Part shown: positions 1 through 64,000 of the stretch, in pieces
Numbering within the stretch: the stretch's first letter is position 1
Layout of the letters: each line of letters starts with the position of its first letter
The notes under the pieces: generated by a model
What the model saw: only the letters and a program-made list of their open reading frames with translations
Told to the model about the DNA's origin: nothing
Database searches by the model: none
Made by a program: the position numbers and the translations under genes
From: a virus
Taxonomy: Duplodnaviria > Heunggongvirae > Uroviricota > Caudoviricetes
Direction: 5' to 3' (one strand)
Virus record (IMG/VR): IMGVR_UViG_3300037261_000110
DNA length: 64,000 nucleotides

Positions 1-66
1 ACCTAGCCCGATCTGATAGAATCTAAGGATAGCAAGGGGAAACGCTCGCCGAGCGCTCCCATGTCG

Positions 67-166
67 CGGTAAGGTGAAGGATTAACCTTACCCAGGATGG
101 TTAACGAGCGCCGTTAACCTTACCGAGTGTGGTTAACGGCGTTAACCTTACCCAGCATGGTTAACG
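67..166. repeat. Three tandem ~28-33 bp repeats, each with internal dyad symmetry (CGTTAACC-N11-GGTTAACG), preceded by a GGTAAGG/CCTTACC inverted repeat
   Basis: Seen directly: ttaaccttacccaggatggttaacg / cgttaaccttaccgagtgtggttaacg / cgttaaccttacccagcatggttaacg. Confidence 0.8.
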
Positions 167-190
167 TCGCCGCCTGGGCGCCAAAAACCC

Positions 191-260
191 GCGACTTAGG
201 CGGCGACTTAGGACCGGCGACTTAGGCGGCGACTTAGGATCACGATCGCCGCGACTTAGG
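191..260. repeat. Five direct copies of the 10-mer GCGACTTAGG at 12-22 bp spacing (iteron-like array)
   Basis: Seen directly: copies begin at 191, 203, 217, 229 and 251. Confidence 0.85.
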
Positions 261-566
261 ATCGCCAGCCGAAACCAAAATTGAATTGTCCAGCTCGAAT
301 TTTTAGCAAAAAATTGCTAGAAGCCAGCAAATTAGAAATCCATGCTACTTTCTCGTTGACTTAGCAAATTTTTCATGCTACGAAGCCTTCTGCCGACTGA
401 CCAAGCGCACCTGCTGGCACGAGATCAGTCGATGAGTCCCTGGTTAGCCGTGCCTCCTCACGGTGAGCTGCCTCTGATGCGGTGTTCATGACGCACCAGA
501 CGACTTCCGGGACGATCCTCAGCTCTCCGGCTGTACCTTTCTCGTTTGGTGCGGTCGGAGAGCTGA

Positions 567-622
567 CTTATCAGGTCATAGCTTGATTTATCATACGATT
601 TATCAGGTCACAGCCTGATTTT
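567..622. repeat. Two direct repeats TTATCAGGTCAyAGCyTGATTT, each with internal TCAGG/CCTGA dyad (operator-like)
   Basis: Seen directly in the sequence. Confidence 0.7.
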
Positions 623-708
623 TCGCCAAAATAGTAGATTAGAGCCTCATTTATACTATGATTGCCAATTGTTAATGAAAGCAACGCGCAAGTATAGCGC
701 AAGCAACA

Positions 709-805
709 CAAATTCATAAAAAGCGGACCCATCAAATTCATAAAAAACGGAGATGGGCTAAGTTTTTGGTTTTGCTGGCGATTTCGAGCTGGCAAATTCA
801 TAGAA
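709..805. repeat. Three copies of CAAATTCATA(A/G)AA; the first two extend to the 19-mer CAAATTCATAAAAARCGGA
   Basis: Seen directly; lies upstream of the small plus-strand ORF at 816. Confidence 0.7.
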
Positions 806-975
806 TGAGGAAACTATGAATTTTTTAGACTACTTGAACTACTATACGCAGAAATTGGCGTTACTTTCGTTCGGCTGGGAGGGATTTTTCACGATTCGGG
901 TCGATTCGCTCGCACACTGGACGAGCGCCTTATTCAACCAATCGGTTAAACGACCTATATTAGCGTTTGCTAATA

Positions 976-3879
976 CTATCTTAGCGGTCTACCGCGAAAA
1001 ATAGCCGTCATGATTGTAGGCTCCTCGAAGCCACGAGCGGCGATCTCCTTTTGAATTTGCTCAAGCCCGCCGATAAGGTTGCGAACTGGCGGTAATCCAA
1101 TATAATTTCGACCAGCCACTATACTTTTCGGTAAGGTACCGTCCTTTGGATTTGGCAAGGTACCTGCCTGAGAATCTGACAAGGTACCTGCTCCCTCAGA
1201 ATCTTTACGGTCCTCAGTCAGCTCTTGAAGCTTCGCCTCAACTTCCTTCCTCGCCTTTTCATTGTAGTTGCGAGAGCCAGCATAGCCGACGCCAGTCAGA
1301 CGCTTAGTACCGTACTTACGCTTCGGACGCGCCCAAGCGAGATATTGCGAAGTCGAGTCGCCCTGATCCTTGTACTTGGTCTCAGGCCAACCAAATATCT
1401 CAGCTTCATATTCTGCTAGCCACCCTGAATTCTCAGGTAGATGGACCAGATGCGCTTCCATCATTGGCGTCACACCATCCATGCGAAACTCTTTCGTAGC
1501 GTTATCAGTTGAGATAGCGATAACTGCACGCGGGCAATGTGGCGAGTTTGGATCGGATTGCTGCTGAATGTACTGAGTACCAGAACCCTTGTCTTCGACG
1601 AGAACACAATCCACATCTCTCAGCTCAGCAAGCTTGTTGAGCTTGTTTGCCATCTCAAAGAACTCCACACGCTTGCGGTAGACCTCGATCAAGTAGTGAT
1701 GGTTATCTTTAGTTTCATCCCAAATCGTTGCAACCGTATAAGCTGCACGCTCGTTGTTCTTGTTGGCAGTGTCGACTGACATAACACGACGCTTCACGTC
1801 TTTGCGCTCAGGACCGATGCGATAGCGTGTACTTGTGAACCATTCACGCTTGATGACGCCACCTTGCTCGTCGATCGGCTTGCCCATATACAAGCTGTTC
1901 CAATCCTTTGCGGATTGCTCAGACTTGATCTGCGCGAGAACATCTTTCGAAAAGAACTCAGGCCAAAGCGGATCACCAAACTGGCGTCCGATTGGATCGG
2001 GAACTGAATCGTCCAAGTAAATTGCCGGCAGGTTAATGATTTCCCAAGGGGCTCCATCGACCATACCTGCCTTGATCATCTTGTTTTCGGCCTCTAGGCG
2101 TCCGCAAAGATCGTCCGAATGCCAGCGCGTCGCCACTATGAACAGTGGAGCTTTGGGAAGCAGACGCGTAAGGTAGTCAGCCTTGAACCAAGCATAGGTT
2201 TTATTGCGGATCGTATCGGATTCCGCATCCTCTCTCGACGCAAATGGATCATCGACGCCAGCAAGATTAGTTCTGAAACCTGCAATTCCTTGTCCGACAC
2301 CACGTGTCAGATAAGCAGAGCCGTTATTTAGCACCCAATATCCGGCGGCGCGCGAAGCTGTGCTTAGCTGTATGTTCGGAAACACTTCAGCATAGCGATC
2401 AGACTCAATTATATCTCTGCACTTCTTACCAAATTCGTTCTCGACGAAGTTCTGGCTGTGTCCGGCTTGAAGATATTTCGTCTTTGGAGCAACACCCATC
2501 TTCCAGGTTGGAAATAAGCGCGAGGCATACGTCGAATTATGGGTTACAATATGTCCACGACCAACAAGAAACAAACCATCTTCGCGTTCGACAGTAATGC
2601 ATTGAGTCGATTGAGTTCCTTCAATCTTCTCGAACGAAATGTAACGTCCGTATTTACCTTCAAACTCAGTTGCACGACAGACCTTGCGCCATAGCTGAAA
2701 CGCACTCTTGAAGTAGAAAGACACGCGCCAATATTCACCGCAGTCTTTTCCGTTCAACATAGCACGTCCAGGGATGATTGAATTCTTCACCCCTAACGAA
2801 AACAGAAGTTCACTCACTGCGTCCCTCAAGCGAGAATTGGTTGAACAAAACGAACACTGTCCTGACGGCGAGACCGTTCCATCACTATCCATCAATCCTT
2901 GTAGAATTGATAAACGCACGTGATAAGAATTTCGAAGATACAGCTCAGGAACATGCTTATTGTTCAAGACACCAAGTGATACCAGATGCTTTCTAATGCC
3001 TAACAAACCAAATGCAGTCTTAGTTGTATGATCAGAAGTATGAACTCCGCACCATTCAATGCGCTCACGTACTTCCGGCTGATCCTTCACATCACATGTT
3101 ATTGTCGGTTGATCGGAATGCCCGTCGCCTAACCAATATCCAAGAACATAAGGATCAAGCGGAATCGTACGAGCCTTATATTCGACTGCTTCAAAATTTG
3201 GAAGTTTTGCACGGCGAGGAGATGTTCGATTGGCAAGATATTCAGTTGGATATGTCTTCCAATAATCACGCTTGCGATCTAATCGAACTGTCCACAAATG
3301 TTCCCCATCAACTAAAACAGCTTGTCCATCATCAGTGTATACACGATAGATTGTACGATTTTCAAACACCGGCGATTTTGCGATTATCTTAGTTGTTGTG
3401 CCGTCTGGTCCGTAAACCTTGTCACCGACTTTCAACTCAGCAATCGTTTTGTAACCGAGCGGAGTTGGAACCTTAGTATCCAGCACCATCGCTTTTGCAT
3501 GTCCTGGTGGCGCCGATATCATTAGACGCGAGTGCATTCCCTGTGACAAATCTGTCAGCTTATTCAGCATGAAGACATGCCAATCAGCCGGTGGTTCATC
3601 CGGAAAAATGTATTCACAATATGCAGTTAGGTCTTTTGGCGCGAGCTGAAGCAGAGCGCTCATGTACTCATTCGAAGTGCTTTCGTAAAGCTCTTCAAGT
3701 GCAATCAGCTGTTGCGCGGGATCGGTAGTACCTGTAAGTTCTATTATGAACTTAGTCTTTGTCGGCGTCAACATCGACTGACGTATCAGTGATGTTTCCA
3801 GCTCCGTCGCCACCATCTTCAGGTTCGTCAGTGACTTCCGTATCTGCTTGCGCGTCTTTTGCGAGATTATTTGCAGCAT
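976..3879 (-). CDS. terL: Terminase large subunit (TerL) interrupted by an in-frame intein. The extein N-terminus may start at the internal Met at 3816 or 3774
   Basis: Motifs: ATRWHSDDLCGRL, DGAPWEIINLP, FIVATRWH. A P-loop-like PPGHAK|S is split by about 319 aa that begin with a Hint block A and end in HN+S. Confidence 0.9.
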   Translation of the reverse strand: MLQIISQKTRKQIRKSLTNLKMVATELETSLIRQSMLTPTKTKFIIELTGTTDPAQQLIALEELYESTSNEYMSALLQLAPKDLTAYCEYIFPDEPPADWHVFMLNKLTDLSQGMHSRLMISAPPGHAKAMVLDTKVPTPLGYKTIAELKVGDKVYGPDGTTTKIIAKSPVFENRTIYRVYTDDGQAVLVDGEHLWTVRLDRKRDYWKTYPTEYLANRTSPRRAKLPNFEAVEYKARTIPLDPYVLGYWLGDGHSDQPTITCDVKDQPEVRERIEWCGVHTSDHTTKTAFGLLGIRKHLVSLGVLNNKHVPELYLRNSYHVRLSILQGLMDSDGTVSPSGQCSFCSTNSRLRDAVSELLFSLGVKNSIIPGRAMLNGKDCGEYWRVSFYFKSAFQLWRKVCRATEFEGKYGRYISFEKIEGTQSTQCITVEREDGLFLVGRGHIVTHNSTYASRLFPTWKMGVAPKTKYLQAGHSQNFVENEFGKKCRDIIESDRYAEVFPNIQLSTASRAAGYWVLNNGSAYLTRGVGQGIAGFRTNLAGVDDPFASREDAESDTIRNKTYAWFKADYLTRLLPKAPLFIVATRWHSDDLCGRLEAENKMIKAGMVDGAPWEIINLPAIYLDDSVPDPIGRQFGDPLWPEFFSKDVLAQIKSEQSAKDWNSLYMGKPIDEQGGVIKREWFTSTRYRIGPERKDVKRRVMSVDTANKNNERAAYTVATIWDETKDNHHYLIEVYRKRVEFFEMANKLNKLAELRDVDCVLVEDKGSGTQYIQQQSDPNSPHCPRAVIAISTDNATKEFRMDGVTPMMEAHLVHLPENSGWLAEYEAEIFGWPETKYKDQGDSTSQYLAWARPKRKYGTKRLTGVGYAGSRNYNEKARKEVEAKLQELTEDRKDSEGAGTLSDSQAGTLPNPKDGTLPKSIVAGRNYIGLPPVRNLIGGLEQIQKEIAARGFEEPTIMTAIFRGRPLR
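2536..3492 (-). mobile_element. Intein with a LAGLIDADG homing endonuclease domain, inserted in the TerL P-loop
   Basis: N-terminal block A-like (A)MVLDTKVPTPLGYKTIAELKVGDKV. Two LAGLIDADG motifs, LGYWLGDGH and LQGLMDSDG. C-terminus GHIVTHN followed by the +1 Ser. Confidence 0.8.
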
Positions 3880-4369
3880 CTTCTTGTTCTTTATCCATTT
3901 TTCGGAATGTATGCACTAGATTTGCGAGGCTCGAAGCAGTAGGTGCCTTAGACTTTTTCGTTTCAGAAATTCCGCCACGATCAACACCATTTTTACCGAG
4001 CTTACCCCACATTCCAAGATATTCGCCCATCAGTTCAATGCAACGAAAAGCTGCGTTATGCTGCTTTTCTAGCTTTGCGTTCTGAGCAAGCAACATAAGT
4101 TGTTCAAGCACCCACGTCTTTGTGAGTTCAAGGTCTTCGTCAGTCTTCGGACCATTCTTGAGAATGTCATCGATCGCCACAATCGATCCTTCAGCCGCCT
4201 CTATCTTCAGTTCGCGTATGCGCGCCTGAATCTCAAGCTGATGAAACATTTTTGAAGCGTTGCCTGGGTTTGGCGAATATCCGGCTTTTTCATATGAATC
4301 AGTAATGCCGCCGCCACGAACTATCAGGCTGCAAAAGTTCTCTCGACGAATATCTTGTAATTTCATCAT
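3752..4369 (-). CDS. terS: Terminase small subunit (TerS). The annotated start is an internal Met; the open frame extends to 4546
   Basis: Terminase_2-like motif ITDSYEKAGYSPNPGNASKM, an acidic C-terminal tail, and it overlaps the terL start. Confidence 0.7.
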   Translation of the reverse strand: MMKLQDIRRENFCSLIVRGGGITDSYEKAGYSPNPGNASKMFHQLEIQARIRELKIEAAEGSIVAIDDILKNGPKTDEDLELTKTWVLEQLMLLAQNAKLEKQHNAAFRCIELMGEYLGMWGKLGKNGVDRGGISETKKSKAPTASSLANLVHTFRKMDKEQEDAANNLAKDAQADTEVTDEPEDGGDGAGNITDTSVDVDADKD

Positions 4370-4511
4370 CTTACTTCTTGTTTGAGCCACATGATCAATG
4401 AAGAGTAACCAACCGACCGACCACTTATCTACCCACGTTTTTATTCTGCGGGTCTTCCTTCGATATTTTCCAATACGTATTTTCTGCTGATGTGCAAGCG
4501 GACTCCCTGGT

Positions 4512-5183
4512 TCACTTGGAAACGGTTTCCTTCCCATCGAATTCAATCACTGTTCTTGGTTGGTGTCCCTGATCGAACACACCATACATCGCAATCAGGC
4601 TGGCTTCCGCCCTGCCGTCGTCCTTTTTACGCTTGAACTGCGCGGCTGCACTTGGAAAGAGCTTCGAGGCACGCGCACGCGACAAATCCTTGTCAGCTCC
4701 GCATCCCATGCGCGCCTTCCAGATTGAAGGACGAACTTTGACAACCCTTAAGCGAAGTGATGCAGCAACGCCAAGAATCGTCCCAAGGCTGGCGCCGAAG
4801 GTGAATCCGTTCACACCACCATCGTGGACCATTCCCCAAACATCCTCTATATAAAGGATATTGCTCGGATGCTTACGCAGCCAACTGACGACCGCGTACG
4901 CATCAACCTCGCGTCGATTGGCAGTAGCTCCGAACACGTGGACTGGCATATCCAGGATGGCTAGCTTGCCCGCATACTCGTCAATCGCGGCTAGAGCGCC
5001 GGAATTGCCTGGATCAACTCCAATCGTCCAGAACCCGCTCCCAAGCCCGGCAAAGTTCTTGTCATCGACGAACCTCGCCTTGCAATCAGCCAGCGTCTTA
5101 CCATCTCCGCCCTCTGGCTCCGCCAGATGGCTTCCCGCTACGCGGGCCGAAACCACGTCGTTCGCACGATCTTCAGTAAACAT
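4512..5183 (-). CDS. RuvC-like Holliday junction resolvase
   Basis: Motifs IGVDPGNSGALAAID and ILYIEDVWG, and a basic C-terminal region. Confidence 0.65.
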   Translation of the reverse strand: MFTEDRANDVVSARVAGSHLAEPEGGDGKTLADCKARFVDDKNFAGLGSGFWTIGVDPGNSGALAAIDEYAGKLAILDMPVHVFGATANRREVDAYAVVSWLRKHPSNILYIEDVWGMVHDGGVNGFTFGASLGTILGVAASLRLRVVKVRPSIWKARMGCGADKDLSRARASKLFPSAAAQFKRKKDDGRAEASLIAMYGVFDQGHQPRTVIEFDGKETVSK

Positions 5184-5667
5184 ACTTCGTACATGCCATA
5201 CAACAACGTAAAAGTAAAGTAAAAGCACACATAGGGTCATTTTGGTTTGGTTCCCCACACCCTTCCGTGCGGGGCGCGAAAAGCTAAAAGAGCAACGTTC
5301 AAAAAGTAGTGTTTTTTAGCAAAAGCTAAGCTTTCTGCGGATGTGTCATAAAATCCACAACTTTTCGACCTACCACTTTTGGCCCCAAAACCCTTTATTT
5401 CTTTAGATAAGATCAATCAAAAGAATAAAAGAATAGTGGGAACCAGGAACACCAAACCAGTCAGGGTAAAACGCTTCGAAAAAATTTCTGTGCCTGAGCT
5501 GGTACAGTGAGACACCGGCGCAGATATTTGTGCCGGGCATTTTCCCCGCGACTGGTTCCGTGTTCCTCATTTACACTACGGTTTTTGAGCTTTCGTTGTA
5601 ATTCCAAGCCTTTTCACAACAATTTAATTGTTGATATTGACTTAATTGACCGTTTGTGCTGTACAGC

Positions 5668-5721
5668 TTGACAGAAGTCACTATTTGTGCTATCAACCGA
5701 CATCGCACAAATAGTGACTTC
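5668..5721 (+). promoter_or_regulatory. Sigma70-like promoter (TTGACA, 17 nt spacer, TATCAA) overlapped by a perfect 17-bp inverted repeat (GAAGTCACTATTTGTGC ... GCACAAATAGTGACTTC). A GAGGAA ribosome-binding site and the ATG at 5734 follow
   Basis: Seen directly; lies in the divergent intergenic region between the minus-strand packaging genes and the plus-strand early genes. Confidence 0.7.
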
Positions 5722-5733
5722 TGAGGAACCAAT

Positions 5734-6417
5734 ATGACTCTTTTCGTTAAAAACTTCGAGGAGCTGCACCAGAAGGTGCTCGACTTCGATCCGATCGTTG
5801 CCAATCGGCGCGGGCGTGTTGCGCTCCGTCTCAAGTTCTTTTGCGAGTTTGGCAACCGTAAAATCAGTGTTGGCGTTTATGCGCTCGCTAATGGAGCAAC
5901 CGAACGCAGGCGCTGTTACAACATCGCTGACGCCTTCAATTACCTCAATAAGTGTGGTGTTGAGCAAGATATACCAAAGGTCGAGCCCGGTCATGCAATT
6001 CAACCAGTCCGCAAAGTCAGGACCGGCAATAACGAGTTTGCCACGTCGGCGGTTGACAGAGCGATCTTGCTCAAGCCAATGCTGGACGCTTGGCACGATG
6101 GCGCACGCCGCCGCAACCCGCGCTTTCGCTACAATGGTGCAATTGAAACTCCTTGGGGAACAATCGATCTCGTTGGCTCTTACGATGGTAGGAAGCCACA
6201 TTTCGAATTTCAAGTGACTCGACAGGATACCTCGAAAAAGCTTCGTTACAGAGAAGACGAGCTGGAAAAGGCGTTCGGTGATCTATTCCGTGGCGCGAAT
6301 GGCGTCGAAGTCGAGACCTGGATTGAGCCGACTGACGATGATGTAAGCACCTATCCGAAGGCGGCGCGTTTTCCAACGATGCGCCCGAGCCGTAGAAGTC
6401 ACGCACATGAAAGCTAA
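5734..6417 (+). CDS. Hypothetical protein; first gene downstream of the operator-controlled promoter
   Basis: 227-aa ORF, RBS GAGGAA, no recognised motifs. Confidence 0.6.
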   Translation: MTLFVKNFEELHQKVLDFDPIVANRRGRVALRLKFFCEFGNRKISVGVYALANGATERRRCYNIADAFNYLNKCGVEQDIPKVEPGHAIQPVRKVRTGNNEFATSAVDRAILLKPMLDAWHDGARRRNPRFRYNGAIETPWGTIDLVGSYDGRKPHFEFQVTRQDTSKKLRYREDELEKAFGDLFRGANGVEVETWIEPTDDDVSTYPKAARFPTMRPSRRSHAHES

Positions 6418-6841
6418 TTGGTACGAACAAGGGCGCGGAGCTGCACCGCTGCCAAATCCGAATCCTTTGCCTTGGCCTTATAGTGAGATGACAACGGAGC
6501 GTGACAACGCCAGTCATGTCTTGAGTCAGCTACAGAAAATGCCGATCCATGAGCTTCAATTTGCCAAAATCTACCTGTTCACCAGTCCCGATCCATGTGA
6601 GGTTGTTCGGCGTCTGATGGATGAAGTTCGTTGGACTAAAGACTTTTCGGAAACGTTCTTTCTGGCTGGTTCGGTTATCTGGAACATCCCGCAGCTGGCT
6701 TTGTATCGTTGGACCGTTCCTCACCCGTTGCCACATAAAAAGCTGCCGGGTGTAGCTGGATTAGTCTTGTCAGACTACGTTCCATACCCATTTTCGATTT
6801 CTGTTGACATTTTTTCGAGTTCGTGCAATTTAACAGGATGA
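6407..6841 (+). CDS. Hypothetical protein
   Basis: 144-aa ORF overlapping the stop of the upstream gene. Confidence 0.4.
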   Translation: MKANWYEQGRGAAPLPNPNPLPWPYSEMTTERDNASHVLSQLQKMPIHELQFAKIYLFTSPDPCEVVRRLMDEVRWTKDFSETFFLAGSVIWNIPQLALYRWTVPHPLPHKKLPGVAGLVLSDYVPYPFSISVDIFSSSCNLTG

Positions 6842-7067
6842 CTGACTATTTCCTCTCACTGCCAAACCGGCTCGCCGAAATCGAGGCTGAGGAGCTAGCG
6901 CCCGATGGAAATCTCACCCCAGGTTTCTATCGGTTCTGCCGCAGCTCCAACGACACGCCGTCAGCGGCTGTGGCTCGCAGTCGTCCTAAGACACGTTCGC
7001 AAAGGCAGCGCTACGCCAAATATATCAGGACGCCGAACACGCTCAATCCGTCAAGGAGCTTCTAGCC

Positions 7068-7328
7068 GTGCCGCGCAAGTTTATGTACGCGGTCCTCGCC
7101 GCGTCGTTCCTGTTCTTGACGATTTCACTCGTGAAATACGTGGGTGTCGAGGAGCGCCTTATTCTCCAAATGCAAAGCGACGCAAGGGACCGCGCAAAGT
7201 CTGACGCTGTGTGGCTCGATCGCATTCGCAAGATGGAATTGAATCAGACCCTGGCGCCGAGCAACCCGGTAATCAAGCCGTGCCCGTTCATCGATCAGCA
7301 ACCTCTAGCCACGGGGTGCAGCAAGTGA
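7068..7328 (+). CDS. Small membrane protein
   Basis: N-terminal TM helix YAVLAASFLFLTISLV. Confidence 0.45.
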   Translation: MPRKFMYAVLAASFLFLTISLVKYVGVEERLILQMQSDARDRAKSDAVWLDRIRKMELNQTLAPSNPVIKPCPFIDQQPLATGCSK

Positions 7329-7564
7329 CAATGCATCTGCGCTTCCGTGTTGCCGTCTGGCAAATCTTGCTCGGACTGTTCGTTCTGATTGGCATCATAA
7401 TGTGGGCAGTGTTGTAATGCTGACACAATTGCAACTCAATATGGTGAAAGAAGCGATCGGCAATGGTCACGATTGGCTGAGCACTTTCGCCTGTATGGAC
7501 AGGAGAGCTGACAGCATGCTTGGCTTCGATCCATATGCACGTGTAATGGTGAAGGTTGTCAACC

Positions 7565-7693
7565 ATGACTCTAAGTCATTTCGAACGGCTGGTGATCGGA
7601 CTCAATATCGTTATCCTCACCGTAGTGATGACGCTCGACTACTACGCCGTAAGCCACCAGCTACAGCTGTTCATGTCCTCACCACTTTTCTGA
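7565..7693 (+). CDS. Small membrane protein (42 aa)
   Basis: RBS GGTGAAGG; single TM helix LVIGLNIVILTVVMTL; lies in a different frame from the 148-aa track ORF. Confidence 0.4.
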   Translation: MTLSHFERLVIGLNIVILTVVMTLDYYAVSHQLQLFMSSPLF

Positions 7694-7855
7694 TTTTGGT
7701 CGGGATCGTTGTCGGCATCGAAACCGGCGTCGTGTGGGGAAGCCAGTGTGGTTTCGGTTCGTTCAATTGTGTCGTTCGCAGCCTTGGCCTCGCGGGAGCT
7801 GACGCCTACTATGCCCAACGCTTTGAGAACCATCATGCTCCGCAATAAGGAACGT

Positions 7856-7975
7856 ATGTCGACAATCCAGAAGCTCACCGTCCTCGGCGGTGTTGCTTTT
7901 GCTTTCCTCTACTGTGCGTTCATCATTTTTGGGATCATGCATGCAACCACGGAGCCACCAATCTACTATGAGTGA
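7856..7975 (+). CDS. Small membrane protein (39 aa)
   Basis: RBS AAGGAA; TM helix LTVLGGVAFAFLYCAFIIFGI. Confidence 0.45.
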   Translation: MSTIQKLTVLGGVAFAFLYCAFIIFGIMHATTEPPIYYE

Positions 7976-8120
7976 ACGCCACAATTACAGGCACTGGACA
8001 CCTGGGATGTTTTGGAGCGCATTGCTACTTATCATCCTTTTAGGTTTGGCAGTGTGGGGAGCGATCGATTATGGACAATCGATCGACTACGCTTTTGGAC
8101 ATCTCTTCACCCATGAGTGA
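7968..8120 (+). CDS. Small membrane protein (50 aa)
   Basis: Start overlaps the upstream stop (ATGAGTGA); TM helix FWSALLLIILLGLAVWGAI. Confidence 0.45.
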   Translation: MSERHNYRHWTPGMFWSALLLIILLGLAVWGAIDYGQSIDYAFGHLFTHE

Positions 8121-8232
8121 GTTTGACTTCTGGACGGGCATGTATTATGTCCTCGCGCTCGGCATAAGCTTTGGCTTGGTGTGCGGCCTCGCATGCGCGT
8201 GGTTTGCCAATAATCGAGGCAAACATGCATAA
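8113..8232 (+). CDS. Small membrane protein (39 aa)
   Basis: The same ATGAGTGA start/stop overlap; TM helix YYVLALGISFGLVCGLACAWF. Confidence 0.45.
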   Translation: MSEFDFWTGMYYVLALGISFGLVCGLACAWFANNRGKHA

Positions 8233-8509
8233 CTGGCGCCGTTGGTATCTCTTCGGACTCTGTATTCTAGGGCTCGTCGGTGTCGAATTCATTCAGTTCA
8301 GTTTCGAGCCGCCGGACAAGCCGCAGGTTAGCAAGGAACACTGCGATCTGCAAGCCAGACAGATTTGCATAGCTAATCTTGATCGGACTGGCAAGGTTGC
8401 CTCTCTCAAAAAGCCGGGAGTGTTCTGTTCGTGCTGGCTGAATGGTAAGGGAATAGAGGACAACATATATTATCTGCAATACGAGCTAGACAGGGCGAAG
8501 AAAAAATGA
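8225..8509 (+). CDS. Membrane-anchored small protein with a Cys-containing ectodomain
   Basis: Start overlaps the upstream stop; TM helix YLFGLCILGLVGV. Confidence 0.45.
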   Translation: MHNWRRWYLFGLCILGLVGVEFIQFSFEPPDKPQVSKEHCDLQARQICIANLDRTGKVASLKKPGVFCSCWLNGKGIEDNIYYLQYELDRAKKK

Positions 8510-8655
8510 CCCTCGAACAGCACTCTGAAGTTCTACGTCGTCGCTTGGAGGCTTTAGCCAAGGCTTTGACTGATGCACATCGCGACGGCTACGAAGTTAA
8601 ATATACCGTCGGGTATATTTATGGGGAGACAATGCGTTCGAAATTAAAAAGCTGA
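8506..8655 (+). CDS. Small hypothetical protein (49 aa)
   Basis: ATGA overlap with the upstream stop. Confidence 0.35.
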   Translation: MTLEQHSEVLRRRLEALAKALTDAHRDGYEVKYTVGYIYGETMRSKLKS

Positions 8656-8680
8656 AGCTGACAAAGGACTTTACACACAA

Positions 8681-8800
8681 ATGAAACATGAAATATTGAA
8701 GCTGCTGAAGCAGAAGATGTCAGTCAAAGAAATCGCTCAGATACTTGGTTTGTCTGAGTGGACCGTCGTCGCTTACATTGGAGTCAGGAAGCAATGTTAG
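8681..8800 (+). CDS. Miniature LuxR/GerE-type HTH protein (39 aa)
   Basis: LKLLKQKMSVKEIAQILGLSEWTVVAYIGVRK matches the LuxR C-terminal HTH consensus. Confidence 0.5.
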   Translation: MKHEILKLLKQKMSVKEIAQILGLSEWTVVAYIGVRKQC

Positions 8801-8882
8801 CTCGTCTTGGTTATCCCTTGGTTGGTATGTTTGGCATCGCCTGCGGAGTCCAGCCTCAGCACCATGCTTCAGTCGAGCCTGA

Positions 8883-9209
8883 TTGTATCCAGGCTCGCTG
8901 GTCTTCGTTTGTGTGCTCCTGATGCCACTCACAACGAACGACCCTGAGCCGCTGCACCCACGGGCTTCGGACCTCACCACGCGCGCAGATTGGGAGGAGC
9001 GCGCGACACAGGCGACGCCCAAGGCTGAGCTTGAGCGTCAGATCATGAGTTGGAACGTCCCGAAGAACGAACGCGAGTGGTGGGCGTTGCACGAAATCGA
9101 GCGCTTGCGTGAGATAGTTCGTCTTAAACGCCCGCATCCTGTTTACGGCTTGGCGATACTCATGGTCGTGATCGCCGCGCTTATCCTCTTTCGATTCTGG
9201 CAGGGCTAA
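8883..9209 (+). CDS. Hypothetical protein with a C-terminal TM anchor
   Basis: C-terminal LAILMVVIAALILFRFW. Confidence 0.4.
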   Translation: MYPGSLVFVCVLLMPLTTNDPEPLHPRASDLTTRADWEERATQATPKAELERQIMSWNVPKNEREWWALHEIERLREIVRLKRPHPVYGLAILMVVIAALILFRFWQG

Positions 9210-9210
9210 A

Positions 9211-9441
9211 ATGATTTTCGCCGATTACCCAACAGTTTCACATTCGCTCGAACGTACGTCGCCGAAGGGTCCAGGGATGCTCTTCATCGGCACCTGTCGG
9301 TTGTGTGGAAAAACAGGGTTGACTTTCGAAGATATGAAGCGCGAGATATGCCCGAACCCGCGCGGCGTCACCGCAGACGAAAACCTGCTCAACGCCGTGA
9401 AGGGTTTCGGCGAACCCGACGTGTCAAACAAACGGAGTTAG
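9211..9441 (+). CDS. Hypothetical Cys-containing protein
   Basis: 76-aa ORF with an ATGA-type junction. Confidence 0.4.
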   Translation: MIFADYPTVSHSLERTSPKGPGMLFIGTCRLCGKTGLTFEDMKREICPNPRGVTADENLLNAVKGFGEPDVSNKRS

Positions 9442-9709
9442 AACCCGAATGGACGCTGAACTAAAGAAAAAGGTTGAGACCTTGTTGAGGAAGGCTGCGG
9501 ATGCTACCAATGCCGCAGAAGCCATGAGCTATTCGCAGGCAGCGTGCAACTCGGCAAACGCCTTGCGCGTGCTGGCAGAGATAGAAACTCGTTACGACAA
9601 CAAAGTAGAGGGCTAACCCGCCCCCCAGCGCCCCAGCCCAAGCTACGATGTTGTCGGACGCTCCGCTGCCGGCCTCGGCAGCGGAGCACTCTTTTCCGGG
9701 AGGAATTCA

Positions 9710-9856
9710 ATGGTTAATTATATTGAAACATCGTGCTTTCAGTTTCCCTGGTGGGTTTATTTGATTTGGATCGGCTGCGCTTTCGCCGGTGCTCTGTTAT
9801 TTTCATGCGTGCTTCAGCCGGCGTATAAGTGGTACAAAACGTCGCGGGCACAATGA
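9710..9856 (+). CDS. Small membrane protein (48 aa)
   Basis: RBS GGGAGGAA; TM helix WWVYLIWIGCAFAGALLF. Confidence 0.4.
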   Translation: MVNYIETSCFQFPWWVYLIWIGCAFAGALLFSCVLQPAYKWYKTSRAQ

Positions 9857-9886
9857 TACCCCCCTAAAATTGGGGGGAGGAATAAA

Positions 9887-10030
9887 ATGATTCGTTTATT
9901 GCGTTGGTATAGCTACAAGCGGCTCGATCGTATATGCTCCCGCCGGCTGGTCGCCATGGGATGTTTCCAGGCTGATTGGCGGGCTTACAATGCCATCATA
10001 GAAAAGGTGGGCTTTCCACATGACGACTGA
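9887..10030 (+). CDS. Small protein, MxRLLRW family copy 1 (47 aa)
   Basis: RBS GGGGGGAGG; paralogous to 10251..10400 (MIRLLRWYSYKRLDR...LVAMG vs MVRLLRWRSYKRFDR...LIAMG). Confidence 0.5.
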   Translation: MIRLLRWYSYKRLDRICSRRLVAMGCFQADWRAYNAIIEKVGFPHDD

Positions 10031-10232
10031 TGACAAAAAAGACACGCAGATCAGTGAACTGCGTAGCGAGGTAGCTGATTTGCAGAAATCGCGCGGGTTG
10101 AGAAATTTCGCCCTTGCAAAACTTCTCTCGCGCTGCCATCAACAACTCTTACTAAGATCACGGGTGTTTTGGAACGTGCTCGGGCTTGCCGGTGCCGTTG
10201 CCATCGGCATCGCATGGGCGGTTTATCACTGA
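10020..10232 (+). CDS. Small protein with an N-terminal coiled coil and a C-terminal TM anchor
   Basis: 70-aa ORF; VLGLAGAVAIGIAWAVY. Confidence 0.45.
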   Translation: MTTDDKKDTQISELRSEVADLQKSRGLRNFALAKLLSRCHQQLLLRSRVFWNVLGLAGAVAIGIAWAVYH

Positions 10233-10250
10233 ACTCCGGGGGAGAATGTT

Positions 10251-10400
10251 ATGGTTCGTTTGTTACGCTGGCGCAGCTATAAGCGGTTCGATCGCATGTT
10301 TGCCAGCCGGCTCATAGCCATGGGCTATCTGTTGGCGGAATGGAAATGTTTCGAGGAGATTGGAAAAGTCTTCACAAATCGGCATAATCATCGCCCGTAA
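10251..10400 (+). CDS. Small protein, MxRLLRW family copy 2 (49 aa)
   Basis: RBS GGGGGAGAA; paralogous to 9887..10030. Confidence 0.5.
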   Translation: MVRLLRWRSYKRFDRMFASRLIAMGYLLAEWKCFEEIGKVFTNRHNHRP

Positions 10401-10679
10401 GCTCTACGGCGGTGATCTCGGACGGTTTGCAGAAGTTCTCGCGAGCTGCCTCGCCTACGCTGTCATAGCCCTGCTGGTCTGTCCACTTGATCACAGCTTG
10501 GAGCACGTCAGGCGCGGTCACGACGTGCTGCGGAGCTTCGCCGCAGTAGATTTGATATCGACGCATAGGTTGCTCCGGGGAAACCGCAGGCTCGGCTATC
10601 TCGGAAAAGGAGTCGAACCGAGTGGGCGCCCGCAGAGCATCCCTAAAACCGAACCTGCAACGAACGACATAGCCTGTAA

Positions 10680-11075
10680 CTAGCTCCTTGTCAAGGCCCG
10701 AAATAGTTCTCTCATGGAGTCTTCGGTAAAATCCGGACGGCGGCGTGCTTCGTTGCGCTCGCGAAGGACGCGCCGCATGAGTATGTTGACGTGATTGCTG
10801 AGATTGGTGGCTATCTTGGGAATTGCTGTGTCCTTAACCGTATGATCAGGAGGGATAGCCAGGGCGGCGATGCCGGCGGCGACCACATTGAGGGCATTGG
10901 CGATGTCGACGCGAGTGGAACCGCGCTCGTGTTCGTCGTGGACCCAACTCTCCGCTGTCTCGACGATGCCGGTGGCGAGTAAGCGTCCGAGAGCGCGTTT
11001 GCTAGCGTGTTCGTGAAGCAATAAGTCGTCGATCATCGCTTGGTCGACAAAGCCGGGGGTATGCGCGTCGGTCAT
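10680..11075 (-). CDS. Hypothetical protein in a minus-strand islet
   Basis: 131-aa ORF with a strong RBS (GAGGAGGAAAC ATG). Confidence 0.5.
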   Translation of the reverse strand: MTDAHTPGFVDQAMIDDLLLHEHASKRALGRLLATGIVETAESWVHDEHERGSTRVDIANALNVVAAGIAALAIPPDHTVKDTAIPKIATNLSNHVNILMRRVLRERNEARRRPDFTEDSMRELFRALTRS

Positions 11076-11280
11076 GTTTCCTCCTCTCGTCTTGCATCGC
11101 GTGTAGGATCGCGACCTGTGCCTGGGGTGCTTCTGACTCCGACCATGCTAGCGCTTGTCGGAGGATTGCCAAAGCCTTTTCTGGATCGTTTTCTTCGAGC
11201 ACATCAGTGAGCGCTCGGCGAGTCCAACTGCCTTCGGATACGTCCGCCATGATTTTCTGGATAGCTGCCCGCGTGTTCAT
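11002..11280 (-). CDS. Hypothetical protein; overlaps the downstream minus-strand gene by 74 nt
   Basis: 92-aa ORF. Confidence 0.4.
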   Translation of the reverse strand: MNTRAAIQKIMADVSEGSWTRRALTDVLEENDPEKALAILRQALAWSESEAPQAQVAILHAMQDERRKHDRRAYPRLCRPSDDRRLIASRTR

Positions 11281-11396
11281 ATATTGGCTTGTAGCATATT
11301 ATCCCTCGCGAGATTGGAATGACTTGGTTTATGGTAAATGCCGAGTTGGGACGAATTGTCTTAATTCCGACACAGTTTTGCTGCATAGGTTAAAGG

Positions 11397-12242
11397 ATGA
11401 AACGCCGATTTTACGAAGAGAAGTGGCTACCGCTAAGCATTGCTAGCGAAGGACGTGTGAAAGCCTTGAATAAATTGGCGACGGAAGGTTGGCACGTTGT
11501 CAATTTCGTCCCGCACGAAAATGGCTTTCTCTATCTTTCTCTGCAAAGAGAATCCAACATGACCTCGCTCGCTGATACCCTTCAGGCTGTTTACCGTCAG
11601 CGTGACCATGGCATCAAGCCGCGTGTCCATGGTAACGGCTTCATTCAGCTCGATATGGCGCGTGACGTTCGCCTTCATGTGTGGGGTGATCCGCGCATTC
11701 CACGCCAGAAAACCTTCTGTCAAATTCACGACCACATCTTTTCGTTTGACTCCGAGCTGATCGTCGGACAGCTGATCAATATCTGGTACGACACGGAGTT
11801 GGTTATAGGCGGTCACGGCGCCTACAAAATTTACGAGCCGTTCCCGCGCGGCGGACAGGATACTGGTTTGAAAGACACGGGACATACGGTTGATATTTTT
11901 CAAAAGCCACCGGTTCTTTTAAGGACCATGCATCCTTTTGCTGACCACTACCATATGAAATGGGGTGAGTTTCACGAAACGATTGCGAGCGGTCCTGCTG
12001 CGACCATCATGCACAAGAATGGTCCGTCACAGCTCGAAACATATACCAGCCTCGGAATCGATCTGAACAACATAAACCCTGATGGCAGTGACTATCACCT
12101 GATGGATGCGCTCGACACCCGCAAGCCGCGTGTGCTTGTCCCTGTCGGGCAAGAGCCGGATAACGAGTTCCGCCGTGACATGTTCGACGACAGGTTATTG
12201 TGGACAATCATTTTTGATACGTTGTGGGAGTACAGTCGATGA
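11397..12242 (+). CDS. Hypothetical protein with His-rich motifs (HVWGDP, IHDHIFSFDS, HPFADHYH); possible metal-binding enzyme
   Basis: 281-aa ORF. Confidence 0.5.
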   Translation: MKRRFYEEKWLPLSIASEGRVKALNKLATEGWHVVNFVPHENGFLYLSLQRESNMTSLADTLQAVYRQRDHGIKPRVHGNGFIQLDMARDVRLHVWGDPRIPRQKTFCQIHDHIFSFDSELIVGQLINIWYDTELVIGGHGAYKIYEPFPRGGQDTGLKDTGHTVDIFQKPPVLLRTMHPFADHYHMKWGEFHETIASGPAATIMHKNGPSQLETYTSLGIDLNNINPDGSDYHLMDALDTRKPRVLVPVGQEPDNEFRRDMFDDRLLWTIIFDTLWEYSR

Positions 12243-12550
12243 TTCGCGAACGCAAGGTTGAAGCAACCGCTGGACCGGAAGGGCATCCTGCCGGATACCG
12301 TGTTACCGCCAACGACGAGAACGGCAAAAGGTCTGTGGCATTCTTTGCCCATACCCGCGCCGACGAATATCGCCATGCCGAGTTTATTTACTCGCATCGG
12401 TCGAGCCGCAACGGCAAGCCGTACCGTTCCAAGGCTCAAAAAGAGCTTGCGCGCGAGAAAGCCAAGCGCGTCGATGGGACATGGGTGACTGCTACCGGAA
12501 GGTCGTTTCACGACAGCACGCCGGCAAAGCCAGCGGTGGCAGCGGCGTGA
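12239..12550 (+). CDS. Hypothetical basic protein
   Basis: ATGA overlap with the upstream stop. Confidence 0.4.
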   Translation: MIRERKVEATAGPEGHPAGYRVTANDENGKRSVAFFAHTRADEYRHAEFIYSHRSSRNGKPYRSKAQKELAREKAKRVDGTWVTATGRSFHDSTPAKPAVAAA

Positions 12551-12992
12551 ATATCTGTCGCGACTGTCTGTACTACGGCGAAGGGTATCCAGGCTCGCCG
12601 GAGTGTTTCCATCCTGTCGCAACAACCAGCGTCGCGGCTTATATCGATCCGGTCACGGGAGAGCCGCACCAAGCGTCTAAATGGCAGTCGAGCTGTTACC
12701 TGATGCGTTTGCATTCTCACCAGTGTGGTCCAGCCGGACTGCTTTTTGCGCCGGCTAGGCATGCGTAGAGGGTTCGAACGATCTAGTAGACCCTGGCGCC
12801 TTCGTGGATCGTTTGATGATCGATCTCGTACATTCCTAGCCGACGAATCGGTGTAGCATGTGGAGAGGACTAAACGCAAGCGGCTTCGGCCGCTTTTTGT
12901 TAACTATTTGCGAATTTGGCTCTTGCATTTGCCTCCACGATCATGCATCTATTGGTGCAGAAAGAGTTACGAACATCGCGAAAGGAGTTCAG

Positions 12993-13250
12993 ATGCAAGC
13001 GTTCACCGAAGTCGATTGGACTCTGTGCGCGAAGTCCATTCTCAAGTCCAAAATGAAGCGGCGAGGCTTCACGTACATCGATCTAGCCGAGCGGCTTACT
13101 TCTCTCGGTGGCAAGAAGGAGACTGACGCCAATCTGCGGAATAAGGTTAGTCGCGGAACATTTACGGCGGCGTTTTTCCTTCAGTGCCTTGTCGCGATGA
13201 ACGTCAGAACGCTTCTGATCGACGAAGACATGGAGGTTGAACGTGACTGA
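12993..13250 (+). CDS. HTH DNA-binding protein
   Basis: Perfect RBS AAAGGAG; the HTH guess rests on RRGFTYIDLAERLTSLGGKKETDANLRNKVSRGT. Confidence 0.5.
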   Translation: MQAFTEVDWTLCAKSILKSKMKRRGFTYIDLAERLTSLGGKKETDANLRNKVSRGTFTAAFFLQCLVAMNVRTLLIDEDMEVERD

Positions 13251-13455
13251 GACTCCATACCAGCGTATCGGACGTGAGCAGCGTGAGCGGCAAGTCGCAC
13301 GTGCGGCTAAAATAGAAACCGAGCACAAGGCGAAGATTCGCGACGCTCGTAAGGCGGCGCGGATCGAGCGCGAGGCGCGCAAGGAGCGTGCCTATCACGA
13401 CGCCCTGGTGTCGGATTTCAACATGGACCCTGGCGATGACAATGACGGAGGATAG
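13237..13455 (+). CDS. Hypothetical charged protein
   Basis: 72-aa ORF. Confidence 0.4.
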   Translation: MNVTETPYQRIGREQRERQVARAAKIETEHKAKIRDARKAARIEREARKERAYHDALVSDFNMDPGDDNDGG

Positions 13456-13459
13456 AATA

Positions 13460-13681
13460 ATGGTGCGCGGAACCAGAACCCTTCGTGATGCCGTCGCGGT
13501 CACAGACGAGCCTGTTTTTGCGTTCGGCGTCACAATGGGTAAAATCGACAAGGCGCTGACGATGGGCGAGATGGGTAAAGCCGAAACTAGCGAATATCGC
13601 TCCATCGAAAACGAGCTGCGATTTCGTAAGGCGCAAGTTGCCGCCGCGTTGAGAGCGTTTCAGGATTATAAGGCGCCATGA
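13460..13681 (+). CDS. Hypothetical protein
   Basis: ATG directly after the upstream stop. Confidence 0.4.
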   Translation: MVRGTRTLRDAVAVTDEPVFAFGVTMGKIDKALTMGEMGKAETSEYRSIENELRFRKAQVAAALRAFQDYKAP

Positions 13682-13899
13682 CCGCCTGGACCCGCACTGG
13701 TACGCCCTACTTCGTCAGCCTGAAGACGGCGATCGACTACCATCGCACTTATGGGGCTACCATTGCCGCCGTCAAGCGCAAGATTGAGGCTGGCGAAATT
13801 CACATCGGCAAACCGCCGCTCAAACCCGGCGACCGGCTGGTGACGATCGACAAAGACACGCGGTACGCAATCGAGACACCGGAAGGGAGGAAGGCGTGA
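13678..13899 (+). CDS. Hypothetical protein
   Basis: Start/stop overlap with neighbours. Confidence 0.45.
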   Translation: MTAWTRTGTPYFVSLKTAIDYHRTYGATIAAVKRKIEAGEIHIGKPPLKPGDRLVTIDKDTRYAIETPEGRKA

Positions 13900-14198
13900 T
13901 CACTATTAAGCGGCGCGGCGCTCGAATCAATCTCGCTCAAGCCGAGCGCTCAAGCTACGCTGTTTATAACAGGGGTGACGGACTGATCTGTGGATTCACC
14001 GTCAACGGTGACAAAGGCGTCTACGACGTGCGGATTACGCAAATTGAGTTGGTGGAGTTATTGCAGTCGTGGGAGCGTTCGATGAACCACGATTTCAACG
14101 ACACCATCGGCGTCAAGCTGCCGGCAGAGGATGATGAAACCGACACTGGTGGGTGGCAACCATTTGCTCACGACGCAACGGAAAGGGAAAAGAAGTGA
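13896..14198 (+). CDS. Hypothetical protein
   Basis: Start/stop overlap with neighbours. Confidence 0.45.
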   Translation: MITIKRRGARINLAQAERSSYAVYNRGDGLICGFTVNGDKGVYDVRITQIELVELLQSWERSMNHDFNDTIGVKLPAEDDETDTGGWQPFAHDATEREKK

Positions 14199-14402
14199 CA
14201 ACCGTGAAAAAGAGGCCCACCAAGCAGCCTAGCCGGGGTATAATACCCATACACTCGATTCAAGCCCGGTCGCTGAACATACGCGAGAAAAGCGCGCTGG
14301 CATCTTCGAGGAGCTTTGAAAACACGCACAAGGGCGTGACGCTGCCACACCTGAAGTTCATGGACGACAAACCGTCTCCGCCGCCAAAAAAGAGGAGCCA
14401 TC

Positions 14403-14585
14403 ATGCCCGAACGTCCGGTTAGGTATCTCGACAAGAAGTTCTTCGTGCGCGGCGGGTTTGAGGTTGAGCGCAATGGCAACCTTTTACTGATACGCGACGC
14501 AGAGACCGGCGAGGAACATTGGGCAGCGCCACATGAGGTTAGTCGCGCACCGGAAAGGAAAAACGATGAAAAAAATTCAGGATAG
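14403..14585 (+). CDS. Hypothetical protein
   Basis: 60-aa ORF. Confidence 0.35.
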   Translation: MPERPVRYLDKKFFVRGGFEVERNGNLLLIRDAETGEEHWAAPHEVSRAPERKNDEKNSG

Positions 14586-14781
14586 CAAACACTACGCGGC
14601 TATCGTGCTTGCCGCCACTGGATTGATACCACTATCGGTCAGGCACGAGTATCGTCGCCCGCCCGGTGAGTGTTCCTACTGTGACAGCCATCGCACCGAT
14701 TCCATGATGCCGCCGCACACGGCGAGCAGCCAGTGCGAGAGTGGCAAGCGCGAACACTGTACGTGCGACGTGTGTTTTTGA
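14566..14781 (+). CDS. Hypothetical protein with an N-terminal TM helix and a Cys-rich C-terminus
   Basis: RBS GGAAAGGAAAAACG ATG. Confidence 0.45.
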   Translation: MKKIQDSKHYAAIVLAATGLIPLSVRHEYRRPPGECSYCDSHRTDSMMPPHTASSQCESGKREHCTCDVCF

Positions 14782-14782
14782 C

Positions 14783-15058
14783 ATGGATGCGCTCGACACT
14801 GCCGCCGAGAAATCCCTTCACCGGGTTCTCAACGATCTTATCGTTGACGCTTATCGTACACGGCCAAAGACTGTCGCAGCAGAATTAGCGGAGATCGTCG
14901 GCACGATTCTGGTGGACGACTGGTCCATGCTGTTTAACGCGGTTCGGTCGTATCGGCAGGCAATGGGCGATCCTTGCAGCGACGATACTCTTGACGTATA
15001 TGCTCACGTCCGCGTCACGGAGTTGATCGCGAGCGATTATTTCGAGGGGTATGAGTGA
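14783..15058 (+). CDS. Hypothetical protein
   Basis: ATG directly after the upstream stop. Confidence 0.45.
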   Translation: MDALDTAAEKSLHRVLNDLIVDAYRTRPKTVAAELAEIVGTILVDDWSMLFNAVRSYRQAMGDPCSDDTLDVYAHVRVTELIASDYFEGYE

Positions 15059-15291
15059 TGGGCGTTCACAAAAACATAACCGCGACCACTTTTCCCAAGC
15101 AGGGTAAGTGGGTGGGGAAAAGGGTTAGGGTACAGTTCCATTACGGACCTGATGAATTGATCGGGAAGTTTATTCGGGTAGATATGGAATCCCCGTACGC
15201 GACGATCATTCAGCTGGACGACGGTCGAGTCGTTCTCGGAGAAGAGTGTCAGTATTCTGGTCCATTGGAGGAGAAAAATGACGAAACTTGA
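15055..15291 (+). CDS. Hypothetical protein
   Basis: Start/stop overlap. Confidence 0.45.
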   Translation: MMGVHKNITATTFPKQGKWVGKRVRVQFHYGPDELIGKFIRVDMESPYATIIQLDDGRVVLGEECQYSGPLEEKNDET

Positions 15292-15514
15292 TCACGGCAT
15301 ATCTGTTTCGATATCCGAAATCCACGCGGCTATCGCCAACATCTCGGAAAAGTCTGACGAGCAGGTTGGCACGATCCAGGAGCTGTCGAGCGCCCTGGTT
15401 AATGCAATGTCGCTCGTCAACGCCTTCACACGCGGTACCGACGACGTTGCCAACGCTGTGAGAGCCTGCGCTGAGAAGGCGCAGCAACGGGCTGCGAAGA
15501 TAATTGGCTTTTAA
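15278..15514 (+). CDS. Hypothetical protein
   Basis: Start/stop overlap. Confidence 0.45.
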   Translation: MTKLDHGISVSISEIHAAIANISEKSDEQVGTIQELSSALVNAMSLVNAFTRGTDDVANAVRACAEKAQQRAAKIIGF

Positions 15515-15601
15515 CCATCTTCGGCGTCAGTGCTTGCTTTATTACGCACGATTGATAAGGTCTATTTGAAACGAAAGGAGCTTAACAAAAGGAGGTTAAC
15601 A

Positions 15602-16216
15602 ATGACACGGAACAAGACACGGAACATTGGTACGCTCAATCGGAAAGACCTGCGGGGAATTCCGGAAGAGGCGCTGGACAACTACGTCAACTTTCACGAA
15701 AAGCATCCACTTCTTTCCCGGTACGAGGAAGAGATCGGCAAGGTTTTGGATTCGTGGGGCGGACCAGCGATTGCGCTTTCCTCGATGGCGATCGTCGACG
15801 CCGTGCGCGCCGGCATGATGCCGGTTGAGGCTGCGCTGAGGATGCGAGTCCTCTACCTGGAAAAGGCTCTCGTGGACTATGTGCGCGACGTGGCGACACA
15901 TCCGGACGGTCCCAAGGTTTACGGACTTGCGGCGCTGCGCGCGGCGCTAAAGCTCCCACTTCAGGAAGCTATGGACATGTACGCACGCTTCGAGAAAGGT
16001 GTGCCACGTGCCCAAGAGCCTCAGTCGTCACCTGTTGATCCTAACGTGATCTGGCGCGAGGAGATGAAGGCGTGGACTCGTGGATTTGCGGAGCTTGAGA
16101 AGCGCGTCGACAAGCTCGAAGCGCTGGCAATGCCAGCGCCAGCACCAGCACCAAAGCCGCTGCCGAGGCCGCGTCGAACAATCGATCGGACAGGAACCAA
16201 GAGGACAGTGAAATGA
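15602..16216 (+). CDS. Hypothetical protein with a C-terminal coiled coil and a Pro/Ala-rich tail
   Basis: RBS AAAGGAGGTTAACA ATG. Confidence 0.55.
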   Translation: MTRNKTRNIGTLNRKDLRGIPEEALDNYVNFHEKHPLLSRYEEEIGKVLDSWGGPAIALSSMAIVDAVRAGMMPVEAALRMRVLYLEKALVDYVRDVATHPDGPKVYGLAALRAALKLPLQEAMDMYARFEKGVPRAQEPQSSPVDPNVIWREEMKAWTRGFAELEKRVDKLEALAMPAPAPAPKPLPRPRRTIDRTGTKRTVK

Positions 16217-16530
16217 ACCGGACTATCGTACTCGCAATGCTTGCTTTTACAGCGCTAAGTAGCGCTGCAAGCGCGGATTGGGTGATCCCACAGAAGGGAG
16301 CACCGGACGTGCTGGTCATCGGGACACCCGATGATTTGAAGGCCGGCAACTTTACCAACGGCTGTGCCGATCCCGGCGCCGCAGTTCCGTGCATCGTCCC
16401 GCACGGCGAGAAGCTGTACAAGTGCAGCACGCCGGAGTGTCGCACGCAGGACCGGCTTGATGCGGAGTCGCGGTCATACCGGGACTTCTTGGATCATTCG
16501 AGCAGCGTACTCGACAGGCTTGCCCGGTAA
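16213..16530 (+). CDS. Secreted small protein (Sec signal peptide; four Cys in the mature part)
   Basis: MNRTIVLAMLAFTALSSAASA followed by an ASA-type cleavage site. Confidence 0.5.
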   Translation: MNRTIVLAMLAFTALSSAASADWVIPQKGAPDVLVIGTPDDLKAGNFTNGCADPGAAVPCIVPHGEKLYKCSTPECRTQDRLDAESRSYRDFLDHSSSVLDRLAR

Positions 16531-16745
16531 TGGCAAAGCCGCTTGTGAAGTCCAAGCTTCACACCCCGTTCGAAGCCGAGCGCGCGATGCGCAAGGCCGA
16601 TCGCAAGACCGGGTACAAGATTGTCGTGGAGTATGCCTCCACGACAAACAAGTTTGTTGCGCATGCTTTATCCGACCGGGAAGTCAACGTCGGTATCGGG
16701 CTCACGATTAAGGATGCTGTCGACGAGCTAGTGTCGAAGCTATAA
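16530..16745 (+). CDS. Hypothetical protein
   Basis: ATG overlaps the upstream stop. Confidence 0.45.
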   Translation: MAKPLVKSKLHTPFEAERAMRKADRKTGYKIVVEYASTTNKFVAHALSDREVNVGIGLTIKDAVDELVSKL

Positions 16746-16750
16746 AATAC

Positions 16751-16975
16751 GTGTCATACTGGATTGAGCTTCACTGCGACGTGCTGGCGGACGGAACGCC
16801 GGATGGTATGCAGGCGTGCCAGACGAATCACGGCGACAGTCCAGGAGTAATGGTCGAAAAAGTCTCTGACATTCCAGGGGCGGTTTTAGCACTGCGACAG
16901 GGAGCGCTAAAACACGGCTGGATCGCCTTGAACAAGGTGAAGTTTGCCTGTCCATACTGCAAAGGAGTCAACTGA
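16751..16975 (+). CDS. Hypothetical protein with a C-terminal CPYC motif
   Basis: 74-aa ORF. Confidence 0.45.
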   Translation: MSYWIELHCDVLADGTPDGMQACQTNHGDSPGVMVEKVSDIPGAVLALRQGALKHGWIALNKVKFACPYCKGVN

Positions 16976-16976
16976 T

Positions 16977-17219
16977 ATGCAATTTCTCACTAAGGAAGAC
17001 CGTGAGGCATTCTCCCGACAGCTGGCAGCGATGCCTGTAAGAGATAGTATGGTCGCGCTAGCGATCCTGCATCTGGCGGAAAGCAATCACGAGATCGCCG
17101 ATGCCATCGACGGCTTGACCGGTGCGGTTCGAGATGGCGAGATCGGCGATAATATTGCCGGCGCCATATCCGAGCTTGCTACTGCGGTCACGTCGATCGC
17201 TGGTCAGCCGACTGCATGA
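16977..17219 (+). CDS. Hypothetical protein
   Basis: RBS AAAGGAG. Confidence 0.45.
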   Translation: MQFLTKEDREAFSRQLAAMPVRDSMVALAILHLAESNHEIADAIDGLTGAVRDGEIGDNIAGAISELATAVTSIAGQPTA

Positions 17220-17232
17220 AAGGAGTTTAGTC

Positions 17233-17973
17233 ATGACAATGAGTAAGAAACCGTTGATGGATGCGCAGGAGATCATATACGACGCATGGGAAGAATCCAA
17301 TCCTCGCGTCCGTGTTGCTCTTGCCAACAAGGCACTTGCAATTTCGCCGCTCTGTGCGGATGCCTATAACCTACTTGCCGAAGCGGCAAAAACGTTGGAA
17401 GAAAAACAGGAGCTGTACCACAAGGGAGTTAAGGCAGGAGAAAAGGCACTCGGGTCCGCAGGGTTCAAAAGGTGCGCCGGGGTTTTTTGGTACGCCATTG
17501 AAACCCGACCCTACATGCGCGCTCGCTTCGGTCTTGCGCTGATGCTTGAAGAGCTTGGTGATTTGAAGGCCGCGATAGATCACTATCAAGCTATGCTGAA
17601 GCTCAATCCTAGCGACAACCAGGGCGTTCGCTACTCTCTTTCCGAATGCCTGATGAAAAACGGCGACACGACGGCGTTGAAGAAACTCCTCAAAGACTAT
17701 CGTGAAGAAACCGCGTTCTGGCTTTATACCATTGCGCTCGTTGGCTTTCGGGAGAAAAAGAATGTCATAGGATTCGCAAAGCGAGCCTACTATAGCAACA
17801 AGCATATTCTTGCTGCCTTAATGGGCACTAAGCGAGTCAAGAAATCGAGACATGGAACCTACAGTCACGGCGGCATAGACGAAGCAGCGATATATCTCGA
17901 AGGTTGGACCTCTCATTGGATCAACACACCCGGTGCGGTCGACTGGCTCATGAAGACTGTCACTGTTGCATGA
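17233..17973 (+). CDS. TPR-like repeat protein
   Basis: RBS AAAGGAG; helical repeats with the LNPSDNQG motif. Confidence 0.55.
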   Translation: MTMSKKPLMDAQEIIYDAWEESNPRVRVALANKALAISPLCADAYNLLAEAAKTLEEKQELYHKGVKAGEKALGSAGFKRCAGVFWYAIETRPYMRARFGLALMLEELGDLKAAIDHYQAMLKLNPSDNQGVRYSLSECLMKNGDTTALKKLLKDYREETAFWLYTIALVGFREKKNVIGFAKRAYYSNKHILAALMGTKRVKKSRHGTYSHGGIDEAAIYLEGWTSHWINTPGAVDWLMKTVTVA

Positions 17974-18269
17974 AAGGCCGGGACTGGCTCATTGCCCGTG
18001 GCGTTCCTGTCGTTGAAGGCGATCCCTTCAACGACAGCGACGTGTCCGAGCCGACGTGGGTGCCGACGCAATACGCCTGCGGCTATACCCTGGACCTGTA
18101 CTGCGATCGGCAGACCAAGGAGTACATGCACAATTCCGATTTTCCGCACTCCTTCTTCGGTGAGACCTTTGCCGACTGTGCCCGGCAGGCTCGGGCGAGG
18201 GGTTGGGTAATTCATCGGAAAACGCGGACAGCGACCTGTCCGCGCTGCACAATAAGAAAGGGTAAGTAA
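17970..18269 (+). CDS. Cys-rich small protein
   Basis: ATGA overlap with the upstream stop; C-terminal CPRCTIRKGK. Confidence 0.45.
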   Translation: MKGRDWLIARGVPVVEGDPFNDSDVSEPTWVPTQYACGYTLDLYCDRQTKEYMHNSDFPHSFFGETFADCARQARARGWVIHRKTRTATCPRCTIRKGK

Positions 18270-18270
18270 G

Positions 18271-19302
18271 ATGCTCGCCGACGAAATCCTTGCTCCAAAT
18301 AGCCTCTCGTCAATGTTGGAGGGCTCGAAGATCGGCGCTCAGTTTCTGCGCGATTCGATTAGGCGAGCCCAGCGCTTTGAGCTGAGTGAAAATTTCACGG
18401 CGACGGTTGATTTGATTGTTACCGAGAATCCTAACGCGCTTAAGGAGGTTGACCGGGTTATCGAGTATGCCCGTCCGCCTTACGATTATTGCTGGTTTGA
18501 GTGCGCTTATGCGGATCGAAAGAAAAGTGCCGCGAGGCCAGCACCAACCGAGCCTGATCTGAAGGTGCCTAAGCGGGTTGGCGTCCTCATTCAATTGATG
18601 GACCCTGAAAACCTTTGCTATATGATGACGCTTTGCTGGTCGTTTCATCATGGTAATGAAGAAGGGTATGCGATTCAAATCGCGCCGCTTGCGCACTTTT
18701 TTGATCTAAGCGCCGGTCAGTCACCAATCGTCAAACTGCTTGCTCGGCAAAAACCAACCCGCGAGAATATTCTTCGTGAGATTCCTGATTTGACCGAAGA
18801 GGAAATTAAGCTACATATGCGGCTTTCAAGTTTCTTTGGATGGAATTCGCTCTCTCTATATTGGAGCGAGATATTGGGCGATCCAATGCAGGATCAGACA
18901 TTGGATTGGGCCGAAAGGATCGACAAGACTGCGTGGCGCAATCAGCAGCTTGCAGCCTCGCAGGGAGATTGGCTCGGCGAGCCACAGTTCTGGTTGGTGG
19001 CTCTCGCCTTTATGCAGATACGTAACGCCGTTACGCTTGACGAGCGCCCGGTGCCGGAAAAGTTGAACAAGGCTCGCCTGCGCGCGAAAAAGGAGCCACT
19101 GGTTTCCTTCACTACCTGTCGACTTTCCGAGCGTATCATGCCATCAAAGGGATTGTCGGCGGCAGCAATGCGTGCTGGCATTCGACACCACTTTGTGCGT
19201 GGACATTTTAAGGTTAGAAAGTCTGGTCTGTGGTGGTGGTCATTTTTCTGGCGTGGCAATCGCGGTCTCGGCGCCGTCTATAAGGACTACAAGGTGGAGT
19301 GA
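18271..19302 (+). CDS. Hypothetical protein (343 aa)
   Basis: Long ORF with no recognised motif. Confidence 0.6.
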   Translation: MLADEILAPNSLSSMLEGSKIGAQFLRDSIRRAQRFELSENFTATVDLIVTENPNALKEVDRVIEYARPPYDYCWFECAYADRKKSAARPAPTEPDLKVPKRVGVLIQLMDPENLCYMMTLCWSFHHGNEEGYAIQIAPLAHFFDLSAGQSPIVKLLARQKPTRENILREIPDLTEEEIKLHMRLSSFFGWNSLSLYWSEILGDPMQDQTLDWAERIDKTAWRNQQLAASQGDWLGEPQFWLVALAFMQIRNAVTLDERPVPEKLNKARLRAKKEPLVSFTTCRLSERIMPSKGLSAAAMRAGIRHHFVRGHFKVRKSGLWWWSFFWRGNRGLGAVYKDYKVE

Positions 19303-19324
19303 TCAGGAGGAAGAGGAATCCGAC

Positions 19325-19900
19325 ATGACCGACAACGTTATCGAACTGGACAAACGTCGTAAACTTACCGCCGTATTGAAAAGGCACAGTGCCGGGAGAA
19401 TTAACATCCCTGGTACTGAGCTTTTTTTCCCGCAAATTTACCGGCGGGTAGCTGTTGGTTGGACCGAGGACGATAACCATAGAGGGGTTCCCGGCCTCAG
19501 ACAGTTCATTGAATATACGCTCTCGAATGTGGACGACCATCAACATGCCAGCTCCATTTTCATGCCGATCGATCACATCGATTCGGAATGGGACGATGGC
19601 TGGCTAGTTTTACGGCATCACCTGACTGAGGAATCTTCGAGTTCTTACACGGATGCCAACATGGATTATCCTATCGATCCTTTTCCGCGTCAGACGTGTT
19701 TTCAAACCAGCGATGGCTTCTTTACGTTGGTTCATTACCCGCCGCTGCCAGAGCTACCAAATTTTTTGACGTGCTTCTACACCAGCAGCGACTATGACTG
19801 GTCGCTGGTCATTGACAAGGACGGAAAAGAGTTCACTGCGGAAATTTTGCAGCTGGTCAAGATAGAGGTTGTGCCAGACAGCTGGCTTCCTCCAAAATAA
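19325..19900 (+). CDS. Hypothetical protein
   Basis: RBS AGGAGGAAGAGGAA. Confidence 0.55.
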   Translation: MTDNVIELDKRRKLTAVLKRHSAGRINIPGTELFFPQIYRRVAVGWTEDDNHRGVPGLRQFIEYTLSNVDDHQHASSIFMPIDHIDSEWDDGWLVLRHHLTEESSSSYTDANMDYPIDPFPRQTCFQTSDGFFTLVHYPPLPELPNFLTCFYTSSDYDWSLVIDKDGKEFTAEILQLVKIEVVPDSWLPPK

Positions 19901-19999
19901 TCCATTTTTTGAGTTGACTTCATTTTCGTTTCGTTGTATGGTTCAAAAATTGAGCGAAAGTGAAAATGAACTAGCTAGGGAGGCAATCATGAAGTAATC

Positions 20000-20191
20000 A
20001 TGACGATTTCCATCAAAGAAAGCGACCCGCCCGGCAAGATTATCGTTTTCGACAACGGACTAGAAGTCCATTGCGAACTCGAATACATGGCGGCGGCTCG
20101 ATGGGTCAAGCAAGAATTTGGGCTTACGCACAACGATATGCGCAAGCTCTTCGCCGGCTACCATGAGGATTTCAAGCAGCGCTATCCATGA
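20000..20191 (+). CDS. Hypothetical protein
   Basis: 63-aa ORF. Confidence 0.4.
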   Translation: MTISIKESDPPGKIIVFDNGLEVHCELEYMAAARWVKQEFGLTHNDMRKLFAGYHEDFKQRYP

Positions 20192-20415
20192 TAGTAGATT
20201 GGAAAAATGTAGAGGACGAACCGCTGCCTGAAATCGGTCGATTTTTTGTATGGCTTGAAGAACCGTACCTGCATTGTACACATATGCAAGTTATGGTTCG
20301 TTATTCAAATCTATCATACATTGGCGGTAGTTTTGCTTTCGATTGTAGCAAGGTTCTGTATTGGTCCTACATGCCGGAAGGCCCGAATGGGCTGAAGGAT
20401 AAGGAATGGACATGA
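20188..20415 (+). CDS. Hypothetical protein
   Basis: ATGA overlap with the upstream stop. Confidence 0.4.
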   Translation: MIVDWKNVEDEPLPEIGRFFVWLEEPYLHCTHMQVMVRYSNLSYIGGSFAFDCSKVLYWSYMPEGPNGLKDKEWT

Positions 20416-20611
20416 AACCCGAGTGTGGTGCCAGCGTGCTTACCGACACCGGGCTTGGTGTCATCAATCGGGTTAGCGGAATCACGGTTACGGTCGCCGG
20501 GCATAAACGGACAGACGGGAAAGATATCCCCTGGTGCGAGTTCTATTGCTCGCACTCTTTCGAGGAACATTGGAATCGCAGTTTACATTTTTTCGACATG
20601 CGGGGTGTGAT

Positions 20612-20887
20612 ATGAAAAGTAAAGTGATCCAGCTGCCGACGAGAAAAGCAGCGGTTCAGCAATCGATCATCGAAACTCTCGAAGAGGCTTTGGATCGCGC
20701 TCGTGAAGGCGAATTTGAATCGGTCGCCGTCTCGGTGATTTATGCAGACGGTAGCAGCGGCTGCTTTACCAGCCTGTCGGATGGTTTGAGCGCCCTGATT
20801 GGTTCGACGTTTGAAACGACAGTTGCGTTGACGGCACACAAGCTTGAAAATGGTTTCAGGCTACCTGAAAGACCAAAAAAGGGGTGA
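20612..20887 (+). CDS. Hypothetical protein
   Basis: 91 aa from the internal Met. Confidence 0.4.
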   Translation: MKSKVIQLPTRKAAVQQSIIETLEEALDRAREGEFESVAVSVIYADGSSGCFTSLSDGLSALIGSTFETTVALTAHKLENGFRLPERPKKG

Positions 20888-20891
20888 CGTA

Positions 20892-21347
20892 ATGTCCTGG
20901 TCCTGGTTTTGGTTTCGCTGGCACTGGCGCGAGTTTTGGCGCTGGTTTTGGAATCAGTGGCGCGGTACAACGCCCAAACATACCGCAACCACTGTGTCAC
21001 TCACGTTTGGGCAGATAGGTGATCCTCTTATGAGCAAGATCGTTCTGAAGCTGGGTGACAAGGGCGCTACAGCGACTCTCGTGCCCAAGGATGCGCAAGG
21101 CAATCCGGCGACGCTGAATGGTGCGCCGGTATGGTCGATGGGTACGGCAGGCGTCGCCGCGATCACACCGTCAGCGGACGGTTTGTCGGCATCGTTTGTT
21201 TCGATCGCGCCCGGCGACACGACAGTCAATGCCGTCTGCGAAGGCGATCCACAGGCAGGCATTGATACCATCAACGCGACCGGCGAGATTCAGGTGCTTC
21301 CGCTCGAAGCAGCTACCGTCGACATGAACTTCGTACCGAATCCGTAA
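20892..21347 (+). CDS. Ig-like (BIG-type) domain protein with an extremely Trp-rich N-terminal segment
   Basis: RBS AAGGGGTGA; N-terminus SWSWFWFRWHWREFWRWFWNQW; the C-terminal part resembles a bacterial Ig-like domain. Confidence 0.5.
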   Translation: MSWSWFWFRWHWREFWRWFWNQWRGTTPKHTATTVSLTFGQIGDPLMSKIVLKLGDKGATATLVPKDAQGNPATLNGAPVWSMGTAGVAAITPSADGLSASFVSIAPGDTTVNAVCEGDPQAGIDTINATGEIQVLPLEAATVDMNFVPNP

Positions 21348-21427
21348 GCCGTTCGCATAGCGTCCGGCTTCCAGTAGAGCCTCGCGGCAACGTGTCTGCC
21401 GCGAGGTTTTTCTTCAGGGAGGATAAA

Positions 21428-21670
21428 ATGCCACATCATAGTGGAGACAGGCGAACGCTGCTGAAACAGCTGACGCAGCTCGCCGACGAAATGGGAGCGA
21501 TCAAGGTTGATAAGATTCGGCTTAAGGATCACGACGCGCTCGACGTGGTATTGTCGAACAAAGCGAAGTTCCGATTCATCTGCAATCCGAATCCTATGAA
21601 CCGATTGAACAATCTCCTTCAGTTCAAGCGCAAGGTTCGGGAGTTAACTATTCCAACATCTATGGCTTGA
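21428..21670 (+). CDS. Hypothetical protein
   Basis: RBS GGGAGGATAAA ATG. Confidence 0.45.
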   Translation: MPHHSGDRRTLLKQLTQLADEMGAIKVDKIRLKDHDALDVVLSNKAKFRFICNPNPMNRLNNLLQFKRKVRELTIPTSMA

Positions 21671-22017
21671 CGAAAATCCCGAGTTCGCGTACATTCTCAA
21701 ATAGACCCAACGAGCGGAAACCCAAGAAGCCCGCAAGTCATCCAGGGATAAGCCACACCAGCGGGTCGCAACGTGGCACTTTGATTGGAATTGCAATGCC
21801 TTGGACTAACGGAAAAGGAGTGGTGATTTCTGACGAAAAGGGCTGGACTCAGTTCGCGAATCAGTATGTCATCAAGCTCAAGAAATGGGGTGGCGGAGTC
21901 AAACACAGCGGTGGTGCCGGGCGTACTTCGCGTGGGTATCACGCAATAATGAGAGCGCTCGCCGATATTGGTGTGGCAGCGCGCAAGGCACAGAGGCAGA
22001 AGAAGGAAAGGAACTAG
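21667..22017 (+). CDS. Hypothetical basic, Gly-rich protein
   Basis: 116-aa ORF. Confidence 0.4.
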   Translation: MTKIPSSRTFSNRPNERKPKKPASHPGISHTSGSQRGTLIGIAMPWTNGKGVVISDEKGWTQFANQYVIKLKKWGGGVKHSGGAGRTSRGYHAIMRALADIGVAARKAQRQKKERN

Positions 22018-22028
22018 AAGAGGATCAC

Positions 22029-22133
22029 TATATCTTCGCTTTTCGTTGGCGTGGAACAGATTACTACGTCAATGAGAAATACTGTAAACCACGCGGCGCG
22101 TTTGCTTTTCGCTGGCGAGGAAAAGACTACTAC
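22029..22133. repeat. Two imperfect 33-bp direct repeats (22035..22067 and 22101..22133) that encode FAFRWRGxDYY in one frame
   Basis: Seen directly: ttcgcttttcgttggcgtggaacagattactac vs tttgcttttcgctggcgaggaaaagactactac. Confidence 0.6.
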
Positions 22134-22390
22134 TTCGAGAAAGGTCAAGGATACCGATAGCAGTTTACCGGAGCGGAGTTCCACTCAGGCATTCCCGAAA
22201 ACCAAGCTGATCACTTGGCATACCGACGCTCGTTCCGAAGTACAAGGACTCGTCGAGAGGGGATTGGATGGCGCGCGTGCAAATCGACGCCCTAAATGGA
22301 GAGTGGTTTAGTGGCCTTGTGCCTATACCGCTGTCGTGCAGGCCCAACCTGCGCCCGTTCCGGTAAGCTGCTATAAAGGAGTTTGAAATT

Positions 22391-22483
22391 ATGCGCGCTG
22401 GATGTATGATTTTTTTCGTCTGGTTGGTGGTCGTCATCGGCGCCGCCTTTGTCGTTGCTCACTTCGTCGAGAAGTTTTGGTAG
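22391..22483 (+). CDS. Hydrophobic micropeptide (30 aa, single TM helix)
   Basis: Strong RBS AAAGGAG; MRAGCMIFFVWLVVVIGAAFVVAHFVEKFW. Confidence 0.45.
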   Translation: MRAGCMIFFVWLVVVIGAAFVVAHFVEKFW

Positions 22484-22486
22484 CTA

Positions 22487-22681
22487 GTGAACCACGCTGA
22501 GTTCAGGATCGGGGAGCGGTTTCGCACCGGCGCTGGCTGGTGGCTTTGTACCGACGTAGGGACGCGGACAATCATCGCGATTCGCGATGATACTAAACAT
22601 AAACGTGATCTCTCTGGACCGCCTTACATGTTCGCTGAGCATATTTTTGACGAATACGACATCGGGGGATGCGAGAAATGA
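22487..22681 (+). CDS. Hypothetical protein
   Basis: GTG start; 64-aa ORF. Confidence 0.4.
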   Translation: MNHAEFRIGERFRTGAGWWLCTDVGTRTIIAIRDDTKHKRDLSGPPYMFAEHIFDEYDIGGCEK

Positions 22682-22968
22682 TCGGGCAGATGATGACGAT
22701 CCTGGCGCGGACGACAAATAAATCCGATATTGTTCGTGTCGATCTGCACACGCCGCCGGATGTATCCGTCCTCTCACGCATTCCTGACTTTGATTATTAT
22801 CTCGAACAGCGGTGCATCGCCTTCCATGACAAGAACGGTGGACTGTACAACTGGACGGCGACGGCAATGTGGGAAGTTGCTGCGAAGCGTAACGCTGGTT
22901 CGCTTGCCGGCACGGTCTTCGTGATCTTCGGCGACGACGAGCTGATCGACGCATTAACCATGCCGTAA
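22669..22968 (+). CDS. Hypothetical protein
   Basis: 99-aa ORF. Confidence 0.45.
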   Translation: MREMIGQMMTILARTTNKSDIVRVDLHTPPDVSVLSRIPDFDYYLEQRCIAFHDKNGGLYNWTATAMWEVAAKRNAGSLAGTVFVIFGDDELIDALTMP

Positions 22969-23005
22969 GCAGGAGCTTGCCAAGAAGCTCAAACGCGCTT
23001 ATACA

Positions 23006-23326
23006 GTGTCCATGACCGAACTCAAAGACTCTGGCTTCTGGATCGAAAAGCCTATATGGGCTGCTGACCGTCCGAAGAAGTTTTACACTTACTTCGTGGT
23101 TGGCAGGGGCATCTTTCCGCTCGACATGCTGCGTGAGCAACAGGCGTGGCCTGCGTCGAAGTCGGATGTCGTCGCGCTTGACAGCGTTGCCTACAAGTCC
23201 GATCGTACGGTTCAGCTTTGTTCCTATGCCGAGCCGTCGCGGCAGCGGTGGCTGTCGGCTGGCTGGCCTTGCACTTCACAACTAAAGGAGAAGACAAGTG
23301 GCGCCAAGAACGAAAGAACCGCCTAA
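23006..23326 (+). CDS. Hypothetical protein
   Basis: 106-aa ORF. Confidence 0.45.
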   Translation: MSMTELKDSGFWIEKPIWAADRPKKFYTYFVVGRGIFPLDMLREQQAWPASKSDVVALDSVAYKSDRTVQLCSYAEPSRQRWLSAGWPCTSQLKEKTSGAKNERTA

Positions 23327-23504
23327 GCCGATCCTGGCTGTCAAGTTCGACTTTTATGAGAGCCTGGACGCTTTTATTCAGTCGGGTATGAATCTCCTTC
23401 AAGCGGCTGAGTTCACGCTTGCGCACGGTGATCTAAAATCGCCGGTTCATGACAATCTCAAGGAGCAGGCTGACAAGTTTCGCGCGCTGCTATCGAGCGT
23501 ATAA
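23298..23504 (+). CDS. Hypothetical protein
   Basis: 68-aa ORF. Confidence 0.4.
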   Translation: MAPRTKEPPKPILAVKFDFYESLDAFIQSGMNLLQAAEFTLAHGDLKSPVHDNLKEQADKFRALLSSV

Positions 23505-23994
23505 AGGGAGACAAAGGTGGTCAACATTGAAAGCTCTCCGCCACGCGATCACGCGTGATCCGGAAACCGGTAAGTCACCCGTGATACCAGGGTTAGGGTT
23601 CAACATGTGCGACTTTGGCGCGCGGGTCGGGCATGACGACCGCTATTATCCGATCAAGGACCATCTCGACGCTTGTGGTACGGTCGCTTGCCTGGGAGGC
23701 TGGTGCTACGCCATACTGCATCCCGAGCTGGCTGACGATCAAGGAGTGATTCTTGTTCCTAGCTGTAGAGCCTACGATGGGGCAGGGCGCAAGGTTCTCC
23801 AAGAGGCAGGAGATTGGTTAGGTTTAACCAGGGAGGAAGCGCACTGGCTTTTCCAGTTCGATATGGATACAAGCAGCCAGTCACTATCGAAAGTCCCGCT
23901 TGAGAGAGCGTTGGCGGTTCTGGATCGCATAATCGAAACGGGCGAAATCATCAGAAGCTGTTGGAAAGACGCGCAGCTGGTGCTCGCCGGTTAA
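23449..23994 (+). CDS. Hypothetical Cys-containing protein; the true start is probably the internal TTG near 23528
   Basis: CGTVACLGGWCY motif; start is uncertain. Confidence 0.4.
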   Translation: MTISRSRLTSFARCYRAYKGRQRWSTLKALRHAITRDPETGKSPVIPGLGFNMCDFGARVGHDDRYYPIKDHLDACGTVACLGGWCYAILHPELADDQGVILVPSCRAYDGAGRKVLQEAGDWLGLTREEAHWLFQFDMDTSSQSLSKVPLERALAVLDRIIETGEIIRSCWKDAQLVLAG

Positions 23995-24373
23995 CTATAG
24001 CAATACATTCGGGTTGCTATTTTTCTGAGTTGGCGTACATTTCAAGCAACGAAAGGAGCCAAAGAAATGTGCAACGCATACGAGTTGATCCCTGGTCGCA
24101 ATCCCGACTCGATCTGGTGGCGGGATTGGAACGATGCGCCGGCTGAGATACCGCCGCGAGCGCAGAAGACCGCGAAGACGCGCGAGCGTGAGCGGGAGAT
24201 CACCATCCTCAACCGGGATTGGCAGCGGTCATGAGCCCGTTCGAAGAAGCTCTCGACGATCTGATCAACAAGTATCTCGGCGACATGGACGAAATCATCT
24301 CGGTCTTGGAGCTGAAGGTGATGGCGCTCAAGGAAGAGCAAAGACATGCCAATGACGGCGATCGGGAGGGCGC

Positions 24374-24835
24374 ATGAAATCGATCGGCGCTTCCAGCATG
24401 CTTGACCGGGCTATCAGCTCTTTACGAAAAACGTATGAAGGCAGAGTTTTTGCCTTCACCGTCGTTACCAATCAACAACAGCACCCGCAGTTTGCGCCCG
24501 CTGTAGCGATCCTGGGCGAGCCCGGTTATACCTGTCTATCTACCAAGCTGTATGGCGCCCATGACGACTACAAGGTCATGGCAGCGCTCGTGGACGGCGC
24601 CAACGCCAAGCTTGGCTATACGTCCGACACGGCTTTAGCAATCGTCGCCGACACCATGCATCGTTCGAACTGGAAGGCGGACCAGGAGGCGGGCATAACG
24701 TCGGTGAAAATGAGCAAAGAAGAGCTGATAGCTCTGAAGGAAGTGCTCGACGCCGCCGACAACTACGGTTCGTTGGGCATCCTCAAGCGTTATCACGAGC
24801 GGATCGACGACGCAATTGAAAGCTACGCTCTATGA
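24374..24835 (+). CDS. Hypothetical protein
   Basis: 153-aa ORF. Confidence 0.5.
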   Translation: MKSIGASSMLDRAISSLRKTYEGRVFAFTVVTNQQQHPQFAPAVAILGEPGYTCLSTKLYGAHDDYKVMAALVDGANAKLGYTSDTALAIVADTMHRSNWKADQEAGITSVKMSKEELIALKEVLDAADNYGSLGILKRYHERIDDAIESYAL

Positions 24836-25455
24836 GTGGTGATCGAAAGTTTCCGCTGGTAGGTATCAGGCGAGGCGATGACGGTCACAGTAAGGCCGCG
24901 CAAGTCTCTTGCTCGCGATGCCCCAGGAAAGGCTACATGCCGATGACCGGCAAAATGGCTCCGCCGGAAGTCGTACGGAAAAAGTTCATCGACCTTGGTT
25001 GGTGGATTGGCACACGTCATGAGAAGGGCGACGTTTGCCCTGATTGCGTCAAACTCGAAAGGTCTAACAACATGCTTTCCACTAAGAAAATAGGCGTGCC
25101 CGCGCTCGCCGCCGTGCCGCCGCGCACGATGACGCGCGAAATTCGGCGATTGATCTTCATGAAGCTCAACGAGATTTATTTGAGCGAAGAGGCGGGGTAT
25201 GGTAAGGGCTGGACCGACAAGCGCGTCGCCGAAGATATGGACTATCCCGCCGCGTGGATTGTGACCGTCCGCGAGGAGAATTTTGGTCCGCTGCGTGACA
25301 ACGAAGACCTGCGTGCGCTCCGCGAGGATATGGCGAAGCTCGAACGCGACCGGGTGGTGCTCGACGATTCCGTCAAGGCGATCGTCGCAAACCAAACGAA
25401 GCTCAACGCGCGGATTGACGATCTGCTGCGCCGGGCGAAGGAGATTGCGGCGTGA
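24832..25455 (+). CDS. Zn-ribbon-containing protein with a C-terminal coiled coil
   Basis: CSRCPRKG ... CPDC; stop overlaps the start of the downstream nucleotidyltransferase gene. Confidence 0.55.
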   Translation: MSGDRKFPLVGIRRGDDGHSKAAQVSCSRCPRKGYMPMTGKMAPPEVVRKKFIDLGWWIGTRHEKGDVCPDCVKLERSNNMLSTKKIGVPALAAVPPRTMTREIRRLIFMKLNEIYLSEEAGYGKGWTDKRVAEDMDYPAAWIVTVREENFGPLRDNEDLRALREDMAKLERDRVVLDDSVKAIVANQTKLNARIDDLLRRAKEIAA

Positions 25456-26066
25456 AAATCGACAAAGAGATCGCCGGCTACCCGATGAAACCGGTTAGGA
25501 ACTTCCTCAAGTGGATGGCTCTCCGCCAAAATGGAGTGCTCCTGGAAGATGCCAAAGTCGAAGCCAAAGCTCATGGAGTTGCGGTATCACGACTGATGTC
25601 TGCCGGACTGGTTACAAAAGAAAAGCACTTATATCATGCAACCGATCTTGGCATCCGCATCGCTCGTACCCTTTTAATTAAACGATTCAATCGAGCCACG
25701 GCAACACGGCTGATACGGGAGCTACTTGATCGGGCCGAGCAAATCAACGCTGATCCTAAGCTGGCGCATTTTATCAAGGAAATTCGTTTGTTCGGGAGCG
25801 TGCTCAATAATTCGACTGCCGATGACTATGGTGACATTGATTTGGCACTTATCCTAGAGCGTAAAACAAACTGGAAGGAAATTCTTAAAGCGGAATACGG
25901 TCGTCGGATTACCTGGACCGTCGATGACTATATACATGACCGTAAAAAAGTTCAAAGCCTTTTGAAAAATCGCGATGGACGCTTCTCATTTACCGATCCG
26001 GAAAATTTGAAAGATATTTTTACGAACAACGTGCAGCTCTATCCAGTTTGTGAGATTGAGTTGTGA
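25452..26066 (+). CDS. Winged-HTH plus Pol-beta-superfamily nucleotidyltransferase domain protein
   Basis: NTase signature FGSVLNNSTADDYGDIDLALIL (GS...DxD); N-terminal wHTH-like RQNGVLLEDAKVEAKAHGVAVSRLMSAGLV. Confidence 0.6.
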   Translation: MKIDKEIAGYPMKPVRNFLKWMALRQNGVLLEDAKVEAKAHGVAVSRLMSAGLVTKEKHLYHATDLGIRIARTLLIKRFNRATATRLIRELLDRAEQINADPKLAHFIKEIRLFGSVLNNSTADDYGDIDLALILERKTNWKEILKAEYGRRITWTVDDYIHDRKKVQSLLKNRDGRFSFTDPENLKDIFTNNVQLYPVCEIEL

Positions 26067-26293
26067 GTGACACCTTCACCCTGATCGTGGACGTGAAGCA
26101 GCGGCGTCCAGGCTGCGCTTTGATCCAGGCTGTCGGCGGTGACACCATGCTCCTCAAGCAGCTGTTCGACGCAGAGAGCTGGCTTGTAGCGCCGACGCCG
26201 GATATGTACAGTGTGACCGGCACGTTGGAACAATGGGAGGACTTCGCGGCCGAGTGCCGGCAGCGCTTCCCGCTGCCGAGGTTAAAGCCATGA
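26063..26293 (+). CDS. Hypothetical protein
   Basis: GTG/ATG overlap; 76 aa. Confidence 0.4.
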   Translation: MSDTFTLIVDVKQRRPGCALIQAVGGDTMLLKQLFDAESWLVAPTPDMYSVTGTLEQWEDFAAECRQRFPLPRLKP

Positions 26294-26490
26294 GAATCGA
26301 TATCCATGTTGTTGAGGATACTGATCGTCACACTCGGCAGGCGCTTGCCGATGCGCAGGAAGCCATGTTGGTGGACGACTACAGCAAGGCTCTCGCCATG
26401 TTGCGGATCGCGCTGGCGTGGGCTGATGTAGAACGCCCGTCTGCCCGGACCTATATCATGTGGATGATAGACGGTACGCGGCCTCCATGA
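26290..26490 (+). CDS. Hypothetical protein
   Basis: ATGA overlap with the upstream stop. Confidence 0.4.
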   Translation: MRIDIHVVEDTDRHTRQALADAQEAMLVDDYSKALAMLRIALAWADVERPSARTYIMWMIDGTRPP

Positions 26491-26535
26491 GCTTTTTTAC
26501 TTGACAACACCAAGAAAATATGGAACATAGAAAAA

Positions 26536-26781
26536 ATGGCACAAGTTCCGAAAAATCAATCTGGCGTCCCTCTCAAGTGGAAGGACCATTTTCCGCTAGG
26601 CTTCATCACGAAGCCAGCTGGCGGCGCCGGACAAGGCTACAAGTCGAAGCGCACCTTGCTCTACGATCGCATGGGCAACCTTCTTGGCGAGTTCGATAGC
26701 CGCGTCGCGGCGGAAGCCGAAGCCGAACGTTACCGCAAGGACCCTGATTTGCTTGCAACGAAAGGAGGGAAGACAAAATGA
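26536..26781 (+). CDS. Hypothetical protein
   Basis: 81-aa ORF. Confidence 0.45.
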   Translation: MAQVPKNQSGVPLKWKDHFPLGFITKPAGGAGQGYKSKRTLLYDRMGNLLGEFDSRVAAEAEAERYRKDPDLLATKGGKTK

Positions 26782-27044
26782 GTCGCCGTCAAGATGCCAT
26801 AGCCCACGCCCTGAAGACAGCTAGCATTCAGACAGGTGCTTTCGGTCGTGTGAAAGCGCTTAGTAATGCCCTTGTCCTGAAGTCACGAATGCCGGAGCGC
26901 TATCGAGATGACGCTGAGCAGCTTGTCGGGCTGCTGAGCGAGTTCGAGGATCGTCCTGGCTCTTACATGCTCTCGGCGCACGCCGATCTGCACAAGAAGT
27001 CCCGGCAACTGTTTCAGCGCTTACTGAGGACGGAGCATCCATGA
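26778..27044 (+). CDS. Hypothetical protein
   Basis: Start/stop overlap. Confidence 0.45.
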   Translation: MSRRQDAIAHALKTASIQTGAFGRVKALSNALVLKSRMPERYRDDAEQLVGLLSEFEDRPGSYMLSAHADLHKKSRQLFQRLLRTEHP

Positions 27045-27259
27045 AGATGTCCGATGTGCGCGTTGGAATGCGCCTACGCAGCACTCTCGGCAATAGTCCA
27101 TTTACGCCGATAACCGTAACCGCGCTTACTGAGCGCGGCTTCGAATATCGGTTCGACGAGCCGGTGGCGCTCGTGCCACGTTTAGGCATCATCTATCCGA
27201 CCGAAGGGCACGAGCACTTCGGCCTGGACGGCGAGGCGTTCTATGAAGTTTTGGAATGA
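27041..27259 (+). CDS. Hypothetical protein
   Basis: Start/stop overlap. Confidence 0.45.
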   Translation: MKMSDVRVGMRLRSTLGNSPFTPITVTALTERGFEYRFDEPVALVPRLGIIYPTEGHEHFGLDGEAFYEVLE

Positions 27260-27265
27260 ACTGAT

Positions 27266-27415
27266 ATGGACACCAGATATGCGGATGCGATAGTAGTCTT
27301 CGAAGAGGCGGTATCAAGCGCATGCGAGAAGGCTAATCGGGCAGGCGTCACCGATAAAGAGCTTGTGGAAGAACTGCGACGCCTTGCGAGTGCTCTTGAG
27401 AAGGAACTAAAATGA
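27266..27415 (+). CDS. Small hypothetical protein (49 aa)
   Basis: ATGA coupling with the downstream gene. Confidence 0.35.
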   Translation: MDTRYADAIVVFEEAVSSACEKANRAGVTDKELVEELRRLASALEKELK

Positions 27416-27591
27416 ACACCTATGACGCATTCTTGAATTGGGCGGTCAAGGAAATCCCGGTCGACGACATGGGTGCTCTTCGCGGTGCCTGTCAGGCAGC
27501 TGCCTTTATTTTCCGAAGGAATCCTGGACAGGTCCAGAACGACGTGCGCGAGCGCCGTGCTCGTCTTTTGTCGGGTGTCCATGCCAGCTGA
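27412..27591 (+). CDS. Small hypothetical protein (59 aa)
   Basis: ATGA overlap with the upstream stop. Confidence 0.35.
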   Translation: MNTYDAFLNWAVKEIPVDDMGALRGACQAAAFIFRRNPGQVQNDVRERRARLLSGVHAS

Positions 27592-27596
27592 GTGTC

Positions 27597-28052
27597 ATGA
27601 CCAAGCGAAAACGAAAACAAACTCGACAACCTGAAAAAGAAGAGAGAATAAAGATCGCGTTCGACAAGGACGATCCGGTCGACCGTTTTCTTTATACGCT
27701 TCGTCGACCGTATCCACGCATGATTTGCAGTATTTTTCTTAACGGCGGCTGTTTCGAACTGTACAGAATTTTGAAAGAACGCTGGCCTAATGCGATTTGT
27801 TATTATGCATCGGTCGAATCTCACATCTATACCAAGATCGGGCTGAAATACTACGATATTCGCGGTGCATATTCCGAGCTGAATCGCGACGCGCATATTG
27901 CCTTGTCAGAAACCATCGAAAAAGCAAAGAAGTGGCGCGAAGGCTTAACGGTCGGTTGGCTCGTCGACTGCATGTACAAAGACCTGGGAGTTGGAGAAGA
28001 CAAAGCCCATGACCCTAGAGAATTCGATTCCGATCATGAGCTTGACTTCTAA
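27597..28052 (+). CDS. Hypothetical protein with a basic N-terminus
   Basis: 151 aa from the internal ATG. Confidence 0.5.
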   Translation: MTKRKRKQTRQPEKEERIKIAFDKDDPVDRFLYTLRRPYPRMICSIFLNGGCFELYRILKERWPNAICYYASVESHIYTKIGLKYYDIRGAYSELNRDAHIALSETIEKAKKWREGLTVGWLVDCMYKDLGVGEDKAHDPREFDSDHELDF

Positions 28053-28260
28053 CGAGTTTGATGTGCTGCTGCGTCTATACGAGTCACGCTCGGGGCGTGC
28101 TTTGTTCATGGGGGAGCGCGCCAAAAACGCCCGTAGACTCTGCTTCAAAAATCCGCCACTATGCGGCGGCTATGAGATGGGTAACGACAGCTTCGTTGCT
28201 TCGATAACGCCAGCTGGTTCGCTTTTCGTAAACGAGAGACTGATGGCAGAGGCTGCATGA
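28036..28260 (+). CDS. Hypothetical protein
   Basis: Start is uncertain; 28009 is an alternative. Confidence 0.35.
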   Translation: MSLTSNEFDVLLRLYESRSGRALFMGERAKNARRLCFKNPPLCGGYEMGNDSFVASITPAGSLFVNERLMAEAA

Positions 28261-28592
28261 TGTACACCATCGACCAATGCATCACCATCCTCGAAGGTGA
28301 TACCTCCCTTTCGCGCTTAGAGGCGCAGTCGATCTTGGAGCACTTGAAGGAACTTAAAGGGCTCGCCGCCTATCACATTCAACTTGGACATGAGTTGGCA
28401 CAGCAAACTAAACGTCACAGAAAATTGACTCACACAGATGCAGTCGACATTGCTGCCGGCGCCGAAGTTGGTAAAGTGACGATCGCGGAAGCTGATGCGG
28501 AGTGGCCTTTGCCCGGCGGTATGGCGCAAGCGCTTGCTGAAGGCTATCTTGGCGGTAGCCCGCAGAATGAAGGGTTGGAGCCGCACAAATGA
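28257..28592 (+). CDS. Hypothetical protein
   Basis: ATGA overlap with the upstream stop. Confidence 0.45.
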   Translation: MMYTIDQCITILEGDTSLSRLEAQSILEHLKELKGLAAYHIQLGHELAQQTKRHRKLTHTDAVDIAAGAEVGKVTIAEADAEWPLPGGMAQALAEGYLGGSPQNEGLEPHK

Positions 28593-28831
28593 GCACGATG
28601 ATTCAGCGTAACAATGCGGCGTTCAATAATCGTGCAATGATGAATCGCGAACGCGAAAGAATGAAGCGCTCGTGGCGTCGAAAGCAGAAACACCAACTCT
28701 TTTACTTTGTGCTTCTGTTGGCAGGGCTTGGTAGCATCGGCTGGCTCGCCTGGACCCGCTGCATTATATGGTCGATGCCGCTCGATCCCTACGGTTACTG
28801 GATATTCAGTTTTACGGCGGCGTGTCATTGA
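28589..28831 (+). CDS. Membrane protein
   Basis: TM helix LFYFVLLLAGLGSIGWLAW. Confidence 0.45.
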   Translation: MSTMIQRNNAAFNNRAMMNRERERMKRSWRRKQKHQLFYFVLLLAGLGSIGWLAWTRCIIWSMPLDPYGYWIFSFTAACH

Positions 28832-29184
28832 CACGCTGTCCAAAATGCGGCGCCTTTTCCGGCGACGATTGGAAGCAGTGCAAAGGAGGAGAATGTCCTA
28901 TGTCCGGAGTGATACCGACGCCGATGTCCAGTGATCCAGCTGAGTTTGACGGGACGCACATAATCTTTCGCATTTGTGTTGAACCGGGAGACAAGCGGAA
29001 GACGGCGATATGGCTAGTCGCCTCAAAATATGGGGGCGATCCTCTCGGCTACGTGAAGTGGTTCGCGCGCTGGCGGAAGTACAGCTTCTTTCCGGCGGAT
29101 GGTTGTGTCTTCGAGGGCACCTGCATGCGCGAGTTGTCTCAGTTCATTGAGGACCGCACGCGCGAGCATAAGACGGGGATTTGA
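28822..29184 (+). CDS. Zn-ribbon (CPKC ... C ... C) protein
   Basis: GTGA overlap with the upstream stop. Confidence 0.4.
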   Translation: MSLTRCPKCGAFSGDDWKQCKGGECPMSGVIPTPMSSDPAEFDGTHIIFRICVEPGDKRKTAIWLVASKYGGDPLGYVKWFARWRKYSFFPADGCVFEGTCMRELSQFIEDRTREHKTGI

Positions 29185-29456
29185 AAGTGTCTAAAGTTGG
29201 CATGAGCATGCAGACTGCCATGGATATCTTGGATACGAGAGAGGGTCCATACGAAGTCAGTGATGTACTATCAGGATTCTTTCTCGACGGTGACGACGAT
29301 GGGCACTGGTACGTGATCCCCGTTACGATGCGCAAGCAGTGGCAGACGTGGATCAATCGCGCTGCGGGCGATCCTGAACCTTCCTGGGCGCTTCCGGTTG
29401 ATGATCCGTCGAAGGTGATCTTTCCTAGCTTCACGATACCTGATGACACACGCTAG
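29181..29456 (+). CDS. Hypothetical acidic protein
   Basis: 91-aa ORF. Confidence 0.4.
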   Translation: MKVSKVGMSMQTAMDILDTREGPYEVSDVLSGFFLDGDDDGHWYVIPVTMRKQWQTWINRAAGDPEPSWALPVDDPSKVIFPSFTIPDDTR

Positions 29457-29881
29457 TGAAAATTCTCGTTTGTGGTGGGCGCAAAATCACTGACAGGGGC
29501 TTTGTGTTCGATGGGCTCGATACGTTTGTCGAAGAATACGGCAAGCCTGACTTCGTTGTGCAGGGCTATGCTAAGGGGGTTGATAAGCTCGCTTTGCAGT
29601 GGGCAATTCTGCGTCGAATTCCGAACTCGGGGCAGACGTATCGTGCGGATTGGGCGGGCGAAGGCATCGCTGCTGGACCGATCCGCAACCGGCGCATGCT
29701 CAACGAGCAGCATCCAGATTTTGTGGTTGCATTCCCAGGCGACGCCGGCACTCACAATATGGTGGAACAATCCTTTTCATCCAACGTTTCAGTCGTTTTC
29801 GTGACCCTGGATCGCATTTTATGTGCGCCCGTGTCGTCCTTCGAAGCCTTGAAAGTGCAACTTGAGGAGTCTATCCTATGA
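29456..29881 (+). CDS. DUF2493/YpsA-like (SLOG superfamily Rossmann-fold) protein
   Basis: ILVCGGRKITDRGFVFDGLD ... QGYAKGVDKLALQWA ... ADWAGEGIAAGPIRNRRM. Confidence 0.55.
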   Translation: MKILVCGGRKITDRGFVFDGLDTFVEEYGKPDFVVQGYAKGVDKLALQWAILRRIPNSGQTYRADWAGEGIAAGPIRNRRMLNEQHPDFVVAFPGDAGTHNMVEQSFSSNVSVVFVTLDRILCAPVSSFEALKVQLEESIL

Positions 29882-29953
29882 AGTAGAAAAGCTAAACGGG
29901 TCTTGATTATATCAGGTGGTGGCAATGCAAAAACGGAGAAGGAACTGGAAAAA

Positions 29954-30268
29954 ATGTTAGACAGACCTACTGTCCCTGTCGATCGATTTGTCGACTTCGA
30001 CAACTTCATGCGGCTGTACACTGAAACGAAATCGCCGAAGAATCGGGAGTTCTTGCGGAACCTCTACGACACAGCGCCACATGTTTTTGGCGCAAACGGT
30101 ATCGTCATCTCGGCCGAAGTTGCCAGCGAAATTCGGGCACTGACAACGCGCGAGCATGAGGAGCCGGCGGTGCCGCAGCCAAAGCGGCGGGAGCCAACGA
30201 TTGAGCCCGAGCAACCGAAAGTGATGCAGACGTTCAAGTCTTTCGCAGAGGCTTTCAGCGATAACTAA
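29954..30268 (+). CDS. Hypothetical protein
   Basis: RBS AAGGAA. Confidence 0.4.
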   Translation: MLDRPTVPVDRFVDFDNFMRLYTETKSPKNREFLRNLYDTAPHVFGANGIVISAEVASEIRALTTREHEEPAVPQPKRREPTIEPEQPKVMQTFKSFAEAFSDN

Positions 30269-30290
30269 ACGGCTTCGACGACCAACCCAA

Positions 30291-30329
30291 CGCCGCTAGA
30301 GAGTCAGCTCTCTGGCGGCGTTTATTTTT
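30291..30329 (+). terminator. Rho-independent terminator (13-bp stem, CGCCGCTAGAGAG/CTCTCTGGCGGCG, then TTTATTTTT)
   Basis: Seen directly. Confidence 0.75.
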
Positions 30330-30416
30330 CGCTTGCTATGTTAACCATATTGTGTTAGCGGTTTTTCTCGAAAAAGCGAATGAACTCGAAAATTTTCGTT
30401 TCAAAGGAAAACCAAA

Positions 30417-30962
30417 ATGACCGCAAAGAAAATTTCTGTATCGTCGTCGGCTAACAGGTACGGTGGTCTTCCAGACAAGCTCTGGCAGATGCTGTCTCTC
30501 GCGCTCGACGATTTAGCTGCGGTCGAGAAGATGAAGGATAAGTACGTCGTTCGCATGGACATATGGTACATGCACGGCTATGTCAATGAAGCCGTGCGCG
30601 TGGCTAATCGTCCAGATTCTTTCGAGAAATACGACGACTTCATGGCAAAGCCGACAGAGATTTGCGGAATCTGTTTTGCCGGCGCTGTCATGGCTTGCAC
30701 ACTCGGCGACGGTCCTGATGATCTTCAGCCAGAAGATTTTCCCGAGTTTATCAAGTGCAAGCTTAAGGCTTGTGATATGGCTCGCGGCGGCGGCATGGAA
30801 ACGACGCTCAATACCTTTTACGGTAATTGGGATTGGGACCCGGATTCAAGCAAAACCAGAAAGCTGAAGAATGTTGTCGTGCCAGCGTATGATCGCGATC
30901 GCGCCGGCTTCAAGCGCGGGATTAACACAATGATCAAGCAGTTAAAGGCAGTGGACCTTTAG
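30417..30962 (+). CDS. Hypothetical protein
   Basis: 181-aa ORF. Confidence 0.55.
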   Translation: MTAKKISVSSSANRYGGLPDKLWQMLSLALDDLAAVEKMKDKYVVRMDIWYMHGYVNEAVRVANRPDSFEKYDDFMAKPTEICGICFAGAVMACTLGDGPDDLQPEDFPEFIKCKLKACDMARGGGMETTLNTFYGNWDWDPDSSKTRKLKNVVVPAYDRDRAGFKRGINTMIKQLKAVDL

Positions 30963-30964
30963 TA

Positions 30965-31219
30965 ATGAAGCAGGTATCAACCGAAGGTCCGATCCTTTTC
31001 GCGAAACATACCTTCAAGACGAAAAAAGGCGAGCGCAAAGTCGAGACTCCGGTCTTCGGCATCAATTATCTCGACAACTCACGCTATCCGCGCGGCAAGA
31101 TGAAGCCTTGTATGTATTCGATCCCGCTTCCAGTTGCGACGACTGCGCAGGACATATCCCACATCGCGGCTGCGGTCGCCAAACGTGAGCGCAAAAATGC
31201 CAGACGCGCAGCTCACTGA
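30965..31219 (+). CDS. Hypothetical protein
   Basis: 84-aa ORF. Confidence 0.45.
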   Translation: MKQVSTEGPILFAKHTFKTKKGERKVETPVFGINYLDNSRYPRGKMKPCMYSIPLPVATTAQDISHIAAAVAKRERKNARRAAH

Positions 31220-31448
31220 TGCCGAGCGTCACCGTTTCGTCGATTATCTCCGCCTCGAAGCCGCGAACGAAAAAGAACTTGTCAAGCAACTAGCAAAAGC
31301 GGCCGGTCCTGTGACGACTGGTATTGTGGAATCAGGTGTCCTCAGTGTCATGCCAGAAGCAATTCGGCGCCGCATGATGGAAATCATAGCGATGGAGTTG
31401 GTCGCTAACATGCTCGACGAGACGGAAAGTGTAGTGGTAGAATCATGA
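31197..31448 (+). CDS. Hypothetical protein
   Basis: 83 aa from the internal Met. Confidence 0.4.
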   Translation: MPDAQLTDAERHRFVDYLRLEAANEKELVKQLAKAAGPVTTGIVESGVLSVMPEAIRRRMMEIIAMELVANMLDETESVVVES

Positions 31449-31582
31449 TCGAATTCATCGGTGAAGCTGTAGTCATCGTCATCCTGGTAGTCGGGACGCT
31501 GAAAGCTCTACAGTGGATATCTCACAAACAAACGACTACCTATATCGTCGAAAATGAAAAGGACAAGGACGAACATGCCTAG
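31445..31582 (+). CDS. Small single-pass membrane protein (45 aa) immediately upstream of the SPFH gene
   Basis: ATGA overlap with the upstream stop; TM helix AVVIVILVVGTLKAL. Confidence 0.4.
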   Translation: MIEFIGEAVVIVILVVGTLKALQWISHKQTTTYIVENEKDKDEHA

Positions 31583-32501
31583 ATCAAATTTCGGTGACAG
31601 TGAAAGGGGCACACGCAGCCGTTCTCTTTCATTCGGTGGCATCGGTCTGATCGTTGTCGTCGTGCTCGGACTCATAGTAGCCTGGGATGGCTATTACACG
31701 GTCGATGCCACGCAGGCGGCGATCGTCAAGCAATGGGGCGCCCTTTCTGACGTGACCTTCGAGGGGCTGCATTTCAAGATACCGTTTGCGCAGACCGTGG
31801 AGTATATCGATCTGAAGCAACAGACCGATCTGTACAATCCGGTTGAGGGCTATACAGCTGATCAGCAAATCGCCAATATGTCGGTTGGCGTCCAGTGGCA
31901 CGTCAATCGAGATCGCGCCAGTCTGGAAGCGCTCTATCGGCAATACACTGACGTGCCCGGCGTCAAGGCGAAGCTGATCGACTCAAACCTGCCGACGTTC
32001 CTGAAGAATGTCTTCGGGCAGTACACGGCGGTCAAAGCCATTCAAGATCGTGCCAAGTTGAACTCTGATATCACGACGGCGATCGTCGCCTCTATCGGCA
32101 AAGACTCGCCGATACAGGTAGAGCACGTCAACGTACAAGATATCAAGTACGATCCGACTTATGAACGCGCCATTACAGAGCGCAATCAAGCCGAAGTCGC
32201 GGTTCGTACCAAGGAACAGGACTTGGCGAAGGCCAAGGTCGAAGCCGATATTGCTGTGGCGCAGGCGACAGGTCAAGCAAATTCTGCACGCGCTAAGGCG
32301 GAAGGCGATCGTGATGCCGCTATCGCCGCCGGCAACGGCAAGGCCAGCGCTATCAAGGCAGTCTCTGACGCGCTCACGCAGAATCCGTCCTATCTGGAAC
32401 TATCGAGAATTGAGAAGTGGTCCGGTGGGGTGCCCCAGCAAATGATCCCCGGTGCCACGGTGCCGTTCATCAATCTCGGACAACCGGTCGCGAGCAAGTA
32501 A
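31575..32501 (+). CDS. SPFH/band-7 (HflK/HflC/prohibitin-like) membrane protein
   Basis: N-terminal TM helix, SPFH core (VKQWGALSDVTFEGLHFKIPF...) and a long Ala/Gln-rich coiled coil. Confidence 0.7.
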   Translation: MPRSNFGDSERGTRSRSLSFGGIGLIVVVVLGLIVAWDGYYTVDATQAAIVKQWGALSDVTFEGLHFKIPFAQTVEYIDLKQQTDLYNPVEGYTADQQIANMSVGVQWHVNRDRASLEALYRQYTDVPGVKAKLIDSNLPTFLKNVFGQYTAVKAIQDRAKLNSDITTAIVASIGKDSPIQVEHVNVQDIKYDPTYERAITERNQAEVAVRTKEQDLAKAKVEADIAVAQATGQANSARAKAEGDRDAAIAAGNGKASAIKAVSDALTQNPSYLELSRIEKWSGGVPQQMIPGATVPFINLGQPVASK

Positions 32502-32531
32502 CTTCCTTTCCTTCCCGCGATCGGAAACTAG

Positions 32532-32560
32532 CCGGGGAGTAAAATCCCCGGCTTTTTTGG
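32532..32560 (+). terminator. Rho-independent terminator (GCCGGGGA-gtaaaa-TCCCCGGC, then TTTTTT)
   Basis: Seen directly. Confidence 0.8.
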
Positions 32561-32693
32561 AGCCATACAGTGAAAAAGCGTAAAATCAAATCACCTACAG
32601 CCTTCTTGCGCGCGGTGGAGAAGAGGATGCACCATAATCGCGCCATTTCGTCGAGACAGTTTTACACTAGGAAGGGAGCCAATAGGCACGCAA

Positions 32694-32951
32694 ATGACAA
32701 AAATTCATGACACGCCATACACGTTCGCCGGCATGCCGGTGGTCGTCCACGAAGCCAAGATCGTTACGCGCACCTGGAAGGAACGCCTGTTTTCTCGCCC
32801 CTGGCGTCCGTTTCGAAACTTCAAAATCGTTCCGCCAGCAATCCCGGATGGACAGGTTTTTCGTGTGGTTGACACATGGCATATGACTGTTGTCACCTGG
32901 AATAACCTTATGAGAGAGCTTGAGAGGGTTCCTCGAACCTTGGAAATGTGA
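32694..32951 (+). CDS. Hypothetical protein
   Basis: 85-aa ORF. Confidence 0.45.
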   Translation: MTKIHDTPYTFAGMPVVVHEAKIVTRTWKERLFSRPWRPFRNFKIVPPAIPDGQVFRVVDTWHMTVVTWNNLMRELERVPRTLEM

Positions 32952-33081
32952 ACGAACTCAGGAATCCTGTCATTTCGAGATTATTTTTCGAAAAGCCTTT
33001 ACATCTTGGTTAATAAATGCTATCTAGCCGAAAGTTGACGCGAACACTCGCGCCTTTTGGTAACAATCACAAGGAAAATCC

Positions 33082-33813
33082 ATGCGTCTGACTCCCCAAG
33101 ACATACTCGATTCACCAGAAATCACAGAACCCGCCATTCTCATTTTTAAGAGCGGCGCTGAGATTCTGGTGGATGATTTGTCACCCGTTCAAGATGACGA
33201 GACTGACAACTTCGTTGCCGACGACTTCGGCTATTGTCGCATGGTAGCGATCGATGAAGCAGGTGCTGTCCTGGTTTTTGACAGTGACGCTCTCGAATCG
33301 ATCACATTCAGCCCCAAAGACAGCGCCGCCATCATCGGCGACGAGTATGTCGAGCAGGGCGCTTCAGGTGAAGCAACGCTCGGCTATGCCGATTCGGCGC
33401 CTCCCATGTACGCCGACAACGGTGGCTTCGACGAAGACGAGTACATTGGTCCGGACGCCGATCCCGATGGCTATATCGACGAAGCGGACTTCGCCAATCT
33501 CGTCAAGCTCGGTTTGAGCGACATCGACGATAACGATGGCGAGGGCGAGGAATACGTCGTTGGTGGCTTCCGCGAAGACAACGGAATGCCGTACGCTCTC
33601 ACGGTCACGATGTTTGATCCCTTGACCGGCGAGGAAGTCGAGATGCCGGCGGAGCTTACGGCGGTCCTCGATTCCATGTTCCTCGGCCTCGGCGGCGAGA
33701 ATATCCCCGACAACGGCTTCCTGGACCCGTCAGCGCAAGCTGGTGCCGGCGTCGGCGACCATCATGCTCGCATGTCCGTTGAAGGCGCCGACACATGGCT
33801 GGATCGCTCCTAA
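33082..33813 (+). CDS. Highly acidic (Asp/Glu-rich) protein; candidate DNA mimic
   Basis: 243 aa with very high D/E content throughout. Confidence 0.6.
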   Translation: MRLTPQDILDSPEITEPAILIFKSGAEILVDDLSPVQDDETDNFVADDFGYCRMVAIDEAGAVLVFDSDALESITFSPKDSAAIIGDEYVEQGASGEATLGYADSAPPMYADNGGFDEDEYIGPDADPDGYIDEADFANLVKLGLSDIDDNDGEGEEYVVGGFREDNGMPYALTVTMFDPLTGEEVEMPAELTAVLDSMFLGLGGENIPDNGFLDPSAQAGAGVGDHHARMSVEGADTWLDRS

Positions 33814-34169
33814 TCGATCCCAAACTTCGATCGATCACGACAATCAAAATCATCAACAACGCGGATATCTTCCGCGTTGTTGGCGGTGATTTTGTCTCGA
33901 AGAGGACACCTGACAATAATCTGGTTCACTATCTTGTCGAACCAGATGCGAATGAATGCGGATTTTGCATTCGCGGCATGCACATGCCAGAAGATTTTAT
34001 TTTCAGTATGAGCGTCATTACCGGTTCTCGTCCTTATCAGGATTCTCCTTATTGGAATGCAAATTTCAGTTACTTTAATATTCTCAACAATGTCTTATTT
34101 TTGACAAGAACTGAGAGTAACGAATACATACTAACACAGCCGGAAAAGGTTGTTTGGAGTAGCAAATGA
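33795..34169 (+). CDS. Hypothetical protein with visibly AT-richer codon usage
   Basis: 124-aa ORF. Confidence 0.35.
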   Translation: MAGSLLIDPKLRSITTIKIINNADIFRVVGGDFVSKRTPDNNLVHYLVEPDANECGFCIRGMHMPEDFIFSMSVITGSRPYQDSPYWNANFSYFNILNNVLFLTRTESNEYILTQPEKVVWSSK

Positions 34170-34645
34170 ATGTAGATCGTCTTAGGCGGCTAGCAACCGC
34201 TTTGCGTAGTCGAGAGTTCCCCGAACATGTCGCTTTCAATCTTTGCTATGTGAAGCATGACTTCGCTTCCGGCGATCTGACAGTGGATGCGGACGGAGAT
34301 TTGTACGACACCAGCATGGATGTGAAACTTCACGTCAATGGAAAACAGCCGAAAGGCACTGACTGGTGCGGGACTTGTTGCTGCAATGCCGGCATGACCA
34401 TCATGCTTTTTGAACCGTTGACTTATTGGGACAAGTCACCACGTTTTCCAGCTTACCAGCTGGCGCAGAAGCTCCTCGGGCTTGACGACGACGAAGCGGA
34501 ACAGCTCTTCATTCCTGATCCTCGCTTCTGTCCGCTCGATTGGGAGAAAGTTACGCCGGAGCAATCTGCCGACGTGATTGACAATCTGATCGCGACCGGG
34601 AAGGTTGACTGGTTTGTAATCGCTCCGCTGGCAATGGCGGCATAA
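34166..34645 (+). CDS. Hypothetical protein
   Basis: 159-aa ORF. Confidence 0.5.
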   Translation: MNVDRLRRLATALRSREFPEHVAFNLCYVKHDFASGDLTVDADGDLYDTSMDVKLHVNGKQPKGTDWCGTCCCNAGMTIMLFEPLTYWDKSPRFPAYQLAQKLLGLDDDEAEQLFIPDPRFCPLDWEKVTPEQSADVIDNLIATGKVDWFVIAPLAMAA

Positions 34646-34656
34646 AAGGACGAACC

Positions 34657-34956
34657 ATGGCGATGCGCTTTGTTGACCCGTCCGTCTGGAATGCGGTCAA
34701 AGTTAAGGAAATGACGAAGAAAGAGATTCGTGCTCTGATCAAAGACGCGAAGAGTCTTCAATTCTTTGTTCATCCTGGGTACTGCACCTTTACCGACGAG
34801 ACAGTCTTTCGCGTCGAAGTGAGCAAGGCTTGGGCGAGCGAGTTTGTCACTACTGTCCCGGTTGATGATCTTCCAGGCATTCAGGTGATCGATTACGAGG
34901 GTGAAAAACTAATGCGTTTCTGGCCGAAGGGAACGTTCAACGTCATCTCGGGATGA
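34657..34956 (+). CDS. Hypothetical protein
   Basis: 99-aa ORF. Confidence 0.45.
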   Translation: MAMRFVDPSVWNAVKVKEMTKKEIRALIKDAKSLQFFVHPGYCTFTDETVFRVEVSKAWASEFVTTVPVDDLPGIQVIDYEGEKLMRFWPKGTFNVISG

Positions 34957-35354
34957 ATAATCATCTTGAATATCAGCGAGCTTGGACAAAGAAAAATCTC
35001 GCTCGCGTACGTGCTCAGCAGCGAGCATGGTATCAAAGAAACATAGAGACAGTACGGAAGAAAGCAAAAGAGAAAAACGCTTTACATCCTGAGATAAAGC
35101 GTAACGAAAAACTTCTAACGAGATACGGTATCTCGGCAGAAGAGTGGCAAAAACTCTTCGAGACTCAAGGGTCGTGTTGTGCTATTTGCCGGACGCCCGA
35201 ACCCGGTTCTCAGGATTGGCATACTGATCACGATCATGCGACTAAAGTGGTTAGAGGTATCTTGTGCTTTAATTGCAATATCGGACTTGGAAAGTTCAAA
35301 GAGAGTTCCGATTTGCTATTAGAGGCGGCAGACTATTTGGACAGGTTCAGATGA
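34953..35354 (+). CDS. Endonuclease VII-family (His-Me finger) nuclease, copy 1
   Basis: CCAICRTPEP...DHDHATKVVRGILCFNCNIGLGKF matches the T4 gp49 Endo VII core. Confidence 0.7.
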   Translation: MNNHLEYQRAWTKKNLARVRAQQRAWYQRNIETVRKKAKEKNALHPEIKRNEKLLTRYGISAEEWQKLFETQGSCCAICRTPEPGSQDWHTDHDHATKVVRGILCFNCNIGLGKFKESSDLLLEAADYLDRFR

Positions 35355-35611
35355 TAGCTAATCCGAAGGAAAGGTTCGCTACGAGCTTCATTCTCGTCGT
35401 CGTCACCTTTGTTGTCGTATGCAGCTTCTTCGCAGCGCTTGCGGAGATACGGAAGTCGCCATACGCCGATCTTCATGATTGTTCTGCGGCGGAATTTCTC
35501 AATTTGGAAAAGCCACCGGTGTGGCATTGCACGGATCGATATCAAACCAAAGCAGAAGCTGCGGCTGAACTTCGTTGGGTTCAACGTTATTTCTATGAGG
35601 CCAACAAGTGA
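35351..35611 (+). CDS. Membrane protein
   Basis: ATGA overlap with the upstream stop; TM helix FILVVVTFVVVCSFFAALA. Confidence 0.4.
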   Translation: MIANPKERFATSFILVVVTFVVVCSFFAALAEIRKSPYADLHDCSAAEFLNLEKPPVWHCTDRYQTKAEAAAELRWVQRYFYEANK

Positions 35612-36057
35612 CTTTTCGCTTTCAATCAATGATAAAGCGCGCCGATCTTCGGGAGAACCCCGACGTGATCTACCTCTTCGGCGACAACGACCAGCGCAGC
35701 GGCTACGGCGGGCAGGCAGAGGAGATGCGTGGCGAACCCAATGCTCGTGGCGTCCGCACGAAGAAAGCGCCTAGCAGGCGTCCTGATGCATTCTTCTCCG
35801 ACGCGGAGTTCGAAGAGAACCGCTTGCAGATAGATAATGATCTGTTCGGTTTGTGGGACCACCTAGCAGCGGGCGGCGATGTAGTCTGCCCGATGAATGG
35901 GCTCGGAACCGGCTTGTCAGACCTTGCGGCGACCGCGCCGCGCACTAACAATTTTTTGAGACATCAGCTCGAAAACTTGCACACGCACTTTGGATACGAG
36001 CGTCATCCGGAGCGCCTGGAATCTGCCCGTAAATGCCAACCTAACAGGAGCTACTAA
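35608..36057 (+). CDS. Hypothetical protein, paralogue of 52443..52820; possibly LOG/SLOG-like
   Basis: IYLFGDN ... NARGVRTK ... GGDVVCPMNGLGTGLSDL. Confidence 0.5.
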   Translation: MTFRFQSMIKRADLRENPDVIYLFGDNDQRSGYGGQAEEMRGEPNARGVRTKKAPSRRPDAFFSDAEFEENRLQIDNDLFGLWDHLAAGGDVVCPMNGLGTGLSDLAATAPRTNNFLRHQLENLHTHFGYERHPERLESARKCQPNRSY

Positions 36058-36058
36058 A

Positions 36059-36376
36059 ATGTGGGACTGGTTTCATCAAATCTTCGCCGGTACGCAGACG
36101 CGTGTCGACTTCATCATCGCTGATGCGAAGCGTGTTTCAGATCGTTTCGACACCTTCCAGCAGCAAGCCACTGTCAAGGCTGACTCGCTGGTCGTGAAGA
36201 GCAGCATGCTTACCGACCAACATGCGGCTATGGTCGCTCGCTTGGACGCTGCGCATGCCTCTACGCAGGCAAAGATCGGCAGCTCTGTGGTCGACTTACA
36301 CACTCAGGCTGCGATTGCCGCTACTGCCAAGGCTGCGCTCGCGCCTGTCATCGCGCTCGCGCCGGCAAAAGCATGA
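36059..36376 (+). CDS. Hypothetical protein
   Basis: 105 aa. Confidence 0.45.
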   Translation: MWDWFHQIFAGTQTRVDFIIADAKRVSDRFDTFQQQATVKADSLVVKSSMLTDQHAAMVARLDAAHASTQAKIGSSVVDLHTQAAIAATAKAALAPVIALAPAKA

Positions 36377-36573
36377 CGCTGAATCTCTATGGCTCGTGCC
36401 CTACCTGCGGCGCTCAAGGCGAATATCGCGAGAGGCGCCCAAATGGCAACGATAAGTGCGTCAACGGGCACACCTACCCGTCGTCGAAAGCCATCGGGGC
36501 GCCAAAAAAGCCTAGCCAACCGAATCTTGGCAGGCTTGCTAAGTCTCCATGGTGGAAACGTCAACATACCTGA
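36373..36573 (+). CDS. Zn-ribbon small protein, possibly the N-terminal part of a frameshifted gene
   Basis: CPTCGAQGEY...CVNGH. Confidence 0.4.
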   Translation: MTLNLYGSCPTCGAQGEYRERRPNGNDKCVNGHTYPSSKAIGAPKKPSQPNLGRLAKSPWWKRQHT

Positions 36574-36952
36574 GCTGCGTTTGTCGTCGGGGTTCGCAAA
36601 TGAATCTCGAATTGATTTATGGTCGATAGACCCGTCACCGGCAACCGGCAATGTCGCGACGGCTTACGAAATAAAGATCAGCCGTGACGATTGGAAAAGG
36701 GACAATGCGATCAAGCAGCGCGGGGCTCGACTGTTTGCCGATCGCTTCTACTATGTGACGCCGCCGGGCTTGCTGAAGCCGGAAGAGATTCCGGATTGGG
36801 CAGGACTGATCGAAGTTGATCCAGACGAGAAAGACGCCTGGGATAATTTGGTTCGGTGCAAAACAATTGTCACCGCGCCAAAGTTGGACAAAGCACACCC
36901 GACTTGGGGTTTGGTCGTTTCCATGCTCCGTCGTGTGCCAATGGAAGTGTAA
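36443..36952 (+). CDS. Putative PD-(D/E)XK-type nuclease domain protein; possibly joined to 36373..36573 by a frameshift
   Basis: IDLWSID ... AYEIKISRDDWKRD. Confidence 0.4.
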   Translation: MATISASTGTPTRRRKPSGRQKSLANRILAGLLSLHGGNVNIPELRLSSGFANESRIDLWSIDPSPATGNVATAYEIKISRDDWKRDNAIKQRGARLFADRFYYVTPPGLLKPEEIPDWAGLIEVDPDEKDAWDNLVRCKTIVTAPKLDKAHPTWGLVVSMLRRVPMEV

Positions 36953-36957
36953 AGCAA

Positions 36958-37185
36958 ATGTTGTGGATGATGCTTGTCTTGTTCGTAGGCTCTTCGACGG
37001 TTGTTCCGTATGAAGTGCCATTCAGGTACAACAGTTATCAGGATTGTGCTGACGCAGCTTTGTGGATTAGTGGGCAGGCAGTCCGTTACATTGGTGAAAT
37101 CTACTGCGTTCCAGATCATCCGGCGAAGTTTCCGCAAGACATGAAACCATTGAAACCATATCAGTATCAGTATGTCCCTCGTTGA
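36958..37185 (+). CDS. Small secreted protein (signal peptide)
   Basis: MLWMMLVLFVGSSTVVP. Confidence 0.45.
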   Translation: MLWMMLVLFVGSSTVVPYEVPFRYNSYQDCADAALWISGQAVRYIGEIYCVPDHPAKFPQDMKPLKPYQYQYVPR

Positions 37186-37405
37186 GCCTTTCACGAAAGA
37201 CGAAGAGATTGATCGTCTTCACCAAGTAATTGATGCCCGTCTGTTTGGCACGCGCGTTGGAGCTGTGCGCGAGCTACAGTATAAGGTTAAGGTATTCGCA
37301 GAGTGCTTCGATATTCTCGATACGCTGCCGCTGGATGCCGAAGCACGTATAGTGATCGAAGTTTGTAAAGACAGGCTAGGAGTGAAAAATGGCAACGGGC
37401 ATTGA
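37172..37405 (+). CDS. Hypothetical protein
   Basis: 77-aa ORF. Confidence 0.4.
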   Translation: MSLVEPFTKDEEIDRLHQVIDARLFGTRVGAVRELQYKVKVFAECFDILDTLPLDAEARIVIEVCKDRLGVKNGNGH

Positions 37406-37724
37406 TTTTCCTGAAGCGAACTTTACTTATGGTCCGCCGGCAGGGATGACCGAAGATCAAGTGAAGTCGTTGCGCGTTTTTACCGGTCCTACCCATTCGG
37501 AGGATCGGTTAGACCGTGAAGTCATCTCGAAGTGGCAGCTCACCCCGGAAGAGCTTGCAGAGATAGCCCGCACTGGTGTCGTTTGGCTTTACATCATCGG
37601 CGATGGTCATCCGCCAGTCTATGTCACCGGTACATCACCGTTCGCGTCTGTCACTAAGACCGAAGAGAAGGCTGCGCAGACGTGGTGGGAGTGGTTATCT
37701 GGTTGCGATACGAAGTACGTCTAA
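37389..37724 (+). CDS. Hypothetical protein
   Basis: 111-aa ORF. Confidence 0.45.
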   Translation: MATGIDFPEANFTYGPPAGMTEDQVKSLRVFTGPTHSEDRLDREVISKWQLTPEELAEIARTGVVWLYIIGDGHPPVYVTGTSPFASVTKTEEKAAQTWWEWLSGCDTKYV

Positions 37725-37990
37725 TGCCGCCACTCAAGCCGGGTCATTATTGCTACTTGGCTCGCTGTGCGACAGATACGTGCGCAAATGATCGGTATGG
37801 ACCATTCGACAGCTCCGACGAGATGTTCGCTTGGTTCAAAGAGCATAATATAGAATACCGTCCAGGTGCGCCTTATTTCGGCCGTGCGCCACTTTTCTTC
37901 GAGGAAATGTCGGATGGCGAAGCTGATCATCCGTGGGCAACCGGAGCTTACTACCTATACCCAGCTTTAGCTAAGGCGTTTGAAAAATGA
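37724..37990 (+). CDS. Hypothetical Cys-containing protein
   Basis: TAATG overlap with the upstream stop. Confidence 0.4.
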   Translation: MPPLKPGHYCYLARCATDTCANDRYGPFDSSDEMFAWFKEHNIEYRPGAPYFGRAPLFFEEMSDGEADHPWATGAYYLYPALAKAFEK

Positions 37991-38244
37991 TCGAACTCAA
38001 AGTCATGTACTATCCGAACGGTGAGCGTCATCGCGCCAAAGAGATAGGCTATCTGCAAATCTCCAATATTTCTGATTTGGAGGATGTCTCGGACTATGAA
38101 TATACTTTGCACAGCGCAACTTCTCCGATGACGTGGCGCGGGCCTGAAACTCACCACGGCATCTGGCGTGGACACAATCGCAAGCATGAAAGCATCTGGT
38201 CTCTCGTGCGCAAAATCCTAGAGCAGAACAAGGACTGGCTGTGA
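37987..38244 (+). CDS. Hypothetical protein
   Basis: ATGA overlap with the upstream stop. Confidence 0.45.
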   Translation: MIELKVMYYPNGERHRAKEIGYLQISNISDLEDVSDYEYTLHSATSPMTWRGPETHHGIWRGHNRKHESIWSLVRKILEQNKDWL

Positions 38245-38317
38245 TTTACCTCCTCGCAGCTGTCGTCTTTGGCGTCATTGTTCTTTGCACTTACGTAGTT
38301 CTGAAAGGGTAACGATT

Positions 38318-39319
38318 ATGAGCTGGTACGTTTTTGATCTTGATGGCACGTTAGCCGACAACGCACATCGGCAAAATCTGCTTCCAGATAATTGGGATGC
38401 TTTCTTTGAGGCGTGCGATAAAGACACGCCGATTTGGCCTGTCCTCGATCTGATGACGAACCTATGGTCGGACGGACACCGTATCGAAATTTGGTCAGGT
38501 CGTGCCGCTGCGGTACGTGACAAGACCGTTCGTTGGTTCGAGGATCAGTGTGGCATCTTTCTCGACTTGTCCAAGATCGTGTTGCGCATGCGCATGGAGA
38601 GCGACTATCGTCCGGACGAAATCATAAAGGCTGAGTGGTTGGCGGAGTCACCTGCAAAACCAGATATCATTTTTGACGATCGCCAAAAAGTCGTTGACAT
38701 GTGGAGAAAATCTGGTGTCGTCTGCGCCCAGGTCGCGCCCGGCGATTATGACATGAAGATTCGTCCGTCGAGCAGTGTCGCGACCGGCGAGGATCACATC
38801 CTGGTCCTCATGATCGGACCTTCCGGAACCGGTAAGTCCAGCTGGATCAAGCATGGTATGGAGATTTGGGAAAAGAATGATCCCGACGACTATGATCCTA
38901 CCTGTGTGATTTCGACCGATTTCATCCGCGCAAATCTGACGAACGATTATAAGAATCAGAAGCGCAATGGGGATGTTTTCAAGGCGGTCGAAGCCTTGGT
39001 TCGAACGCGCATGAGCTGCGGACTGCGCACGATCGTGGACGCCACTCACCTGGACCCGGCATGGCGCAAAAAACTTGTCTCGCTTGTTCCGCCGGGCATG
39101 AAGGTGATGTATTGTGTTGTCAACGCAAGCCTCGCCGTCAAGCTCGCGCACGCAAACGGACGCGAACCAGATGTGATCATAAGCCAGCATCATACCTTCA
39201 ATCACCAACTTTCGGACATTCTCGCGGGCGATGGCTTGCCCAATGTGATCGTCCAGGCAGATATTCACAATGATGACGGCTCCTCAATCATTATCGATCC
39301 CTACGAGAATGATCAGTGA
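38318..39319 (+). CDS. pnk: Polynucleotide kinase/phosphatase with an N-terminal HAD phosphatase and a C-terminal P-loop kinase
   Basis: HAD motif VFDLDGTLADN and Walker A GPSGTGKSS. Confidence 0.75.
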   Translation: MSWYVFDLDGTLADNAHRQNLLPDNWDAFFEACDKDTPIWPVLDLMTNLWSDGHRIEIWSGRAAAVRDKTVRWFEDQCGIFLDLSKIVLRMRMESDYRPDEIIKAEWLAESPAKPDIIFDDRQKVVDMWRKSGVVCAQVAPGDYDMKIRPSSSVATGEDHILVLMIGPSGTGKSSWIKHGMEIWEKNDPDDYDPTCVISTDFIRANLTNDYKNQKRNGDVFKAVEALVRTRMSCGLRTIVDATHLDPAWRKKLVSLVPPGMKVMYCVVNASLAVKLAHANGREPDVIISQHHTFNHQLSDILAGDGLPNVIVQADIHNDDGSSIIIDPYENDQ

Positions 39320-39783
39320 CTGAAACAACCGTAAAGCGTCGTGAGTACATACAGAAATGGCGGCGCGAACATAAAGAGCATATACTAGAAGTCCAGCGAA
39401 GATGGCGTGAAAGTCCAGGAGTTCGCGAACGAATCCGTGCTTCAGGGCGAAGAAGTCATGAAAAGTATCGAGATGAAAGAAATAAACGTCAGCACGCTCG
39501 TCGACAGCATCCAGATTACAATCAGATGTTTGAACAACAAAATGGATTATGTGCTATTTGTAAGAAACCTGAAACAAGCATAGATAGTCGCTCTGGTAAG
39601 CCCAAACAGCTGGCTCTTGATCATGACCATATCACAGGAAAAATCCGTGGCTTGCTCTGTCAGAAGCATAATATAGGCTTAGGTTGTTTTGACGATGATC
39701 CTGTGCTTATGGAAGACGCCGCCAGCTACGTTCAAGAGCATCGTGATCTACAACGATTCGAGAGTATGCTAAATGTCACCTGA
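39316..39783 (+). CDS. Endonuclease VII-family nuclease, copy 2
   Basis: CAICKKPE...LDHDHITGKIRGLLCQKHNIGLGCF; AT-richer than neighbours. Confidence 0.7.
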   Translation: MTETTVKRREYIQKWRREHKEHILEVQRRWRESPGVRERIRASGRRSHEKYRDERNKRQHARRQHPDYNQMFEQQNGLCAICKKPETSIDSRSGKPKQLALDHDHITGKIRGLLCQKHNIGLGCFDDDPVLMEDAASYVQEHRDLQRFESMLNVT

Positions 39784-40057
39784 TTCACTAGATTTTCAAA
39801 TGGGCATCTCAATTGGCAGACTAATTGAGCGATGCGAGCGCAAGCAAAGATTCGATATGGTCGTCGAAAAGGTGATCGTCGAGCATGCCCGCAAGGTGTG
39901 TCTCGAACACAAGTTCATCCTAATGGAAACCCATTACGCTGACACGCGTTCGCGTATTTGGGGTGCCCCTTCACATCTCCCGAAAGAGCCGACGCCTCAG
40001 CCTCCCGGCACGCCAATGCTAAAGCGTATGATGGCTGGTATGGGACGCGCCGCATAA
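39773..40057 (+). CDS. Hypothetical protein
   Basis: 94-aa ORF. Confidence 0.4.
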   Translation: MSPDSLDFQMGISIGRLIERCERKQRFDMVVEKVIVEHARKVCLEHKFILMETHYADTRSRIWGAPSHLPKEPTPQPPGTPMLKRMMAGMGRAA

Positions 40058-40911
40058 TGTCGATAGTAGCTTACTCAGCCGGGCTCGTTATCACGGATGG
40101 ACGCATAACCGTTGACGATTATATTGCGTCCGATTCGTGGGTAAAATTCCAAGAGCTGAAAAATGGCAATGGGTATATCGCGTTTACCGGCGATCTCTCC
40201 GCTTTTCAACCCATGAAGGAATGGGTAGAGGCAGGTGCCGATAATCAGGAGTGGCGTCCTAAAATAGAAGCGACGGTTATTGTGTTCGATTCCAATGGAA
40301 CGATCCGCGAGTTTGAAGATGATGGGCTTATAATTACCGAAGCGCATTACACACGTGTATGGGGCTCAGGAGCGCCGTACGCGTCAGCAGCGATGTGTGC
40401 CGGCGCTTCCCTACTGGAAGCGGTTAAGGTCGCGATCAAGTGCTGTTCGAGCTGCGGCGGCCTTATACAGACCTACGATTACCCATCTGCCTGGGTTCGC
40501 CGGATTTGCCTCCCGCGATTAAACCGGGTAGTTTTCCTTCTTCAGACGATCGCGAACTTCCTGCATCGGCGGGAACGGAATCGTGCTTGTGCGGACTCTC
40601 GTATTCGTTGTTACGACGATATCCACACCGAAGTATTTCTTCACCTTCTTCTCGAAGGCTGGATAAGGTCTGGCGCGGCGCGTTGCGCCAACGCCGGCAG
40701 TGCTCATGGCTCGACGGTAATGCTGGTAGACCAGATCGGCGTCATGCTCAGCGCCTTCATCGTCGGAAATGAAGAACGGCTCAAGATCGTCATCCTTGAC
40801 TCCGGTACGAGAACCGTTTGCACGGATCAAGTCCAGAAAGAACTCGTCTTCCGGAGGAGTCGATTGGATGACCTGTTCCTTGAGCCACTTAGTGTTCGGC
40901 GGAAAGCGTAG
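40057..40911 (+). CDS. HslV-like (proteasome beta-type, Ntn-hydrolase) peptidase. The 3' end is uncertain and the protein probably terminates near 40520-40600
   Basis: MSIVAYSAGLVITDGRIT (Thr/Ser nucleophile after Met1) and VWGSGAPYASAAMCA (HslV GSGGxYAxAA). The open frame continues only because it is antisense to the primase gene. Confidence 0.55.
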   Translation: MSIVAYSAGLVITDGRITVDDYIASDSWVKFQELKNGNGYIAFTGDLSAFQPMKEWVEAGADNQEWRPKIEATVIVFDSNGTIREFEDDGLIITEAHYTRVWGSGAPYASAAMCAGASLLEAVKVAIKCCSSCGGLIQTYDYPSAWVRRICLPRLNRVVFLLQTIANFLHRRERNRACADSRIRCYDDIHTEVFLHLLLEGWIRSGAARCANAGSAHGSTVMLVDQIGVMLSAFIVGNEERLKIVILDSGTRTVCTDQVQKELVFRRSRLDDLFLEPLSVRRKA

Positions 40912-43338
40912 AACGTTCCAATCATCTACTTCGGTATTGAGCATGTCGTAAAGGAACGCGGCTTGTACGTCCGGATCAGCCACGGCTTCGGCGAGCTTGA
41001 CAAAATACTCCTTATCACCAACCTTTTCCTCAGACGGGCTTATAATGAAGAAGCGGCGCTCGTCATAAGTTGCCGGAACAACCCATTCTTCATTCGAGAG
41101 GAAAGCGACGCGAGTATAATTGCTGCCCTGGAATGGCATCATGCCCTTGAACTCGTAGGTGATGTTCTCGCCCGTCAATAGGTGCTTTAGAACTCCTTCA
41201 CCTGCCATGTCACCCGCCCACACTGCTTCTTCGAGGCAAACATAGAGCTTGCCGAATAGATGCGCATTGAACTGTCCAACGATCTGCGTGCGATTGGCGA
41301 TCGTTTGTGCATATTGTTGGAGTAGCTTGTTCAGGAATACGTCGAAGATAAGCGACTTGCCGGTTCCCTTCTTGCCGCGCACAACTATAGCCGCGCCAGT
41401 CTTCTCGCCTGGACGTTGAAAGATGTGTGCAATCAAAGTCATCAAATACTGAAAATTTGCATCGTCGCCACGGCAGATGATGTCTTTGATGTGATTGCGG
41501 ACCAATGACCAATCGCCTTCTTCTGGTTCTAGGTTAAACCCACGCCAATGATTAAAGACGCGACCGCGTACGATGTTTGGCGGCGGTTCGAAGATCAGTC
41601 CTGCATCATAAGTTTTGCGACCATCCCATTCCATGAAGCATTTCCCGATGTTGAATTTTTTCATTTGCATGCCGGTGCCACTCGGCTGCATGACACCAAC
41701 GTTTTCGTTGCAGCGGAGCTGCTTGTAGGTTTCGACTGACATGATGTCATACGGATCGTTCGGATAGGTGGTTTTTTCATTGGCTTTCAGTACGGAAAGA
41801 TCACCCTTGATCAGGACCACGGAAAATCTTTCGGTTTCTCTTTCGAGCCGATGAAGAACTACCTCCGGAAAGTCGCCGATCTTGTCGTCTTCTTTTTTGA
41901 CTGGCGTTGCTTCCGCCTTCTGGTAGTCGGCTATCGTCTTTTTGATGACGCCGGCTTTCGCGCCTTTCGTCTTATTGTACGTGAGCGTAGCGATTTCATC
42001 AAGTTGGATCGCAGTAGGAAAAGTCTTGGCAACGGCTTTAGCGAAAGCATCGGTGTTTGTTCCGTGGATTTTGTTGTCGTCGTTTTTCAGCCAGTCGATG
42101 ACTTCGGCGGCGGACGCAAATGTCGTCTTGTTGGCTTCGGCGTCCTCTTCGTCGGCGATCTCCGCGACGAACGGCATTAGGTCTTCGACCGTGAAATTGG
42201 CTTCTTGGCAGATCAGGTCGAGTAGGTCGACGCGATCCAGCTCCGCGCATGAGTCGTGCATGCACTTGAGAATGAAGTGATGGCTGGTCGGGTCTGTGCT
42301 CGCGAAGAAACCCATGTCATCGACGTTGCCGGCGTCGCTGTGCGCGTCGTCATTGGGACAGGCGACCGTGACCTTCTGTCCATCATCCTTGCGCACGTCG
42401 AACAGGCTGCGACACATTTCGGCGGCGTCAAAGTGAGTGCTGTGCTTCGCGACGAAGCGCATGAGCCCTTCGGTTTTATGATCCTTGCGTGCTTCTTCAC
42501 CTTCTTCGATCCATGGGTTGTCTGTCTCAAAACCCTTGGGATCGATACCCTTGATTTCTTCGATATCGAGTGCTTCGCCGGTGGTGACGCGGAAAACAAA
42601 GTCGTCGCGTCCCTTGGGATGGCGCGGGGTGTACATCAGGCGGGACGGATCGGAGCACGCGCGATCGGCGGTCGCGTTCAAAAGCCTCGCCACGCCAAAA
42701 TACTTTGACTTCCACTCCTCGATAGCCTTTTTCTGGCTACCGCCGCGCTCGGCGATCACAAACGGTTTGGATAGGACCAGGATGACGCGCAGCTTCGGCA
42801 TCGGCGCGTGCTCGATTATGAGCTGGATGCCGTCATTGTCCTGAATTGTCGATGCGATATGCATCGTTTTCAGGATACTAGGGTTGACGCGTTTGATTTC
42901 GCGCATGTAGCCGATGACCTGATCATCAGTCAGCTCGGAGTCGCTCTTCGCCCAGGTCAGAACCTTGTCCTTCTTGATTTTGGTTTGGGTTCCATTGTGC
43001 GAATAGGTTGTGTGAATGATTGCGAACAGTCCAAGCTCTTCGCATTTTTTCTCTATGCGTTCGATCGAATCGCCGGTGTCGATGTCGAGAATGACAAGAG
43101 AGAGCTGATCGACGGCGGTCGATTTTCTGTCGCTTACGTTGCGCTGTCCGGAAGGCAAAACTGTGCCCTGCAAGATGGACATGCCATCCTTTTGGCCTTC
43201 TTCATGGTGCGAGAGAAATTCGACGAGCTGGCGTACAGTCGAAGTGTGGGCAGGCCACTTGAATGCACGAGCTTCCTTGGCTGACGCGATCGAAACAGTC
43301 TGGTCGAGAATTGGGCAATCTTCAAGTTCGTCTGACAT
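40519..43338 (-). CDS. Primase-helicase with an N-terminal AEP/PrimPol-like domain and a C-terminal D5/P4-type SF3 helicase domain
   Basis: LVILDIDTGD (DxD motif) and Walker A VVRGKKGTGKSL; 939 aa. Confidence 0.7.
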   Translation of the reverse strand: MSDELEDCPILDQTVSIASAKEARAFKWPAHTSTVRQLVEFLSHHEEGQKDGMSILQGTVLPSGQRNVSDRKSTAVDQLSLVILDIDTGDSIERIEKKCEELGLFAIIHTTYSHNGTQTKIKKDKVLTWAKSDSELTDDQVIGYMREIKRVNPSILKTMHIASTIQDNDGIQLIIEHAPMPKLRVILVLSKPFVIAERGGSQKKAIEEWKSKYFGVARLLNATADRACSDPSRLMYTPRHPKGRDDFVFRVTTGEALDIEEIKGIDPKGFETDNPWIEEGEEARKDHKTEGLMRFVAKHSTHFDAAEMCRSLFDVRKDDGQKVTVACPNDDAHSDAGNVDDMGFFASTDPTSHHFILKCMHDSCAELDRVDLLDLICQEANFTVEDLMPFVAEIADEEDAEANKTTFASAAEVIDWLKNDDNKIHGTNTDAFAKAVAKTFPTAIQLDEIATLTYNKTKGAKAGVIKKTIADYQKAEATPVKKEDDKIGDFPEVVLHRLERETERFSVVLIKGDLSVLKANEKTTYPNDPYDIMSVETYKQLRCNENVGVMQPSGTGMQMKKFNIGKCFMEWDGRKTYDAGLIFEPPPNIVRGRVFNHWRGFNLEPEEGDWSLVRNHIKDIICRGDDANFQYLMTLIAHIFQRPGEKTGAAIVVRGKKGTGKSLIFDVFLNKLLQQYAQTIANRTQIVGQFNAHLFGKLYVCLEEAVWAGDMAGEGVLKHLLTGENITYEFKGMMPFQGSNYTRVAFLSNEEWVVPATYDERRFFIISPSEEKVGDKEYFVKLAEAVADPDVQAAFLYDMLNTEVDDWNVLRFPPNTKWLKEQVIQSTPPEDEFFLDLIRANGSRTGVKDDDLEPFFISDDEGAEHDADLVYQHYRRAMSTAGVGATRRARPYPAFEKKVKKYFGVDIVVTTNTRVRTSTIPFPPMQEVRDRLKKENYPV

Positions 43339-43665
43339 GGTATATCCTCAAGAGGTAGTGAACGATAACGTGTCCTCCGGAGGCTTACGCGCGGTTGACG
43401 CCATCAATTCCTGTTGGTGTGAACTTGCCTTGATAGCATGATAACTTGAAATAAGCAAAGGTTTTATTAGTGACCCTAAGCTTGACACAAGTTGTTGTGG
43501 TTCACTGGAAGGCAAGCCACAGGAAAAAGAGAAACAGAGGAATGAGTAACACCAAAAATAAAGCTAGTCGTCGACCAGCTGCTTGCCTGTTGTCCGAAAT
43601 ATGTGGTACTTTTCGGTCAACGTATTTCTCTGTCACAATAGGGCCGATATAAGGCGGTTCTGTCG

Positions 43666-44256
43666 TCATCCCAAATTCCTCACTAACTTCGTAACACCTT
43701 TTGACGGTTCAATGTAGTGTTGTGTCGTCTCAATGCTCGCGTGTCCCGCGAGTTCTTGAACGTCTCGAAGCGAGCACTTGTACATGTTCACCGACCGCGC
43801 CAGAGCCGTGATCATAGAACGGCGTCCAGAGTGGCTGGAAGCCCCCTGGAAGCCAGCGCTGCGGTAGAGCTGCCAGAGATAGACCGCGATGTGGTTAGGC
43901 GTCATGGCGCCCCCCTTGACGGCGCGGATGACCCTGGTCTCCAAATAGGTAATTTTCTTACCTTGACTCAGTTCGCGGAGTGCCTGATAAAGTTCAGCAT
44001 GGATCGGAATTTGCCGTCGTTTGTCACCCTTTCCGATCACATCAAAATAGTCGGTATGGAGGCGTCCCTGTGCGTCGCACAAATTGGACCAGTCCAAATC
44101 TGCAACCTCGGATGCTCGCAAGCCGGCCCTATATGTCAGGAGAATCATCACTTTATCCCGCAGGGGATGACGCTCGTTCGCGGCAAATTTTAGAAGCTCT
44201 CGAAGTTGAGGCTCCGTCAGGATTTGCGCCTGTTTCCGCCGACGCCGTAAACGCAC
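43666..44256 (-). CDS. Minimal tyrosine recombinase (catalytic domain only, 196 aa)
   Basis: Catalytic residues R (YRAGLRASE), K (GKGDKRR), HxxR (HSGRR) and H...Y (GHASIETTQHY). Confidence 0.75.
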   Translation of the reverse strand: MRLRRRRKQAQILTEPQLRELLKFAANERHPLRDKVMILLTYRAGLRASEVADLDWSNLCDAQGRLHTDYFDVIGKGDKRRQIPIHAELYQALRELSQGKKITYLETRVIRAVKGGAMTPNHIAVYLWQLYRSAGFQGASSHSGRRSMITALARSVNMYKCSLRDVQELAGHASIETTQHYIEPSKGVTKLVRNLG

Positions 44257-44268
44257 TGAAACTCCTTC

Positions 44269-44703
44269 TCAATTGAGCCAGTGGTGCTCAACTTTTTTGC
44301 CACCGGCTTCGTATTTATCTTTGATCCTCAGATAGTGATAATAGTGCAGGTGGTAGTGATAGTCAAATCGACGCTCGTCGTCCTTCGATTTTGACTCTCG
44401 CATCAGCTGAAGAAACACGACGGCGCGAAGGCGCGCAATGAATCCGTAAGCCAGTAGCCGAGAGTTGATTTCCCATTCGTACGCACGGTCGAAGTCGACA
44501 CTCGCGAAAAAACCTTGCGCGCGAATCTCGTCGAGTTCCGACAGCACGAAGTTCCATTTGTGTTGATTCGAAAGCCCTTGGTCATCCTTTTCCTCTTGAA
44601 GGATGATTTCACGGGCAAGGCTGAGTGCCTTCTGCGCGTTCTGCGCGGCTACGTTGCTAACAGCCTTTTGCGGTGTTACGTCTTCTAGGATGCGACCTGT
44701 CAT
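44269..44703 (-). CDS. Hypothetical protein
   Basis: 144-aa ORF. Confidence 0.5.
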   Translation of the reverse strand: MTGRILEDVTPQKAVSNVAAQNAQKALSLAREIILQEEKDDQGLSNQHKWNFVLSELDEIRAQGFFASVDFDRAYEWEINSRLLAYGFIARLRAVVFLQLMRESKSKDDERRFDYHYHLHYYHYLRIKDKYEAGGKKVEHHWLN

Positions 44704-44709
44704 ATGACA

Positions 44710-45051
44710 TTACAGCGTCACCGGATCGAAATCATGCCGCGTGCCATCAACCGTGATCGACACTAACGTGTCCAGGTTGATTGACCGAATCGCTTTTGGT
44801 TCGCCTGCTTTGCAGGCACGCACGTCAACGACCGGATATATCTCCGGATGGTTGACGCGGCGGGTTTCAATGCCCTTCTTTGCCGACTCGGACGCCGCTA
44901 CGCCTACTAGGCGGTGTTCGATTGCAGTCGGATGAACATTCATTTTACGCAGCGTGCCGTCCTTCTTGAAGAATTCGACGCTGATGAAATGAGTGCCGGC
45001 GCCTTCTATTAGCGCCTTGGCTCGGGCATGTGTGTCTTCGCGATTCGTCAT
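44710..45051 (-). CDS. Hypothetical protein, DUF2693-like
   Basis: FISVEFFKKDGTLRKMNV. Confidence 0.5.
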   Translation of the reverse strand: MTNREDTHARAKALIEGAGTHFISVEFFKKDGTLRKMNVHPTAIEHRLVGVAASESAKKGIETRRVNHPEIYPVVDVRACKAGEPKAIRSINLDTLVSITVDGTRHDFDPVTL

Positions 45052-45322
45052 GTGACTCCCCTTTTCACTTTTGCTAGACGAAATGTAAGAAAAGGTGGGC
45101 GGGAATCAAGCGATTTGAGTTCTTGTGGTTAACTGCTCCCTGGTTGTTGGCGGGGCGGGTAAATGTGTCGTCCAATTCCATGCACGGGGCAGTTTTTGTT
45201 GAGATAGAAAAGCAGCTTACCGTGCTGGTCGAAGTAGCAAACAGACTGGTCTTTCGTCGTATTAGGACAGATGCAGTCGGCGCCTCCGTTGTTTTGAATG
45301 TCAATCAGAAGATCATCGATGG

Positions 45323-45946
45323 TCACTCGCCAGGACCTTTCTTGAGAACGTCTTCCGGCTTGGTGACTTTGAACTGGTATCCGCCGCTTCCGTCGTCGGG
45401 AACATCGCCCTGAGCGCCAGATGATGTGTCTTTGTCTCCTTCGAGACCCGGCTTACCTTTGCCGCCTTTTCCCTTGCCGCCTTTGCCACCGGCGCCGCCG
45501 ATGTCGTCGCCTTGTCCGTTTTTCTCGATGTCGACGACATCTCCGCTCTCGACTTGTTTCTTTGCGGCAGCGAATTTCTTAGCAGCTTCTTTCGAGTAGG
45601 GCAAGGCGTAATTCAGCGGTGCCAAATCCGAGTCCGAATAGACGAAATTGCTAAGCCAGGGAACGACTTGACCCTTCCTGTCAGGGTACAGCCATAGGTA
45701 AATATGACCGTTAGTGTTGATCCCTGGATTGATAATTTCGACTCCTTTCAGCCGACCTTTTATGAAATTCGCTTCCGCAGGCCAGCCTTTGTAACTCTCG
45801 AAGGAGTAGCTGATCGACGTGATGACGACGATTGCCAGCGCTGTCAGCACGAATTTGAACGGGCGCGTCGCCCGGTGATTGATGAAAGCTAGGGCAACGA
45901 GCGCCACTAGCAAGACCGTGTACAGACCTAAGAAAAAGTTGGACAA
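45323..45946 (-). CDS. Two-TM membrane protein with a Gly/Lys-rich C-terminal region
   Basis: TM helices LGLYTVLLVALVALAFI and FVLTALAIVVITSI; GGAGGKGGKGKGGKGKPG. Confidence 0.55.
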   Translation of the reverse strand: MSNFFLGLYTVLLVALVALAFINHRATRPFKFVLTALAIVVITSISYSFESYKGWPAEANFIKGRLKGVEIINPGINTNGHIYLWLYPDRKGQVVPWLSNFVYSDSDLAPLNYALPYSKEAAKKFAAAKKQVESGDVVDIEKNGQGDDIGGAGGKGGKGKGGKGKPGLEGDKDTSSGAQGDVPDDGSGGYQFKVTKPEDVLKKGPGE

Positions 45947-45958
45947 GATTGGCGCTCC

Positions 45959-46669
45959 TTATGGGTGGCTGTAGGGCGACGCTACCGGCATGGTGCTCAT
46001 GCCAGGAATGCCGCTGCCGGAAGAATCGCCGCTTAGCTCGGTCACGCGCGAGGCTACCAGCTCTTCATCGCTCTGTTCGATATTGAGGATGGTTCCCTGT
46101 GCATCCACGTCAAACATGACGACCGGAACCTCTTCCCAAACTCTGTGGAAAGTGGCGACGCGGGAATCAGCCACGACATACGTCGGATTGACCTTTTCGA
46201 CCGAAGTCTTCACGTCGAAGGTTTTCTCGGCGCCATGTGGCATTCCGACGTTTTCGATGCGACAGGCGAACAGATGGATACTCACCTTGTAGGTGCCGGG
46301 AACGATTCCGCGCATCGAATAGAACTCTTTGTGATCGTGCGAGACCACAAGGGTTCCATCCGGGAGCTTGGTCGAGCTGTTTACGTCGCCGCGATCGTCA
46401 AACTCCAAGTGAGCCAAGCCGTTGACTTTCTGCTTGAAGTAGGTGACGGCGCCAGTCGGGTCCTTCACCCAAAGGTCTACGTCACAGTTGTCAACTGCCC
46501 AACTGGCAGAGACTACGAGCTGAGCGTTACGCGTGGCGTCGGCGTCACTTTTCGACGGGTTCGTGTCGACAATGGCAAGCAGGAACAGCGCCGCCAACGT
46601 GGTTATGAAGGCGTTGGCGAAGTCGATGTAGCTGAGCTGCCACGACGAATCTGTGGTGAACGGGTTCAT
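45959..46669 (-). CDS. MotB/ExbD/TolR-like membrane protein with a non-OmpA periplasmic domain
   Basis: SWQLSYIDFANAFITTLAALFLLAIV aligns with the MotB consensus [22 protein letters not shown], including the conserved Asp; start overlaps the MotA-like gene stop. Confidence 0.65.
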   Translation of the reverse strand: MNPFTTDSSWQLSYIDFANAFITTLAALFLLAIVDTNPSKSDADATRNAQLVVSASWAVDNCDVDLWVKDPTGAVTYFKQKVNGLAHLEFDDRGDVNSSTKLPDGTLVVSHDHKEFYSMRGIVPGTYKVSIHLFACRIENVGMPHGAEKTFDVKTSVEKVNPTYVVADSRVATFHRVWEEVPVVMFDVDAQGTILNIEQSDEELVASRVTELSGDSSGSGIPGMSTMPVASPYSHP

Positions 46670-47166
46670 TATTCGTCATCCATGACGCCCGAGAGCGCGC
46701 TGTACCAGAAGAGCTGGTTGCTGAGAAAGAGAGCGGACGCAACCCCGAGACCGGTTGTCGAGAACACGATGCCGAGCGGCGGAAGCAGGTGCGGAGCCAA
46801 TGTCGCCATCGTGAAGCTAGCAAGGTTGCTAGTTCCGCCGAATGAGCTGTAAAATAGGAACATGCTGCCGCAAACGGTTCCGAGAATGCCCCACAGGAAC
46901 ACCTGAGTGGCATAGAACCAAACACCAGCTAGCCACTTGCGGACGCGGCGCTTGTGCCATTCTTTCGGATCGGTAGCGTGCTTCCAGGCGACGTAGCCGA
47001 TCGTTAAGTTTGCCGTGACTGCTATGGCTGCGATGATCTGCGTGATGTGGGTCACGTCAAACGAATAGATCAGCGTCGCAATGCCTTTTGAGGACAAGTA
47101 GAAGACGATAGTTCCGACAAGCAGTGTGATGACGAACCACACATAGAGTGGGGTAAATTTTCCCAT
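46669..47166 (-). CDS. Minimal MotA/TolQ/ExbB-family channel protein (4 TM, 165 aa)
   Basis: Family signature LWGILGTVCGSMFLF (GLLGTVxGMI) and TTGLGVASALFLS (TTaxGLxvAIP). Confidence 0.65.
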   Translation of the reverse strand: MGKFTPLYVWFVITLLVGTIVFYLSSKGIATLIYSFDVTHITQIIAAIAVTANLTIGYVAWKHATDPKEWHKRRVRKWLAGVWFYATQVFLWGILGTVCGSMFLFYSSFGGTSNLASFTMATLAPHLLPPLGIVFSTTGLGVASALFLSNQLFWYSALSGVMDDE

Positions 47167-47171
47167 GGTAG

Positions 47172-48248
47172 CTATTCTTTCTCTTTCGCTTGCGGTTGAT
47201 GTTCTACTTCAATCGCTTGGATGATTTTGGAGCTGGTATTGCCTGCACCTACGGCTACGTTTACCGTACTTATTTTGTTCTCTTGAGAAAGAACTTTGAG
47301 GGTCACACGGTCGCCTGTGTCCAGGACAAAGATGTGATTTGGAAGGTCATCTTCTTCGACGAGCGGGAAAGGCGAATTGGTGAACTTGGTAGAGACTTCG
47401 AGAATCCTGTCACCAACCTTAGCCTTACCCTTCAGCACTGAGTCCGGCAGGATTTCCTTAATAAGCATACCAACGCCTTCCGGTGATGGCGTGTACGAGA
47501 CGCCAAGCCGAGGCCAGACGATTTTCTTGGTGTCCTGATGGAGATCGCGGATGACTTTCTCGACGATTTCACTCGGGATCGCGAACGGAATCGAGCCGCC
47601 TTGAACGACTTTGATCATGTTGTTGATGCCGACAACCTGTCCCGCCATATTGAAGAGAGGACCGCCGCTGTTGCCATTGGTGATACGTAGATCGGACTGC
47701 ATGTAGTAAACCGGCGACAGCGGCTCTATCTTGCGATAGGAAGCCGAGAGGTAGCCATGCGTCATTGTCCACGTCAGCTCGACGGGCATGCCGATCGCCC
47801 ACACTTCGTCGCCCACCTTCAGATCGGAGGCTGGTGCGAAGCGAAGAATCTTGTACGGTACTTCTTTTCTGAATTTCTGCCAATCGTCCACGCGGAGCTG
47901 GGCAACATCCGCCAGCACGTCAGCGCCGACGACCGTCGCCTGATACCATTTCGTGCTTTTCTTAGTCCTGATGCGCAGCTGGTCTGCCTTCTGCATTCCC
48001 TCGATGACGTGCGCGTTGGTCGTGATCATCCCGGAATCGTCACTGAAAAACCCGGTTCCGACAGCGGTTCCCTGCTGTCCGGTTGCTGGATCAACCGTGC
48101 CGCCGGCTTCAATGAAAACGACGCCTTCCATTGTGCGGTCGACGAGATTGGGGAAGTCATTTCCGAAAATGTAAGAATTTCCGAGGAGCACGAGGAGGGA
48201 AACGCAGCTGATAAGCGTTATCAGCAAAGGGCGAAGCTGGATTTTCAT
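47172..48248 (-). CDS. HtrA/DegP-family (S1C) serine protease with a signal anchor and a PDZ domain
   Basis: His (TTNAHVI), Asp (DVAQLRV), Ser (TNGNSGGPLF) and a PDZ segment (GKAKVGDRILEV). Confidence 0.8.
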   Translation of the reverse strand: MKIQLRPLLITLISCVSLLVLLGNSYIFGNDFPNLVDRTMEGVVFIEAGGTVDPATGQQGTAVGTGFFSDDSGMITTNAHVIEGMQKADQLRIRTKKSTKWYQATVVGADVLADVAQLRVDDWQKFRKEVPYKILRFAPASDLKVGDEVWAIGMPVELTWTMTHGYLSASYRKIEPLSPVYYMQSDLRITNGNSGGPLFNMAGQVVGINNMIKVVQGGSIPFAIPSEIVEKVIRDLHQDTKKIVWPRLGVSYTPSPEGVGMLIKEILPDSVLKGKAKVGDRILEVSTKFTNSPFPLVEEDDLPNHIFVLDTGDRVTLKVLSQENKISTVNVAVGAGNTSSKIIQAIEVEHQPQAKEKE

Positions 48249-48413
48249 AATTTGTGGCCTTTCCGGCTTTTTGGATAATGCTCGCATTAACCTAAATTGT
48301 CAATCGAAAAATAATGTGAACGAACTCGGGAATTTTTGGCGGTGTACGATCTCGCTTGACAAATCGAAGAAATTGTAGCATGAATCTGGCGAAAGATAGG
48401 AAAACAGGTAGAG

Positions 48414-50678
48414 ATGAAAATAGAGACCGCCGAGAGAGTAGCCGAGTTTGCTGGTTTTCTTGAAGAGAAAAGCTTCACGATAGCAGCAAACGGTAAAGCT
48501 TTTCGGGTCCTCATTGATAAACTTTACTCAAACGTTCATCAAGCTATTGTACGCGAGCTGATGACGAATGCTTGGGATGCGCATGTTTCGGCGGCAAATC
48601 TAAAACCTTTCGAAATTCACGTGCCGACAGCGTTTGAGCCCTTCTTTTCTATTCGTGACTTCGGCTGTGCAATGACTCACTCAGAAGTCATGAACGTCTA
48701 CTCGACGATATTCGAGTCAACCAAGGATGCTCGTGACGATCAGGTCGGCGCCTGGGGCCTTGGCTCAAAAACACCTTTCGCCTACACTGACACTTTTGGC
48801 GTGCAAGTCTGGCTAGATGACCGCCATAGGGTGTATAATGTCTTCATAGATGCGACCGGTGTCCCAAAAATCGCCCTGGCGCTCGACGAAGAGAATGACG
48901 GTGCCGCGAACGGCGTTGAGGTATCCTTTCCAGTCGGTGTCAAAGATGCCGGTCTTTTTCGAACCGCGCTCGAAGTGGTTAGCATTGGCTTCGAAGTCAA
49001 GCCAAAATTTTCTGGTTCGCTCAATGTTCTGGAATTAGAGAAGCGTCGTCAAGGTGCTGGCTGGTTCACGTTCGTCTATTCCAGTGGACCAACATGGTTG
49101 AAAAAGCCGGTTGCTCGGGTCGGCTGCGTCCTCTATCCGATCAAGCTGGACGTGGTGTGTGATCTCATAAGAGACAAAGCGACGAAGCCAGAGTGCTGGC
49201 AGCTTTTGTCCAGCGTGCATGGTTTTCCGGGCACGCCAATGATCCTCGATTTCCCAATTAGCTCGATCGAAGTCACAGCCAATCGTGAAGACTTATACTA
49301 TTCGGAACGAACTGTCAAGTCTATTGTTGATAGATTCGAGACAATCGTTCAGGAAATGAAAGCTGAGTTTTTAGCTAATATCAAGAAAGGCAAGACTCTC
49401 TATGAAGTGAATATGGAAGTCCTCGAAGTCTGCGAGATGTTCGCCGACGTTGCCTCTGGCGTCTCTAGCTATCTCCGTGATTTTGCTCGGCAACAGAGCT
49501 TCAAAGGACGAAAGCTTCTTCACAAAATCGTTTTTCGACATAGATACAAAACGGTTGAGGAAAAGAACGCTGCCGGTGAGGCAGTCATTTATCGAGTTCC
49601 GACTCGTTACAATAGCATTCAATTCGTCTACTATCTAGGCTCGAAATTCATTCGTCAACCAGGACTGCAATTCTGTGATTCTGAGGAAATGTCTTGGACT
49701 CCGCGTGTTACCGACTTCTTCGTTGAGCTGCCGGGCGAAAAGGGTAAGCGCGTGCCGTACGCTGCTCGCCGCATTCGTCACGAGCGCAACGAAGCCGGCA
49801 CGACCGTGCGCCACGATCTTATGTGGATCAAGACACCCTCACTCTCGGACCCTCACTTCGTAAAAATGTGGATCGGGCTCGGGCGCCCGCCTTATAAACT
49901 GGTCAACGATCTGGTGAGACCGCCGGGCATTCCGACCGAGCGCTATATAACCCCGATGCGCATTTATAATTCGAATGCAGATACGTGGGAAAGGTATGAC
50001 GATTTCGACGTTGAGAATGACGCCGGGTTTTATGTGATGCTCAACTGCGGGCTTCCGGAGCATATAAAGAGCGTGAAGCTCTGCGATCTGATCGGATTTC
50101 TGGAATCAAAGCGCGCGATCCACAATGCCCGTCATATCATTGGCATCCCAAAGAGCCGCAAGTCAGTTCTCTCAAAATCCGATCAATGGATTGACATGGT
50201 TCCCGTCCTTAAAGCAGCCTACCGCAAAGCGCTCAACGTGAAGCAGGCAGCGGTCAGTTTCAGTGTTAAAGAGATCACAATCGACAAAGGGGATCAAGGC
50301 ACGTTAGAAAGATTGAACCGCAAGCTTGGTAGGTTTGATCCGGCGTCGCCGTTCGTTCAAGCGATTAAAGCCTATGATCGGTTGGGAGCGATTGAGGCGA
50401 CAGCTGCCGAATTTAAGAGTGCCTGGAATCATCGATGGGTGCTTGATTATGAGGAGCGTGCGAAGCTCGACGAAGAATACAACGCGCTCGCCAAAAGTGA
50501 CCCGGCGCTGGTTTCTGAGATTGGCTCTATCAAGTCTGCCATCGAAGGTGTTTTTCAAGCCTATCCTTTACTGCAAAAAGTGCCATATCCCGATCAAGAT
50601 GCTTTGAAAGCACTCGACGACTATATTGTAGCGATGGACTGTTTTAGAGGGGCGCTTGCTAGTGGCTTACAAAAATAA
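48414..50678 (+). CDS. rIIA: rIIA-like protein (GHKL ATPase-domain protein)
   Basis: FRVLIDKLYSNVHQAIVRELMTNAWDAH matches the T4 rIIA N-terminus (VVRELITNMIDAH); also GAWGLGSKTPF. Confidence 0.8.
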   Translation: MKIETAERVAEFAGFLEEKSFTIAANGKAFRVLIDKLYSNVHQAIVRELMTNAWDAHVSAANLKPFEIHVPTAFEPFFSIRDFGCAMTHSEVMNVYSTIFESTKDARDDQVGAWGLGSKTPFAYTDTFGVQVWLDDRHRVYNVFIDATGVPKIALALDEENDGAANGVEVSFPVGVKDAGLFRTALEVVSIGFEVKPKFSGSLNVLELEKRRQGAGWFTFVYSSGPTWLKKPVARVGCVLYPIKLDVVCDLIRDKATKPECWQLLSSVHGFPGTPMILDFPISSIEVTANREDLYYSERTVKSIVDRFETIVQEMKAEFLANIKKGKTLYEVNMEVLEVCEMFADVASGVSSYLRDFARQQSFKGRKLLHKIVFRHRYKTVEEKNAAGEAVIYRVPTRYNSIQFVYYLGSKFIRQPGLQFCDSEEMSWTPRVTDFFVELPGEKGKRVPYAARRIRHERNEAGTTVRHDLMWIKTPSLSDPHFVKMWIGLGRPPYKLVNDLVRPPGIPTERYITPMRIYNSNADTWERYDDFDVENDAGFYVMLNCGLPEHIKSVKLCDLIGFLESKRAIHNARHIIGIPKSRKSVLSKSDQWIDMVPVLKAAYRKALNVKQAAVSFSVKEITIDKGDQGTLERLNRKLGRFDPASPFVQAIKAYDRLGAIEATAAEFKSAWNHRWVLDYEERAKLDEEYNALAKSDPALVSEIGSIKSAIEGVFQAYPLLQKVPYPDQDALKALDDYIVAMDCFRGALASGLQK

Positions 50679-51147
50679 AGATGATGACAAAAAATGGAGA
50701 GAAGCTAACGAGGATCATCTAAAGCAATATAAAAGAGACTACTACAGACGGAAGTATGGAAAAAATCGTGAAAAAATGTGTCCTAAACCTAAAAGACGCA
50801 CAGATCACTTGAAGAGATACGGTATCACTATAAATGAGTGGGAGAAGATGTTTGAAAAACAGGGTAAAATATGTGCTCTGTGTGGATCAGATGTCCCTGC
50901 CAAACACTCAAATCGATGGAATACGGATCATGATCACGATACAGGGATAATTAGAGGAATTATTTGTTGCAGTTGTAACAATGGATTAGGTCTATTCAAG
51001 GATGATCCAGTGCTACTGCGCAAGGCCGCCAACTATATAGAACTAAGCAAACCTCTTAATTTTTTACTTGACAATCGGAAAAAACCCGAGCATTATGCCG
51101 AAACTCAAACCATAGAGACGGACAGCAATGAGCACGATCCCGCATAG
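50656..51147 (+). CDS. Endonuclease VII-family nuclease, copy 3, inserted between rIIA and rIIB
   Basis: CALCGSD...TDHDHDTGIIRGIICCSCNNGLGLF; AT-rich codon usage. Confidence 0.75.
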   Translation: MLVAYKNKDDDKKWREANEDHLKQYKRDYYRRKYGKNREKMCPKPKRRTDHLKRYGITINEWEKMFEKQGKICALCGSDVPAKHSNRWNTDHDHDTGIIRGIICCSCNNGLGLFKDDPVLLRKAANYIELSKPLNFLLDNRKKPEHYAETQTIETDSNEHDPA

Positions 51148-52156
51148 CATTACCGCCAATTCGATCTCGGTTCTGATCGATTATCGGATGCGCGTCATTC
51201 CGAAGTCGTCTGTGAACTTCGATGCAATTCGAGCCGAACTCGGCAAGGGCGAGAAGGCGGATATCGGCAAGCTCAAGTCGCTGGTTGACATTCCATCGTT
51301 CATCGCTCGGGTCACGGCTGGACGTATTCGCGTCTCCGACGACGAAGTGTATTTCAAGTCGGAAAAAGTCAACAGCTACGCGGCTCAGCGTCTTTTGGAG
51401 CACCTGAGAGACGGTGATTCGATCGAACCGCTTGCCAAGCTGCTCGACAAGCTGATGGACAATCCGAACCCGGCACTCCGCAACGATCTGTGGCTGTGGA
51501 TCGAACAAGCCAATCTGCCGATTGCCGGTGACGGTGATATCTTGGCCTTCAAAAAGGTCGATCCGGAATATAAGTCGTTCCACAAGAACACCGATGGCAC
51601 GTACCACGTTCATCGTGTCGGAACACGCGTTCACATGCCACGTGAGCATTGTGACCCGAACCGTCATTCGGTTTGTTCGACCGGGCTGCACTTCTGTTCA
51701 TATGGCTATCTGCACACGTATGAAGGAACCAGCGGGCACGTCGTTATCGTGAAAATCAACCCACGTGACATTACCGCGATTCCGTCTGACGCCTCCGATC
51801 AAAAGGGACGCTGCTGTCTCTATGAAGTGGTCCAGGAAATCGACCAGGAGGAAGCTAAGCAGTTTTTCAGGGGTAACGTCGTCTCGCACGTCGGCACTTA
51901 TGACGAGCCAGAGCCCGACGAACCGCCGGTGGATTGGGACGATCATGAAGGCGGCTACGAGATCGGCGAGGGAGCTGCCGAGCCAGAGGCTGTGGTCAAT
52001 GCCAGTGATGACGGATTCACGATCGTCATCGGCAGCAAGCGCGTCAGCCGCCAGCACCTGAATGATACCGTCGCCAGTCTCGGACAGCGCGGCGCCGCCA
52101 AGAAGCTCGGCATACCACGCACGTCGCTTCAGGACGCACTCAAGCGCATGAAGTGA
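51128..52156 (+). CDS. rIIB: rIIB-like protein with a C-terminal HTH
   Basis: CSTGLHFCSYGY ... VVIVKINPRDITAIPSD ... CCLYEVVQE matches the T4 rIIB core. Confidence 0.75.
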   Translation: MSTIPHSITANSISVLIDYRMRVIPKSSVNFDAIRAELGKGEKADIGKLKSLVDIPSFIARVTAGRIRVSDDEVYFKSEKVNSYAAQRLLEHLRDGDSIEPLAKLLDKLMDNPNPALRNDLWLWIEQANLPIAGDGDILAFKKVDPEYKSFHKNTDGTYHVHRVGTRVHMPREHCDPNRHSVCSTGLHFCSYGYLHTYEGTSGHVVIVKINPRDITAIPSDASDQKGRCCLYEVVQEIDQEEAKQFFRGNVVSHVGTYDEPEPDEPPVDWDDHEGGYEIGEGAAEPEAVVNASDDGFTIVIGSKRVSRQHLNDTVASLGQRGAAKKLGIPRTSLQDALKRMK

Positions 52157-52398
52157 TGAAGATGGTGGTTCAGCCAATCGATCAGCTTCGCACGCTGCAA
52201 CAGTCCGCAGCAACGCGTGCTGAGAAACTTCGCGCCGAATCGGCACGCGCAAGCTGTGAAGCGCAGATCGCCGAAGCGGAGAGAAACGCCTATCGCGAGG
52301 CAATCAGCTTGCTTGAAGAGAAAGCGAAGCAACCGGTTTTACGAACTGCACCTGAAACCTTGGAGGCGCTTGGCGCCAAGACATTCCACGACAGATAG
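52153..52398 (+). CDS. Hypothetical coiled-coil protein
   Basis: 81-aa ORF. Confidence 0.45.
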   Translation: MMKMVVQPIDQLRTLQQSAATRAEKLRAESARASCEAQIAEAERNAYREAISLLEEKAKQPVLRTAPETLEALGAKTFHDR

Positions 52399-52442
52399 CA
52401 ACCTCGCCAGTACCCGGCTGGCTAAAAACAAGAAGAAAATGC

Positions 52443-52820
52443 ATGCCGGTAATTTACAAACGTTCAATCACTGTCAAGGACCTGAATGACAATCCGGATA
52501 CGCTGTTTTTATTCTGCGAGAATGCGGAATATTCCGGCGACGATGAAGGACTCGCTAAATTCAGAGGCGAAGAAAACGCCGTTGGCATTCGCTTAAAGTA
52601 CCGTTCAGGGAATAAGCGCTCCGCTCACATCTCTTGCGAGTCTAGCTTCGAAGGGTTCGCCTTCTTAGACGAAGATTTAGAGCCCGTCTTAGAGCACGCC
52701 AAAGCTGGCGGCACTGTTGTCATCCCGTCTCATGGTTTCGTTCCCTCGCGTCTCTGCGAGGACGTGAAGGCGTATCTGCTTGAGAAGTTAGAGGAGATGG
52801 AAGACGATGGTGACGAATAA
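52443..52820 (+). CDS. Hypothetical protein, paralogue of 35608..36057
   Basis: Shared blocks LFLFCEN ... NAVGIRLK ... GGTVVIPSHG. Confidence 0.5.
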   Translation: MPVIYKRSITVKDLNDNPDTLFLFCENAEYSGDDEGLAKFRGEENAVGIRLKYRSGNKRSAHISCESSFEGFAFLDEDLEPVLEHAKAGGTVVIPSHGFVPSRLCEDVKAYLLEKLEEMEDDGDE

Positions 52821-53166
52821 ACCTTTTACTCACGATTTTTGTCCTGAAGGGCGTGATGAATTCGCGGAGTATCTTGCCAGAAATGTGGATAAAGAGGGCT
52901 TTGCAATAGCACTGGCATTGTTGCATGTCGCGGCGGTGGCGGAAGAGTTGCCGGGTGCCATAAAAGAGCTTGGATATATGTCCGGTCTTTTAGACCAAGA
53001 CAAAAACACGTTCGAAGTGATTGGCGATAAGCTCGGCGAGATTGCTGAGGCAATGGGCCTGCATCGCGTAAATAGCGTTGCCGATGCCGGCAACGATATT
53101 CGTATAGGGCTTGACGGAGTTGCTGATGCAATTAGCAGTCTTACATCGGCAGTGGAAAGCAAATGA
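52807..53166 (+). CDS. Hypothetical protein
   Basis: 119-aa ORF. Confidence 0.45.
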   Translation: MVTNKPFTHDFCPEGRDEFAEYLARNVDKEGFAIALALLHVAAVAEELPGAIKELGYMSGLLDQDKNTFEVIGDKLGEIAEAMGLHRVNSVADAGNDIRIGLDGVADAISSLTSAVESK

Positions 53167-53663
53167 TGACAAACCCGGATGACACTCTTCGAAATCGTAT
53201 TGCTGCTCTTCATGACGCACTCCATTTCGATGGAATAAGAGATAGAGCGAGAAGAATATACGAGAACCGTGTCTGGTTTAACTTAAACGAGTTACGAAAA
53301 GAAGCTGCGCTTTCTTTTGCAGAGAGCCGTGGCTGGAAATTATCAAAAGCCTCTTTCTCGTTCAGACAATTACGTGAAGGAAAATTCAGGCCAAATAGTG
53401 ATGATTGGCGCTCAGACTTGCATTACAACGAACCAGGAGCGTCGGCTCCCGATCATTGTGAATATTTTCGCAAGCCAAAGTGCGAGGGCGGTAGGTTCAT
53501 TATGCCGGCAGCTATCGTCAGCCATCCCTATGGACCACCTGACGCTAATGTCCGTTTTTTCGAAGGAAATGGTTTCATCGCCGAACTACTTCCCTGGTCA
53601 TGGTACTATCCACAAGGAACGTGTGCTATTGTGGTCACGATGAATGAAGATCGAGCTGCTTGA
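53163..53663 (+). CDS. Hypothetical protein
   Basis: 166-aa ORF. Confidence 0.5.
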   Translation: MMTNPDDTLRNRIAALHDALHFDGIRDRARRIYENRVWFNLNELRKEAALSFAESRGWKLSKASFSFRQLREGKFRPNSDDWRSDLHYNEPGASAPDHCEYFRKPKCEGGRFIMPAAIVSHPYGPPDANVRFFEGNGFIAELLPWSWYYPQGTCAIVVTMNEDRAA

Positions 53664-55447
53664 CGGCGGCATTTACGCCGCGACGATCGCCTTCCAGCAA
53701 CGACTGCGCTTTCGAGCTGACGGCTGGCTTTGGAATCCAGACCTAAAAAAGTGGACGACCAAGGATAGGACGAAAGTCATCCCTTGGCTTCCATTCTGCG
53801 TCGGGCGCGCGCGTGAAGTTCTCGACGATCAGATAGAGCACGAGCGCGTCAGGATGGCGCCTAGTTTCGCTGCGGACGCCGATATCGACATACCGGTGCC
53901 CGTAGCCTTTCATATACGGGACAGAAAACCGTTTGAGTATCATCCTTTTCAAAAAGCGGGAATCAAATTCATTCACGAGCACAAGGATACCCTGCTCGCC
54001 GATCCTCCTGGGCTCGGTAAAACCATTCAGGCGATCGGCGCCTCAAACTTGGACGCATCAATCCGTCGCGTGCTTATTATCTGCCCGGCTTTCATGAAAA
54101 TCCATTGGGAGCGTACCTGGACGGATTGGGACGTTAAACACTTATCGGTCGGCATCGCCCGAACGCACTCATACCAGAAGGATCGAGTTATTCATCGGGA
54201 GCATGTTTGGCCGAATAGCGACGTTGTGATTATCAACCCGGAGCTGTTGGAGGCGTTTGACGAACATACCAAGGCGCTCGAATGGGACTTGATGGTTATC
54301 GATGAATGGCACCTTGGATTCCCAACCGGCAAATCAAAGCGCTTCAAGTCAGTCTTCGGCGGACGTTACACCAAACCCAAAAAGAAAGAAAAAGCCGAAG
54401 CCGGTGACGATGGACTTCCGTCCGATACGGGCGAAGAAGCGCCTGTTTCTAACCGGGACTCCCCTCACGGCGAGGCCGATTCAGCTGTGGTCGCTGTGTG
54501 AGAAGGTCGATCCGCGCGGGCTCGGACGCAGCTGGAAGAGTTTCATCTATCGCTACTGCGGCGCCCATCATGACGGGTTCGGCATTGACACTCGCGGCGC
54601 GACCAATCTGGATGAACTACAGTACAAACTGAGAACATCCTTCATGATTCGCCGTGACAAAAAGGAAGTCATGGGAGAGCTGCCGCCGAAGTCGCGTCAA
54701 GTTATCGTGATGCCGGACGATGGCATTCAGAAAAAGGTCGAAAACGAGCTGTCGGCGGTTCGCGGGCTGGTTTCGCTCTACGAGAATTTAGTCGGGCTAG
54801 CGCCAGCAGAGTCGATCGAACAAACCGATAATCGCTTCTGGCAGGCAGTGGCAACGGTTCATGGGCGCTTCATCGACGCCAGCTTGCAGCTCTCGCAGGA
54901 TTACAGTCTCGCCTTCGAGGAGCTGTCGAAGGCGCGCAAGGAGCTAGCTTTAGCTAAAGTTCCGCTCGCAATCCAGTACATCAACAACCTAATGGAATCG
55001 GGCGAAAAGGTCATCGTTTTCTGCCACCATACGGTCGTCGCTGAGGCGTTAAAATCACACTATCCTCAGTGTGCTTATATCACCGGCAAAGTCCCTACGC
55101 AGAAGCGCCAGGGGCAGGTAGACCGCTTCCAGGACGATCCGAGCTGCAACCCAATGATCGGCAACATCGACGCTGCCGGCGTTGGATTCACGATGACAGC
55201 GGCGTCCCACGTCGTCTTCGTTGAACTGGTGTTCAACCCGTCAAATATGGAGCAAGCCGAAGACCGTGCATGGCGCGACGGGCAAGAGAACGCTGTGCTT
55301 GTTCATTTTCTCGTGGTGGATCACTCTTTCGATGCTCGAAATATCACGATTCTAGAAGAAAAAGCTGAGGTTTTAGAACAAGTTCTGGATTCCAACAAGT
55401 ATCGTAGCTTAAGCTTTCTTGCGGATATGCTAGCCGAGAATCGTTAG
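53644..55447 (+). pseudogene. SNF2-family helicase split into two frames (53644..54501 and 54302..55447) by a 1-nt shift inside an A-rich tract at 54372..54395
   Basis: ORF1 carries motifs I (ADPPGLGKT) and II (MVIDEWH). ORF2 carries motif III (LFLTGTP) and motif VI (QAEDRAWRDGQ). Confidence 0.75.
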
Positions 55448-55525
55448 AAAAATTTGCTAAAAACTTGACTCTTTCCGTTAACCGTGCTACGTAGAGAAAT
55501 CATTTTCTACGGAAGCAGCTTTTCC

Positions 55526-56140
55526 ATGTTGAATATCACAGTCACCACATGCTCTCGGATGATCGATCTGGATGATTATCGTGTAGGGGATGTGATCATT
55601 GACGATATCGCAAATTCGTTGTCGAAACAATGTCGCTACAACGGCAACATACCGGGCAAAGCCATATACAGCGTGGCAGAGCACGCGCCGTACGTAGCTC
55701 GTCTAGCCAAGCTCTACATCCTTCAGCACGAAGCGCCGTTCATCGAACAGTGGAGCAATGACGACAAGGCAATGTGCTGCCTTGGCGCCGTCTGTCATGA
55801 CAATCCGGAGTACATTACTGGCGATATCACCCGTCCGATCAAGCGTCATATCTCCAACTTCAGAGAGATTGAAGCTGTGATTACGCCAATCATGGAGAAG
55901 GCTTTCGGGATAGAACTGACTGACGAAATGCATGCAGTCATCAAACGTGCCGACGACGTTATGGCTGATATCGAGATGCGCTATTTCTTTCCCTGGAAGG
56001 TAATGGGCAAGGCGCCATCCGAATATCGTCTGACAGATTTTTCCGGCGTGAGCAAGCCGGGTCTACCACCAAGCAAAGCGAAGAGGTTATTCATGGTTGC
56101 GTTCAATAAGGCGATTGCCGGGAAGTGGACGGAACTATGA
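55526..56140 (+). CDS. HD-domain 5'-deoxynucleotidase (YfbR-like)
   Basis: YSVAEHAPYVARLA ... CHDNPEYITGDITRPIK. Confidence 0.65.
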   Translation: MLNITVTTCSRMIDLDDYRVGDVIIDDIANSLSKQCRYNGNIPGKAIYSVAEHAPYVARLAKLYILQHEAPFIEQWSNDDKAMCCLGAVCHDNPEYITGDITRPIKRHISNFREIEAVITPIMEKAFGIELTDEMHAVIKRADDVMADIEMRYFFPWKVMGKAPSEYRLTDFSGVSKPGLPPSKAKRLFMVAFNKAIAGKWTEL

Positions 56141-56811
56141 ACCTGGAAGAATTTAACGAGTATCGTCGAACGCTGAATGTTTCCGATCCTGCCGTAATTA
56201 ACCTTGGCTACGAAAAGATCGCTCGTGATCTGTATCCAAGTCCGGAGTGGATTGGATATTCGCTCTTAAACGCGAAGGTTATCCCAAAGAACTACGTGAT
56301 ATGGGAGCCGGCGGCTGGTAATGGTGTACTAGCAAATGCTGCCAGAGAAAGTGGCTATGACGTAGTATCTTCAGATATTCATCCCAATTGGGTTGTCAAC
56401 GATTTCACTTTCGATTTTCTAAAACTAAAAACCGGAGAAATACCATACGGCAAGCTGCAAAACTGCAATCGACTGGCTATTTGGACAAACCCACCGTTCG
56501 GAGATCGCTGCAAGCTTGCTGAGAAGTTTATCGAGCACGCGATAGAGCTGACCGAGCCGATGCTTGGCATGGTCGTAATGCTCGGGCGCAGTGACTTCGA
56601 CTTCGCTCGTAGCCGCAGGCATCTGTTCGGGGAGAGCCCGATATTTGCTGGTCGCTTGAACATGTCAAAGCGTCCACGTTGGATTGCCGGCACCACCGGA
56701 GCACCACGTTTTAACTACTCTTGGTATTTTTGGGATTGGCAGAAAAACCCGAAAGAAAACCCGATTGTTTTGTACGACTACTACAATGGGAAAGATGACG
56801 ATGACGATTGA
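56137..56811 (+). CDS. N6-adenine DNA methyltransferase (orphan)
   Basis: Motif I EPAAGNGVL and motif IV IWTNPPFG. Confidence 0.75.
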   Translation: MNLEEFNEYRRTLNVSDPAVINLGYEKIARDLYPSPEWIGYSLLNAKVIPKNYVIWEPAAGNGVLANAARESGYDVVSSDIHPNWVVNDFTFDFLKLKTGEIPYGKLQNCNRLAIWTNPPFGDRCKLAEKFIEHAIELTEPMLGMVVMLGRSDFDFARSRRHLFGESPIFAGRLNMSKRPRWIAGTTGAPRFNYSWYFWDWQKNPKENPIVLYDYYNGKDDDDD

Positions 56812-58402
56812 GAAAAAGCCATACAAGGATTATACCTTGTTCGAACTGATTGAGCTTGAAGAAGAGCTTGGTAGCGAGCGTCAAGTCTGCAAATTCTTGG
56901 AGTGTCCGCGTTCGTCGTTTCAGAACCACATAGCTGAACTCAAGGCGGAGGCTTTCAAGGATCGACCGCAGAAGGCAGCTGTTCGCATCGATCCACTGAA
57001 GACCGGAGTTAAGCGCTTCATCTTTACATCAGCCCAAGACTCAACCAACGTCTTCAAGCCGTTCCTTATCAATCTCCTCGCCTACGCCGACTATTGGGAC
57101 GCGGACCTTCGCATCGGTGGCTTCACTTACAACAAGAAGCTGTTCGAGGATCACTCGAAATACCACGCCTATTTCGTCGAAGAAGTTCGTCCATATCTCT
57201 GCAACGATCGACTAGAGATTGGTCCAAATCTCGTATTTCTCGGCGAGATGAACACTCTTCCGACTGCCGTGTCTCCGCTGAGTGGTCTTGAGGGCTATAC
57301 CCAAAATCGCTCGGGTATCTTCCCGCATGCCAAGGTCCAGATGCAATCGATCGGGACGATAAAAGGGCAACGTCCGAAGACACTGGTTACGACAGGTTGC
57401 GTGACGCTGCCAAACTATGTGCCTAAGAAGGCGGGTATCAAGGCTGAGTTTCATCATATCCAAGGCGCCGTGTTTGTCGAGCTGATGCCGAACGGTGATC
57501 CTTTCATGCGTCACCTGATGGCAGATCACAATGGCAACTTCCAGGATTTAGACTGGCGCATGGACGATGGTGAGATCAGCTTCGGAAATCCAGTCGAAGC
57601 AATCACTCATGGTGACATTCATTGGGAGAATATGGATCGTACCACCGCCGGGCTTGTTTGGTTTAACGAGAAGGACACACTGGTCGACGTGTTGAAGCCA
57701 CGCTTTCAGATTTTCCACGACACACTCGACTTCGACAATCGCAGTCATCATCGTATTAAGGACTCGCATCATTTGTTCAAGATGCATGTTCGTGGTGACG
57801 ATTCGATCGAAGAGAATATGATAGGTATCGGTGATTTCCTTCTACAAACCTCGCGCGACTTCTCTCATTCGGTTGTTATTGAATCCAACCACGATCGTCA
57901 TTATCTCAACTGGCTCAAGACGGCAGATTTTCGTCTTGATCCGGCGAATGCTCAATTGTTCCTTTGGGCTACGCTTGAGTGCTATAAGGCAATCGAAGCC
58001 GGCAATGATAAGTTCTCGATCTTCGAACACACTGTTCGTGAATATGGTCCGGAGTTGCTAAAGGATAAAGTGGAATTCGTTCGCGAGGACGGTTCCTTCG
58101 TCATCTGTGAGACGCCCGATCGCGCTGGTATCGAGAATGGTTTACACGGGCATCTCGGAGTCAACGGCTCGAAGGGCTCGGTAAAGGCTCTCACCAAGAT
58201 CGGGCCTCGCACGAATAGCGCTCACACGCACTCGCCAACGATCATTGACGGCGCCTATTGTGCCGGCACTTATTCGAAACTCGATCTGGAATGGAACCGT
58301 GGGCCTAGCTCGTGGGCGCACGCCTGCATCGTCACTTACCCGAACGGTAAGCGCACGATTGTTCAATTTTGTAACGGGATGTGGCGCGCTCCGCTCGACT
58401 AA
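56795..58402 (+). CDS. Large protein with an N-terminal HTH and calcineurin-like metallophosphoesterase motifs
   Basis: HTH (LGSERQVCKFLECPRSSFQNHI); GDIHWEN, ESNHDRH, HGHLG, AHTH in canonical order. Confidence 0.5.
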   Translation: MTMTIEKKPYKDYTLFELIELEEELGSERQVCKFLECPRSSFQNHIAELKAEAFKDRPQKAAVRIDPLKTGVKRFIFTSAQDSTNVFKPFLINLLAYADYWDADLRIGGFTYNKKLFEDHSKYHAYFVEEVRPYLCNDRLEIGPNLVFLGEMNTLPTAVSPLSGLEGYTQNRSGIFPHAKVQMQSIGTIKGQRPKTLVTTGCVTLPNYVPKKAGIKAEFHHIQGAVFVELMPNGDPFMRHLMADHNGNFQDLDWRMDDGEISFGNPVEAITHGDIHWENMDRTTAGLVWFNEKDTLVDVLKPRFQIFHDTLDFDNRSHHRIKDSHHLFKMHVRGDDSIEENMIGIGDFLLQTSRDFSHSVVIESNHDRHYLNWLKTADFRLDPANAQLFLWATLECYKAIEAGNDKFSIFEHTVREYGPELLKDKVEFVREDGSFVICETPDRAGIENGLHGHLGVNGSKGSVKALTKIGPRTNSAHTHSPTIIDGAYCAGTYSKLDLEWNRGPSSWAHACIVTYPNGKRTIVQFCNGMWRAPLD

Positions 58403-58403
58403 T

Positions 58404-58874
58404 ATGATCGCCCTTCAATTCTCAACTCATACAGGACTAGCATCACTAGCGATCCGCAGCTTCACTAGAGGCTGGGTGACTCATGTTGACTGTGTGCTGC
58501 CGGATGGACGCCTATATGGCGCGCGTATGCATGGAGGCGTCCAGGCACGTTTGCCGGACTATACCAAATTCAAGCAAACAAAAATTCTCTATCTTCAGAC
58601 GACGCGCGAACAAGAGAACGCCTTTTATAGCTTCCTGGATGCACAATTAGGTAAGCCGTACGATTGGACGGCGATATTCGCCTTTGTCGTCAATCGTGAT
58701 TGGCGTGAGGATGATAGCTGGTTTTGCTCCGAGTTGATCATAGCTGCCTTAGAGTTCGCCAAGATTATTCGCAAGCTTTCAACGTCCTCGAACAGAGTAA
58801 CACCTGAAATGGGTATGTTCATGATTTCGGCGATCTGTATCGATCCGCCCGGTTTTGTGGAAGCAGTCTTTTGA
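58404..58874 (+). CDS. Hypothetical protein
   Basis: 156 aa; ATG directly after the upstream stop. Confidence 0.5.
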   Translation: MIALQFSTHTGLASLAIRSFTRGWVTHVDCVLPDGRLYGARMHGGVQARLPDYTKFKQTKILYLQTTREQENAFYSFLDAQLGKPYDWTAIFAFVVNRDWREDDSWFCSELIIAALEFAKIIRKLSTSSNRVTPEMGMFMISAICIDPPGFVEAVF

Positions 58875-61039
58875 TCAACACCAACTTCGCCTACGATACG
58901 CTTGTCTATGATTTGGAATCGGACGGTTTACTAGACCGGCTGACGCGTATCCATAGCCTTATCATTCGTCATTATGAGACCGGCGATGTTTATGTGTTCC
59001 GCAGAAACAAGACGGAAGATACGATTATAAACGGCGTGCGCATGCTTGAGCGCGCGAAAGTCCGTGTCGGACATAATGTCATTGCTTTCGACGAAGAAGC
59101 CATCAAGCTAGTCTATCCGGATTATAACCCGCAAGGAAAATTGCGCGACACCCTGCCTATGGTCCGCATGCTGTTTGCCGATCAGAAGGATAAGGATTTT
59201 CGTCTATGGGAGCGCAACCAGCTCCCTGGTCAGTTGATCGGTGCCAATACCCTAAAAGCATGGGGCTATCGCGTTGGGCTTAACAAAGGTGACTATGCCG
59301 ATGATAAAGCCGCCGAGGCTAAGGAAAAAGGCATCACTGATCCTGACGAGATAATTCAATACGTTTGGGGCTCCTGGAATCAGGAGATGGAGGATTACTG
59401 TGAGCTTGACGTTGATGTGAATGTTGCATTGTGGGCGAAGTGTTTGCGCGCGCAATGGCCCGAGCCATCGATTGTATTTCAGCATCAGGCGCACAGCTTG
59501 TGGTCGGACGCAGAGAAGAACGGTATATATTTTAGGAAAGAGGAAGCGGAAAAGCTCGCCGAGGAAATCAAGGTCGAAGCAGAGAAGTTAGGTAAGATCG
59601 CGATCGAGCATTATGGGGTTTGGTTCGCGCCTGGGAAAAAGTACATCGTAGCGCCACTATGGGACGATCCCGGTGGCGTCAACAAGAAGAAAAAATATCC
59701 CGAGCCGCGTAAGAAATGGGGCGAGGATTTGTCTCGCTCGATTTGGGGCGAGATATGCATTCCTAAAAAGTCGCTGAAATTCAAGGACCCGAACCGTGGC
59801 GATCGGTTCGAAGGCGCAGCTTTCTGTCCGATTGTCTATAAGGAGTTCAAACCGACTTCACGCCAGATGATCATTGACCGTTTTACGGTGATCTATAACT
59901 GGAAGCCGTTCGAAGACGATTTCACCGAGAAGGGTAATCCGGAAATCAATGACGAAGTGCTCCGCAACCTGATTGGGAAGATTCCCATGGCTGAGGAGCT
60001 GGCGGAAGTCTTCTATCTTAACAAACGACTAGGACAGATCGCGACCGGTAAAGAGGCGTGGCTAAAACACGTCGATGCGGAGGGAAAAATTCACCCACGC
60101 TTCAACGTCGGCGCAACGTTGTCTGGTCGTGTCGCGCATTCTAATCCCAACATCGGTCAAGTCCCGCGCGTCGTTAAAGTCGACGTGAAAAACAAGGATG
60201 GCTCACTTAACAAAAAGGTTTTAGGACCGGACGGTAAACCAATTGCCGCCTGCTTTGATGCGAATGGTGAGTTCAAAAAGAAGGTTGTCTTAAAGGGTAG
60301 AAAAGGCAAGCACGGCTGGGATTGTCGCCATCTGTTTTATGTGCCTCCGGAATGGGGCATCATGGTTGGTTGCGATCTAGCCGGTATCGAGCTGCGCTGT
60401 CTCGCCAATCTCGCGCAGCCGTTCGACGACGGCGTGCTGATCGATATCATCCTGAATGGTGACATTCACGCCATCAACCAAGCTGCCGCCGGCCTCGATA
60501 ATCGCGATCAAGCCAAGACACTGATCTACGCGCTGATCTATGGTGGCGGAGATCGTAAGCTCGGAGCCATCGTCCAGCCGCTCGCCGACGAAGAGACGCA
60601 GCGCAAGCTTGGCGCTGAGATGCGCGCTCGACTGATGCTCAACGTGCCGTCGCTGCGCTTCGCCGTTGAGTGGGTGAAGAAACATGCCTCAAAAGGGATT
60701 TTACCAGGACTCGACGGTCGTCGTCTGTTCGTCCGCTCGCCGCACTCGGCGCTCAATTTGAAATTGCAAAGCGACGCGACGCTGATTGCGCAGAAGTGGG
60801 GTTTGCTGTGCGAAGAAAGCTTGCTCGATATGGGCTTGGAGCATTCCTGGAACGGTGACTTTGTATTTCTTATGTGGGTCCATGATGAAATACAGATTGC
60901 TCTTCGTCATGGTGTCGATGTTGCAGAAGTTGAGACTCGCTTGACCGACGCCGCAGCTAAAGCAGGGCTGTATTTCGGGTACGTTTGCCCGGTCGCGGCT
61001 GAAGCAAAGCATGGAGCTGATTGGGCGATCACGCACTAG
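58871..61039 (+). CDS. Family A DNA polymerase with an N-terminal 3'-5' exonuclease domain (T7-like)
   Basis: Exo I (VYDLESDG), Exo II (GHNVIAFDEEAI), motif A (DLAGIELRCLANLA), motif B (RDQAKTLIYALIYGGG), motif C (VHDEIQI). Confidence 0.85.
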   Translation: MINTNFAYDTLVYDLESDGLLDRLTRIHSLIIRHYETGDVYVFRRNKTEDTIINGVRMLERAKVRVGHNVIAFDEEAIKLVYPDYNPQGKLRDTLPMVRMLFADQKDKDFRLWERNQLPGQLIGANTLKAWGYRVGLNKGDYADDKAAEAKEKGITDPDEIIQYVWGSWNQEMEDYCELDVDVNVALWAKCLRAQWPEPSIVFQHQAHSLWSDAEKNGIYFRKEEAEKLAEEIKVEAEKLGKIAIEHYGVWFAPGKKYIVAPLWDDPGGVNKKKKYPEPRKKWGEDLSRSIWGEICIPKKSLKFKDPNRGDRFEGAAFCPIVYKEFKPTSRQMIIDRFTVIYNWKPFEDDFTEKGNPEINDEVLRNLIGKIPMAEELAEVFYLNKRLGQIATGKEAWLKHVDAEGKIHPRFNVGATLSGRVAHSNPNIGQVPRVVKVDVKNKDGSLNKKVLGPDGKPIAACFDANGEFKKKVVLKGRKGKHGWDCRHLFYVPPEWGIMVGCDLAGIELRCLANLAQPFDDGVLIDIILNGDIHAINQAAAGLDNRDQAKTLIYALIYGGGDRKLGAIVQPLADEETQRKLGAEMRARLMLNVPSLRFAVEWVKKHASKGILPGLDGRRLFVRSPHSALNLKLQSDATLIAQKWGLLCEESLLDMGLEHSWNGDFVFLMWVHDEIQIALRHGVDVAEVETRLTDAAAKAGLYFGYVCPVAAEAKHGADWAITH

Positions 61040-61045
61040 CATGTA

Positions 61046-61717
61046 GTGCTTGACAGATTAACCACGATGTGCTACGACAGACAAATAATGCCGATCACGA
61101 TTTACGTCATTGAGAACGGTGTCAATGACAAGAAATATGTAGGGCAGACTTGCGGACCTGTTGATAACAGGTTCCGACAGCATTGCACTAAAAATGGCTG
61201 CACAGCCATCTATCGAGCTATCACAAAGCACGGTAGAGAACAATTTTCGATCCGTACGCTTTTCGTCTGTCCAGACGATCAAGCGTATGCAGACGAGATG
61301 GAGTGTTGCGCGATCAAGGTATTCGGAACGACGGTCCCGAATGGTTACAATCTTCAAGAAGGTGGATCGAATGGAAAGCACTCCATAAAGACAAAGGAGA
61401 AAATGTCAGCTACCGCAATGGGACATGAGGTTTCAATTGAAACGAGAGCAAAATTAGCATCTGCTAATATTGGAAATAAACATGCTCTTGGATTCAAGCC
61501 ATCAACTGAAACTAGAGCTAAAATGGCGGCAGCTCAGAGAGGTAATAAAAATCAACTTGGACTAAAACGATCGCCAGAGACTTTGATAAAGATGGCAGCA
61601 GCTCAACGAGACAAGAAGTGTTCAGCTGCCACAGCCGCTAAAATATCAGCATCACTGGTTAACTACCACAAAAACAAGAAAAAGAAGACAACAAACGATG
61701 CGCGTACTTACATTTGA
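61046..61717 (+). CDS. GIY-YIG homing endonuclease with NUMOD3 repeats
   Basis: IYVIENGVNDKKYVGQT and three repeats of SxETRAKMAAAQRGNK. Confidence 0.8.
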   Translation: MLDRLTTMCYDRQIMPITIYVIENGVNDKKYVGQTCGPVDNRFRQHCTKNGCTAIYRAITKHGREQFSIRTLFVCPDDQAYADEMECCAIKVFGTTVPNGYNLQEGGSNGKHSIKTKEKMSATAMGHEVSIETRAKLASANIGNKHALGFKPSTETRAKMAAAQRGNKNQLGLKRSPETLIKMAAAQRDKKCSAATAAKISASLVNYHKNKKKKTTNDARTYI

Positions 61718-62318
61718 CTGTGAGACTACAGGGTTGGAAGTTAACACTAATAACCTTTTAGCAGAAACTAACGATTATCCCTTATCCATCGCCGCGTTTC
61801 TGTATGATATGGATAAGATTGGTGAGACCTTCGAGCTAATGAAGGTTGAGCCAGATAGCATGCTTGCGTGCTATTTCAATTATGGGATCGACAACAAACC
61901 CGATGCACAGCGCATCAATGGAATAACGAGAGAGAAGCTAGATACGTTTGGCCTGTCGCCGCATGAAATCCTGCCTCTCTTCGCTGAATTCCTGGACAAG
62001 GCCGATCGCATAGTTGGACACAACGTCAAGTATGACGCCGACATAATGCGCATCGCTTTTGCGCGCGCCGGATGGGAAGGAGACCCGTTCGAAGGACGTG
62101 ATCTATACTGCACGTGCCGCGAGGCACGCACAGTTTGCAAAATACCAAAGTATCGCATGGATCATGCTGAAGATTGGAAGCTCCCGAAACTGATCGAGGC
62201 TTACAAGTTTTTCTTTGGTGATGGTTTCAATGGCGCGCACGGCGCCGTCAATGACACGAAAGCAGCGTTTGACGTGTATCTCGCGCTGCAAGGCAAGAAA
62301 GCAAAGGTTCAAGGTTAG
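61698..62318 (+). CDS. DEDDh 3'-5' exonuclease (DnaQ/epsilon-like)
   Basis: Exo I (FDCETTGL), Exo II (GHNVKYDADIM), Exo III (HGAVNDTKAAFDVY). Confidence 0.8.
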   Translation: MRVLTFDCETTGLEVNTNNLLAETNDYPLSIAAFLYDMDKIGETFELMKVEPDSMLACYFNYGIDNKPDAQRINGITREKLDTFGLSPHEILPLFAEFLDKADRIVGHNVKYDADIMRIAFARAGWEGDPFEGRDLYCTCREARTVCKIPKYRMDHAEDWKLPKLIEAYKFFFGDGFNGAHGAVNDTKAAFDVYLALQGKKAKVQG

Positions 62319-62320
62319 TG

Positions 62321-62815
62321 ATGCCGATTACAGTTTACATGATCGAGAATACCGTCAACGATAAGAAGTACATAGGGCAAACCTGTGATACTATAAAGAA
62401 GAGATTTGCCGATCATTGTAAGCCAAGTCAAAATGCTGTCATTGCTGATGCTGTGCGTAAATATGGTAGGGATAGTTTTTCGATCTGTGCGCTCTTTGTT
62501 TGTCCAGATGACCATGACTACGCCAATCAAATGGAGCGTCGTGCGATTGAAATTTACGGAACGTTAGCACCAAATGGCTACAATCTCATGGATGGCGGTT
62601 CATTAAACGGAAGACATTCCGAGGAAACTATCTTGAAAATGAAGGAGGCTAGAAAGACAAATCGGCCTAATTATAGACATTCCGATAAAACCAAGCAGAA
62701 AATGTCGGAGACCAGAAAAGGTAAGCCTAATGGCTTGCTAGGGTACAAGCATAGAGAAGATTCTAAGCAAAAAATGTCAGAGTCTCAGAAGAGAAGACAT
62801 CAGAATGTCGCTTGA
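62321..62815 (+). CDS. GIY-YIG homing endonuclease with NUMOD3 repeats, copy 2
   Basis: VYMIENTVNDKKYIGQT and HSEETILKMKEARK / HSDKTKQKMSETRKGK. Confidence 0.8.
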   Translation: MPITVYMIENTVNDKKYIGQTCDTIKKRFADHCKPSQNAVIADAVRKYGRDSFSICALFVCPDDHDYANQMERRAIEIYGTLAPNGYNLMDGGSLNGRHSEETILKMKEARKTNRPNYRHSDKTKQKMSETRKGKPNGLLGYKHREDSKQKMSESQKRRHQNVA

Positions 62816-63893
62816 TTTTGAATCCATCTTTCACAACTACGTTCAAGCTAATAAGCGCGTCTTCTCTCATGATCGAAGCAAAACGCTCGGTGCTTCGGAA
62901 ACCTTTAGCTGTCTACGCCGTTCTTGGTTTACTAAATTTGGCGAAGCTGCTGGTTTCATTCAGGATGAAGATGAAGCTGAGCGCTCTTGGGGGGCTATGG
63001 AGCGTGGTAACGTAATTGAGAATGCTTTCGTAGTTCCTGCCTTTCGACATTCTGATCTTGAGCTGCTTTATGCTGGCGAAGAACAGGAAACATTAGTTGA
63101 TGGCTTGAACTCGGCAACGCTGGACGGACTGATCACAGGCTTAAAATCTGACGCGCTGAAGAAATACGGTATCAATGATATTGAGTCTGACTGTATTGTG
63201 TTGGAGATAAAGTCGATTGATCCGCGCGTCTCTCTTGATGAAGAGAAAGCAGTTCACCATGGACAGGCGCAAGTCCAATTAGGCATCGTTCGAGCCTTAA
63301 CTGAATTCAAGCCAGTATATGCCGTCATTATTTACGTGGATGCCTCATTTCTCGACGTTATCTATCCTTTCGTCGTCAAGTACGATCCACTTAAATACAA
63401 GGCAGGTAAGACAAGAGCCCGCATTCTATTCGAGGAAGTTGGCGCCGATGGTTATCCCGGCGACATTCACCCGGAAGGCAAGCTCTCAGACGAGTGTCGC
63501 TACTGCCCCTGGTTCGGCGCGTGCTCGGCTGTCACCAAGAATCTAATCCCAACGGAAGATGATTCTAAAAATCTCGACAGTGAGACGATTTCTCAAATGG
63601 AGGGGTTGATCTTTGAGCAAAGAAATGCTAAGAGACTAGAAGAAGATGCGCACGAAGTTAATGAGTCTGTGAAGCAGCGCATCAAAGACATGCTAGTCGC
63701 TAACAGCACGAAGCGTATGCGCTCCCTGCCTAAGAAGAAAGGGAGCAACGAACCTACTTGGTCTGTTTCTTGGTCGTCGCTCGACGGTAAAGAGACGCTA
63801 GACAAAGATGCAGCCAAGGCCGCCGGCATTGACTTGCAGAAGTACATGAAGTCCGGCAACCCGTACGATCGTTTGACGATCACAACAAAGTAA
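62805..63893 (+). CDS. PD-(D/E)XK (Cas4/RecB-like) nuclease with a C-terminal Cys cluster
   Basis: DGLITG ... VLEIKS (D...E-x-K) and CRYCPWFGAC. Confidence 0.6.
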   Translation: MSLDFESIFHNYVQANKRVFSHDRSKTLGASETFSCLRRSWFTKFGEAAGFIQDEDEAERSWGAMERGNVIENAFVVPAFRHSDLELLYAGEEQETLVDGLNSATLDGLITGLKSDALKKYGINDIESDCIVLEIKSIDPRVSLDEEKAVHHGQAQVQLGIVRALTEFKPVYAVIIYVDASFLDVIYPFVVKYDPLKYKAGKTRARILFEEVGADGYPGDIHPEGKLSDECRYCPWFGACSAVTKNLIPTEDDSKNLDSETISQMEGLIFEQRNAKRLEEDAHEVNESVKQRIKDMLVANSTKRMRSLPKKKGSNEPTWSVSWSSLDGKETLDKDAAKAAGIDLQKYMKSGNPYDRLTITTK

Positions 63894-63901
63894 CCCGAAG
63901 G

Positions 63902-64000
63902 AAAGATATCAATGGGAACCGCACTCACTACTGCAAAGAGCACGGCAGTCGCCACGACAGGCGACAATCCGTGGCTCGCAGCCGCTGCCGATTCGAACAG
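63902..64000 (+). CDS. Hypothetical protein, 5' partial at the window edge
   Basis: RBS GAAGGAAAG; ORF runs off the window. Confidence 0.35.

Follow-up and report, generated by a model that had tools for sequence, protein, structure and literature searches.

Introduction

What role, if any, is played by a 21-nucleotide sequence that occurs almost unchanged at two distant places in a phage genome, one upstream of a gene for an acidic protein (locus 1) and the other between the divergent genes for a trypsin-like protease and rIIA (locus 2)? An earlier note on this DNA had offered three answers: a binding site shared by a regulator, a phage-specific promoter element, or a processing signal. We have examined these and other possibilities by looking for additional copies of the sequence, by comparing the same two loci in related phages, and by determining how the copies are placed with respect to promoter-like sites.

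The stretch of 64,000 nucleotides that was analysed, referred to here as the window, is part of a 152.9-kb metagenomic contig (ENA ERZ28655145) of an uncultured peat phage, which we call phage W. Terminase genes occupy the left end of the window on the minus strand; a long series of small plus-strand genes extends from 5.7 to 40 kb, and is followed at 40.5-48.2 kb by a minus-strand block encoding a primase-helicase, a tyrosine recombinase of 196 residues and the trypsin-like protease. The genes for rIIA, rIIB and replication functions lie 3' of this block on the plus strand. The rIIA protein of W is approximately 33% identical to that of phages of roughly 150 kb from Ruegeria, Rhodobacter and Sphingobium, and the gene order near rIIA resembles that of the Ruegeria phage RpAliso; no relatives were found in IMG/VR with either the rIIA protein or the rIIA profile. 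A small tyrosine recombinase is encoded near rIIA also in RpAliso (10493-11218 of its locus) and in relative R described below (5357-5941 of its locus). A 197-nt indel at about 39.8-40.3 kb distinguishes the 152.9-kb contig from the window, with which other assemblies agree at this place; the W population is otherwise clonal over every region compared.

Results

The 21-mer pair

The sequence AATGTGAACGAACTCRGGAAT is present at 32945-32965 (copy W1) and 48313-48333 (copy W2) on one strand, with 20 of 21 positions identical, exactly as the earlier note had reported. These are the only two matches in the window with 3 mismatches or fewer, and none was obtained in 100 dinucleotide-preserving shuffles. 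The similarity between the copies stops at the edges of the 21-mer, the flanks being unrelated, and when the 43 intergenic segments of the window (7.8 kb) were compared all against all, the two copies emerged as the strongest repeat at long range. The 21-mer is identical in 9 independent assemblies at locus 1 and 5 at locus 2, and thus it is not an assembly artefact; as every assembly is identical at both loci, strain variation is uninformative with respect to constraint.

The distance of about 80-130 nt from the copies to the start codons was also given correctly: W1 ends 116 nt before the ATG of the acidic-protein gene at 33082, and W2 ends 80 nt before the ATG of rIIA at 48414. The statement that both copies are intergenic holds for W2, which is located in the 165-nt gap between the protease ATG (48248, minus strand) and the rIIA ATG, but for W1 it holds only in part, since bases 5-7 of this copy are the TGA stop (32949-32951) of the ORF at 32694-32951. 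The positions of the copies, of the genes around them and of other features discussed below are collected in Table 1.

Table 1. Copies of the 21-mer, neighbouring genes, promoter-like sites (all consensus readings) and repeat arrays in the window.
Feature	Position	Strand	Sequence and remarks
Copy W1	32945-32965	+	AATGTGAACGAACTCAGGAAT; includes the TGA stop of ORF 32694-32951; ends 32 nt before the -35-like TTTACA of the acidic-protein gene
Copy W2	48313-48333	+	AATGTGAACGAACTCGGGAAT; between divergent promoter-like sites; ends 22 nt before the plus-strand -35 TTGACA
Copy W3	21675-21695	-	AATGTACGCGAACTCGGGATT; inverted; 17/21, 0.05 expected by chance
Copy W1'	30373-30393	+	AAAGCGAATGAACTCGAAAAT; 16/21, 0.27 expected; upstream of gene 30417-30962
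Possible copy W4	24021-24041	-	AATGTACGCCAACTCAGAAAA; 15/21 to the 21-mer (chance level alone), 17/20 to W3
85-aa ORF	32694-32951	+	cut short by the TGA inside W1
Acidic-protein gene, 243 aa	33082-33813	+	pI 4.05, 57 D+E; downstream of W1
Trypsin-like protease gene	47172-48248	-	divergent from rIIA
rIIA gene	48414-50678	+	PHROG RIIA, E 1.6e-95; downstream of W2
Small tyrosine recombinase gene, 196 aa	43666-44256	-	Phage_integrase, E 3.6e-26
39-aa ORF, bare helix-turn-helix	8681-8800	+	weak GerE, HTH_23, HTH_Tnp_ISL3; PDB 8vd6 'CAP repeat', E 5.9e-12
Acidic-gene promoter-like site	32998-33026	+	TTTACA-17-TATCTA, TGC before it
T-tract	32980-32991	+	ATTATTTTTCGA; just before the acidic-gene -35; resembles an UP element
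Protease-operon promoter-like site	48275-48303	-	TTGACA-17-CATTAT, 10/12; -35 kept in 4/4 phages
rIIA promoter-like site	48356-48384	+	TTGACA, then block conserved with R, AATTGTAGCATGAATC; -10 assignment uncertain
Direct-repeat array	82-166		TTAACCTTACCCAGGATGGTTAACG x3
Direct-repeat array	187-238		GCGACTTAGG units
Direct-repeat array	565-624		GAYTTATCAGGTCAYAGC x2
Direct-repeat array	709-811		CAAATTCATAAAAAGCGGA x3

Further copies in the window

A mismatch scan, with expected counts calculated from a Markov null, recognized two more copies (W3 and W1') and a possible third (W4). Copy W3 is located in a 125-nt intergenic region 3' of the gene that ends at 21670, and on the plus strand it fills the spacer and the -10 of a promoter-like TTGACG-17-TACATT. 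Copy W1' begins 11 nt past the -10-like TAGCGG of the promoter-like site TTGCTA-17-TAGCGG. The possible copy W4, which is not conserved in relative R, occupies the spacer and -10 of a TTGCTA-16-TACATT upstream of an ATG at 24067. The all-against-all intergenic comparison independently pairs 21677 with 48314, 30378 with 48318, and 21677 with 24023, and all three additional copies fall in intergenic DNA according to external gene calls, and such DNA represents 11% of the window. The sequence on either side of the window (4.3 kb on the left, 9.9 kb on the right) contributes no further copy, so that the total is 4-5 copies in the approximately 78 of the 153 kb of the W genome that were scanned. 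The earlier note had recommended such a scan, and had considered two lone copies with no relation to transcription starts as a result contrary to its proposal; the scan instead yields more than two copies and, as far as can be judged from consensus readings, the extra ones appear to adjoin promoter-like sites.

Outside phage W, no near-identical DNA for the window was found in the phage collection and the exact 21-mer is absent from IMG/VR. The degenerate pattern AATGTNNNCGAACTCRGGA, which is too loose, gave single chance matches in metagenome and genome collections, none of them, among the matches listed, less than 2 mismatches from the 21-mer. Pattern scans also retrieved GGAATGTTSACGAACTCGGGAATGTTSA from many unrelated bacterial contigs, several of them from Acidobacteria; with its period of 18 nt this sequence looks like a coding repeat unrelated to the phage.

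Matched pairs in related phages

Relatives were sought with rIIA, the acidic protein and the Band_7 protein, and only three related metagenomic phages were recovered, each with both loci: R (Logan SRR21686420_9822, a 56.7-kb contig; rIIA 69% identical), S (SRR29078125; rIIA 52% identical) and T (SRR21686414; rIIA 53% identical). The gene order Band_7, short ORF, acidic protein is kept in all three, as is the divergent protease/rIIA pair. The 21-mer itself is absent from R, S and T. In R, a different sequence, the 12-mer TCAGGATTCTCG, is present at both orthologous loci (12/12), and it recurs, inverted, just past the -10-like site that precedes the R ortholog of window gene 30417. The sequence common to the two loci of S is ATTCTCNNTATTCTCCG (15/17). 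We compared the 160 nt upstream of the acidic-protein gene with the protease/rIIA intergenic region of the same phage by local ungapped alignment on the same strand, using 400 shuffles for the statistics. The similarity between the two loci is significant in W (p<0.0025) and S (p<0.0025), and in R (p~0.015), while no significant pair is recognized in T by this same-strand test. RpAliso was considered as a further test of the pair and set aside as not comparable, because the gene that follows its prohibitin gene is not an ortholog of the acidic-protein gene.

The W, R and S versions of the motif overlap at CTCRGGAWT, and at locus 1 this core is aligned by MAFFT in the three phages; W3 (21.7 kb) and W1' (30.4 kb) also have TTTTCG in common after the core. 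Over 29 nt anchored on the core, the copies within W share 17-21 positions with each other, versus 11-16 with the orthologous copies of R and S, and the three R copies share 15-20 positions. At the level of sequence this pattern, in which copies within a genome are more alike than orthologous copies, is one of concerted evolution: since identity within genomes exceeds identity between orthologs, the sites stay matched in each genome while the lineages diverge. Coding constraint may contribute to the conservation at locus 1, as in R and S the element is in the coding tail of the upstream ORF.

Placement with respect to promoter-like sites

All promoter assignments in this study are readings of a sigma70-like consensus, and two of them fail the rule of the scan itself; the acidic-gene site fails because position 6 of its -10 is not T. 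The TTTACA ... TGCTA of this site is kept in all 4 phages. T-rich tracts before the -35, of a kind that resembles UP elements, are general among the promoter-like sites of W. The 12-mer T-tract of locus 1 recurs inverted at 48304-48315, directly upstream of the minus-strand (protease) -35, which is separated from W2 by nine bases (48304-48312), and the two W loci also have GGTTAAT in common in their promoter spacers.

The gap between the end of the core and the plus-strand -35 is 32 and 22 nt at the two loci of W, and 39 and 19 nt at those of R. W1' and its counterpart in R lie about 10 nt past a -10-like site, in opposite orientations, and the locus-2 copy of S is in the spacer of a TTGACA-18-ATATAG. 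The element is thus found before the -35, inside a promoter-like spacer, or just past the -10, and in both orientations. If the consensus readings are right, it is always in a promoter region, without a fixed place or orientation. The conserved sigma70-like promoter is distinct from the 21-mer.

History of copy W1

The short-ORF protein of R (104 aa), when compared to the window by tblastn, aligns without a change of frame across the TGA at 32949-32951 and past it; the S ortholog has 131 aa. Reading on in the W frame after this TGA (region 32694-33023) yields ..SFRDYFSKSLYILVNKC, a C-terminal extension that can be aligned with those of the R and S proteins (..NSLYN..C), and the truncation of the 85-aa ORF looks recent on this comparison. 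For the 5' half of the 21-mer, AATGTGAACGA, the only counterpart is AAATGGTTGAC at locus 2 of S; locus 1 lacks one in R, S and T alike. The simplest history would be that sequence of the locus-2 type was written over locus 1 in the W lineage, truncating the ORF, and this event would explain why W1 and W2 are identical at 20 of 21 positions. Overwriting alone leaves the matched pairs of R and S unexplained.

RNA structure and known signals

The suggestion that the repeat might be a processing signal finds no support. No fold exceeds that of shuffled sequences (z 0.15 to 1.87 for three copies on both strands), the element has no match in Rfam, and the window contains no tRNA; moreover, W2 is upstream of both divergent promoter-like sites and thus would not be transcribed from them, which makes a role at the RNA level unlikely at this locus. 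A nut-like RNA site for antitermination was rejected likewise, given the position of W2 and the lack of a hairpin.

Several known DNA signals were compared to the element by their consensus sequences and discarded: the alphaproteobacterial LexA box GAAC-N7-GAAC (wrong spacing), Sigma54 GG-N10-GC (absent), an ECF-type promoter GAAC-N16-CGTC (no consistent -10), the DnaA box (a 6/8 match only), the IHF site (no core present), and the P4 ori iteron TGTTCACC (a single GTTCAC match only). A minus-strand ORF at 32667-32882 was also discarded as a target for the element read in reverse: its translation looks non-coding, and the plus-strand ORF has orthologs.

Discussion

A putative operator of early genes

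The explanation that best accommodates these results, and to which we would assign an even chance of being correct, is that the 21-mer is an operator for a sequence-specific regulator, probably encoded by the phage, that controls a small regulon of early genes. We rank it first because the copies are noncoding and in promoter regions, occur in both orientations, accompany several early genes, and come in lineage-specific matched versions. That the copies face either way with respect to the downstream gene is also more easily reconciled with DNA binding than with a promoter or a signal in RNA. Among the three proposals of the earlier note, a shared regulator-binding site therefore appears to be the best fit to the extra intergenic copies, the matched pairs of the relatives and the promoter-like sites nearby. 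As a cis-element the 21-mer is genuine, conserved and specific to the lineage; its kind is an ordinary one, and it does not call for a new class of mechanism.

The putative operator would join a few early promoter regions: those of the acidic-protein gene, of the protease/rIIA pair, of gene 30417, and of one or two accessory genes near 21.7-24 kb. It would be an asymmetric element of approximately 21-26 bp, apparently composed of two tandem units about 9 bp apart (GAACTC .. GAATYY), a layout that would suit a protein contacting two successive turns of the helix. The exact copies appear to be upstream of the -35 of conserved sigma70-like promoters, while the degenerate ones would overlap or directly follow promoter-like sequences; with such varied placement the effect of one regulator could differ from promoter to promoter. 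Activation or auxiliary binding is suggested by the upstream sites, and repression by those that cover or follow the core promoter; equally, the protein could be a repressor that has auxiliary sites upstream. The repeat is observed directly, as are its additional copies in noncoding DNA, the pairs matched within the relatives and the absence of RNA structure, whereas binding by a protein, the identity of that protein, the sign of the regulation and every transcription start are inferred.

The protein that would read the site is more likely phage-encoded than a host factor, because the version of the motif is particular to each phage and agrees between the loci of that phage. A search for regulator genes yielded only a DUF6471 protein (12858-13250) and the 39-aa helix-turn-helix at 8681-8800, which is the sole recognized DNA-binding fold among the early ORFs; no homolog of the latter was found in the stretches of the relatives that were examined, and we mention it as a speculative candidate for the reader of the 21-mer. 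No RNA polymerase, sigma or AraC family is included among the 25 families listed of the 44 Pfam families matched by the 105 ORFs of the window, and the annotation of the 115 kb examined of the syntenic Ruegeria phage RpAliso includes neither a polymerase nor a sigma factor.

Some observations do not sit easily with an operator. An identity of 20/21, which includes positions that a regulator need not contact, is above what is usual for operators, and could reflect recent copying; the placement of the element relative to the promoter-like sites is variable by our readings, and phage T has no significant pair in the same-strand test. If an operator is indeed present, the acidic protein, rIIA/rIIB, the secreted-type protease operon and a few orphan genes would form a small co-regulated early set, in which the acidic protein is possibly an anti-defence factor, and the regulator could be sought with the 21-mer and its lineage-specific variants. 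The way in which both sites have changed together within each related phage would then provide a clean, small example of a site coevolving with its reader, or of two sites coevolving with each other.

Comparison with known systems

The 'stoperators' of mycobacteriophages are asymmetric operators of 12-14 bp present in about 20-30 copies per genome, and the p4 sites of phi29 are another example of an operator with a small regulon. As in these systems, a short, near-identical sequence recurs in the intergenic regulatory DNA of one phage, is lineage-specific, and changes presumably together with its reader; unlike stoperators, the 21-mer has 4-5 copies in 78 kb rather than 20-30, mixed orientation, and a variable position with respect to promoters. 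The marbox of MarA/SoxS/Rob is a 20-bp asymmetric activator site for monomeric regulators with two helix-turn-helix motifs, located upstream of the -35 or overlapping it, in either orientation. The 21-mer is similar in length (about 20 bp), in being non-palindromic, and in having two recognition units on successive helical turns, but it has no sequence resemblance to the marbox and an AraC-family protein is missing from the Pfam families listed; the comparison concerns how the 21-mer may work, not membership in this class.

T4-type phages contain about 50 PeSL (promoter-early stem-loop) cassettes per genome (PMC2839356, PMC4122927). In W too there are repeats in the intergenic regions of early genes, the promoters have a T-rich tract before the -35, and some of them follow terminator hairpins. 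The 21-mer differs from PeSL cassettes in having no stem-loop and only 4-5 copies, and in that the -35/-10 hexamers are 22-32 nt outside of it and differ between the two loci.

Alternative explanations

In place of an operator, the element could itself be part of a promoter, in either orientation. In one version a polymerase or transcription factor specific to the phage would recognize it as a contiguous promoter, directed on the plus strand toward the acidic-protein gene and rIIA; in the other, its reverse complement, ATTCCYGAGTTCGTTCACATT, would supply the spacer and the -10 (YACATT) of a special class of sigma70-type promoters. We consider this unlikely, while recognizing that a good deal can be said for it. 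Promoters of T7-type single-subunit polymerases are contiguous, asymmetric and near-identical, and diverge in step between related phages, all of which is true also of the 21-mer with its approximately 21 bp, and the six main instances of the element (W, R and S at two loci each) are co-oriented with the downstream gene. In the reverse reading, -35-like hexamers are found 16-17 nt before YACATT at three copies (TTGACG at 21667, TTGCTA at 24015, ATGACA at 32972-32977), and the chance of two 5/6 matches among five copies is estimated at roughly 0.002-0.01, before allowing for the number of readings tried. Against these points, the 78 kb scanned have only 4-5 copies; W3, W4 and the inverted copy of R would be antisense in the plus-strand reading, W3 and that same R copy being inverted relative to the flanking genes, and W1 would be antisense in the reverse reading; the YACATT part is missing from the R copies; a conserved, host-type sigma70-like promoter already stands between the element and each gene; and a polymerase or sigma factor is lacking among the families listed for the window and in the annotation of the 115 kb of RpAliso examined. 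The phage-specific promoter element of the earlier note thus appears weaker than an operator in view of the few copies, the mixed orientation and the families listed. Somewhat further down in probability, and quite unlikely in our opinion, is a 20/21 identity without function, produced by ectopic recombination or gene conversion between short similar sequences of the promoter regions, which would have copied a patch from locus 2 to locus 1. The match of the 5' half at locus 2 of S only, the in-frame TGA that truncates the ORF at locus 1 and looks recent, and the inverted 12-mer and GGTTAAT that are also common to both loci, are all consistent with copying, and recombination between the repeated promoter cassettes of T4-type phages is documented (PMC2839356, PMC4122927). 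What copying fails to explain is why W, R and S, each with a sequence of its own, all have matched copies at these two loci, and why additional copies are found in other promoter regions; a copying event and a functional site are, in any case, mutually compatible.

Two further possibilities concern proteins of a different origin or function. A host DNA-binding protein, for example a regulator of the CRP/FNR type, is very improbable as the reader of the site, although the 21-mer begins with AATGTGA, which contains a perfect CRP-type half-site (TGTGA), followed by 6 bases and TCRGG, so that the 5-6-5 layout and the length fit the consensus TGTGA-N6-TCACA, and the two sites, measured from their centres to the plus-strand -35, are offset by 10 bp. 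In the right half, TCRGG agrees with the consensus at just 2-3 of 5 positions; neither the R and S copies nor W3 contain TGTGA, and it is the other end that is conserved across phages; furthermore, the site of a host factor would be expected to remain constant in related phages rather than change in step in each genome. We regard it as most improbable of all that W1 and W2 are recombination sites for the small tyrosine recombinase, flanking a 15.4-kb segment (primase-helicase, early genes) that would be excised or amplified as a circle, with the R- and S-type pairs also serving as targets. The direct repeats do flank the recombinase gene, in R this segment has the R-type repeats on either side, and the need for identical crossover regions would explain a pair that changes in step. 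Opposed to this are the lack of dyad symmetry in the 21-mer, with short inverted repeats in the flanks that differ between the copies and are out of register; the distance of the gene from the copies (4 kb from one, 10.7 kb from the other); the existence of extra copies elsewhere, some of them inverted; and the loss of replication genes that excision would entail. Normal junctions are present in 22 of 22 contigs with the acidic-protein gene and 16 of 16 with the protease gene, and no deletion or circle junction was seen, with the proviso that assemblies hide minor variants.

Other features of the window

The region next to the terminase genes (1-975) contains the four short direct-repeat arrays of Table 1, and could be a packaging or replication-origin region. 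The adjacent large terminase ORF (976-3879, minus strand, 967 aa) has a LAGLIDADG_3 match (E 2.2e-5) between the N- and C-terminal terminase domains, which may represent an intein; in two assemblies the gene calls for this protein are 945 and 932 aa long. At 5672-5723 there is a near-perfect inverted repeat with 22-nt arms, 95% complementary and 8 nt apart, whose first arm is the spacer of a TTGACA-17-TATCAA upstream of the ORF at 5734-6417; its appearance is that of a leader hairpin or a large operator. Another intergenic repeat, weaker than the 21-mer pair (AAGTTGTTGTGGTTCACTGG and its partner), is found in the two gaps of the minus-strand operon (43489-43508 and 45117-45136), with 2 mismatches in the best 18-nt window, and GATTGTATCCAGGCTCGCTGGTCT occurs at 8881-8904 and about 12581-12604, again with 2 mismatches in the best 18-nt window, probably in small paralogous coding sequences rather than regulatory DNA.

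Follow-up and report, generated by a model that had tools for sequence, protein, structure and literature searches.

The question raised by this locus is what a phage does with a protein in which nearly one residue in four is Asp or Glu, and in particular whether such a protein imitates DNA. The gene lies in a 64,000-nt stretch of phage DNA, all of which was analyzed and which we call the window, and the original prediction regarded its product as a candidate DNA-mimic anti-restriction or anti-defense factor:

33082-33813, plus strand: coding sequence of the polyacidic protein, ATG start, 243 aa, net charge -49

The protein contains 35 Asp and 22 Glu (23.5%), with 3 Lys and 5 Arg (3.3%), giving a pI of ~4.05. 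Among the ~110 non-overlapping ORFs of the window, which have a mean Asp + Glu content of 10.9% (SD 4.5%), it ranks first for acidity, and its net charge is also the most negative, the runner-up (-31) being a protein of 939 aa. The very high Asp/Glu content was said to extend along the whole length, and the composition by zone bears this out, with 14 to 29% Asp + Glu throughout (aa 1-77, 23%; 78-98, 24%; 99-170, 29%; 171-215, 20%; 216-243, 14%); the acidic peptides quoted in support are likewise found in the 243-aa sequence. The window's next most acidic protein (Asp + Glu, 21.6%) is the second of two DUF7831 paralogues, encoded at 35608-36057 and 52443-52820 (both plus strand).

The ORF is a genuine, conserved phage gene. 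At least 22 metagenomic contigs, drawn from several samples, encode an identical protein, and related uncultured phage contigs have four divergent homologues at the matching syntenic place. Residues identical to those of the window protein are specified by different codons at 30 of 56 positions in contig L007 and at 30 of 43 in contig L009; since this is more than half of the identical residues in both comparisons, it points to purifying selection on the protein. The gene contains no tandem DNA repeat, and the window holds no paralogue of its product. An internal duplication of the acidic tail was considered and rejected, as 405 of 500 shuffled sequences reach the same score.

To place the protein among known families, we searched 1.84 billion representative proteins exhaustively with HMMER, which returned only five members: P0001 (the window protein), P0002, P0005, P0006, and P0007. 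Two further matches, P0008 and P0009, were discarded as spurious, low-scoring artifacts of repeats or composition (P0008 is a leucine-rich-repeat protein matched through "GEELIIP"-type repeats), and a word-indexed protein search found nothing beyond the exhaustive one. None of the five members has a match with Ocr homology at E ≤ 1 in Pfam, PHROG, or NCBIfam. The family profile retrieves no PDB sequence at E ≤ 0.01; against PHROG, the window protein has no match at E ≤ 0.01, and the other members match only at E ≥ 0.1. In a collection of 50,697 phage genomes, tblastn with the acidic protein gave no match at E ≤ 1 and megablast with positions 30000-37000 gave none. IMG/VR scans with the family alignment, the neighboring SPFH protein, P0005, and P0007 yielded no relatives, nor did a JGI metagenome scan with a three-sequence alignment; as a query, the SPFH neighbor reached only unrelated jumbo and rhizobial phages, without synteny. 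This is a five-member orphan family, whose composition is suggestive and not diagnostic. The window protein belongs to no known DNA-mimic family, and it has no link to the known anti-restriction DNA mimics: all that it has in common with Ocr, ArdA, and Arn is composition. Acidity itself is preserved across the five members (Asp + Glu 19.6-23.5%, Lys + Arg 3-6%, net charge -19 to -49), although the sequence of the tail is not, which is typical of regions that act through their composition.

The five-sequence alignment and the structure predictions divide the protein into a conserved N-terminal domain and a long tail, the latter comprising a variable acidic stretch and a second conserved module:

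33082-33312, plus strand: N-terminal domain (aa 1-77), acidic; predicted helix followed by a small five-stranded beta-barrel, Sm/SH3-like
33376-33591, plus strand: central hyper-acidic segment (aa 99-170), 29% Asp + Glu with 2 basic residues; predicted disordered
33592-33726, plus strand: C-terminal module (aa 171-215), comprising DPxTGxExE(M/L)P, an amphipathic helix, LGLGG, and F213-L214-D215

Conservation of the N-terminal sequence reaches approximately aa 98, with T15, A18, F22, G25, D31, R53, A56, G61, V63, F66, D67, and D80 invariant in all five sequences. AlphaFold2 run on two sequences gave a mean pLDDT of 34.8. With five sequences, aa 1-80 reached 61-78 (means of 10-residue blocks) and formed a helix at residues 5-9 followed by five strands; aa 78-243 stayed below 50 except at aa 184-193, with weak helices at 134-148 and 190-202. 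The charge-hydropathy relation agrees with this division, placing the N-terminal domain on the folded side of the boundary and the tail on the disordered side. The predicted N-terminal domain has the helix and five strongly bent antiparallel strands of Sm/LSm/Hfq-like barrels, and its best Foldseek matches, all nonsignificant, are YgdR, the LSm domain of Edc3/Scd6, and Hfq. A Foldseek search of the BFVD viral structures returned only noise, and neither Ocr, ArdA, Arn, Ugi nor any other mimic occurs among the structure matches. We assign the domain, with moderate confidence and at the level of predicted fold, with no claim of homology, to small beta-barrels of Sm/SH3-like topology. The same predictions suggest that the ~165-residue tail is intrinsically disordered in vivo.

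Within the tail, the least conserved part of the protein is also its most acidic segment. This aromatic-rich stretch varies from ~15 to ~75 aa among the homologues and is nearly absent from P0002; between the window protein and P0005, both of which carry the long form, it aligns weakly (9 of 500 shuffles reach the score). Acidic-aromatic motifs (DDF, DEDEY, DPDGY, DEADF, and EGEEY) recur in the tail. The C-terminal module, on the other hand, is 55% identical to P0002 over aa 171-214, and its FLD tripeptide ("SFLD" in the homologues) is invariant in all five members, lying at or near the C terminus and essentially terminal in two. We also compared the C-terminal motifs with sliding-clamp (QLxLF-like), FtsZ C-terminal-peptide (PxFLR-like), and SSB-tip patterns; the resemblance is too loose to support mimicry of these peptides. 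One further short motif stands in the acidic segment:

33454-33489, plus strand: DADPDGYIDEAD(F), aa 125-137, regular-expression match to the PROSITE PS00018 EF-hand (DxDxDG calcium-loop) pattern

A PS00018 match such as that of the loop DADPDGYIDEADF arises in 0.8% of composition-preserving shuffles, and the loop is followed by the weakly predicted helix at 134-148. It is missing from all four homologues, and Pfam EF-hand gives no match; judged by sequence pattern, the loop is probably a chance or lineage-specific feature.

The source phage of the window is uncultured and ~150 kb in size, the longest contig with the acidic protein measuring 152,899 nt. The best matches of the window's rIIA, at 31-41% identity, come from Ruegeria phages RpAliso and DSS3P8, Rhodobacter phage RcXuper, and Sphingobium phage Lacusarx, which are large siphoviruses of Alphaproteobacteria, and the host of the window phage is probably alphaproteobacterial too. 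On the plus strand, the genes follow one another in the order YunG-like, YAcAr, SPFH/Band_7, 85-aa, acidic, 124-aa, 159-aa, 99-aa, Endonuclease VII, DUF7831, and PNKP. The run of small genes that includes the acidic gene precedes those for primase, rIIA, SNF2 helicase, and DNA polymerase A; no structural or assembly gene is found near it, and the terminase gene is ~30 kb away. Compared with L007, the neighbors of the acidic gene are collinear at ~60-78% identity, and its own N-terminal domain is 57% identical, which makes the gene part of the conserved backbone of the lineage and not of an obviously variable accessory island.

Several features of the surrounding genes deserve separate mention. 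An 85-aa protein (32694-32951, plus strand) is encoded directly 5' of the acidic gene in all relatives, at 51-65% identity; it carries a net charge of about +5, counted by eye, and has no family match. Further upstream, the gene for a 45-aa hydrophobic peptide (31445-31582, plus strand) overlaps the start of the SPFH/Band_7 gene (31554-32501, plus strand). This pair is kept in relatives, and the unit ends at a strong terminator (32530-32553), of which an equivalent stem sequence is seen in L007. Genes with an Endonuclease VII domain occur three times in the window (34953-35354, 39316-39783, and 50656-51147, all plus strand) and have short DNA repeats in common, D1 in the first and third and D11 in the second and third, with another copy of D1 at 63157; L007 lacks the first of these genes at the corresponding position, a pattern that suggests mobile, homing-type endonucleases. 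Beside the terminase gene, short direct repeats are clustered at 82-166, 187-238, 565-624, and 709-811 (for example TTAACCTTACCnnGnnTGGTTAACG, three times) and may mark a packaging or replication-origin region. The large terminase ORF itself (976-3879, minus strand) is unusually long at 967 aa; a PHROG profile of 760 positions spans its residues 8-868, implying ~150 inserted residues, possibly an intein or an inserted domain. Neither Rfam families nor tRNAs were found in the window.

The region around the acidic gene contains four candidate expression signals:

32945-32965, plus strand: 21-mer AATGTGAACGAACTCAGGAAT, overlapping the stop codon of the 85-aa ORF; possible regulator-binding site
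32997-33025, plus strand: promoter-like element CTTTAC-N17-CTATCT with a TGn extended -10, in the 130-nt spacer; putative function
33071-33075, plus strand: Shine-Dalgarno sequence AAGGA, read off the sequence, 6 nt 5' of the ATG
33849-33887, plus strand: 17-bp hairpin with a T-rich tail, ~35 nt beyond the acidic gene's stop codon, early in the ORF that follows

When the upstream regions of the window, L007, L008, and L009 are aligned, the only invariant blocks are CTTTACA and GTGnTA, and L007 has AAGGAA as the equivalent of the Shine-Dalgarno sequence. The "good promoter" first described upstream of the gene is thus backed by conservation of the element upstream of homologues, though a generic sigma-70 scanner did not list it. 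Elements of the same class (CTTGAC or CTTTAC, ~15 nt, and TGCTAY as an extended -10) occur at 356-384, 5667-5695, 32997-33025, 55464-55492, and 61049-61077, all on the plus strand; the rhizobial sigma-70 consensus is CTTGAC-N17-CTATAT. The host RNA polymerase probably transcribes the acidic gene, which may be expressed early.

A "conserved 21-mer" had also been placed 5' of the gene. The repeat is present and nonrandom: a second copy (48313-48333, plus strand, one mismatch) lies ~80 nt upstream of rIIA, against a chance expectation of 0, and both copies fit the form AATGTGAACGAACTC(A/G)GGAAT. "Conserved" nevertheless overstates the case, because the two window copies are the only ones and the sequence is absent from the related loci L007-L010. 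The intergenic regions of the acidic gene and rIIA have nothing in common except this 21-mer, which may be a common regulator-binding site for the two genes.

Downstream, the hairpin lies within the 124-aa ORF at 33795-34169 and is scored as terminator-like. Counterparts are present at about 8533-8572 in L007 and about 5057-5095 in L009, and RNAalifold on the three sequences gives 17 pairs, three of them with compensatory changes. The structure may be an attenuator, a terminator, or an RNase/processing site that delimits or regulates the transcript.

With the gene, its architecture, and its setting defined, we considered what the protein might do. We tentatively favor, at a probability of roughly 40%, a polyanionic decoy that is disordered and held in place by a domain for specific docking. 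The classical anti-restriction reading, in which a larger variant of the dsDNA mimics plugs the groove where type I R-M or BREX methyltransferases take up DNA, draws on an acid/base composition comparable to that of Ocr (29% acidic, 5% basic) and an ArdA-like pI of ~4, and on the promoter and possible downstream hairpin, which would make the gene a discrete transcription unit. The protein, however, resembles Ocr, ArdA, and Arn in neither sequence nor fold; two thirds of it is predicted to be disordered, so no fixed phosphate-like lattice of carboxylates is expected; its most acidic part is unconserved; and the gene is neither at a known genome end nor in a variable island. The disorder, the unconserved acidic segment, and the conserved collinear block together weaken an Ocr-type mechanism, which we regard as improbable. 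Structure prediction had been proposed as a check on the mimic hypothesis; its outcome speaks against a rigid, folded dsDNA-mimic architecture and is still compatible with a disordered nucleic-acid mimic. It had further been proposed that the hypothesis would fall if the protein were disordered filler that gives no protection. Disorder is indeed predicted for two thirds of the chain, but the acidity kept throughout the family argues against mere filler.

A different arrangement places the function in the beta-barrel and the C-terminal helix-LGLGG-FLD module, which would act as an adaptor for a hub protein of the host (for example, the sliding clamp), for a protease adaptor, or for another phage protein, with the acidic region as a soluble entropic linker and no mimicry at all. 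The pattern of conservation is what this model would require: aa 1-98 and 171-215 are the conserved parts, FLD is invariant, and the intervening linker ranges from ~15 to ~75 aa in length and is nearly gone in P0002. The LSm-type barrels Edc3/Scd6, which are among the Foldseek matches, are protein-protein modules, and collinear conservation with the neighboring genes suggests a core function in the lineage. Yet the barrel (23% Asp + Glu) and the C-terminal module (20%) are strongly acidic as well, and all parts of each homologue are poor in basic residues, which a neutral spacer would not need; we consider an adaptor of this kind somewhat unlikely. A further possibility is an acidic chaperone that neutralizes or escorts a basic partner, or a Ca2+/Mg2+ binder acting through Asp-rich loops. 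The 85-aa protein, conserved directly upstream in all relatives, would be one example of a client for such a chaperone, but it is only weakly basic, a promoter-like element separates the two genes, and structural or assembly genes are not nearby. For cation binding, the match of aa 125-137 to the EF-hand/DxDxDG pattern, found in only 0.8% of shuffles, is offset by its absence from all four homologues (0 of 4) and by the lack of a Pfam EF-hand match. We consider either form of this explanation improbable.

In the favored decoy mechanism, the flexible tail, rich in Asp/Glu and Tyr/Phe, would bind to the cationic surface that a DNA- or RNA-binding protein of the host (or phage) uses to contact nucleic acid, and would compete with nucleic acid for that surface. 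Specific docking would come from the conserved barrel together with the FLD module. The mode of action would be that of the disordered mimic in SPO1 Gp44, by analogy and not by homology, as opposed to that of the rigid dsDNA mimics Ocr and ArdA. Candidate targets include a restriction or BREX enzyme, RecBCD/AddAB, RNA polymerase, Rho, and HU-type nucleoid proteins. This proposal is consistent with the extreme acidity of all five members, the predicted disorder of the tail, and the recurrence of its acidic-aromatic motifs; with the gene's own conserved promoter-like element and Shine-Dalgarno sequence and its position among small nonstructural genes upstream of the replication module; and with the precedents of Gp44, CarS, Rof, and Hfq. 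Against it stand the lack of homology to any characterized mimic in the family, PDB, phage-genome, and Gp44 comparisons, an acid density that peaks at 29% over 72 aa, far short of the 57% in the mimic domain of Gp44, the dispensability of the most mimic-like segment in the homologue P0002, and the fact that the gene belongs to a conserved, collinear run of genes as opposed to a variable anti-defense island.

A more elaborate version is rather improbable. The Sm-like acidic barrel could assemble into an Hfq/LSm-type ring that displays six or seven polyanionic tails, with FLD as a latch, and so form a multivalent nucleic-acid decoy. If it did, the ring could saturate an oligomeric DNA/RNA-binding machine such as Rho, a type I R-M/BREX complex, or RecBCD, and would constitute a previously undescribed class of phage counter-defense or host-takeover factor. 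The decoy mechanism in general, if true, would provide a second, unrelated phage case of a disordered polyacidic region carried on a small docking domain, after SPO1 Gp44, the docking domain here being an Sm/SH3-like barrel, and it would widen the search rules for anti-defense and host-takeover proteins past compact folded mimics.

Comparison with the established DNA mimics shows how far the resemblance extends. Ocr (T7 gp0.3) has 34 acidic residues among 116, or 29% (PMC3439906), and 6 basic residues (~5%), and ArdA proteins have pI values of 3.8-4.05. The acidic protein has a similar acid/base composition (23.5%/3.3% overall and 29%/3% in aa 99-170) and a pI of ~4.05, within the ArdA range. 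Ocr and ArdA fold into compact dimers on which the carboxylates overlay the phosphates of B-DNA, whereas the acidic protein is predicted to be a beta-barrel with a disordered tail, unlike the compact all-helical Ocr dimer, whose surface carboxylates mimic bent B-DNA. Ocr inhibits type I R-M or BREX, and its gene is expressed first on entry; the acidic gene shows a conserved promoter-like element. Neither homology to ArdA nor its three-domain elongated fold, with helical ribbons of negative charge, is seen: the acidic protein has no Pfam or PDB profile match, and ArdA is absent from its structure matches. The PHROG search at E ≤ 0.01 and the tblastn search of the phage collection at E ≤ 1 likewise show no homology to T4 Arn. 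The features of phage scaffolding or prohead core proteins are not present either, as the gene lies outside the head-assembly module and the prediction is not helical.

Other barrel proteins were compared as well. The acidic protein shows no YKHAI, the Sm2 motif of Hfq; it shares 8-15% sequence identity with Hfq and Rof/YaeO and has no match to Pfam Hfq, LSM, or ROF, and the net charge of -17 on its barrel makes Hfq-like RNA binding unlikely. In Hfq, an Sm core is joined to an acidic disordered tail that has been termed a nucleic-acid mimic (PMC5606850), and the Sm-like protein Rof obstructs the RNA-binding site of Rho (PMC11018626). CarS, an antirepressor of Myxococcus, is an acidic five-stranded SH3-like barrel that mimics operator DNA and sequesters a DNA-recognition helix through its acidic mimicking surface (PMC2926617); the predicted N-terminal domain is likewise a small five-stranded SH3-like barrel of acidic character.

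The nearest counterpart in overall organization is Gp44 of the Bacillus phage SPO1, a 237-aa host-takeover inhibitor of RNA polymerase with a folded region at residues 1-55, a disordered ssDNA-mimic domain at 56-122 that is 57% Asp/Glu, and a coil C terminus (PMC8208478). Its size also removes one argument of the original prediction, namely, that 243 aa would be unusually large for a phage DNA mimic, since Gp44 is about as long. The two proteins have no sequence similarity (best BLASTP E = 0.28), and their N-terminal domains differ, that of Gp44 being a basic Xis-like DNA-binding motif and that of the acidic protein a predicted beta-barrel of net charge -17. The acidic regions differ in density and in kind: that of Gp44 is Glu/Val-rich, whereas that of the acidic protein, predicted to be disordered and with only 2 basic residues in 72, reaches at most 29% Asp + Glu and is rich in Asp, Gly, Tyr, and Phe. 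Both are nonstructural phage products, each restricted to a narrow phage lineage, and of nearly equal size, and the three-part plan of Gp44 is predicted for the acidic protein too: a small N-terminal fold, then a polyacidic stretch that is disordered and poor in basic residues, then an unstructured C-terminal region.

Follow-up and report, generated by a model that had tools for sequence, protein, structure and literature searches.

The window analyzed here, a 64,000-nt stretch of DNA from an environmental phage of ~153 kb, contains three small open reading frames (ORFs), which we call E7a, E7b, and E7c, that match the endonuclease VII (Endo VII) family (Table 1). Near-identical contigs of this phage have been assembled repeatedly from several metagenomes. 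An initial annotation had placed three Endo VII-family ORFs at these positions, and all are exact ORFs that match the Pfam family PF02945 (Endonuclease_7) with E values of 1e-17 to 1e-22: 80 bits for E7a (E 1.3e-22), 64 bits for E7b (E 1.2e-17), and 77 bits for E7c (E 1.2e-21), against a gathering score of 23.6 bits. They also match the PHROG "endonuclease VII" families 2914 and 2633, and the family match is not a chance pattern. A six-frame translation of the window contains no further copy, whether searched with a profile of the three sequences or with one built from 82 homologues. For E7c, an alternative GTG start at 50662, lying 9 nt after AGAGGGG, has the better Shine-Dalgarno spacing and is the one chosen by public gene calls.

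Table 1. Positions of the Endo VII-family genes and of other features of the window discussed in the text
Feature	Position	Strand	Description
Putative terminase large-subunit ORF	976-3879	-	
Holliday junction resolvase	4512-5258	-	MOC1/RuvC-like; PDB MOC1 chains, E 2e-19
E7a	34953-35354	+	133 aa, ATG start; predicted Endo VII-motif (DHHRN/F-CphI-like) endonuclease gene
PHROG 5429 "DNA repair protein"	36389-36952	+	187 aa
PNK	38285-39319		
Weaker sigma-70-like site	39264-39291		Just upstream of E7b
E7b	39316-39783	+	155 aa, GTG start; Endo VII-family member
94-aa ORF	39773-40057		Conserved; precedes HslV-like gene
Tyrosine recombinase/XerC-like gene	43666-44256	-	196 aa
rIIA	48414-50678		PHROG 612, E 2e-95
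E7c	50656-51147	+	163 aa from TTG (161-163 aa); Endo VII-family member
Sigma-70-like site, TTGACA-17-CATTAT	51068-51096	+	Within E7c, near its 3' end; rIIB starts 32 nt downstream
rIIB	51128-52156		E 2e-61
SNF2-family helicase	~53644-55447	+	Two reading frames
DNA polymerase A	58871-61039		
GIY-YIG + NUMOD3 gene	61046 (or 61088)-61717	+	Homing-endonuclease-like; GC 0.44
RNase_T-type exonuclease gene	61698-62318		
GIY-YIG + NUMOD3 gene	62318-62815	+	Homing-endonuclease-like; GC 0.42

The three genes are tightly packed against their neighbors, with overlaps that range from 4 to 23 nt. E7a lies between hypothetical genes of 99 and 86 aa, with an ATGA overlap on both sides. The start of E7b sits in the GTGA that ends PNK, and its last 11 nt overlap the conserved 94-aa ORF. 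E7c overlaps the last 17 to 23 nt of rIIA and the first 20 nt of rIIB. The initial description of these sites as intergenic slots is essentially right: E7c is between rIIA and rIIB, and E7b is between PNK and the 94-aa ORF that stands before the HslV-like gene.

The genes also differ from their surroundings in composition. Their GC contents are 0.440 (E7a), 0.447 (E7b), and 0.392 (E7c) versus 0.516 for the window, and their GC3 values are 0.418, 0.340, and 0.366, respectively, versus 0.53 to 0.67 for the immediate neighbors. Among 132 crudely called ORFs of the window (GC3 mean, 0.561; standard deviation, 0.081), E7b ranks lowest, E7c second lowest, and E7a 10th. The AT-richer codon usage noted initially is thus confirmed, at a GC3 of 0.34 to 0.42 against a mean of 0.56.

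A shared core of C-x2-C, DHDH, and RG-LC-x-CN-x-LG had likewise been described, and most of it stands. All three proteins contain C-x2-C, DHDH, and R-G-(I/L)(L/I)-C-x2-C-N-x-G-L-G with a single exception, the second C-x2-C of E7b. There the zinc knuckle reads C-Q-K-H (C-x2-H), a form found in 1 of the 82 aligned family members, and the histidine can presumably act as a competent zinc ligand. Residues D92, H93, H95, R101, and N109 (E7a numbering) and three cysteines are invariant in the 82 homologues, and the residues numbered D40, H41, H43, R54, and N62 in T4 are all present in E7a, E7b, and E7c.

Proteins with this motif have been grouped as the DHHRN family, with an endonuclease clade separated from a resolvase clade (Fang et al. 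2018, Mob DNA, PMC6083498). In the former the motif is C-terminal, and the members include intron-encoded enzymes and Hpy99I; in the latter the motif is N-terminal, and the members include gp49. F-CphI of cyanophage S-PM2, described in the same work, is a free-standing homing endonuclease with a C-terminal Endo VII motif. The rule that a C-terminal motif denotes a homing endonuclease is itself a prediction for most members. We aligned the three proteins with F-CphI, taken from the S-PM2 record, and with T4 gp49, for which the sequence used agrees with the PDB alignment over residues 7 to 86. This comparison, proposed in the initial annotation, favors the homing endonuclease in every case: E7a scores 71 bits with F-CphI (38% identity, E 1e-21) and 46 bits with gp49, E7b scores 67 bits (37%, E 1e-19) and 34 bits, and E7c scores 63 bits (35%, E 4e-18) and 33 bits. 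The F-CphI alignments cover ~100 residues and reach the very C terminus, whereas the alignable part of gp49 is confined to residues 7 to 86, and its residues 87 to 157 have no counterpart in E7a, E7b, or E7c. In our three proteins, 72 to 78 aa precede the first CxxC, compared with ~22 in gp49, and 58 to 91 aa follow it. The motif is C-terminal in all 82 aligned homologues, with 44 to 136 aa before the first CxxC and 53 to 91 aa after it.

E7a, E7b, and E7c resemble F-CphI in size (133 to 163 aa versus 142 aa), in the helix "YGIT..E...M(F/Y)E.Q.G.CAIC" that precedes the C-terminal Endo VII motif, in keeping D, H, H, R, and N, and in standing free between two conserved phage genes. They differ from it in that F-CphI adjoins psbA, a gene that contains an intron, and its target is the site where that intron is inserted, whereas E7a, E7b, and E7c have no intron; they also occur as three copies per genome, beside other flanking genes, in another phage group. 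With T4 gp49 they share the Pfam domain, the zinc knuckles, and the DHDH...N active site. In gp49, however, the motif is N-terminal and is followed by ~90 aa of domain-swapped dimerization helices that are absent here, and gp49 belongs to the core genes and keeps a fixed locus, unlike these accessory genes. The framing of the three as paralogues of gp49 is not supported by their architecture, as the motif is C-terminal and the C-terminal dimerization region of gp49 is missing.

An AlphaFold2 model of E7a based on the 82-homologue alignment has a mean pLDDT of 96.9. It consists of four N-terminal helices of 13 to 14 residues, a fifth helix, a beta-beta-alpha core, and a C-terminal helix. Its sole significant fold match in the PDB is Hpy99I (PDB 3FC3; Foldseek E 5e-4, 31% identity over ~81 columns); by sequence, the best PDB match is Endo VII, with Hpy99I second. 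Hpy99I is a beta-beta-alpha-Me type II restriction endonuclease, dimeric and cutting duplex DNA in a sequence-specific manner, but its N-terminal domains are unrelated to ours and no methyltransferase adjoins E7a, E7b, or E7c. The neighbors are hypothetical genes, PNK, rIIA, and rIIB, and we rejected an Hpy99I-type restriction enzyme because none of them contains a methylase domain.

The phage had been labeled T4-like, which does not hold: it is distantly related to siphophages of alphaproteobacteria. Its replicative DNA polymerase belongs to family A, and its rIIA is closest, at 30 to 41% identity, to those of the Ruegeria phages RpAliso and DSS3_MAL1, the Rhodobacter phage RcXuper, the Sphingobium phage Lacusarx, and the Microcystis phage Mwe-JY26. 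Because the phage is not T4-like, the expectation that it should encode one Endo VII resolvase does not apply, and the whole 149-kb genome of RpAliso contains no Endo VII-family member. A megablast search with 20 kb of the window found no match among GenBank phages, and a scan of IMG/VR for rIIA peptide patterns found no relatives. Searches with rIIB and PNK identified a sister lineage, the 56.7-kb Logan contig SRR21686420_9822 (L019/L022), which has the same gene order and whose flanking proteins are 63 to 69% identical to those of the window.

As the initial annotation stated, the window carries a separate RuvC-like resolvase. The ORF is 41.5% identical to an RpAliso protein annotated as "RuvC-like resolvase"; a Pfam/NCBIfam bulk scan gave no RuvC match for it, and it was found through the RpAliso annotation and its match to the chloroplast resolvase MOC1 in the PDB. 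This protein is likely the phage's real resolvase. It has a counterpart in RpAliso and the Endo VII-family genes do not, so the housekeeping resolvase role is already filled. These results bear on the possibility that one or more of E7a, E7b, and E7c is a structure-specific resolvase or debranching enzyme of the gp49 type, acting in recombination and in the clearing of branches before packaging. The catalytic core common to T4 Endo VII would fit such an enzyme, as would the location of some close homologues in recombination modules (for example, L025). We nevertheless judge it highly unlikely, given the C-terminal motif without the dimerization region, the absence of the genes from the sister at these loci and from RpAliso altogether, and the presence of the conserved MOC1/RuvC-like resolvase. 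In addition, a single housekeeping role needs no three divergent, low-GC copies, and the best fold match is to Hpy99I rather than to Endo VII.

We compared relatives for the presence or absence of the genes at the same loci, as had been suggested, and found all three slots empty in the sister. Where the window has E7a between the 99-aa and 86-aa genes (slot a), the stop of the sister's 99-aa gene overlaps the next start (TAATG). At the site of E7b (slot b), the sister's PNK runs straight into a homologue of the 94-aa ORF (80% identical), and at the site of E7c (slot c), its rIIA and rIIB share an ATGA overlap. More distant relatives likewise have slots b and c empty. In L023, a relative at ~50% identity, PNK, the 94-aa homologue, and the HslV-like gene are adjacent; in RpAliso, PNK directly precedes a proteasome-beta/HslV-like gene, and rIIA and rIIB overlap by 4 nt (ATGA). 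The contigs L020 and L021 have a gap of 45 nt between rIIA and rIIB, with no intervening gene.

The sister contig has a family member of its own at another site. This uncalled ORF of ~160 aa (L022 14591-15070, minus strand; equivalent to L019 2350-2829) matches the family profile with an E value of 6e-35, has a GC content of 0.39 versus 0.52 for the genome, and carries DHSH in place of DHDH. It lies between a DUF5906 primase gene and a tyrosine-recombinase (integrase) gene. The same junction is occupied by a 55-aa ORF in the window and by an IMPDH-domain gene in L023, and it looks like an insertion hot spot.

E7a, E7b, and E7c are therefore accessory, junction-precise, placed differently between sisters, and foreign in composition. 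Conservation at fixed loci with uniform codon usage would have spoken against mobility; instead, the slots are empty in relatives where they can be examined, and the composition is deviant. On both counts the genes would behave like free-standing homing endonuclease genes, as the initial annotation had proposed. Since the databases hold only one closely related lineage, absence from the sister could reflect loss instead of gain; the rIIB and PNK searches returned no relative between 67% and 100% identity, so gain and loss cannot be polarized further. Three independent precise losses, together with a gain elsewhere and the low GC content, would be a less economical account.

Pairwise identity among E7a, E7b, and E7c is only 30 to 40%, whereas outside homologues are 43 to 57% identical to them, that is, closer than they are to one another. 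The term "paralogues" used initially is thus not supported in the sense of recent paralogues. The outside homologues occur in unrelated settings: one in a lambdoid nin/recombination region, where it follows YqaJ/ERF/NinB (L025), and others directly after the major capsid gene (L027-L029). By best-hit logic, the simplest reading would be three independent acquisitions, not duplication within the genome.

A search of this phage population for insertion-free alleles found none, as E7a, E7b, and E7c are present in every near-identical contig. In almost all of these metagenome contigs, which number more than 20 and come from several samples, the genes are complete and do not differ in sequence. One scaffold, L016 (~1388; sample SAMN07125002), lacks 74 nt inside E7c (window 50770-50843), which causes a frameshift, and no run of N marks the site. 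The scaffold is full of gaps and comes from a single sample of low coverage; the deletion could be a degenerate allele or a misassembly, and we do not trust it. Other indels in L009 and L016 were rejected as variants, being mostly 10-N scaffold gaps. This deletion and the atypical C-x2-H knuckle of E7b are what one might expect if the genes were inactive, decaying remnants of mobile endonuclease genes. Such decay is most improbable in view of the filled catalytic and zinc-ligand positions, the histidine counting as competent, and of ORFs that are complete and unchanged in almost every contig, the one departure coming from a scaffold riddled with gaps.

The intactness of the genes could instead mean that they are accessory nucleases kept for the benefit of the phage without homing, serving in exclusion or anti-defense by cutting competitor phage or host DNA, or that they are domesticated former homing endonucleases. 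The ORFs are intact, translationally coupled, and invariant across the more than 20 contigs, the tight start/stop coupling to their neighbors also fits long-resident or domesticated genes, and Hpy99I is an example of this fold at work in a sequence-specific restriction enzyme. We consider a benefit of this kind unlikely to be the explanation, as no methylase or immunity gene lies next to them and mobility is the best fit to their foreign composition and to a distribution that is scattered and precise to the junction. It also overlaps with homing, since homing endonucleases cause marker exclusion as well.

A search of the whole window against Rfam gave no match and hence no group I intron. Each flanking gene is a complete gene of its own, and an intron-encoded status was rejected; because no Rfam introns are present, we regard E7a, E7b, and E7c as free-standing. 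We also rejected a role as packaging-associated HNH proteins, as none of the three lies beside the putative terminase large-subunit ORF.

Taken together, these observations make it probable that E7a, E7b, and E7c were each acquired independently and are free-standing homing endonuclease genes of the F-CphI/DHHRN family, with a zinc-stabilized beta-beta-alpha-Me core carrying the Endo VII motif. In the mechanism that we propose, the variable, basic, all-helical N-terminal region would recognize the DNA site. Cleavage would fall to a compact Endo VII domain at the C terminus, which carries the D, H, H, R, and N residues as well as four zinc ligands. The active form would probably be a dimer that cuts both strands. 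We suggest dimerization of the single-domain proteins, as for Endo VII and Hpy99I, because several homologues of 240 to 280 aa (P0244, P0246, P0247, P0255, and P0272) consist of two complete Endo VII domains fused in tandem, forming pseudodimers within a single chain. During coinfection with a relative that does not carry the gene, the empty allele would be cut near the junction of the flanking genes, and repair by recombination with the occupied genome would then carry the endonuclease gene and some flanking sequence into the empty slot. For all three proteins, we infer nuclease activity, sequence specificity, dimerization, target sites, and homing.

The four N-terminal helices of E7a, each 13 to 14 residues long, recur with a period of ~15 aa and share an aromatic-x3-Asn signature. 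Across homologues, the number of such helical units varies from 0 to 7, and some members have an N-terminal C-x2-C zinc ribbon. We tentatively raise the idea, doubtful as it is, that the N-terminal region forms an array of DNA-recognition modules peculiar to this family of endonucleases. If true, the number and sequence of the repeats would determine which target is cut, and this would account for the spread of a single compact core to many junctions, of which the window has three and the sister one more. As a weaker addition to this idea, the sigma-70-like site in the 3' end of E7c may restore or keep the transcription of rIIB, judging from a consensus match at 10 of 12 positions; sites of this kind number 24 region-wide, against 14.7 +/- 3.8 expected. 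A weaker site of the same type is located upstream of E7b. The promoter and terminator scan as a whole gave consensus-level hints only.

The window also contains two GIY-YIG/NUMOD3 genes of the seg type, both low in GC, which bracket the RNase_T-type exonuclease gene downstream of the DNA polymerase A gene and whose presence counts in favor of the homing reading. In RpAliso, the polymerase and exonuclease genes are adjacent without these two genes, and in L020 and L021, polA is flanked by NUMOD1 and HNH_3 genes instead.

Several other features of the window were recorded in passing. The SNF2-family helicase gene is spread over two reading frames, with a switch between ~54372 and ~54422; homology to the helicases of L020 and RpAliso follows frame 1 to ~54372 and frame 2 from ~54422. 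The switch falls in an A-rich tract, CCCAAAAAGAAAGAAAAAGCC, that is identical in all metagenome contigs, and it could represent a split gene, a programmed frameshift, or a pseudogene. The 187-aa protein assigned to PHROG 5429 is 51% identical to the RpAliso "endonuclease" RPALISO_90, and its E-x-K-type motif, YEIKISRDDWKRD, suggests a PD-(D/E)XK nuclease. Lastly, the short tyrosine recombinase/XerC-like gene lies in an apparently lytic-type replication module and is conserved at a comparable place in the window, the sister, L020/L021, L023, RpAliso, and Mwe-JY26.

The three genes had been called unusual, which overstates the case, as Endo VII-motif homing endonucleases are already published (F-CphI and the DHHRN family; PMC6083498). 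Free-standing Endo VII-like genes have also been reported in actinobacteriophages (bioRxiv 10.1101/2025.01.02.630785). A further parallel is found in the T4-type seg and mob genes (PMC2988022), which are likewise small, wedged between conserved genes, sporadic in occurrence, deviant in composition, and present several times per genome; they differ from E7a, E7b, and E7c in catalytic family (GIY-YIG for seg, HNH for mob) and in phage lineage. Genes of this kind are thus already known as members of the DHHRN family and are fairly ordinary in phages, and the present ones do not change the understanding of such elements.

For annotation, the pipeline label "recombination endonuclease VII" is likely wrong for these three genes, which are here accessory and probably selfish. 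They add a natural case to a family with very few characterized members, essentially F-CphI. The three occupied junctions and three matching empty ones, plus the fourth site in the sister, mean that the sequences of the empty sites are now in hand. Together with the two GIY-YIG genes, the Endo VII-type trio points to heavy traffic of homing endonucleases among large phages of a group that has been little studied.

What the first reader, a model, noticed from the sequence alone, without database searches (positions are those of the whole stretch)
45323..48287. MotA/MotB-like stator pair translationally coupled to a PDZ-containing HtrA protease, in a phage context
This minus-strand operon encodes four membrane proteins. 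It opens with a signal-anchored HtrA/DegP-type serine protease carrying the His/Asp/Ser triad and a PDZ domain. It is followed by a minimal 165-aa four-TM protein carrying both MotA/TolQ/ExbB signature segments. Next comes a 236-aa protein whose N-terminal TM helix aligns closely with MotB/TolR/ExbD, including the proton-carrying Asp, but whose periplasmic domain is not OmpA-like. The last gene is a two-TM protein with a Gly/Lys-rich tail. The MotA-like and MotB-like genes share a stop/start overlap. Proton-motive-force-driven MotAB/ExbBD/TolQR modules power flagella, TonB transport and the Zorya anti-phage system. None of those uses a dedicated periplasmic HtrA protease as a partner, and the arrangement sits beside a recombinase and primase in what otherwise looks like a T4-like phage. 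This could be a new ion-driven envelope system for superinfection exclusion, abortive infection, lysis control or envelope remodelling, with proteolysis as the output. I do not recognise it as any described system.
Basis: partly seen in the sequence, partly recalled or inferred. Interest (0 to 1): 0.88.

Follow-up and report, generated by a model that had tools for sequence, protein, structure and literature searches.

The report
Phage-borne minimal proton motor with protease
A large phage carries a stripped-down relative of the proton-driven motors behind flagella, Ton and Tol; this undescribed three-protein module also occurs in many phages and bacteria, and the protease next to it here is an occasional add-on, not a fixed partner.

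The parts
48275..48303 (-). Sigma-70-like promoter candidate (TTGACA-17-CATTAT) upstream of the protease gene. It lies downstream of the ATG at 48287, which favours the M14 start at 48248.
   Evidence: 10 of 12 consensus matches; pattern match only. Gene callers use the 358-aa start.
47172..48248 (-). HtrA/Do-family serine protease, 358 aa from M14 (371 aa if started at 48287). It has an N-terminal signal anchor, a trypsin-like domain (H93/D127/S207 in 371-aa numbering) and one PDZ-like domain.
   Evidence: It falls in phrog_11383. JGI names it 'serine protease Do'.
46669..47166 (-). A subunit: a minimal 165-aa, four-helix MotA/ExbB/TolQ-family protein. The cytoplasmic loop is only about 15 residues (62-78). 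Pore-helix motifs are G93-x-x-G96-T97 and T138...G141...Q151.
   Evidence: family and PDB profile hits; model and fold matches; residue conservation.
45959..46669 (-). B subunit: a short cytoplasmic N-terminus, a single TM helix (9-36) with conserved Asp16, a TerD-like beta-sandwich (about 50-200) with an invariant acidic cluster D63/D65/D91/D92/E115, and a disordered Ser/Pro/Gly-rich tail.
   Evidence: TAATG overlap with A.
45323..45946 (-). C subunit: two N-terminal TM helices, a small periplasmic domain (GWP...Y-x-W...L-P-Y core), a Gly/Lys/Asp-rich linker and a conserved C-terminal peptide (YQFKVTKPEDVLKK).
   Evidence: HMM match; adjacent to B in 92 of 95 loci; C-terminal motif in phages and bacteria.
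45129..45326 (-). A 65-aa Cys-rich ORF whose GTG start overlaps the stop of C (GTGA). It is conserved in the 68%-identical relative L010 and is a possible fifth gene of the operon.
   Evidence: No family hit.

Best explanation
The core of the finding is a three-gene module, A-B-C, that encodes a minimal ion-driven motor of the MotAB/ExbBD/TolQR (5:2) kind. A supplies the ring of pore helices but has almost no cytoplasmic domain, so any output must be periplasmic. B supplies the central TM helix with the ion-carrying Asp. In place of a peptidoglycan-binding or ExbD-type domain it carries a TerD-like beta-sandwich with an invariant acidic cluster, probably a metal-binding site. C is anchored beside the motor by two TM helices and reaches into the periplasm through a flexible low-complexity linker that ends in a conserved docking peptide. 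That is the layout of a TonB/TolA-like force-transducing arm, though C shows no homology to either. Phages acquired this module from, or share it with, a chromosomal A-B-C-D system of Proteobacteria. In this phage it is transcribed, probably early from a host-type promoter, behind an exported HtrA protease/chaperone. I read the protease as a lineage-specific addition to an envelope-directed operon, not the motor's obligate output. Shown: family membership of A; conservation of B's Asp and acidic cluster; the fold of B's domain; strict A-B-C synteny; the patchy distribution of the protease. Inferred: 5:2 assembly, ion flow, C as transducer, early timing, and the biological role. For that role I favour envelope maintenance or transport in the infected cell over abortive infection or lysis.
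Against: A165 on its own is below the Pfam threshold (E=0.23). The MotB/ExbD assignment of B rests on one short helix (hhalign probability 13%; TolR gave no TM alignment). A subclade of B (P0095, P0097, P0099, P0101, P0132) lacks Asp at the aligned position. Burkholderiales A proteins have Lys where the pore Thr97 sits. Fold matches for A are not specific, since designed helical bundles score as high. No multimer model could be run, so stoichiometry is untested. C has no detectable homology to TonB or TolA. No experimental data exist for any member. The protease linkage in two clades, kept through 50-66% divergence within the marine clade, may mean more than 'accessory'.
Confidence: 0.55

Rival explanations
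1. One reading: a dedicated motor-protease system in which the proton-driven A-B(-C) complex activates, positions or feeds the HtrA protease, so that proteolysis in the periplasm is the output (superinfection exclusion, abortive infection or lysis control).
For: The protease and A are 5 nt apart in one transcription unit. The same pairing occurs in relative L010 (65-68% identity). It also occurs in a second, deeply divergent marine phage clade (L179, L180, L192) with a different gene order, kept through 50-66% divergence. HtrA-like proteases are very rare in deposited phage genomes (19 of 50,697 records, mostly mis-filed bacterial contigs). PDZ domains bind peptide tails, and C ends in a conserved peptide.
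Against: No HtrA lies within 5 kb in 80 of 80 bacterial A-B-C-D loci. None occurs in the complete Rhizobium phage genomes that carry A-B-C. Only 3 of 80 viral HtrA loci have A-B-C within 8 kb, and one 134.5 kb contig carries both about 70 kb apart. C's tail ends in charged residues, unlike classical HtrA PDZ ligands. In the marine clade several unrelated envelope genes sit between C and the protease.
Confidence: 0.15
2. Chance or loose clustering: A-B-C and the protease are functionally independent envelope-directed accessory genes that merely share an early 'membrane gene' island next to rIIA/rIIB.
For: Co-occurrence is patchy. In the marine clade the island also holds small lipoproteins, an SbmA-family transporter and other exported proteins. 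Phage accessory genes with a shared cellular compartment often cluster.
Against: Linkage occurs in two divergent clades with tight operon spacing here. Both gene families are individually rare in viral contigs: 93 and 83 pattern-confirmed loci among 2.9 million.
Confidence: 0.25
3. Decoy or poison subunit: the short A protein, alone or with B, does not act as an autonomous motor. Instead it intercalates into or competes with host MotA/TolQ/ExbB/ZorA rings, for example to disable Zorya defence or TonB/Tol-dependent entry of rival phages.
For: A lacks the cytoplasmic domain that all characterised family members use. Its closest curated sub-threshold hit for a viral member is ZorA. The module sits in a phage.
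Against: The same A-B-C unit, with intact Asp and pore residues, is conserved as a chromosomal operon in hundreds of bacterial species flanked by metabolic genes. That argues for an autonomous machine. B and C co-evolve with A in strict synteny. There are no PADLOC hits.
Confidence: 0.05

Closest known systems
TolQ-TolR-TolA (Tol-Pal) and ExbB-ExbD-TonB (Ton) systems
   Same: The A subunit is homologous to TolQ/ExbB over the two pore-lining helices, including the G-x-x-G-T and T...G motifs. The B gene lies immediately downstream, with one TM helix and a conserved Asp. A third membrane-anchored protein carries a long flexible periplasmic linker. The bacterial version adds a lipoprotein-like fourth gene, recalling Pal.
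   Different: A has four TM helices and almost no cytoplasmic domain. B carries a TerD-like sandwich, not the ExbD/TolR fold. C has two TM helices, no SHLS-type motif and no TonB_C or TolA homology. D is not OmpA-like, showing only a weak DUF3108-like match. No TolB or TonB-dependent receptor is linked.
MotA-MotB / PomA-PomB flagellar stator
   Different: There is no torque-generating cytoplasmic interface, no plug helix evident, no OmpA-like peptidoglycan-binding domain and no flagellar genes in the neighbourhood.
Zorya ZorA-ZorB anti-phage system
   Different: There is no long ZorA cytoplasmic tail and no ZorC/D/E. No PADLOC model matches. The module is encoded by the phage, not the host.
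Generic ion transporter (GIT) clade of MotAB homologues (mBio 2025, PMC12505986) and new motor-linked force transducers (MBE 2025, PMC12204202)
   Same: Those surveys describe many uncharacterised non-flagellar A/B pairs with condensed cytoplasmic domains and diverse appendages, and new non-TonB transducers found next to motor genes. This module fits that general picture.
   Different: In the passages I searched by keyword, neither paper mentions a phage-encoded module; I did not search them for a TerD-like B subunit or a two-TM C partner. Here the cytoplasmic domain is reduced to a loop of about 15 residues.
DegP/DegQ/DegS/MucD (HtrA family, S1C)
   Same: The protease has the trypsin-like fold with a His-Asp-Ser triad, one PDZ-type domain and an export signal.
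   Different: It is phage-encoded (phrog_11383), has a single PDZ, scores far below NCBIfam equivalog cut-offs, and shares an operon with a motor module.

Membership tests
MotA/ExbB/TolQ (Pfam PF01618) | Significant profile match over the C-terminal pair of pore-lining helices | tested here: met
   A165 alone is sub-threshold (E=0.23, 11.7 bits against a cut-off of 22.9). The family retrieved by exhaustive HMMER matches PF01618 in 57 of 66 members. Its profile hits solved TolQ at 1.6e-5, MotA at 3.5e-5 and ZorA at 2e-4.
MotA/ExbB/TolQ (Pfam PF01618) | Conserved pore residues (Thr on each of the two inner helices; G-x-x-G-T motif) | tested here: met
   G93, G96, T97, T138, G141 and Q151 are conserved in 63-68 of 68 viral sequences. 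The Burkholderiales clade has Lys at position 97.
MotA/ExbB/TolQ (Pfam PF01618) | Sizeable cytoplasmic domain between TM helices (torque interface in MotA, helical bundle in ExbB/TolQ, tail in ZorA) | tested here: not met
   The cytoplasmic loop is about 15 residues (62-78). The AF2 model shows only five helices and no extra domain.
MotA/ExbB/TolQ (Pfam PF01618) | Assembly as a pentamer (or hexamer) around a B dimer | not testable with these tools
   No multimer prediction was available.
MotB/ExbD/TolR B subunits | Gene immediately downstream of A; single N-terminal TM helix with a conserved Asp near its cytoplasmic end | tested here: met
   TAATG overlap with A. TM helix at 9-36. Asp16 is present in 144 of 148 sequences. 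A small subclade lacks it at the aligned position.
MotB/ExbD/TolR B subunits | Detectable sequence homology to MotB, ExbD or TolR | tested here: inconclusive
   Against MotB, the hhalign best local alignment is the TM helix (P=0.002, probability 13%). ExbD behaves likewise (P=0.011). TolR aligns elsewhere. There are no Pfam, NCBIfam or PDB sequence hits.
MotB/ExbD/TolR B subunits | OmpA-like (MotB) or ExbD/TolR-type periplasmic domain | tested here: not met
HtrA/Do serine proteases (S1C) | Trypsin-like domain with a His-Asp-Ser triad | tested here: met
   Trypsin_2 at 3.8e-25. TIGR02037 at 1.9e-48. H93, D127 and S207 located.
HtrA/Do serine proteases (S1C) | At least one C-terminal PDZ domain | tested here: met
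   Alignments to MucD/DegP and to TIGR02037 extend through PDZ1 (residues about 260-350). Pfam PDZ models alone gave no hit for the window protein. The L082 homologue hits PDZ_2 above threshold.
Zorya (ZorAB plus ZorC/D/E) | ZorA with a long cytoplasmic tail, a ZorB partner and soluble effector genes; matches to PADLOC models | tested here: not met
   There are no PADLOC Zorya hits for A, B or C. No tail is present. No effector genes lie in the neighbourhood.
Ton system | A TonB-type transducer (one TM with the SHLS motif, a Pro-rich spacer and a TonB_C domain) | tested here: not met
   C has two TM helices, no conserved His and no TonB_C hit.
TerD family | TerD-type beta-sandwich fold | tested here: met
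TerD family | Sequence membership and Ca2+-binding motifs | tested here: inconclusive
   There is no Pfam TerD hit and identity is only 9-13%. An invariant acidic cluster (D63/D65/D91/D92/E115) is present, but its equivalence to the TerD Ca2+ sites was not checked residue by residue.

The most novel reading that the evidence does not exclude
A-B-C is a previously unrecognised class of minimal ion-driven rotary motor whose work is done entirely in the periplasm. In some phages it is mechanically or regulatorily coupled to an HtrA protease, and in marine phages to an SbmA-type transporter. The phage would then bring its own proton-powered envelope machine into the infected cell, for example to strip or remodel surface receptors and exclude rival phages, or to import a substrate.
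Probability: 0.12. Interest if true: 0.85.

Novelty: new variant of a known kind. Interest (0 to 1): 0.62.

Why it matters
[quoted passage not shown] This module would be among the smallest versions found here: a ring subunit of about 160 residues with no cytoplasmic domain. It has a new type of B-subunit head (a TerD-like, probably metal-binding sandwich) and a new type of third subunit. It is conserved in at least 365 bacterial species and in diverse large phages, including cultured Rhizobium phages, yet every member is annotated 'hypothetical'. A phage that brings its own proton-powered envelope machine is unusual and experimentally tractable. The minimal ring is attractive for structural and mechanistic work on how these motors couple ion flow to movement.

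Tried and rejected
(1) Direct Pfam, PHROGs, PADLOC and NCBIfam scans of the four window proteins gave family assignments only for the protease.

(2) DNA-level and A-protein tblastn searches against deposited phages found nothing.

(3) Word-indexed homology searches with single proteins found only 2-4 close relatives. Exhaustive HMMER and an alignment query were needed.

(4) Variants L008 and L009 appeared to lack the protease. This is rejected: those contigs simply end inside the protease gene and are 100% identical to the window.

(5) The INPHARED 'phage' hit with an HtrA (MW462191) was checked as a possible third linked lineage. It is rejected because the region is plainly bacterial, with Ccm and GlnE genes.

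(6) The first locus scan with the 45-sequence B alignment failed for lack of a conserved stretch. It was redone with a tighter alignment.

(8) hhalign of B against TolR aligned an unrelated segment.

(9) Seven literature searches found no description of the module.

(10) The idea that the PDZ domain binds C's C-terminus was considered. It is not favoured because C ends in charged residues and the motif is conserved where no phage protease exists.
Full report
**Observation.** The interval 45323-48287 holds four co-directional minus-strand ORFs. They are a 371-aa protease (358 aa from M14, the start used by public gene callers), a 165-aa protein (A), a 236-aa protein (B) and a 207-aa protein (C). 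A and B overlap by one base (TAATG). The protease stop is 5 nt from the A start. A 65-aa Cys-rich ORF overlaps the stop of C (GTGA) and is conserved in a relative. A sigma-70-like promoter candidate (TTGACA-17-CATTAT) lies at 48303-48275. Simple hydropathy and the AF2 models give one anchor helix in the protease, four helices in A, one in B and two in C.

**Context.** The window belongs to a phage-like metagenomic contig of about 153 kb. rIIA (48414-50678) and rIIB (51128-52156) are transcribed divergently right next to the operon. The window also has a large terminase, a family-A DNA polymerase, polynucleotide kinase and a RecE-like exonuclease. The terminase resembles siphophage-type enzymes, not T4 gp17. 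So this is a phage, but 'T4-like' is not shown. The 'recombinase' is a 196-aa tyrosine-recombinase catalytic domain, and the 'primase' is a DUF5906/P4-type protein.

**The protease.** It matches Trypsin_2 (3.8e-25) and the Do-family model TIGR02037 (1.9e-48). It aligns with MucD and DegP through the first PDZ domain. The triad is H93/D127/S207. It belongs to phrog_11383, a viral family of unknown function.

**Protein A.** On its own it gives only a sub-threshold MotA_ExbB hit (E=0.23).
- An exhaustive HMMER search of 1.84 billion representatives found 72 relatives at E<1e-3, almost all 150-180 aa.
- 57 of 66 of these hit PF01618 (best 6e-12).
- Three longer hits (P0032, P0052, P0051) pass the Pfam cut-off.
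- The family profile hits solved TolQ (1.6e-5), MotA (3.5e-5), ZorA (2e-4), PomA and ExbB over the two pore-lining helices.
- The AF2 model (pLDDT 92) has a MotA-like four-TM layout with a cytoplasmic loop of only about 15 residues.
- G93, G96, T97, T138, G141 and Q151 are conserved in 63-68 of 68 viral sequences. Burkholderiales homologues have Lys at position 97.

I conclude that A is a divergent member of a short MotA/ExbB/TolQ subfamily that lacks a cytoplasmic domain.

**Protein B.** It has no family hit in any library.
- Its C-terminal domain found homologues in 29 Rhizobium and Sinorhizobium phage records.
- An alignment query found 67 relatives of about 200 aa in phage-sized contigs and bacterial bins.
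- The AF2 model (pLDDT 86) shows a TM helix at 9-36 and a beta-sandwich at about 50-200.
- W57, D63, D65, D91, G94 and E115 are invariant in 148 sequences, and D92 is nearly so. The TM Asp16 is present in 144 of 148. A small subclade lacks it at the aligned position.
- The best hhalign local alignment to E. coli MotB is the TM helix, with Asp16 on Asp32 (P=0.002). With ExbD, Asp16 falls on Asp25 (P=0.011). TolR did not align there.

B therefore has the position, topology and key residue of a stator B subunit. Homology cannot be proven from one helix, and its head domain is new for this role.

**Protein C.** An HMM built from nine sequences recovers a homologue directly downstream of B in 92 of 95 loci. 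All share two TM helices, a small domain (GWP...Y-x-W...L-x-Y), a low-complexity linker and a conserved C-terminal peptide. Examples are FYELPPPSYPQK and KLRDLPVPQLPEK; the window has YQFKVTKPEDVLKK. This anatomy suggests a tethered docking arm.

**Distribution.**
- A-B-C is adjacent and co-directional in 90 of 95 loci, which include 80 IMG/VR viral contigs of up to 328 kb.
- Relatives occur in at least 365 species-level bacterial genomes. The best 80 are Burkholderiales, including Pelomonas, Variovorax and Hydrogenophaga isolates.
- In those bacteria A (with a longer loop), B, C and a fourth, lipobox-bearing protein D form a conserved cluster flanked by metabolic genes.
- Public sources name all of these 'hypothetical'. 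Only UniProt's automatic annotation tags the Rhizobium-phage A protein as a MotA/TolQ/ExbB domain protein.
- NCBIfam and PHROGs have no family for B, C or D.
- Seven literature searches and two recent surveys of MotAB homologues and force transducers yielded no description.

**Is the protease a partner?**
- It is linked in the window's clade: the window and L010, with 65-81% identity between them and the order protease-A-B-C.
- It is also linked in a marine clade (L179, which is the L082 contig, plus L180 and L192). There the order is A-B-C, then small lipoproteins, then an SbmA-family transporter in two of the three, then a conserved exported protein, then HtrA. This arrangement is kept through 50-66% divergence. 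L082 looks viral.
- A shorter trypsin-like peptidase lies about 2 kb downstream in L001 and L079.
- Against a fixed partnership, no HtrA lies within 5 kb in 80 of 80 bacterial loci, and none occurs in the complete Rhizobium phage genomes.
- Only 3 of 80 viral HtrA loci have A-B-C within 8 kb, and one 134.5 kb contig has both about 70 kb apart.
- HtrA homologues are very rare in deposited phages (19 of 50,697 records, mostly mis-filed bacterial DNA).

The protease is therefore an occasional, possibly functionally related, addition and not the module's defining output.

**Mechanism proposed.** A and B form a minimal ion-driven ring-and-axle motor. Because A has no cytoplasmic domain, the work is delivered in the periplasm, through B's acidic, TerD-like head and through C's tethered peptide. 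This is analogous to, but not homologous with, ExbD-TonB or TolR-TolA. In the phage the operon is probably expressed early, and I favour a role in maintaining or remodelling the envelope of the infected cell. Recurrent neighbours support an envelope or transport theme but do not define the role: an SbmA-family transporter in 13 marine loci, HtrA, small lipoproteins, and rIIA/rIIB here. Assembly, ion flow, the target and the timing are all inferred.

**Verdict.** The module is a new variant of a known kind of machine. It is widespread, undescribed and experimentally accessible.

Noticed in passing
window 50656-51147 (+): A 163-aa Endonuclease_7/HNH-like ORF sits between rIIA and rIIB and overlaps both ends. 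In the relative L010, rIIA and rIIB are directly adjacent, so this looks like a mobile (homing-type) endonuclease insertion.
   Followed up: partly
window 45129-45326 (-): A 65-aa Cys-rich ORF whose start overlaps the stop of C (GTGA). It is conserved in L010 (63 aa) and has no family hit. It may be a fifth gene of the operon.
   Followed up: partly
L030 7628-8623 and 12 other marine viral loci: A transporter of about 322 aa from the SbmA/BacA family (NF009036, 1.2e-126, above cut-off) lies directly downstream of C on the same strand in 13 viral loci. This suggests a link between the motor module and peptide or solute uptake in marine phages.
   Followed up: partly
L096-L175 (Burkholderiales chromosomes): The bacterial A proteins carry Lys (75 of 79) at the position of the pore Thr (window T97), which is conserved in viral A proteins and aligns with the GT motif of TolQ. 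Bacterial B proteins also have a second Asp four residues upstream of the conserved one.
   Followed up: no
window 976-3879 (-): The large terminase ORF is 967 aa, about 200 residues longer than the matching PHROG profile. Its best cultured-phage matches cover only parts of it, so it may contain an insertion or intein-like element.
   Followed up: no
L009 1416-2035; a 152,366-bp ENA contig (cluster members P0181, P0182): In near-identical genomes, C is split into 60-aa and 100-aa ORFs, and the protease into 260-aa and 98-aa ORFs. These are either frameshift variants in the population or assembly errors in low-complexity regions.
   Followed up: no
window 43666-44256 (-): A 196-aa ORF corresponds only to the catalytic C-terminal domain of XerC/XerD-type tyrosine recombinases. 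It is conserved in relatives, in a phage that otherwise shows no integration module.
   Followed up: no
L179 7139-7873; L180 4818-5463 and 7364-7897; L192 5329-5559 and 7273-7881: The marine clade has one to three tandem lipobox proteins of about 70 aa after C, and a conserved exported protein of 167-202 aa immediately before the HtrA gene. None has a family hit.
   Followed up: no
L011 7097-7813, L014 7076-7750 and 71 of 80 bacterial loci: The fourth bacterial gene (D) encodes a protein of about 235 aa with a lipobox-like N-terminus and a weak DUF3108-like match (5.9e-5, below cut-off). It has no counterpart in the phage operons.
   Followed up: partly
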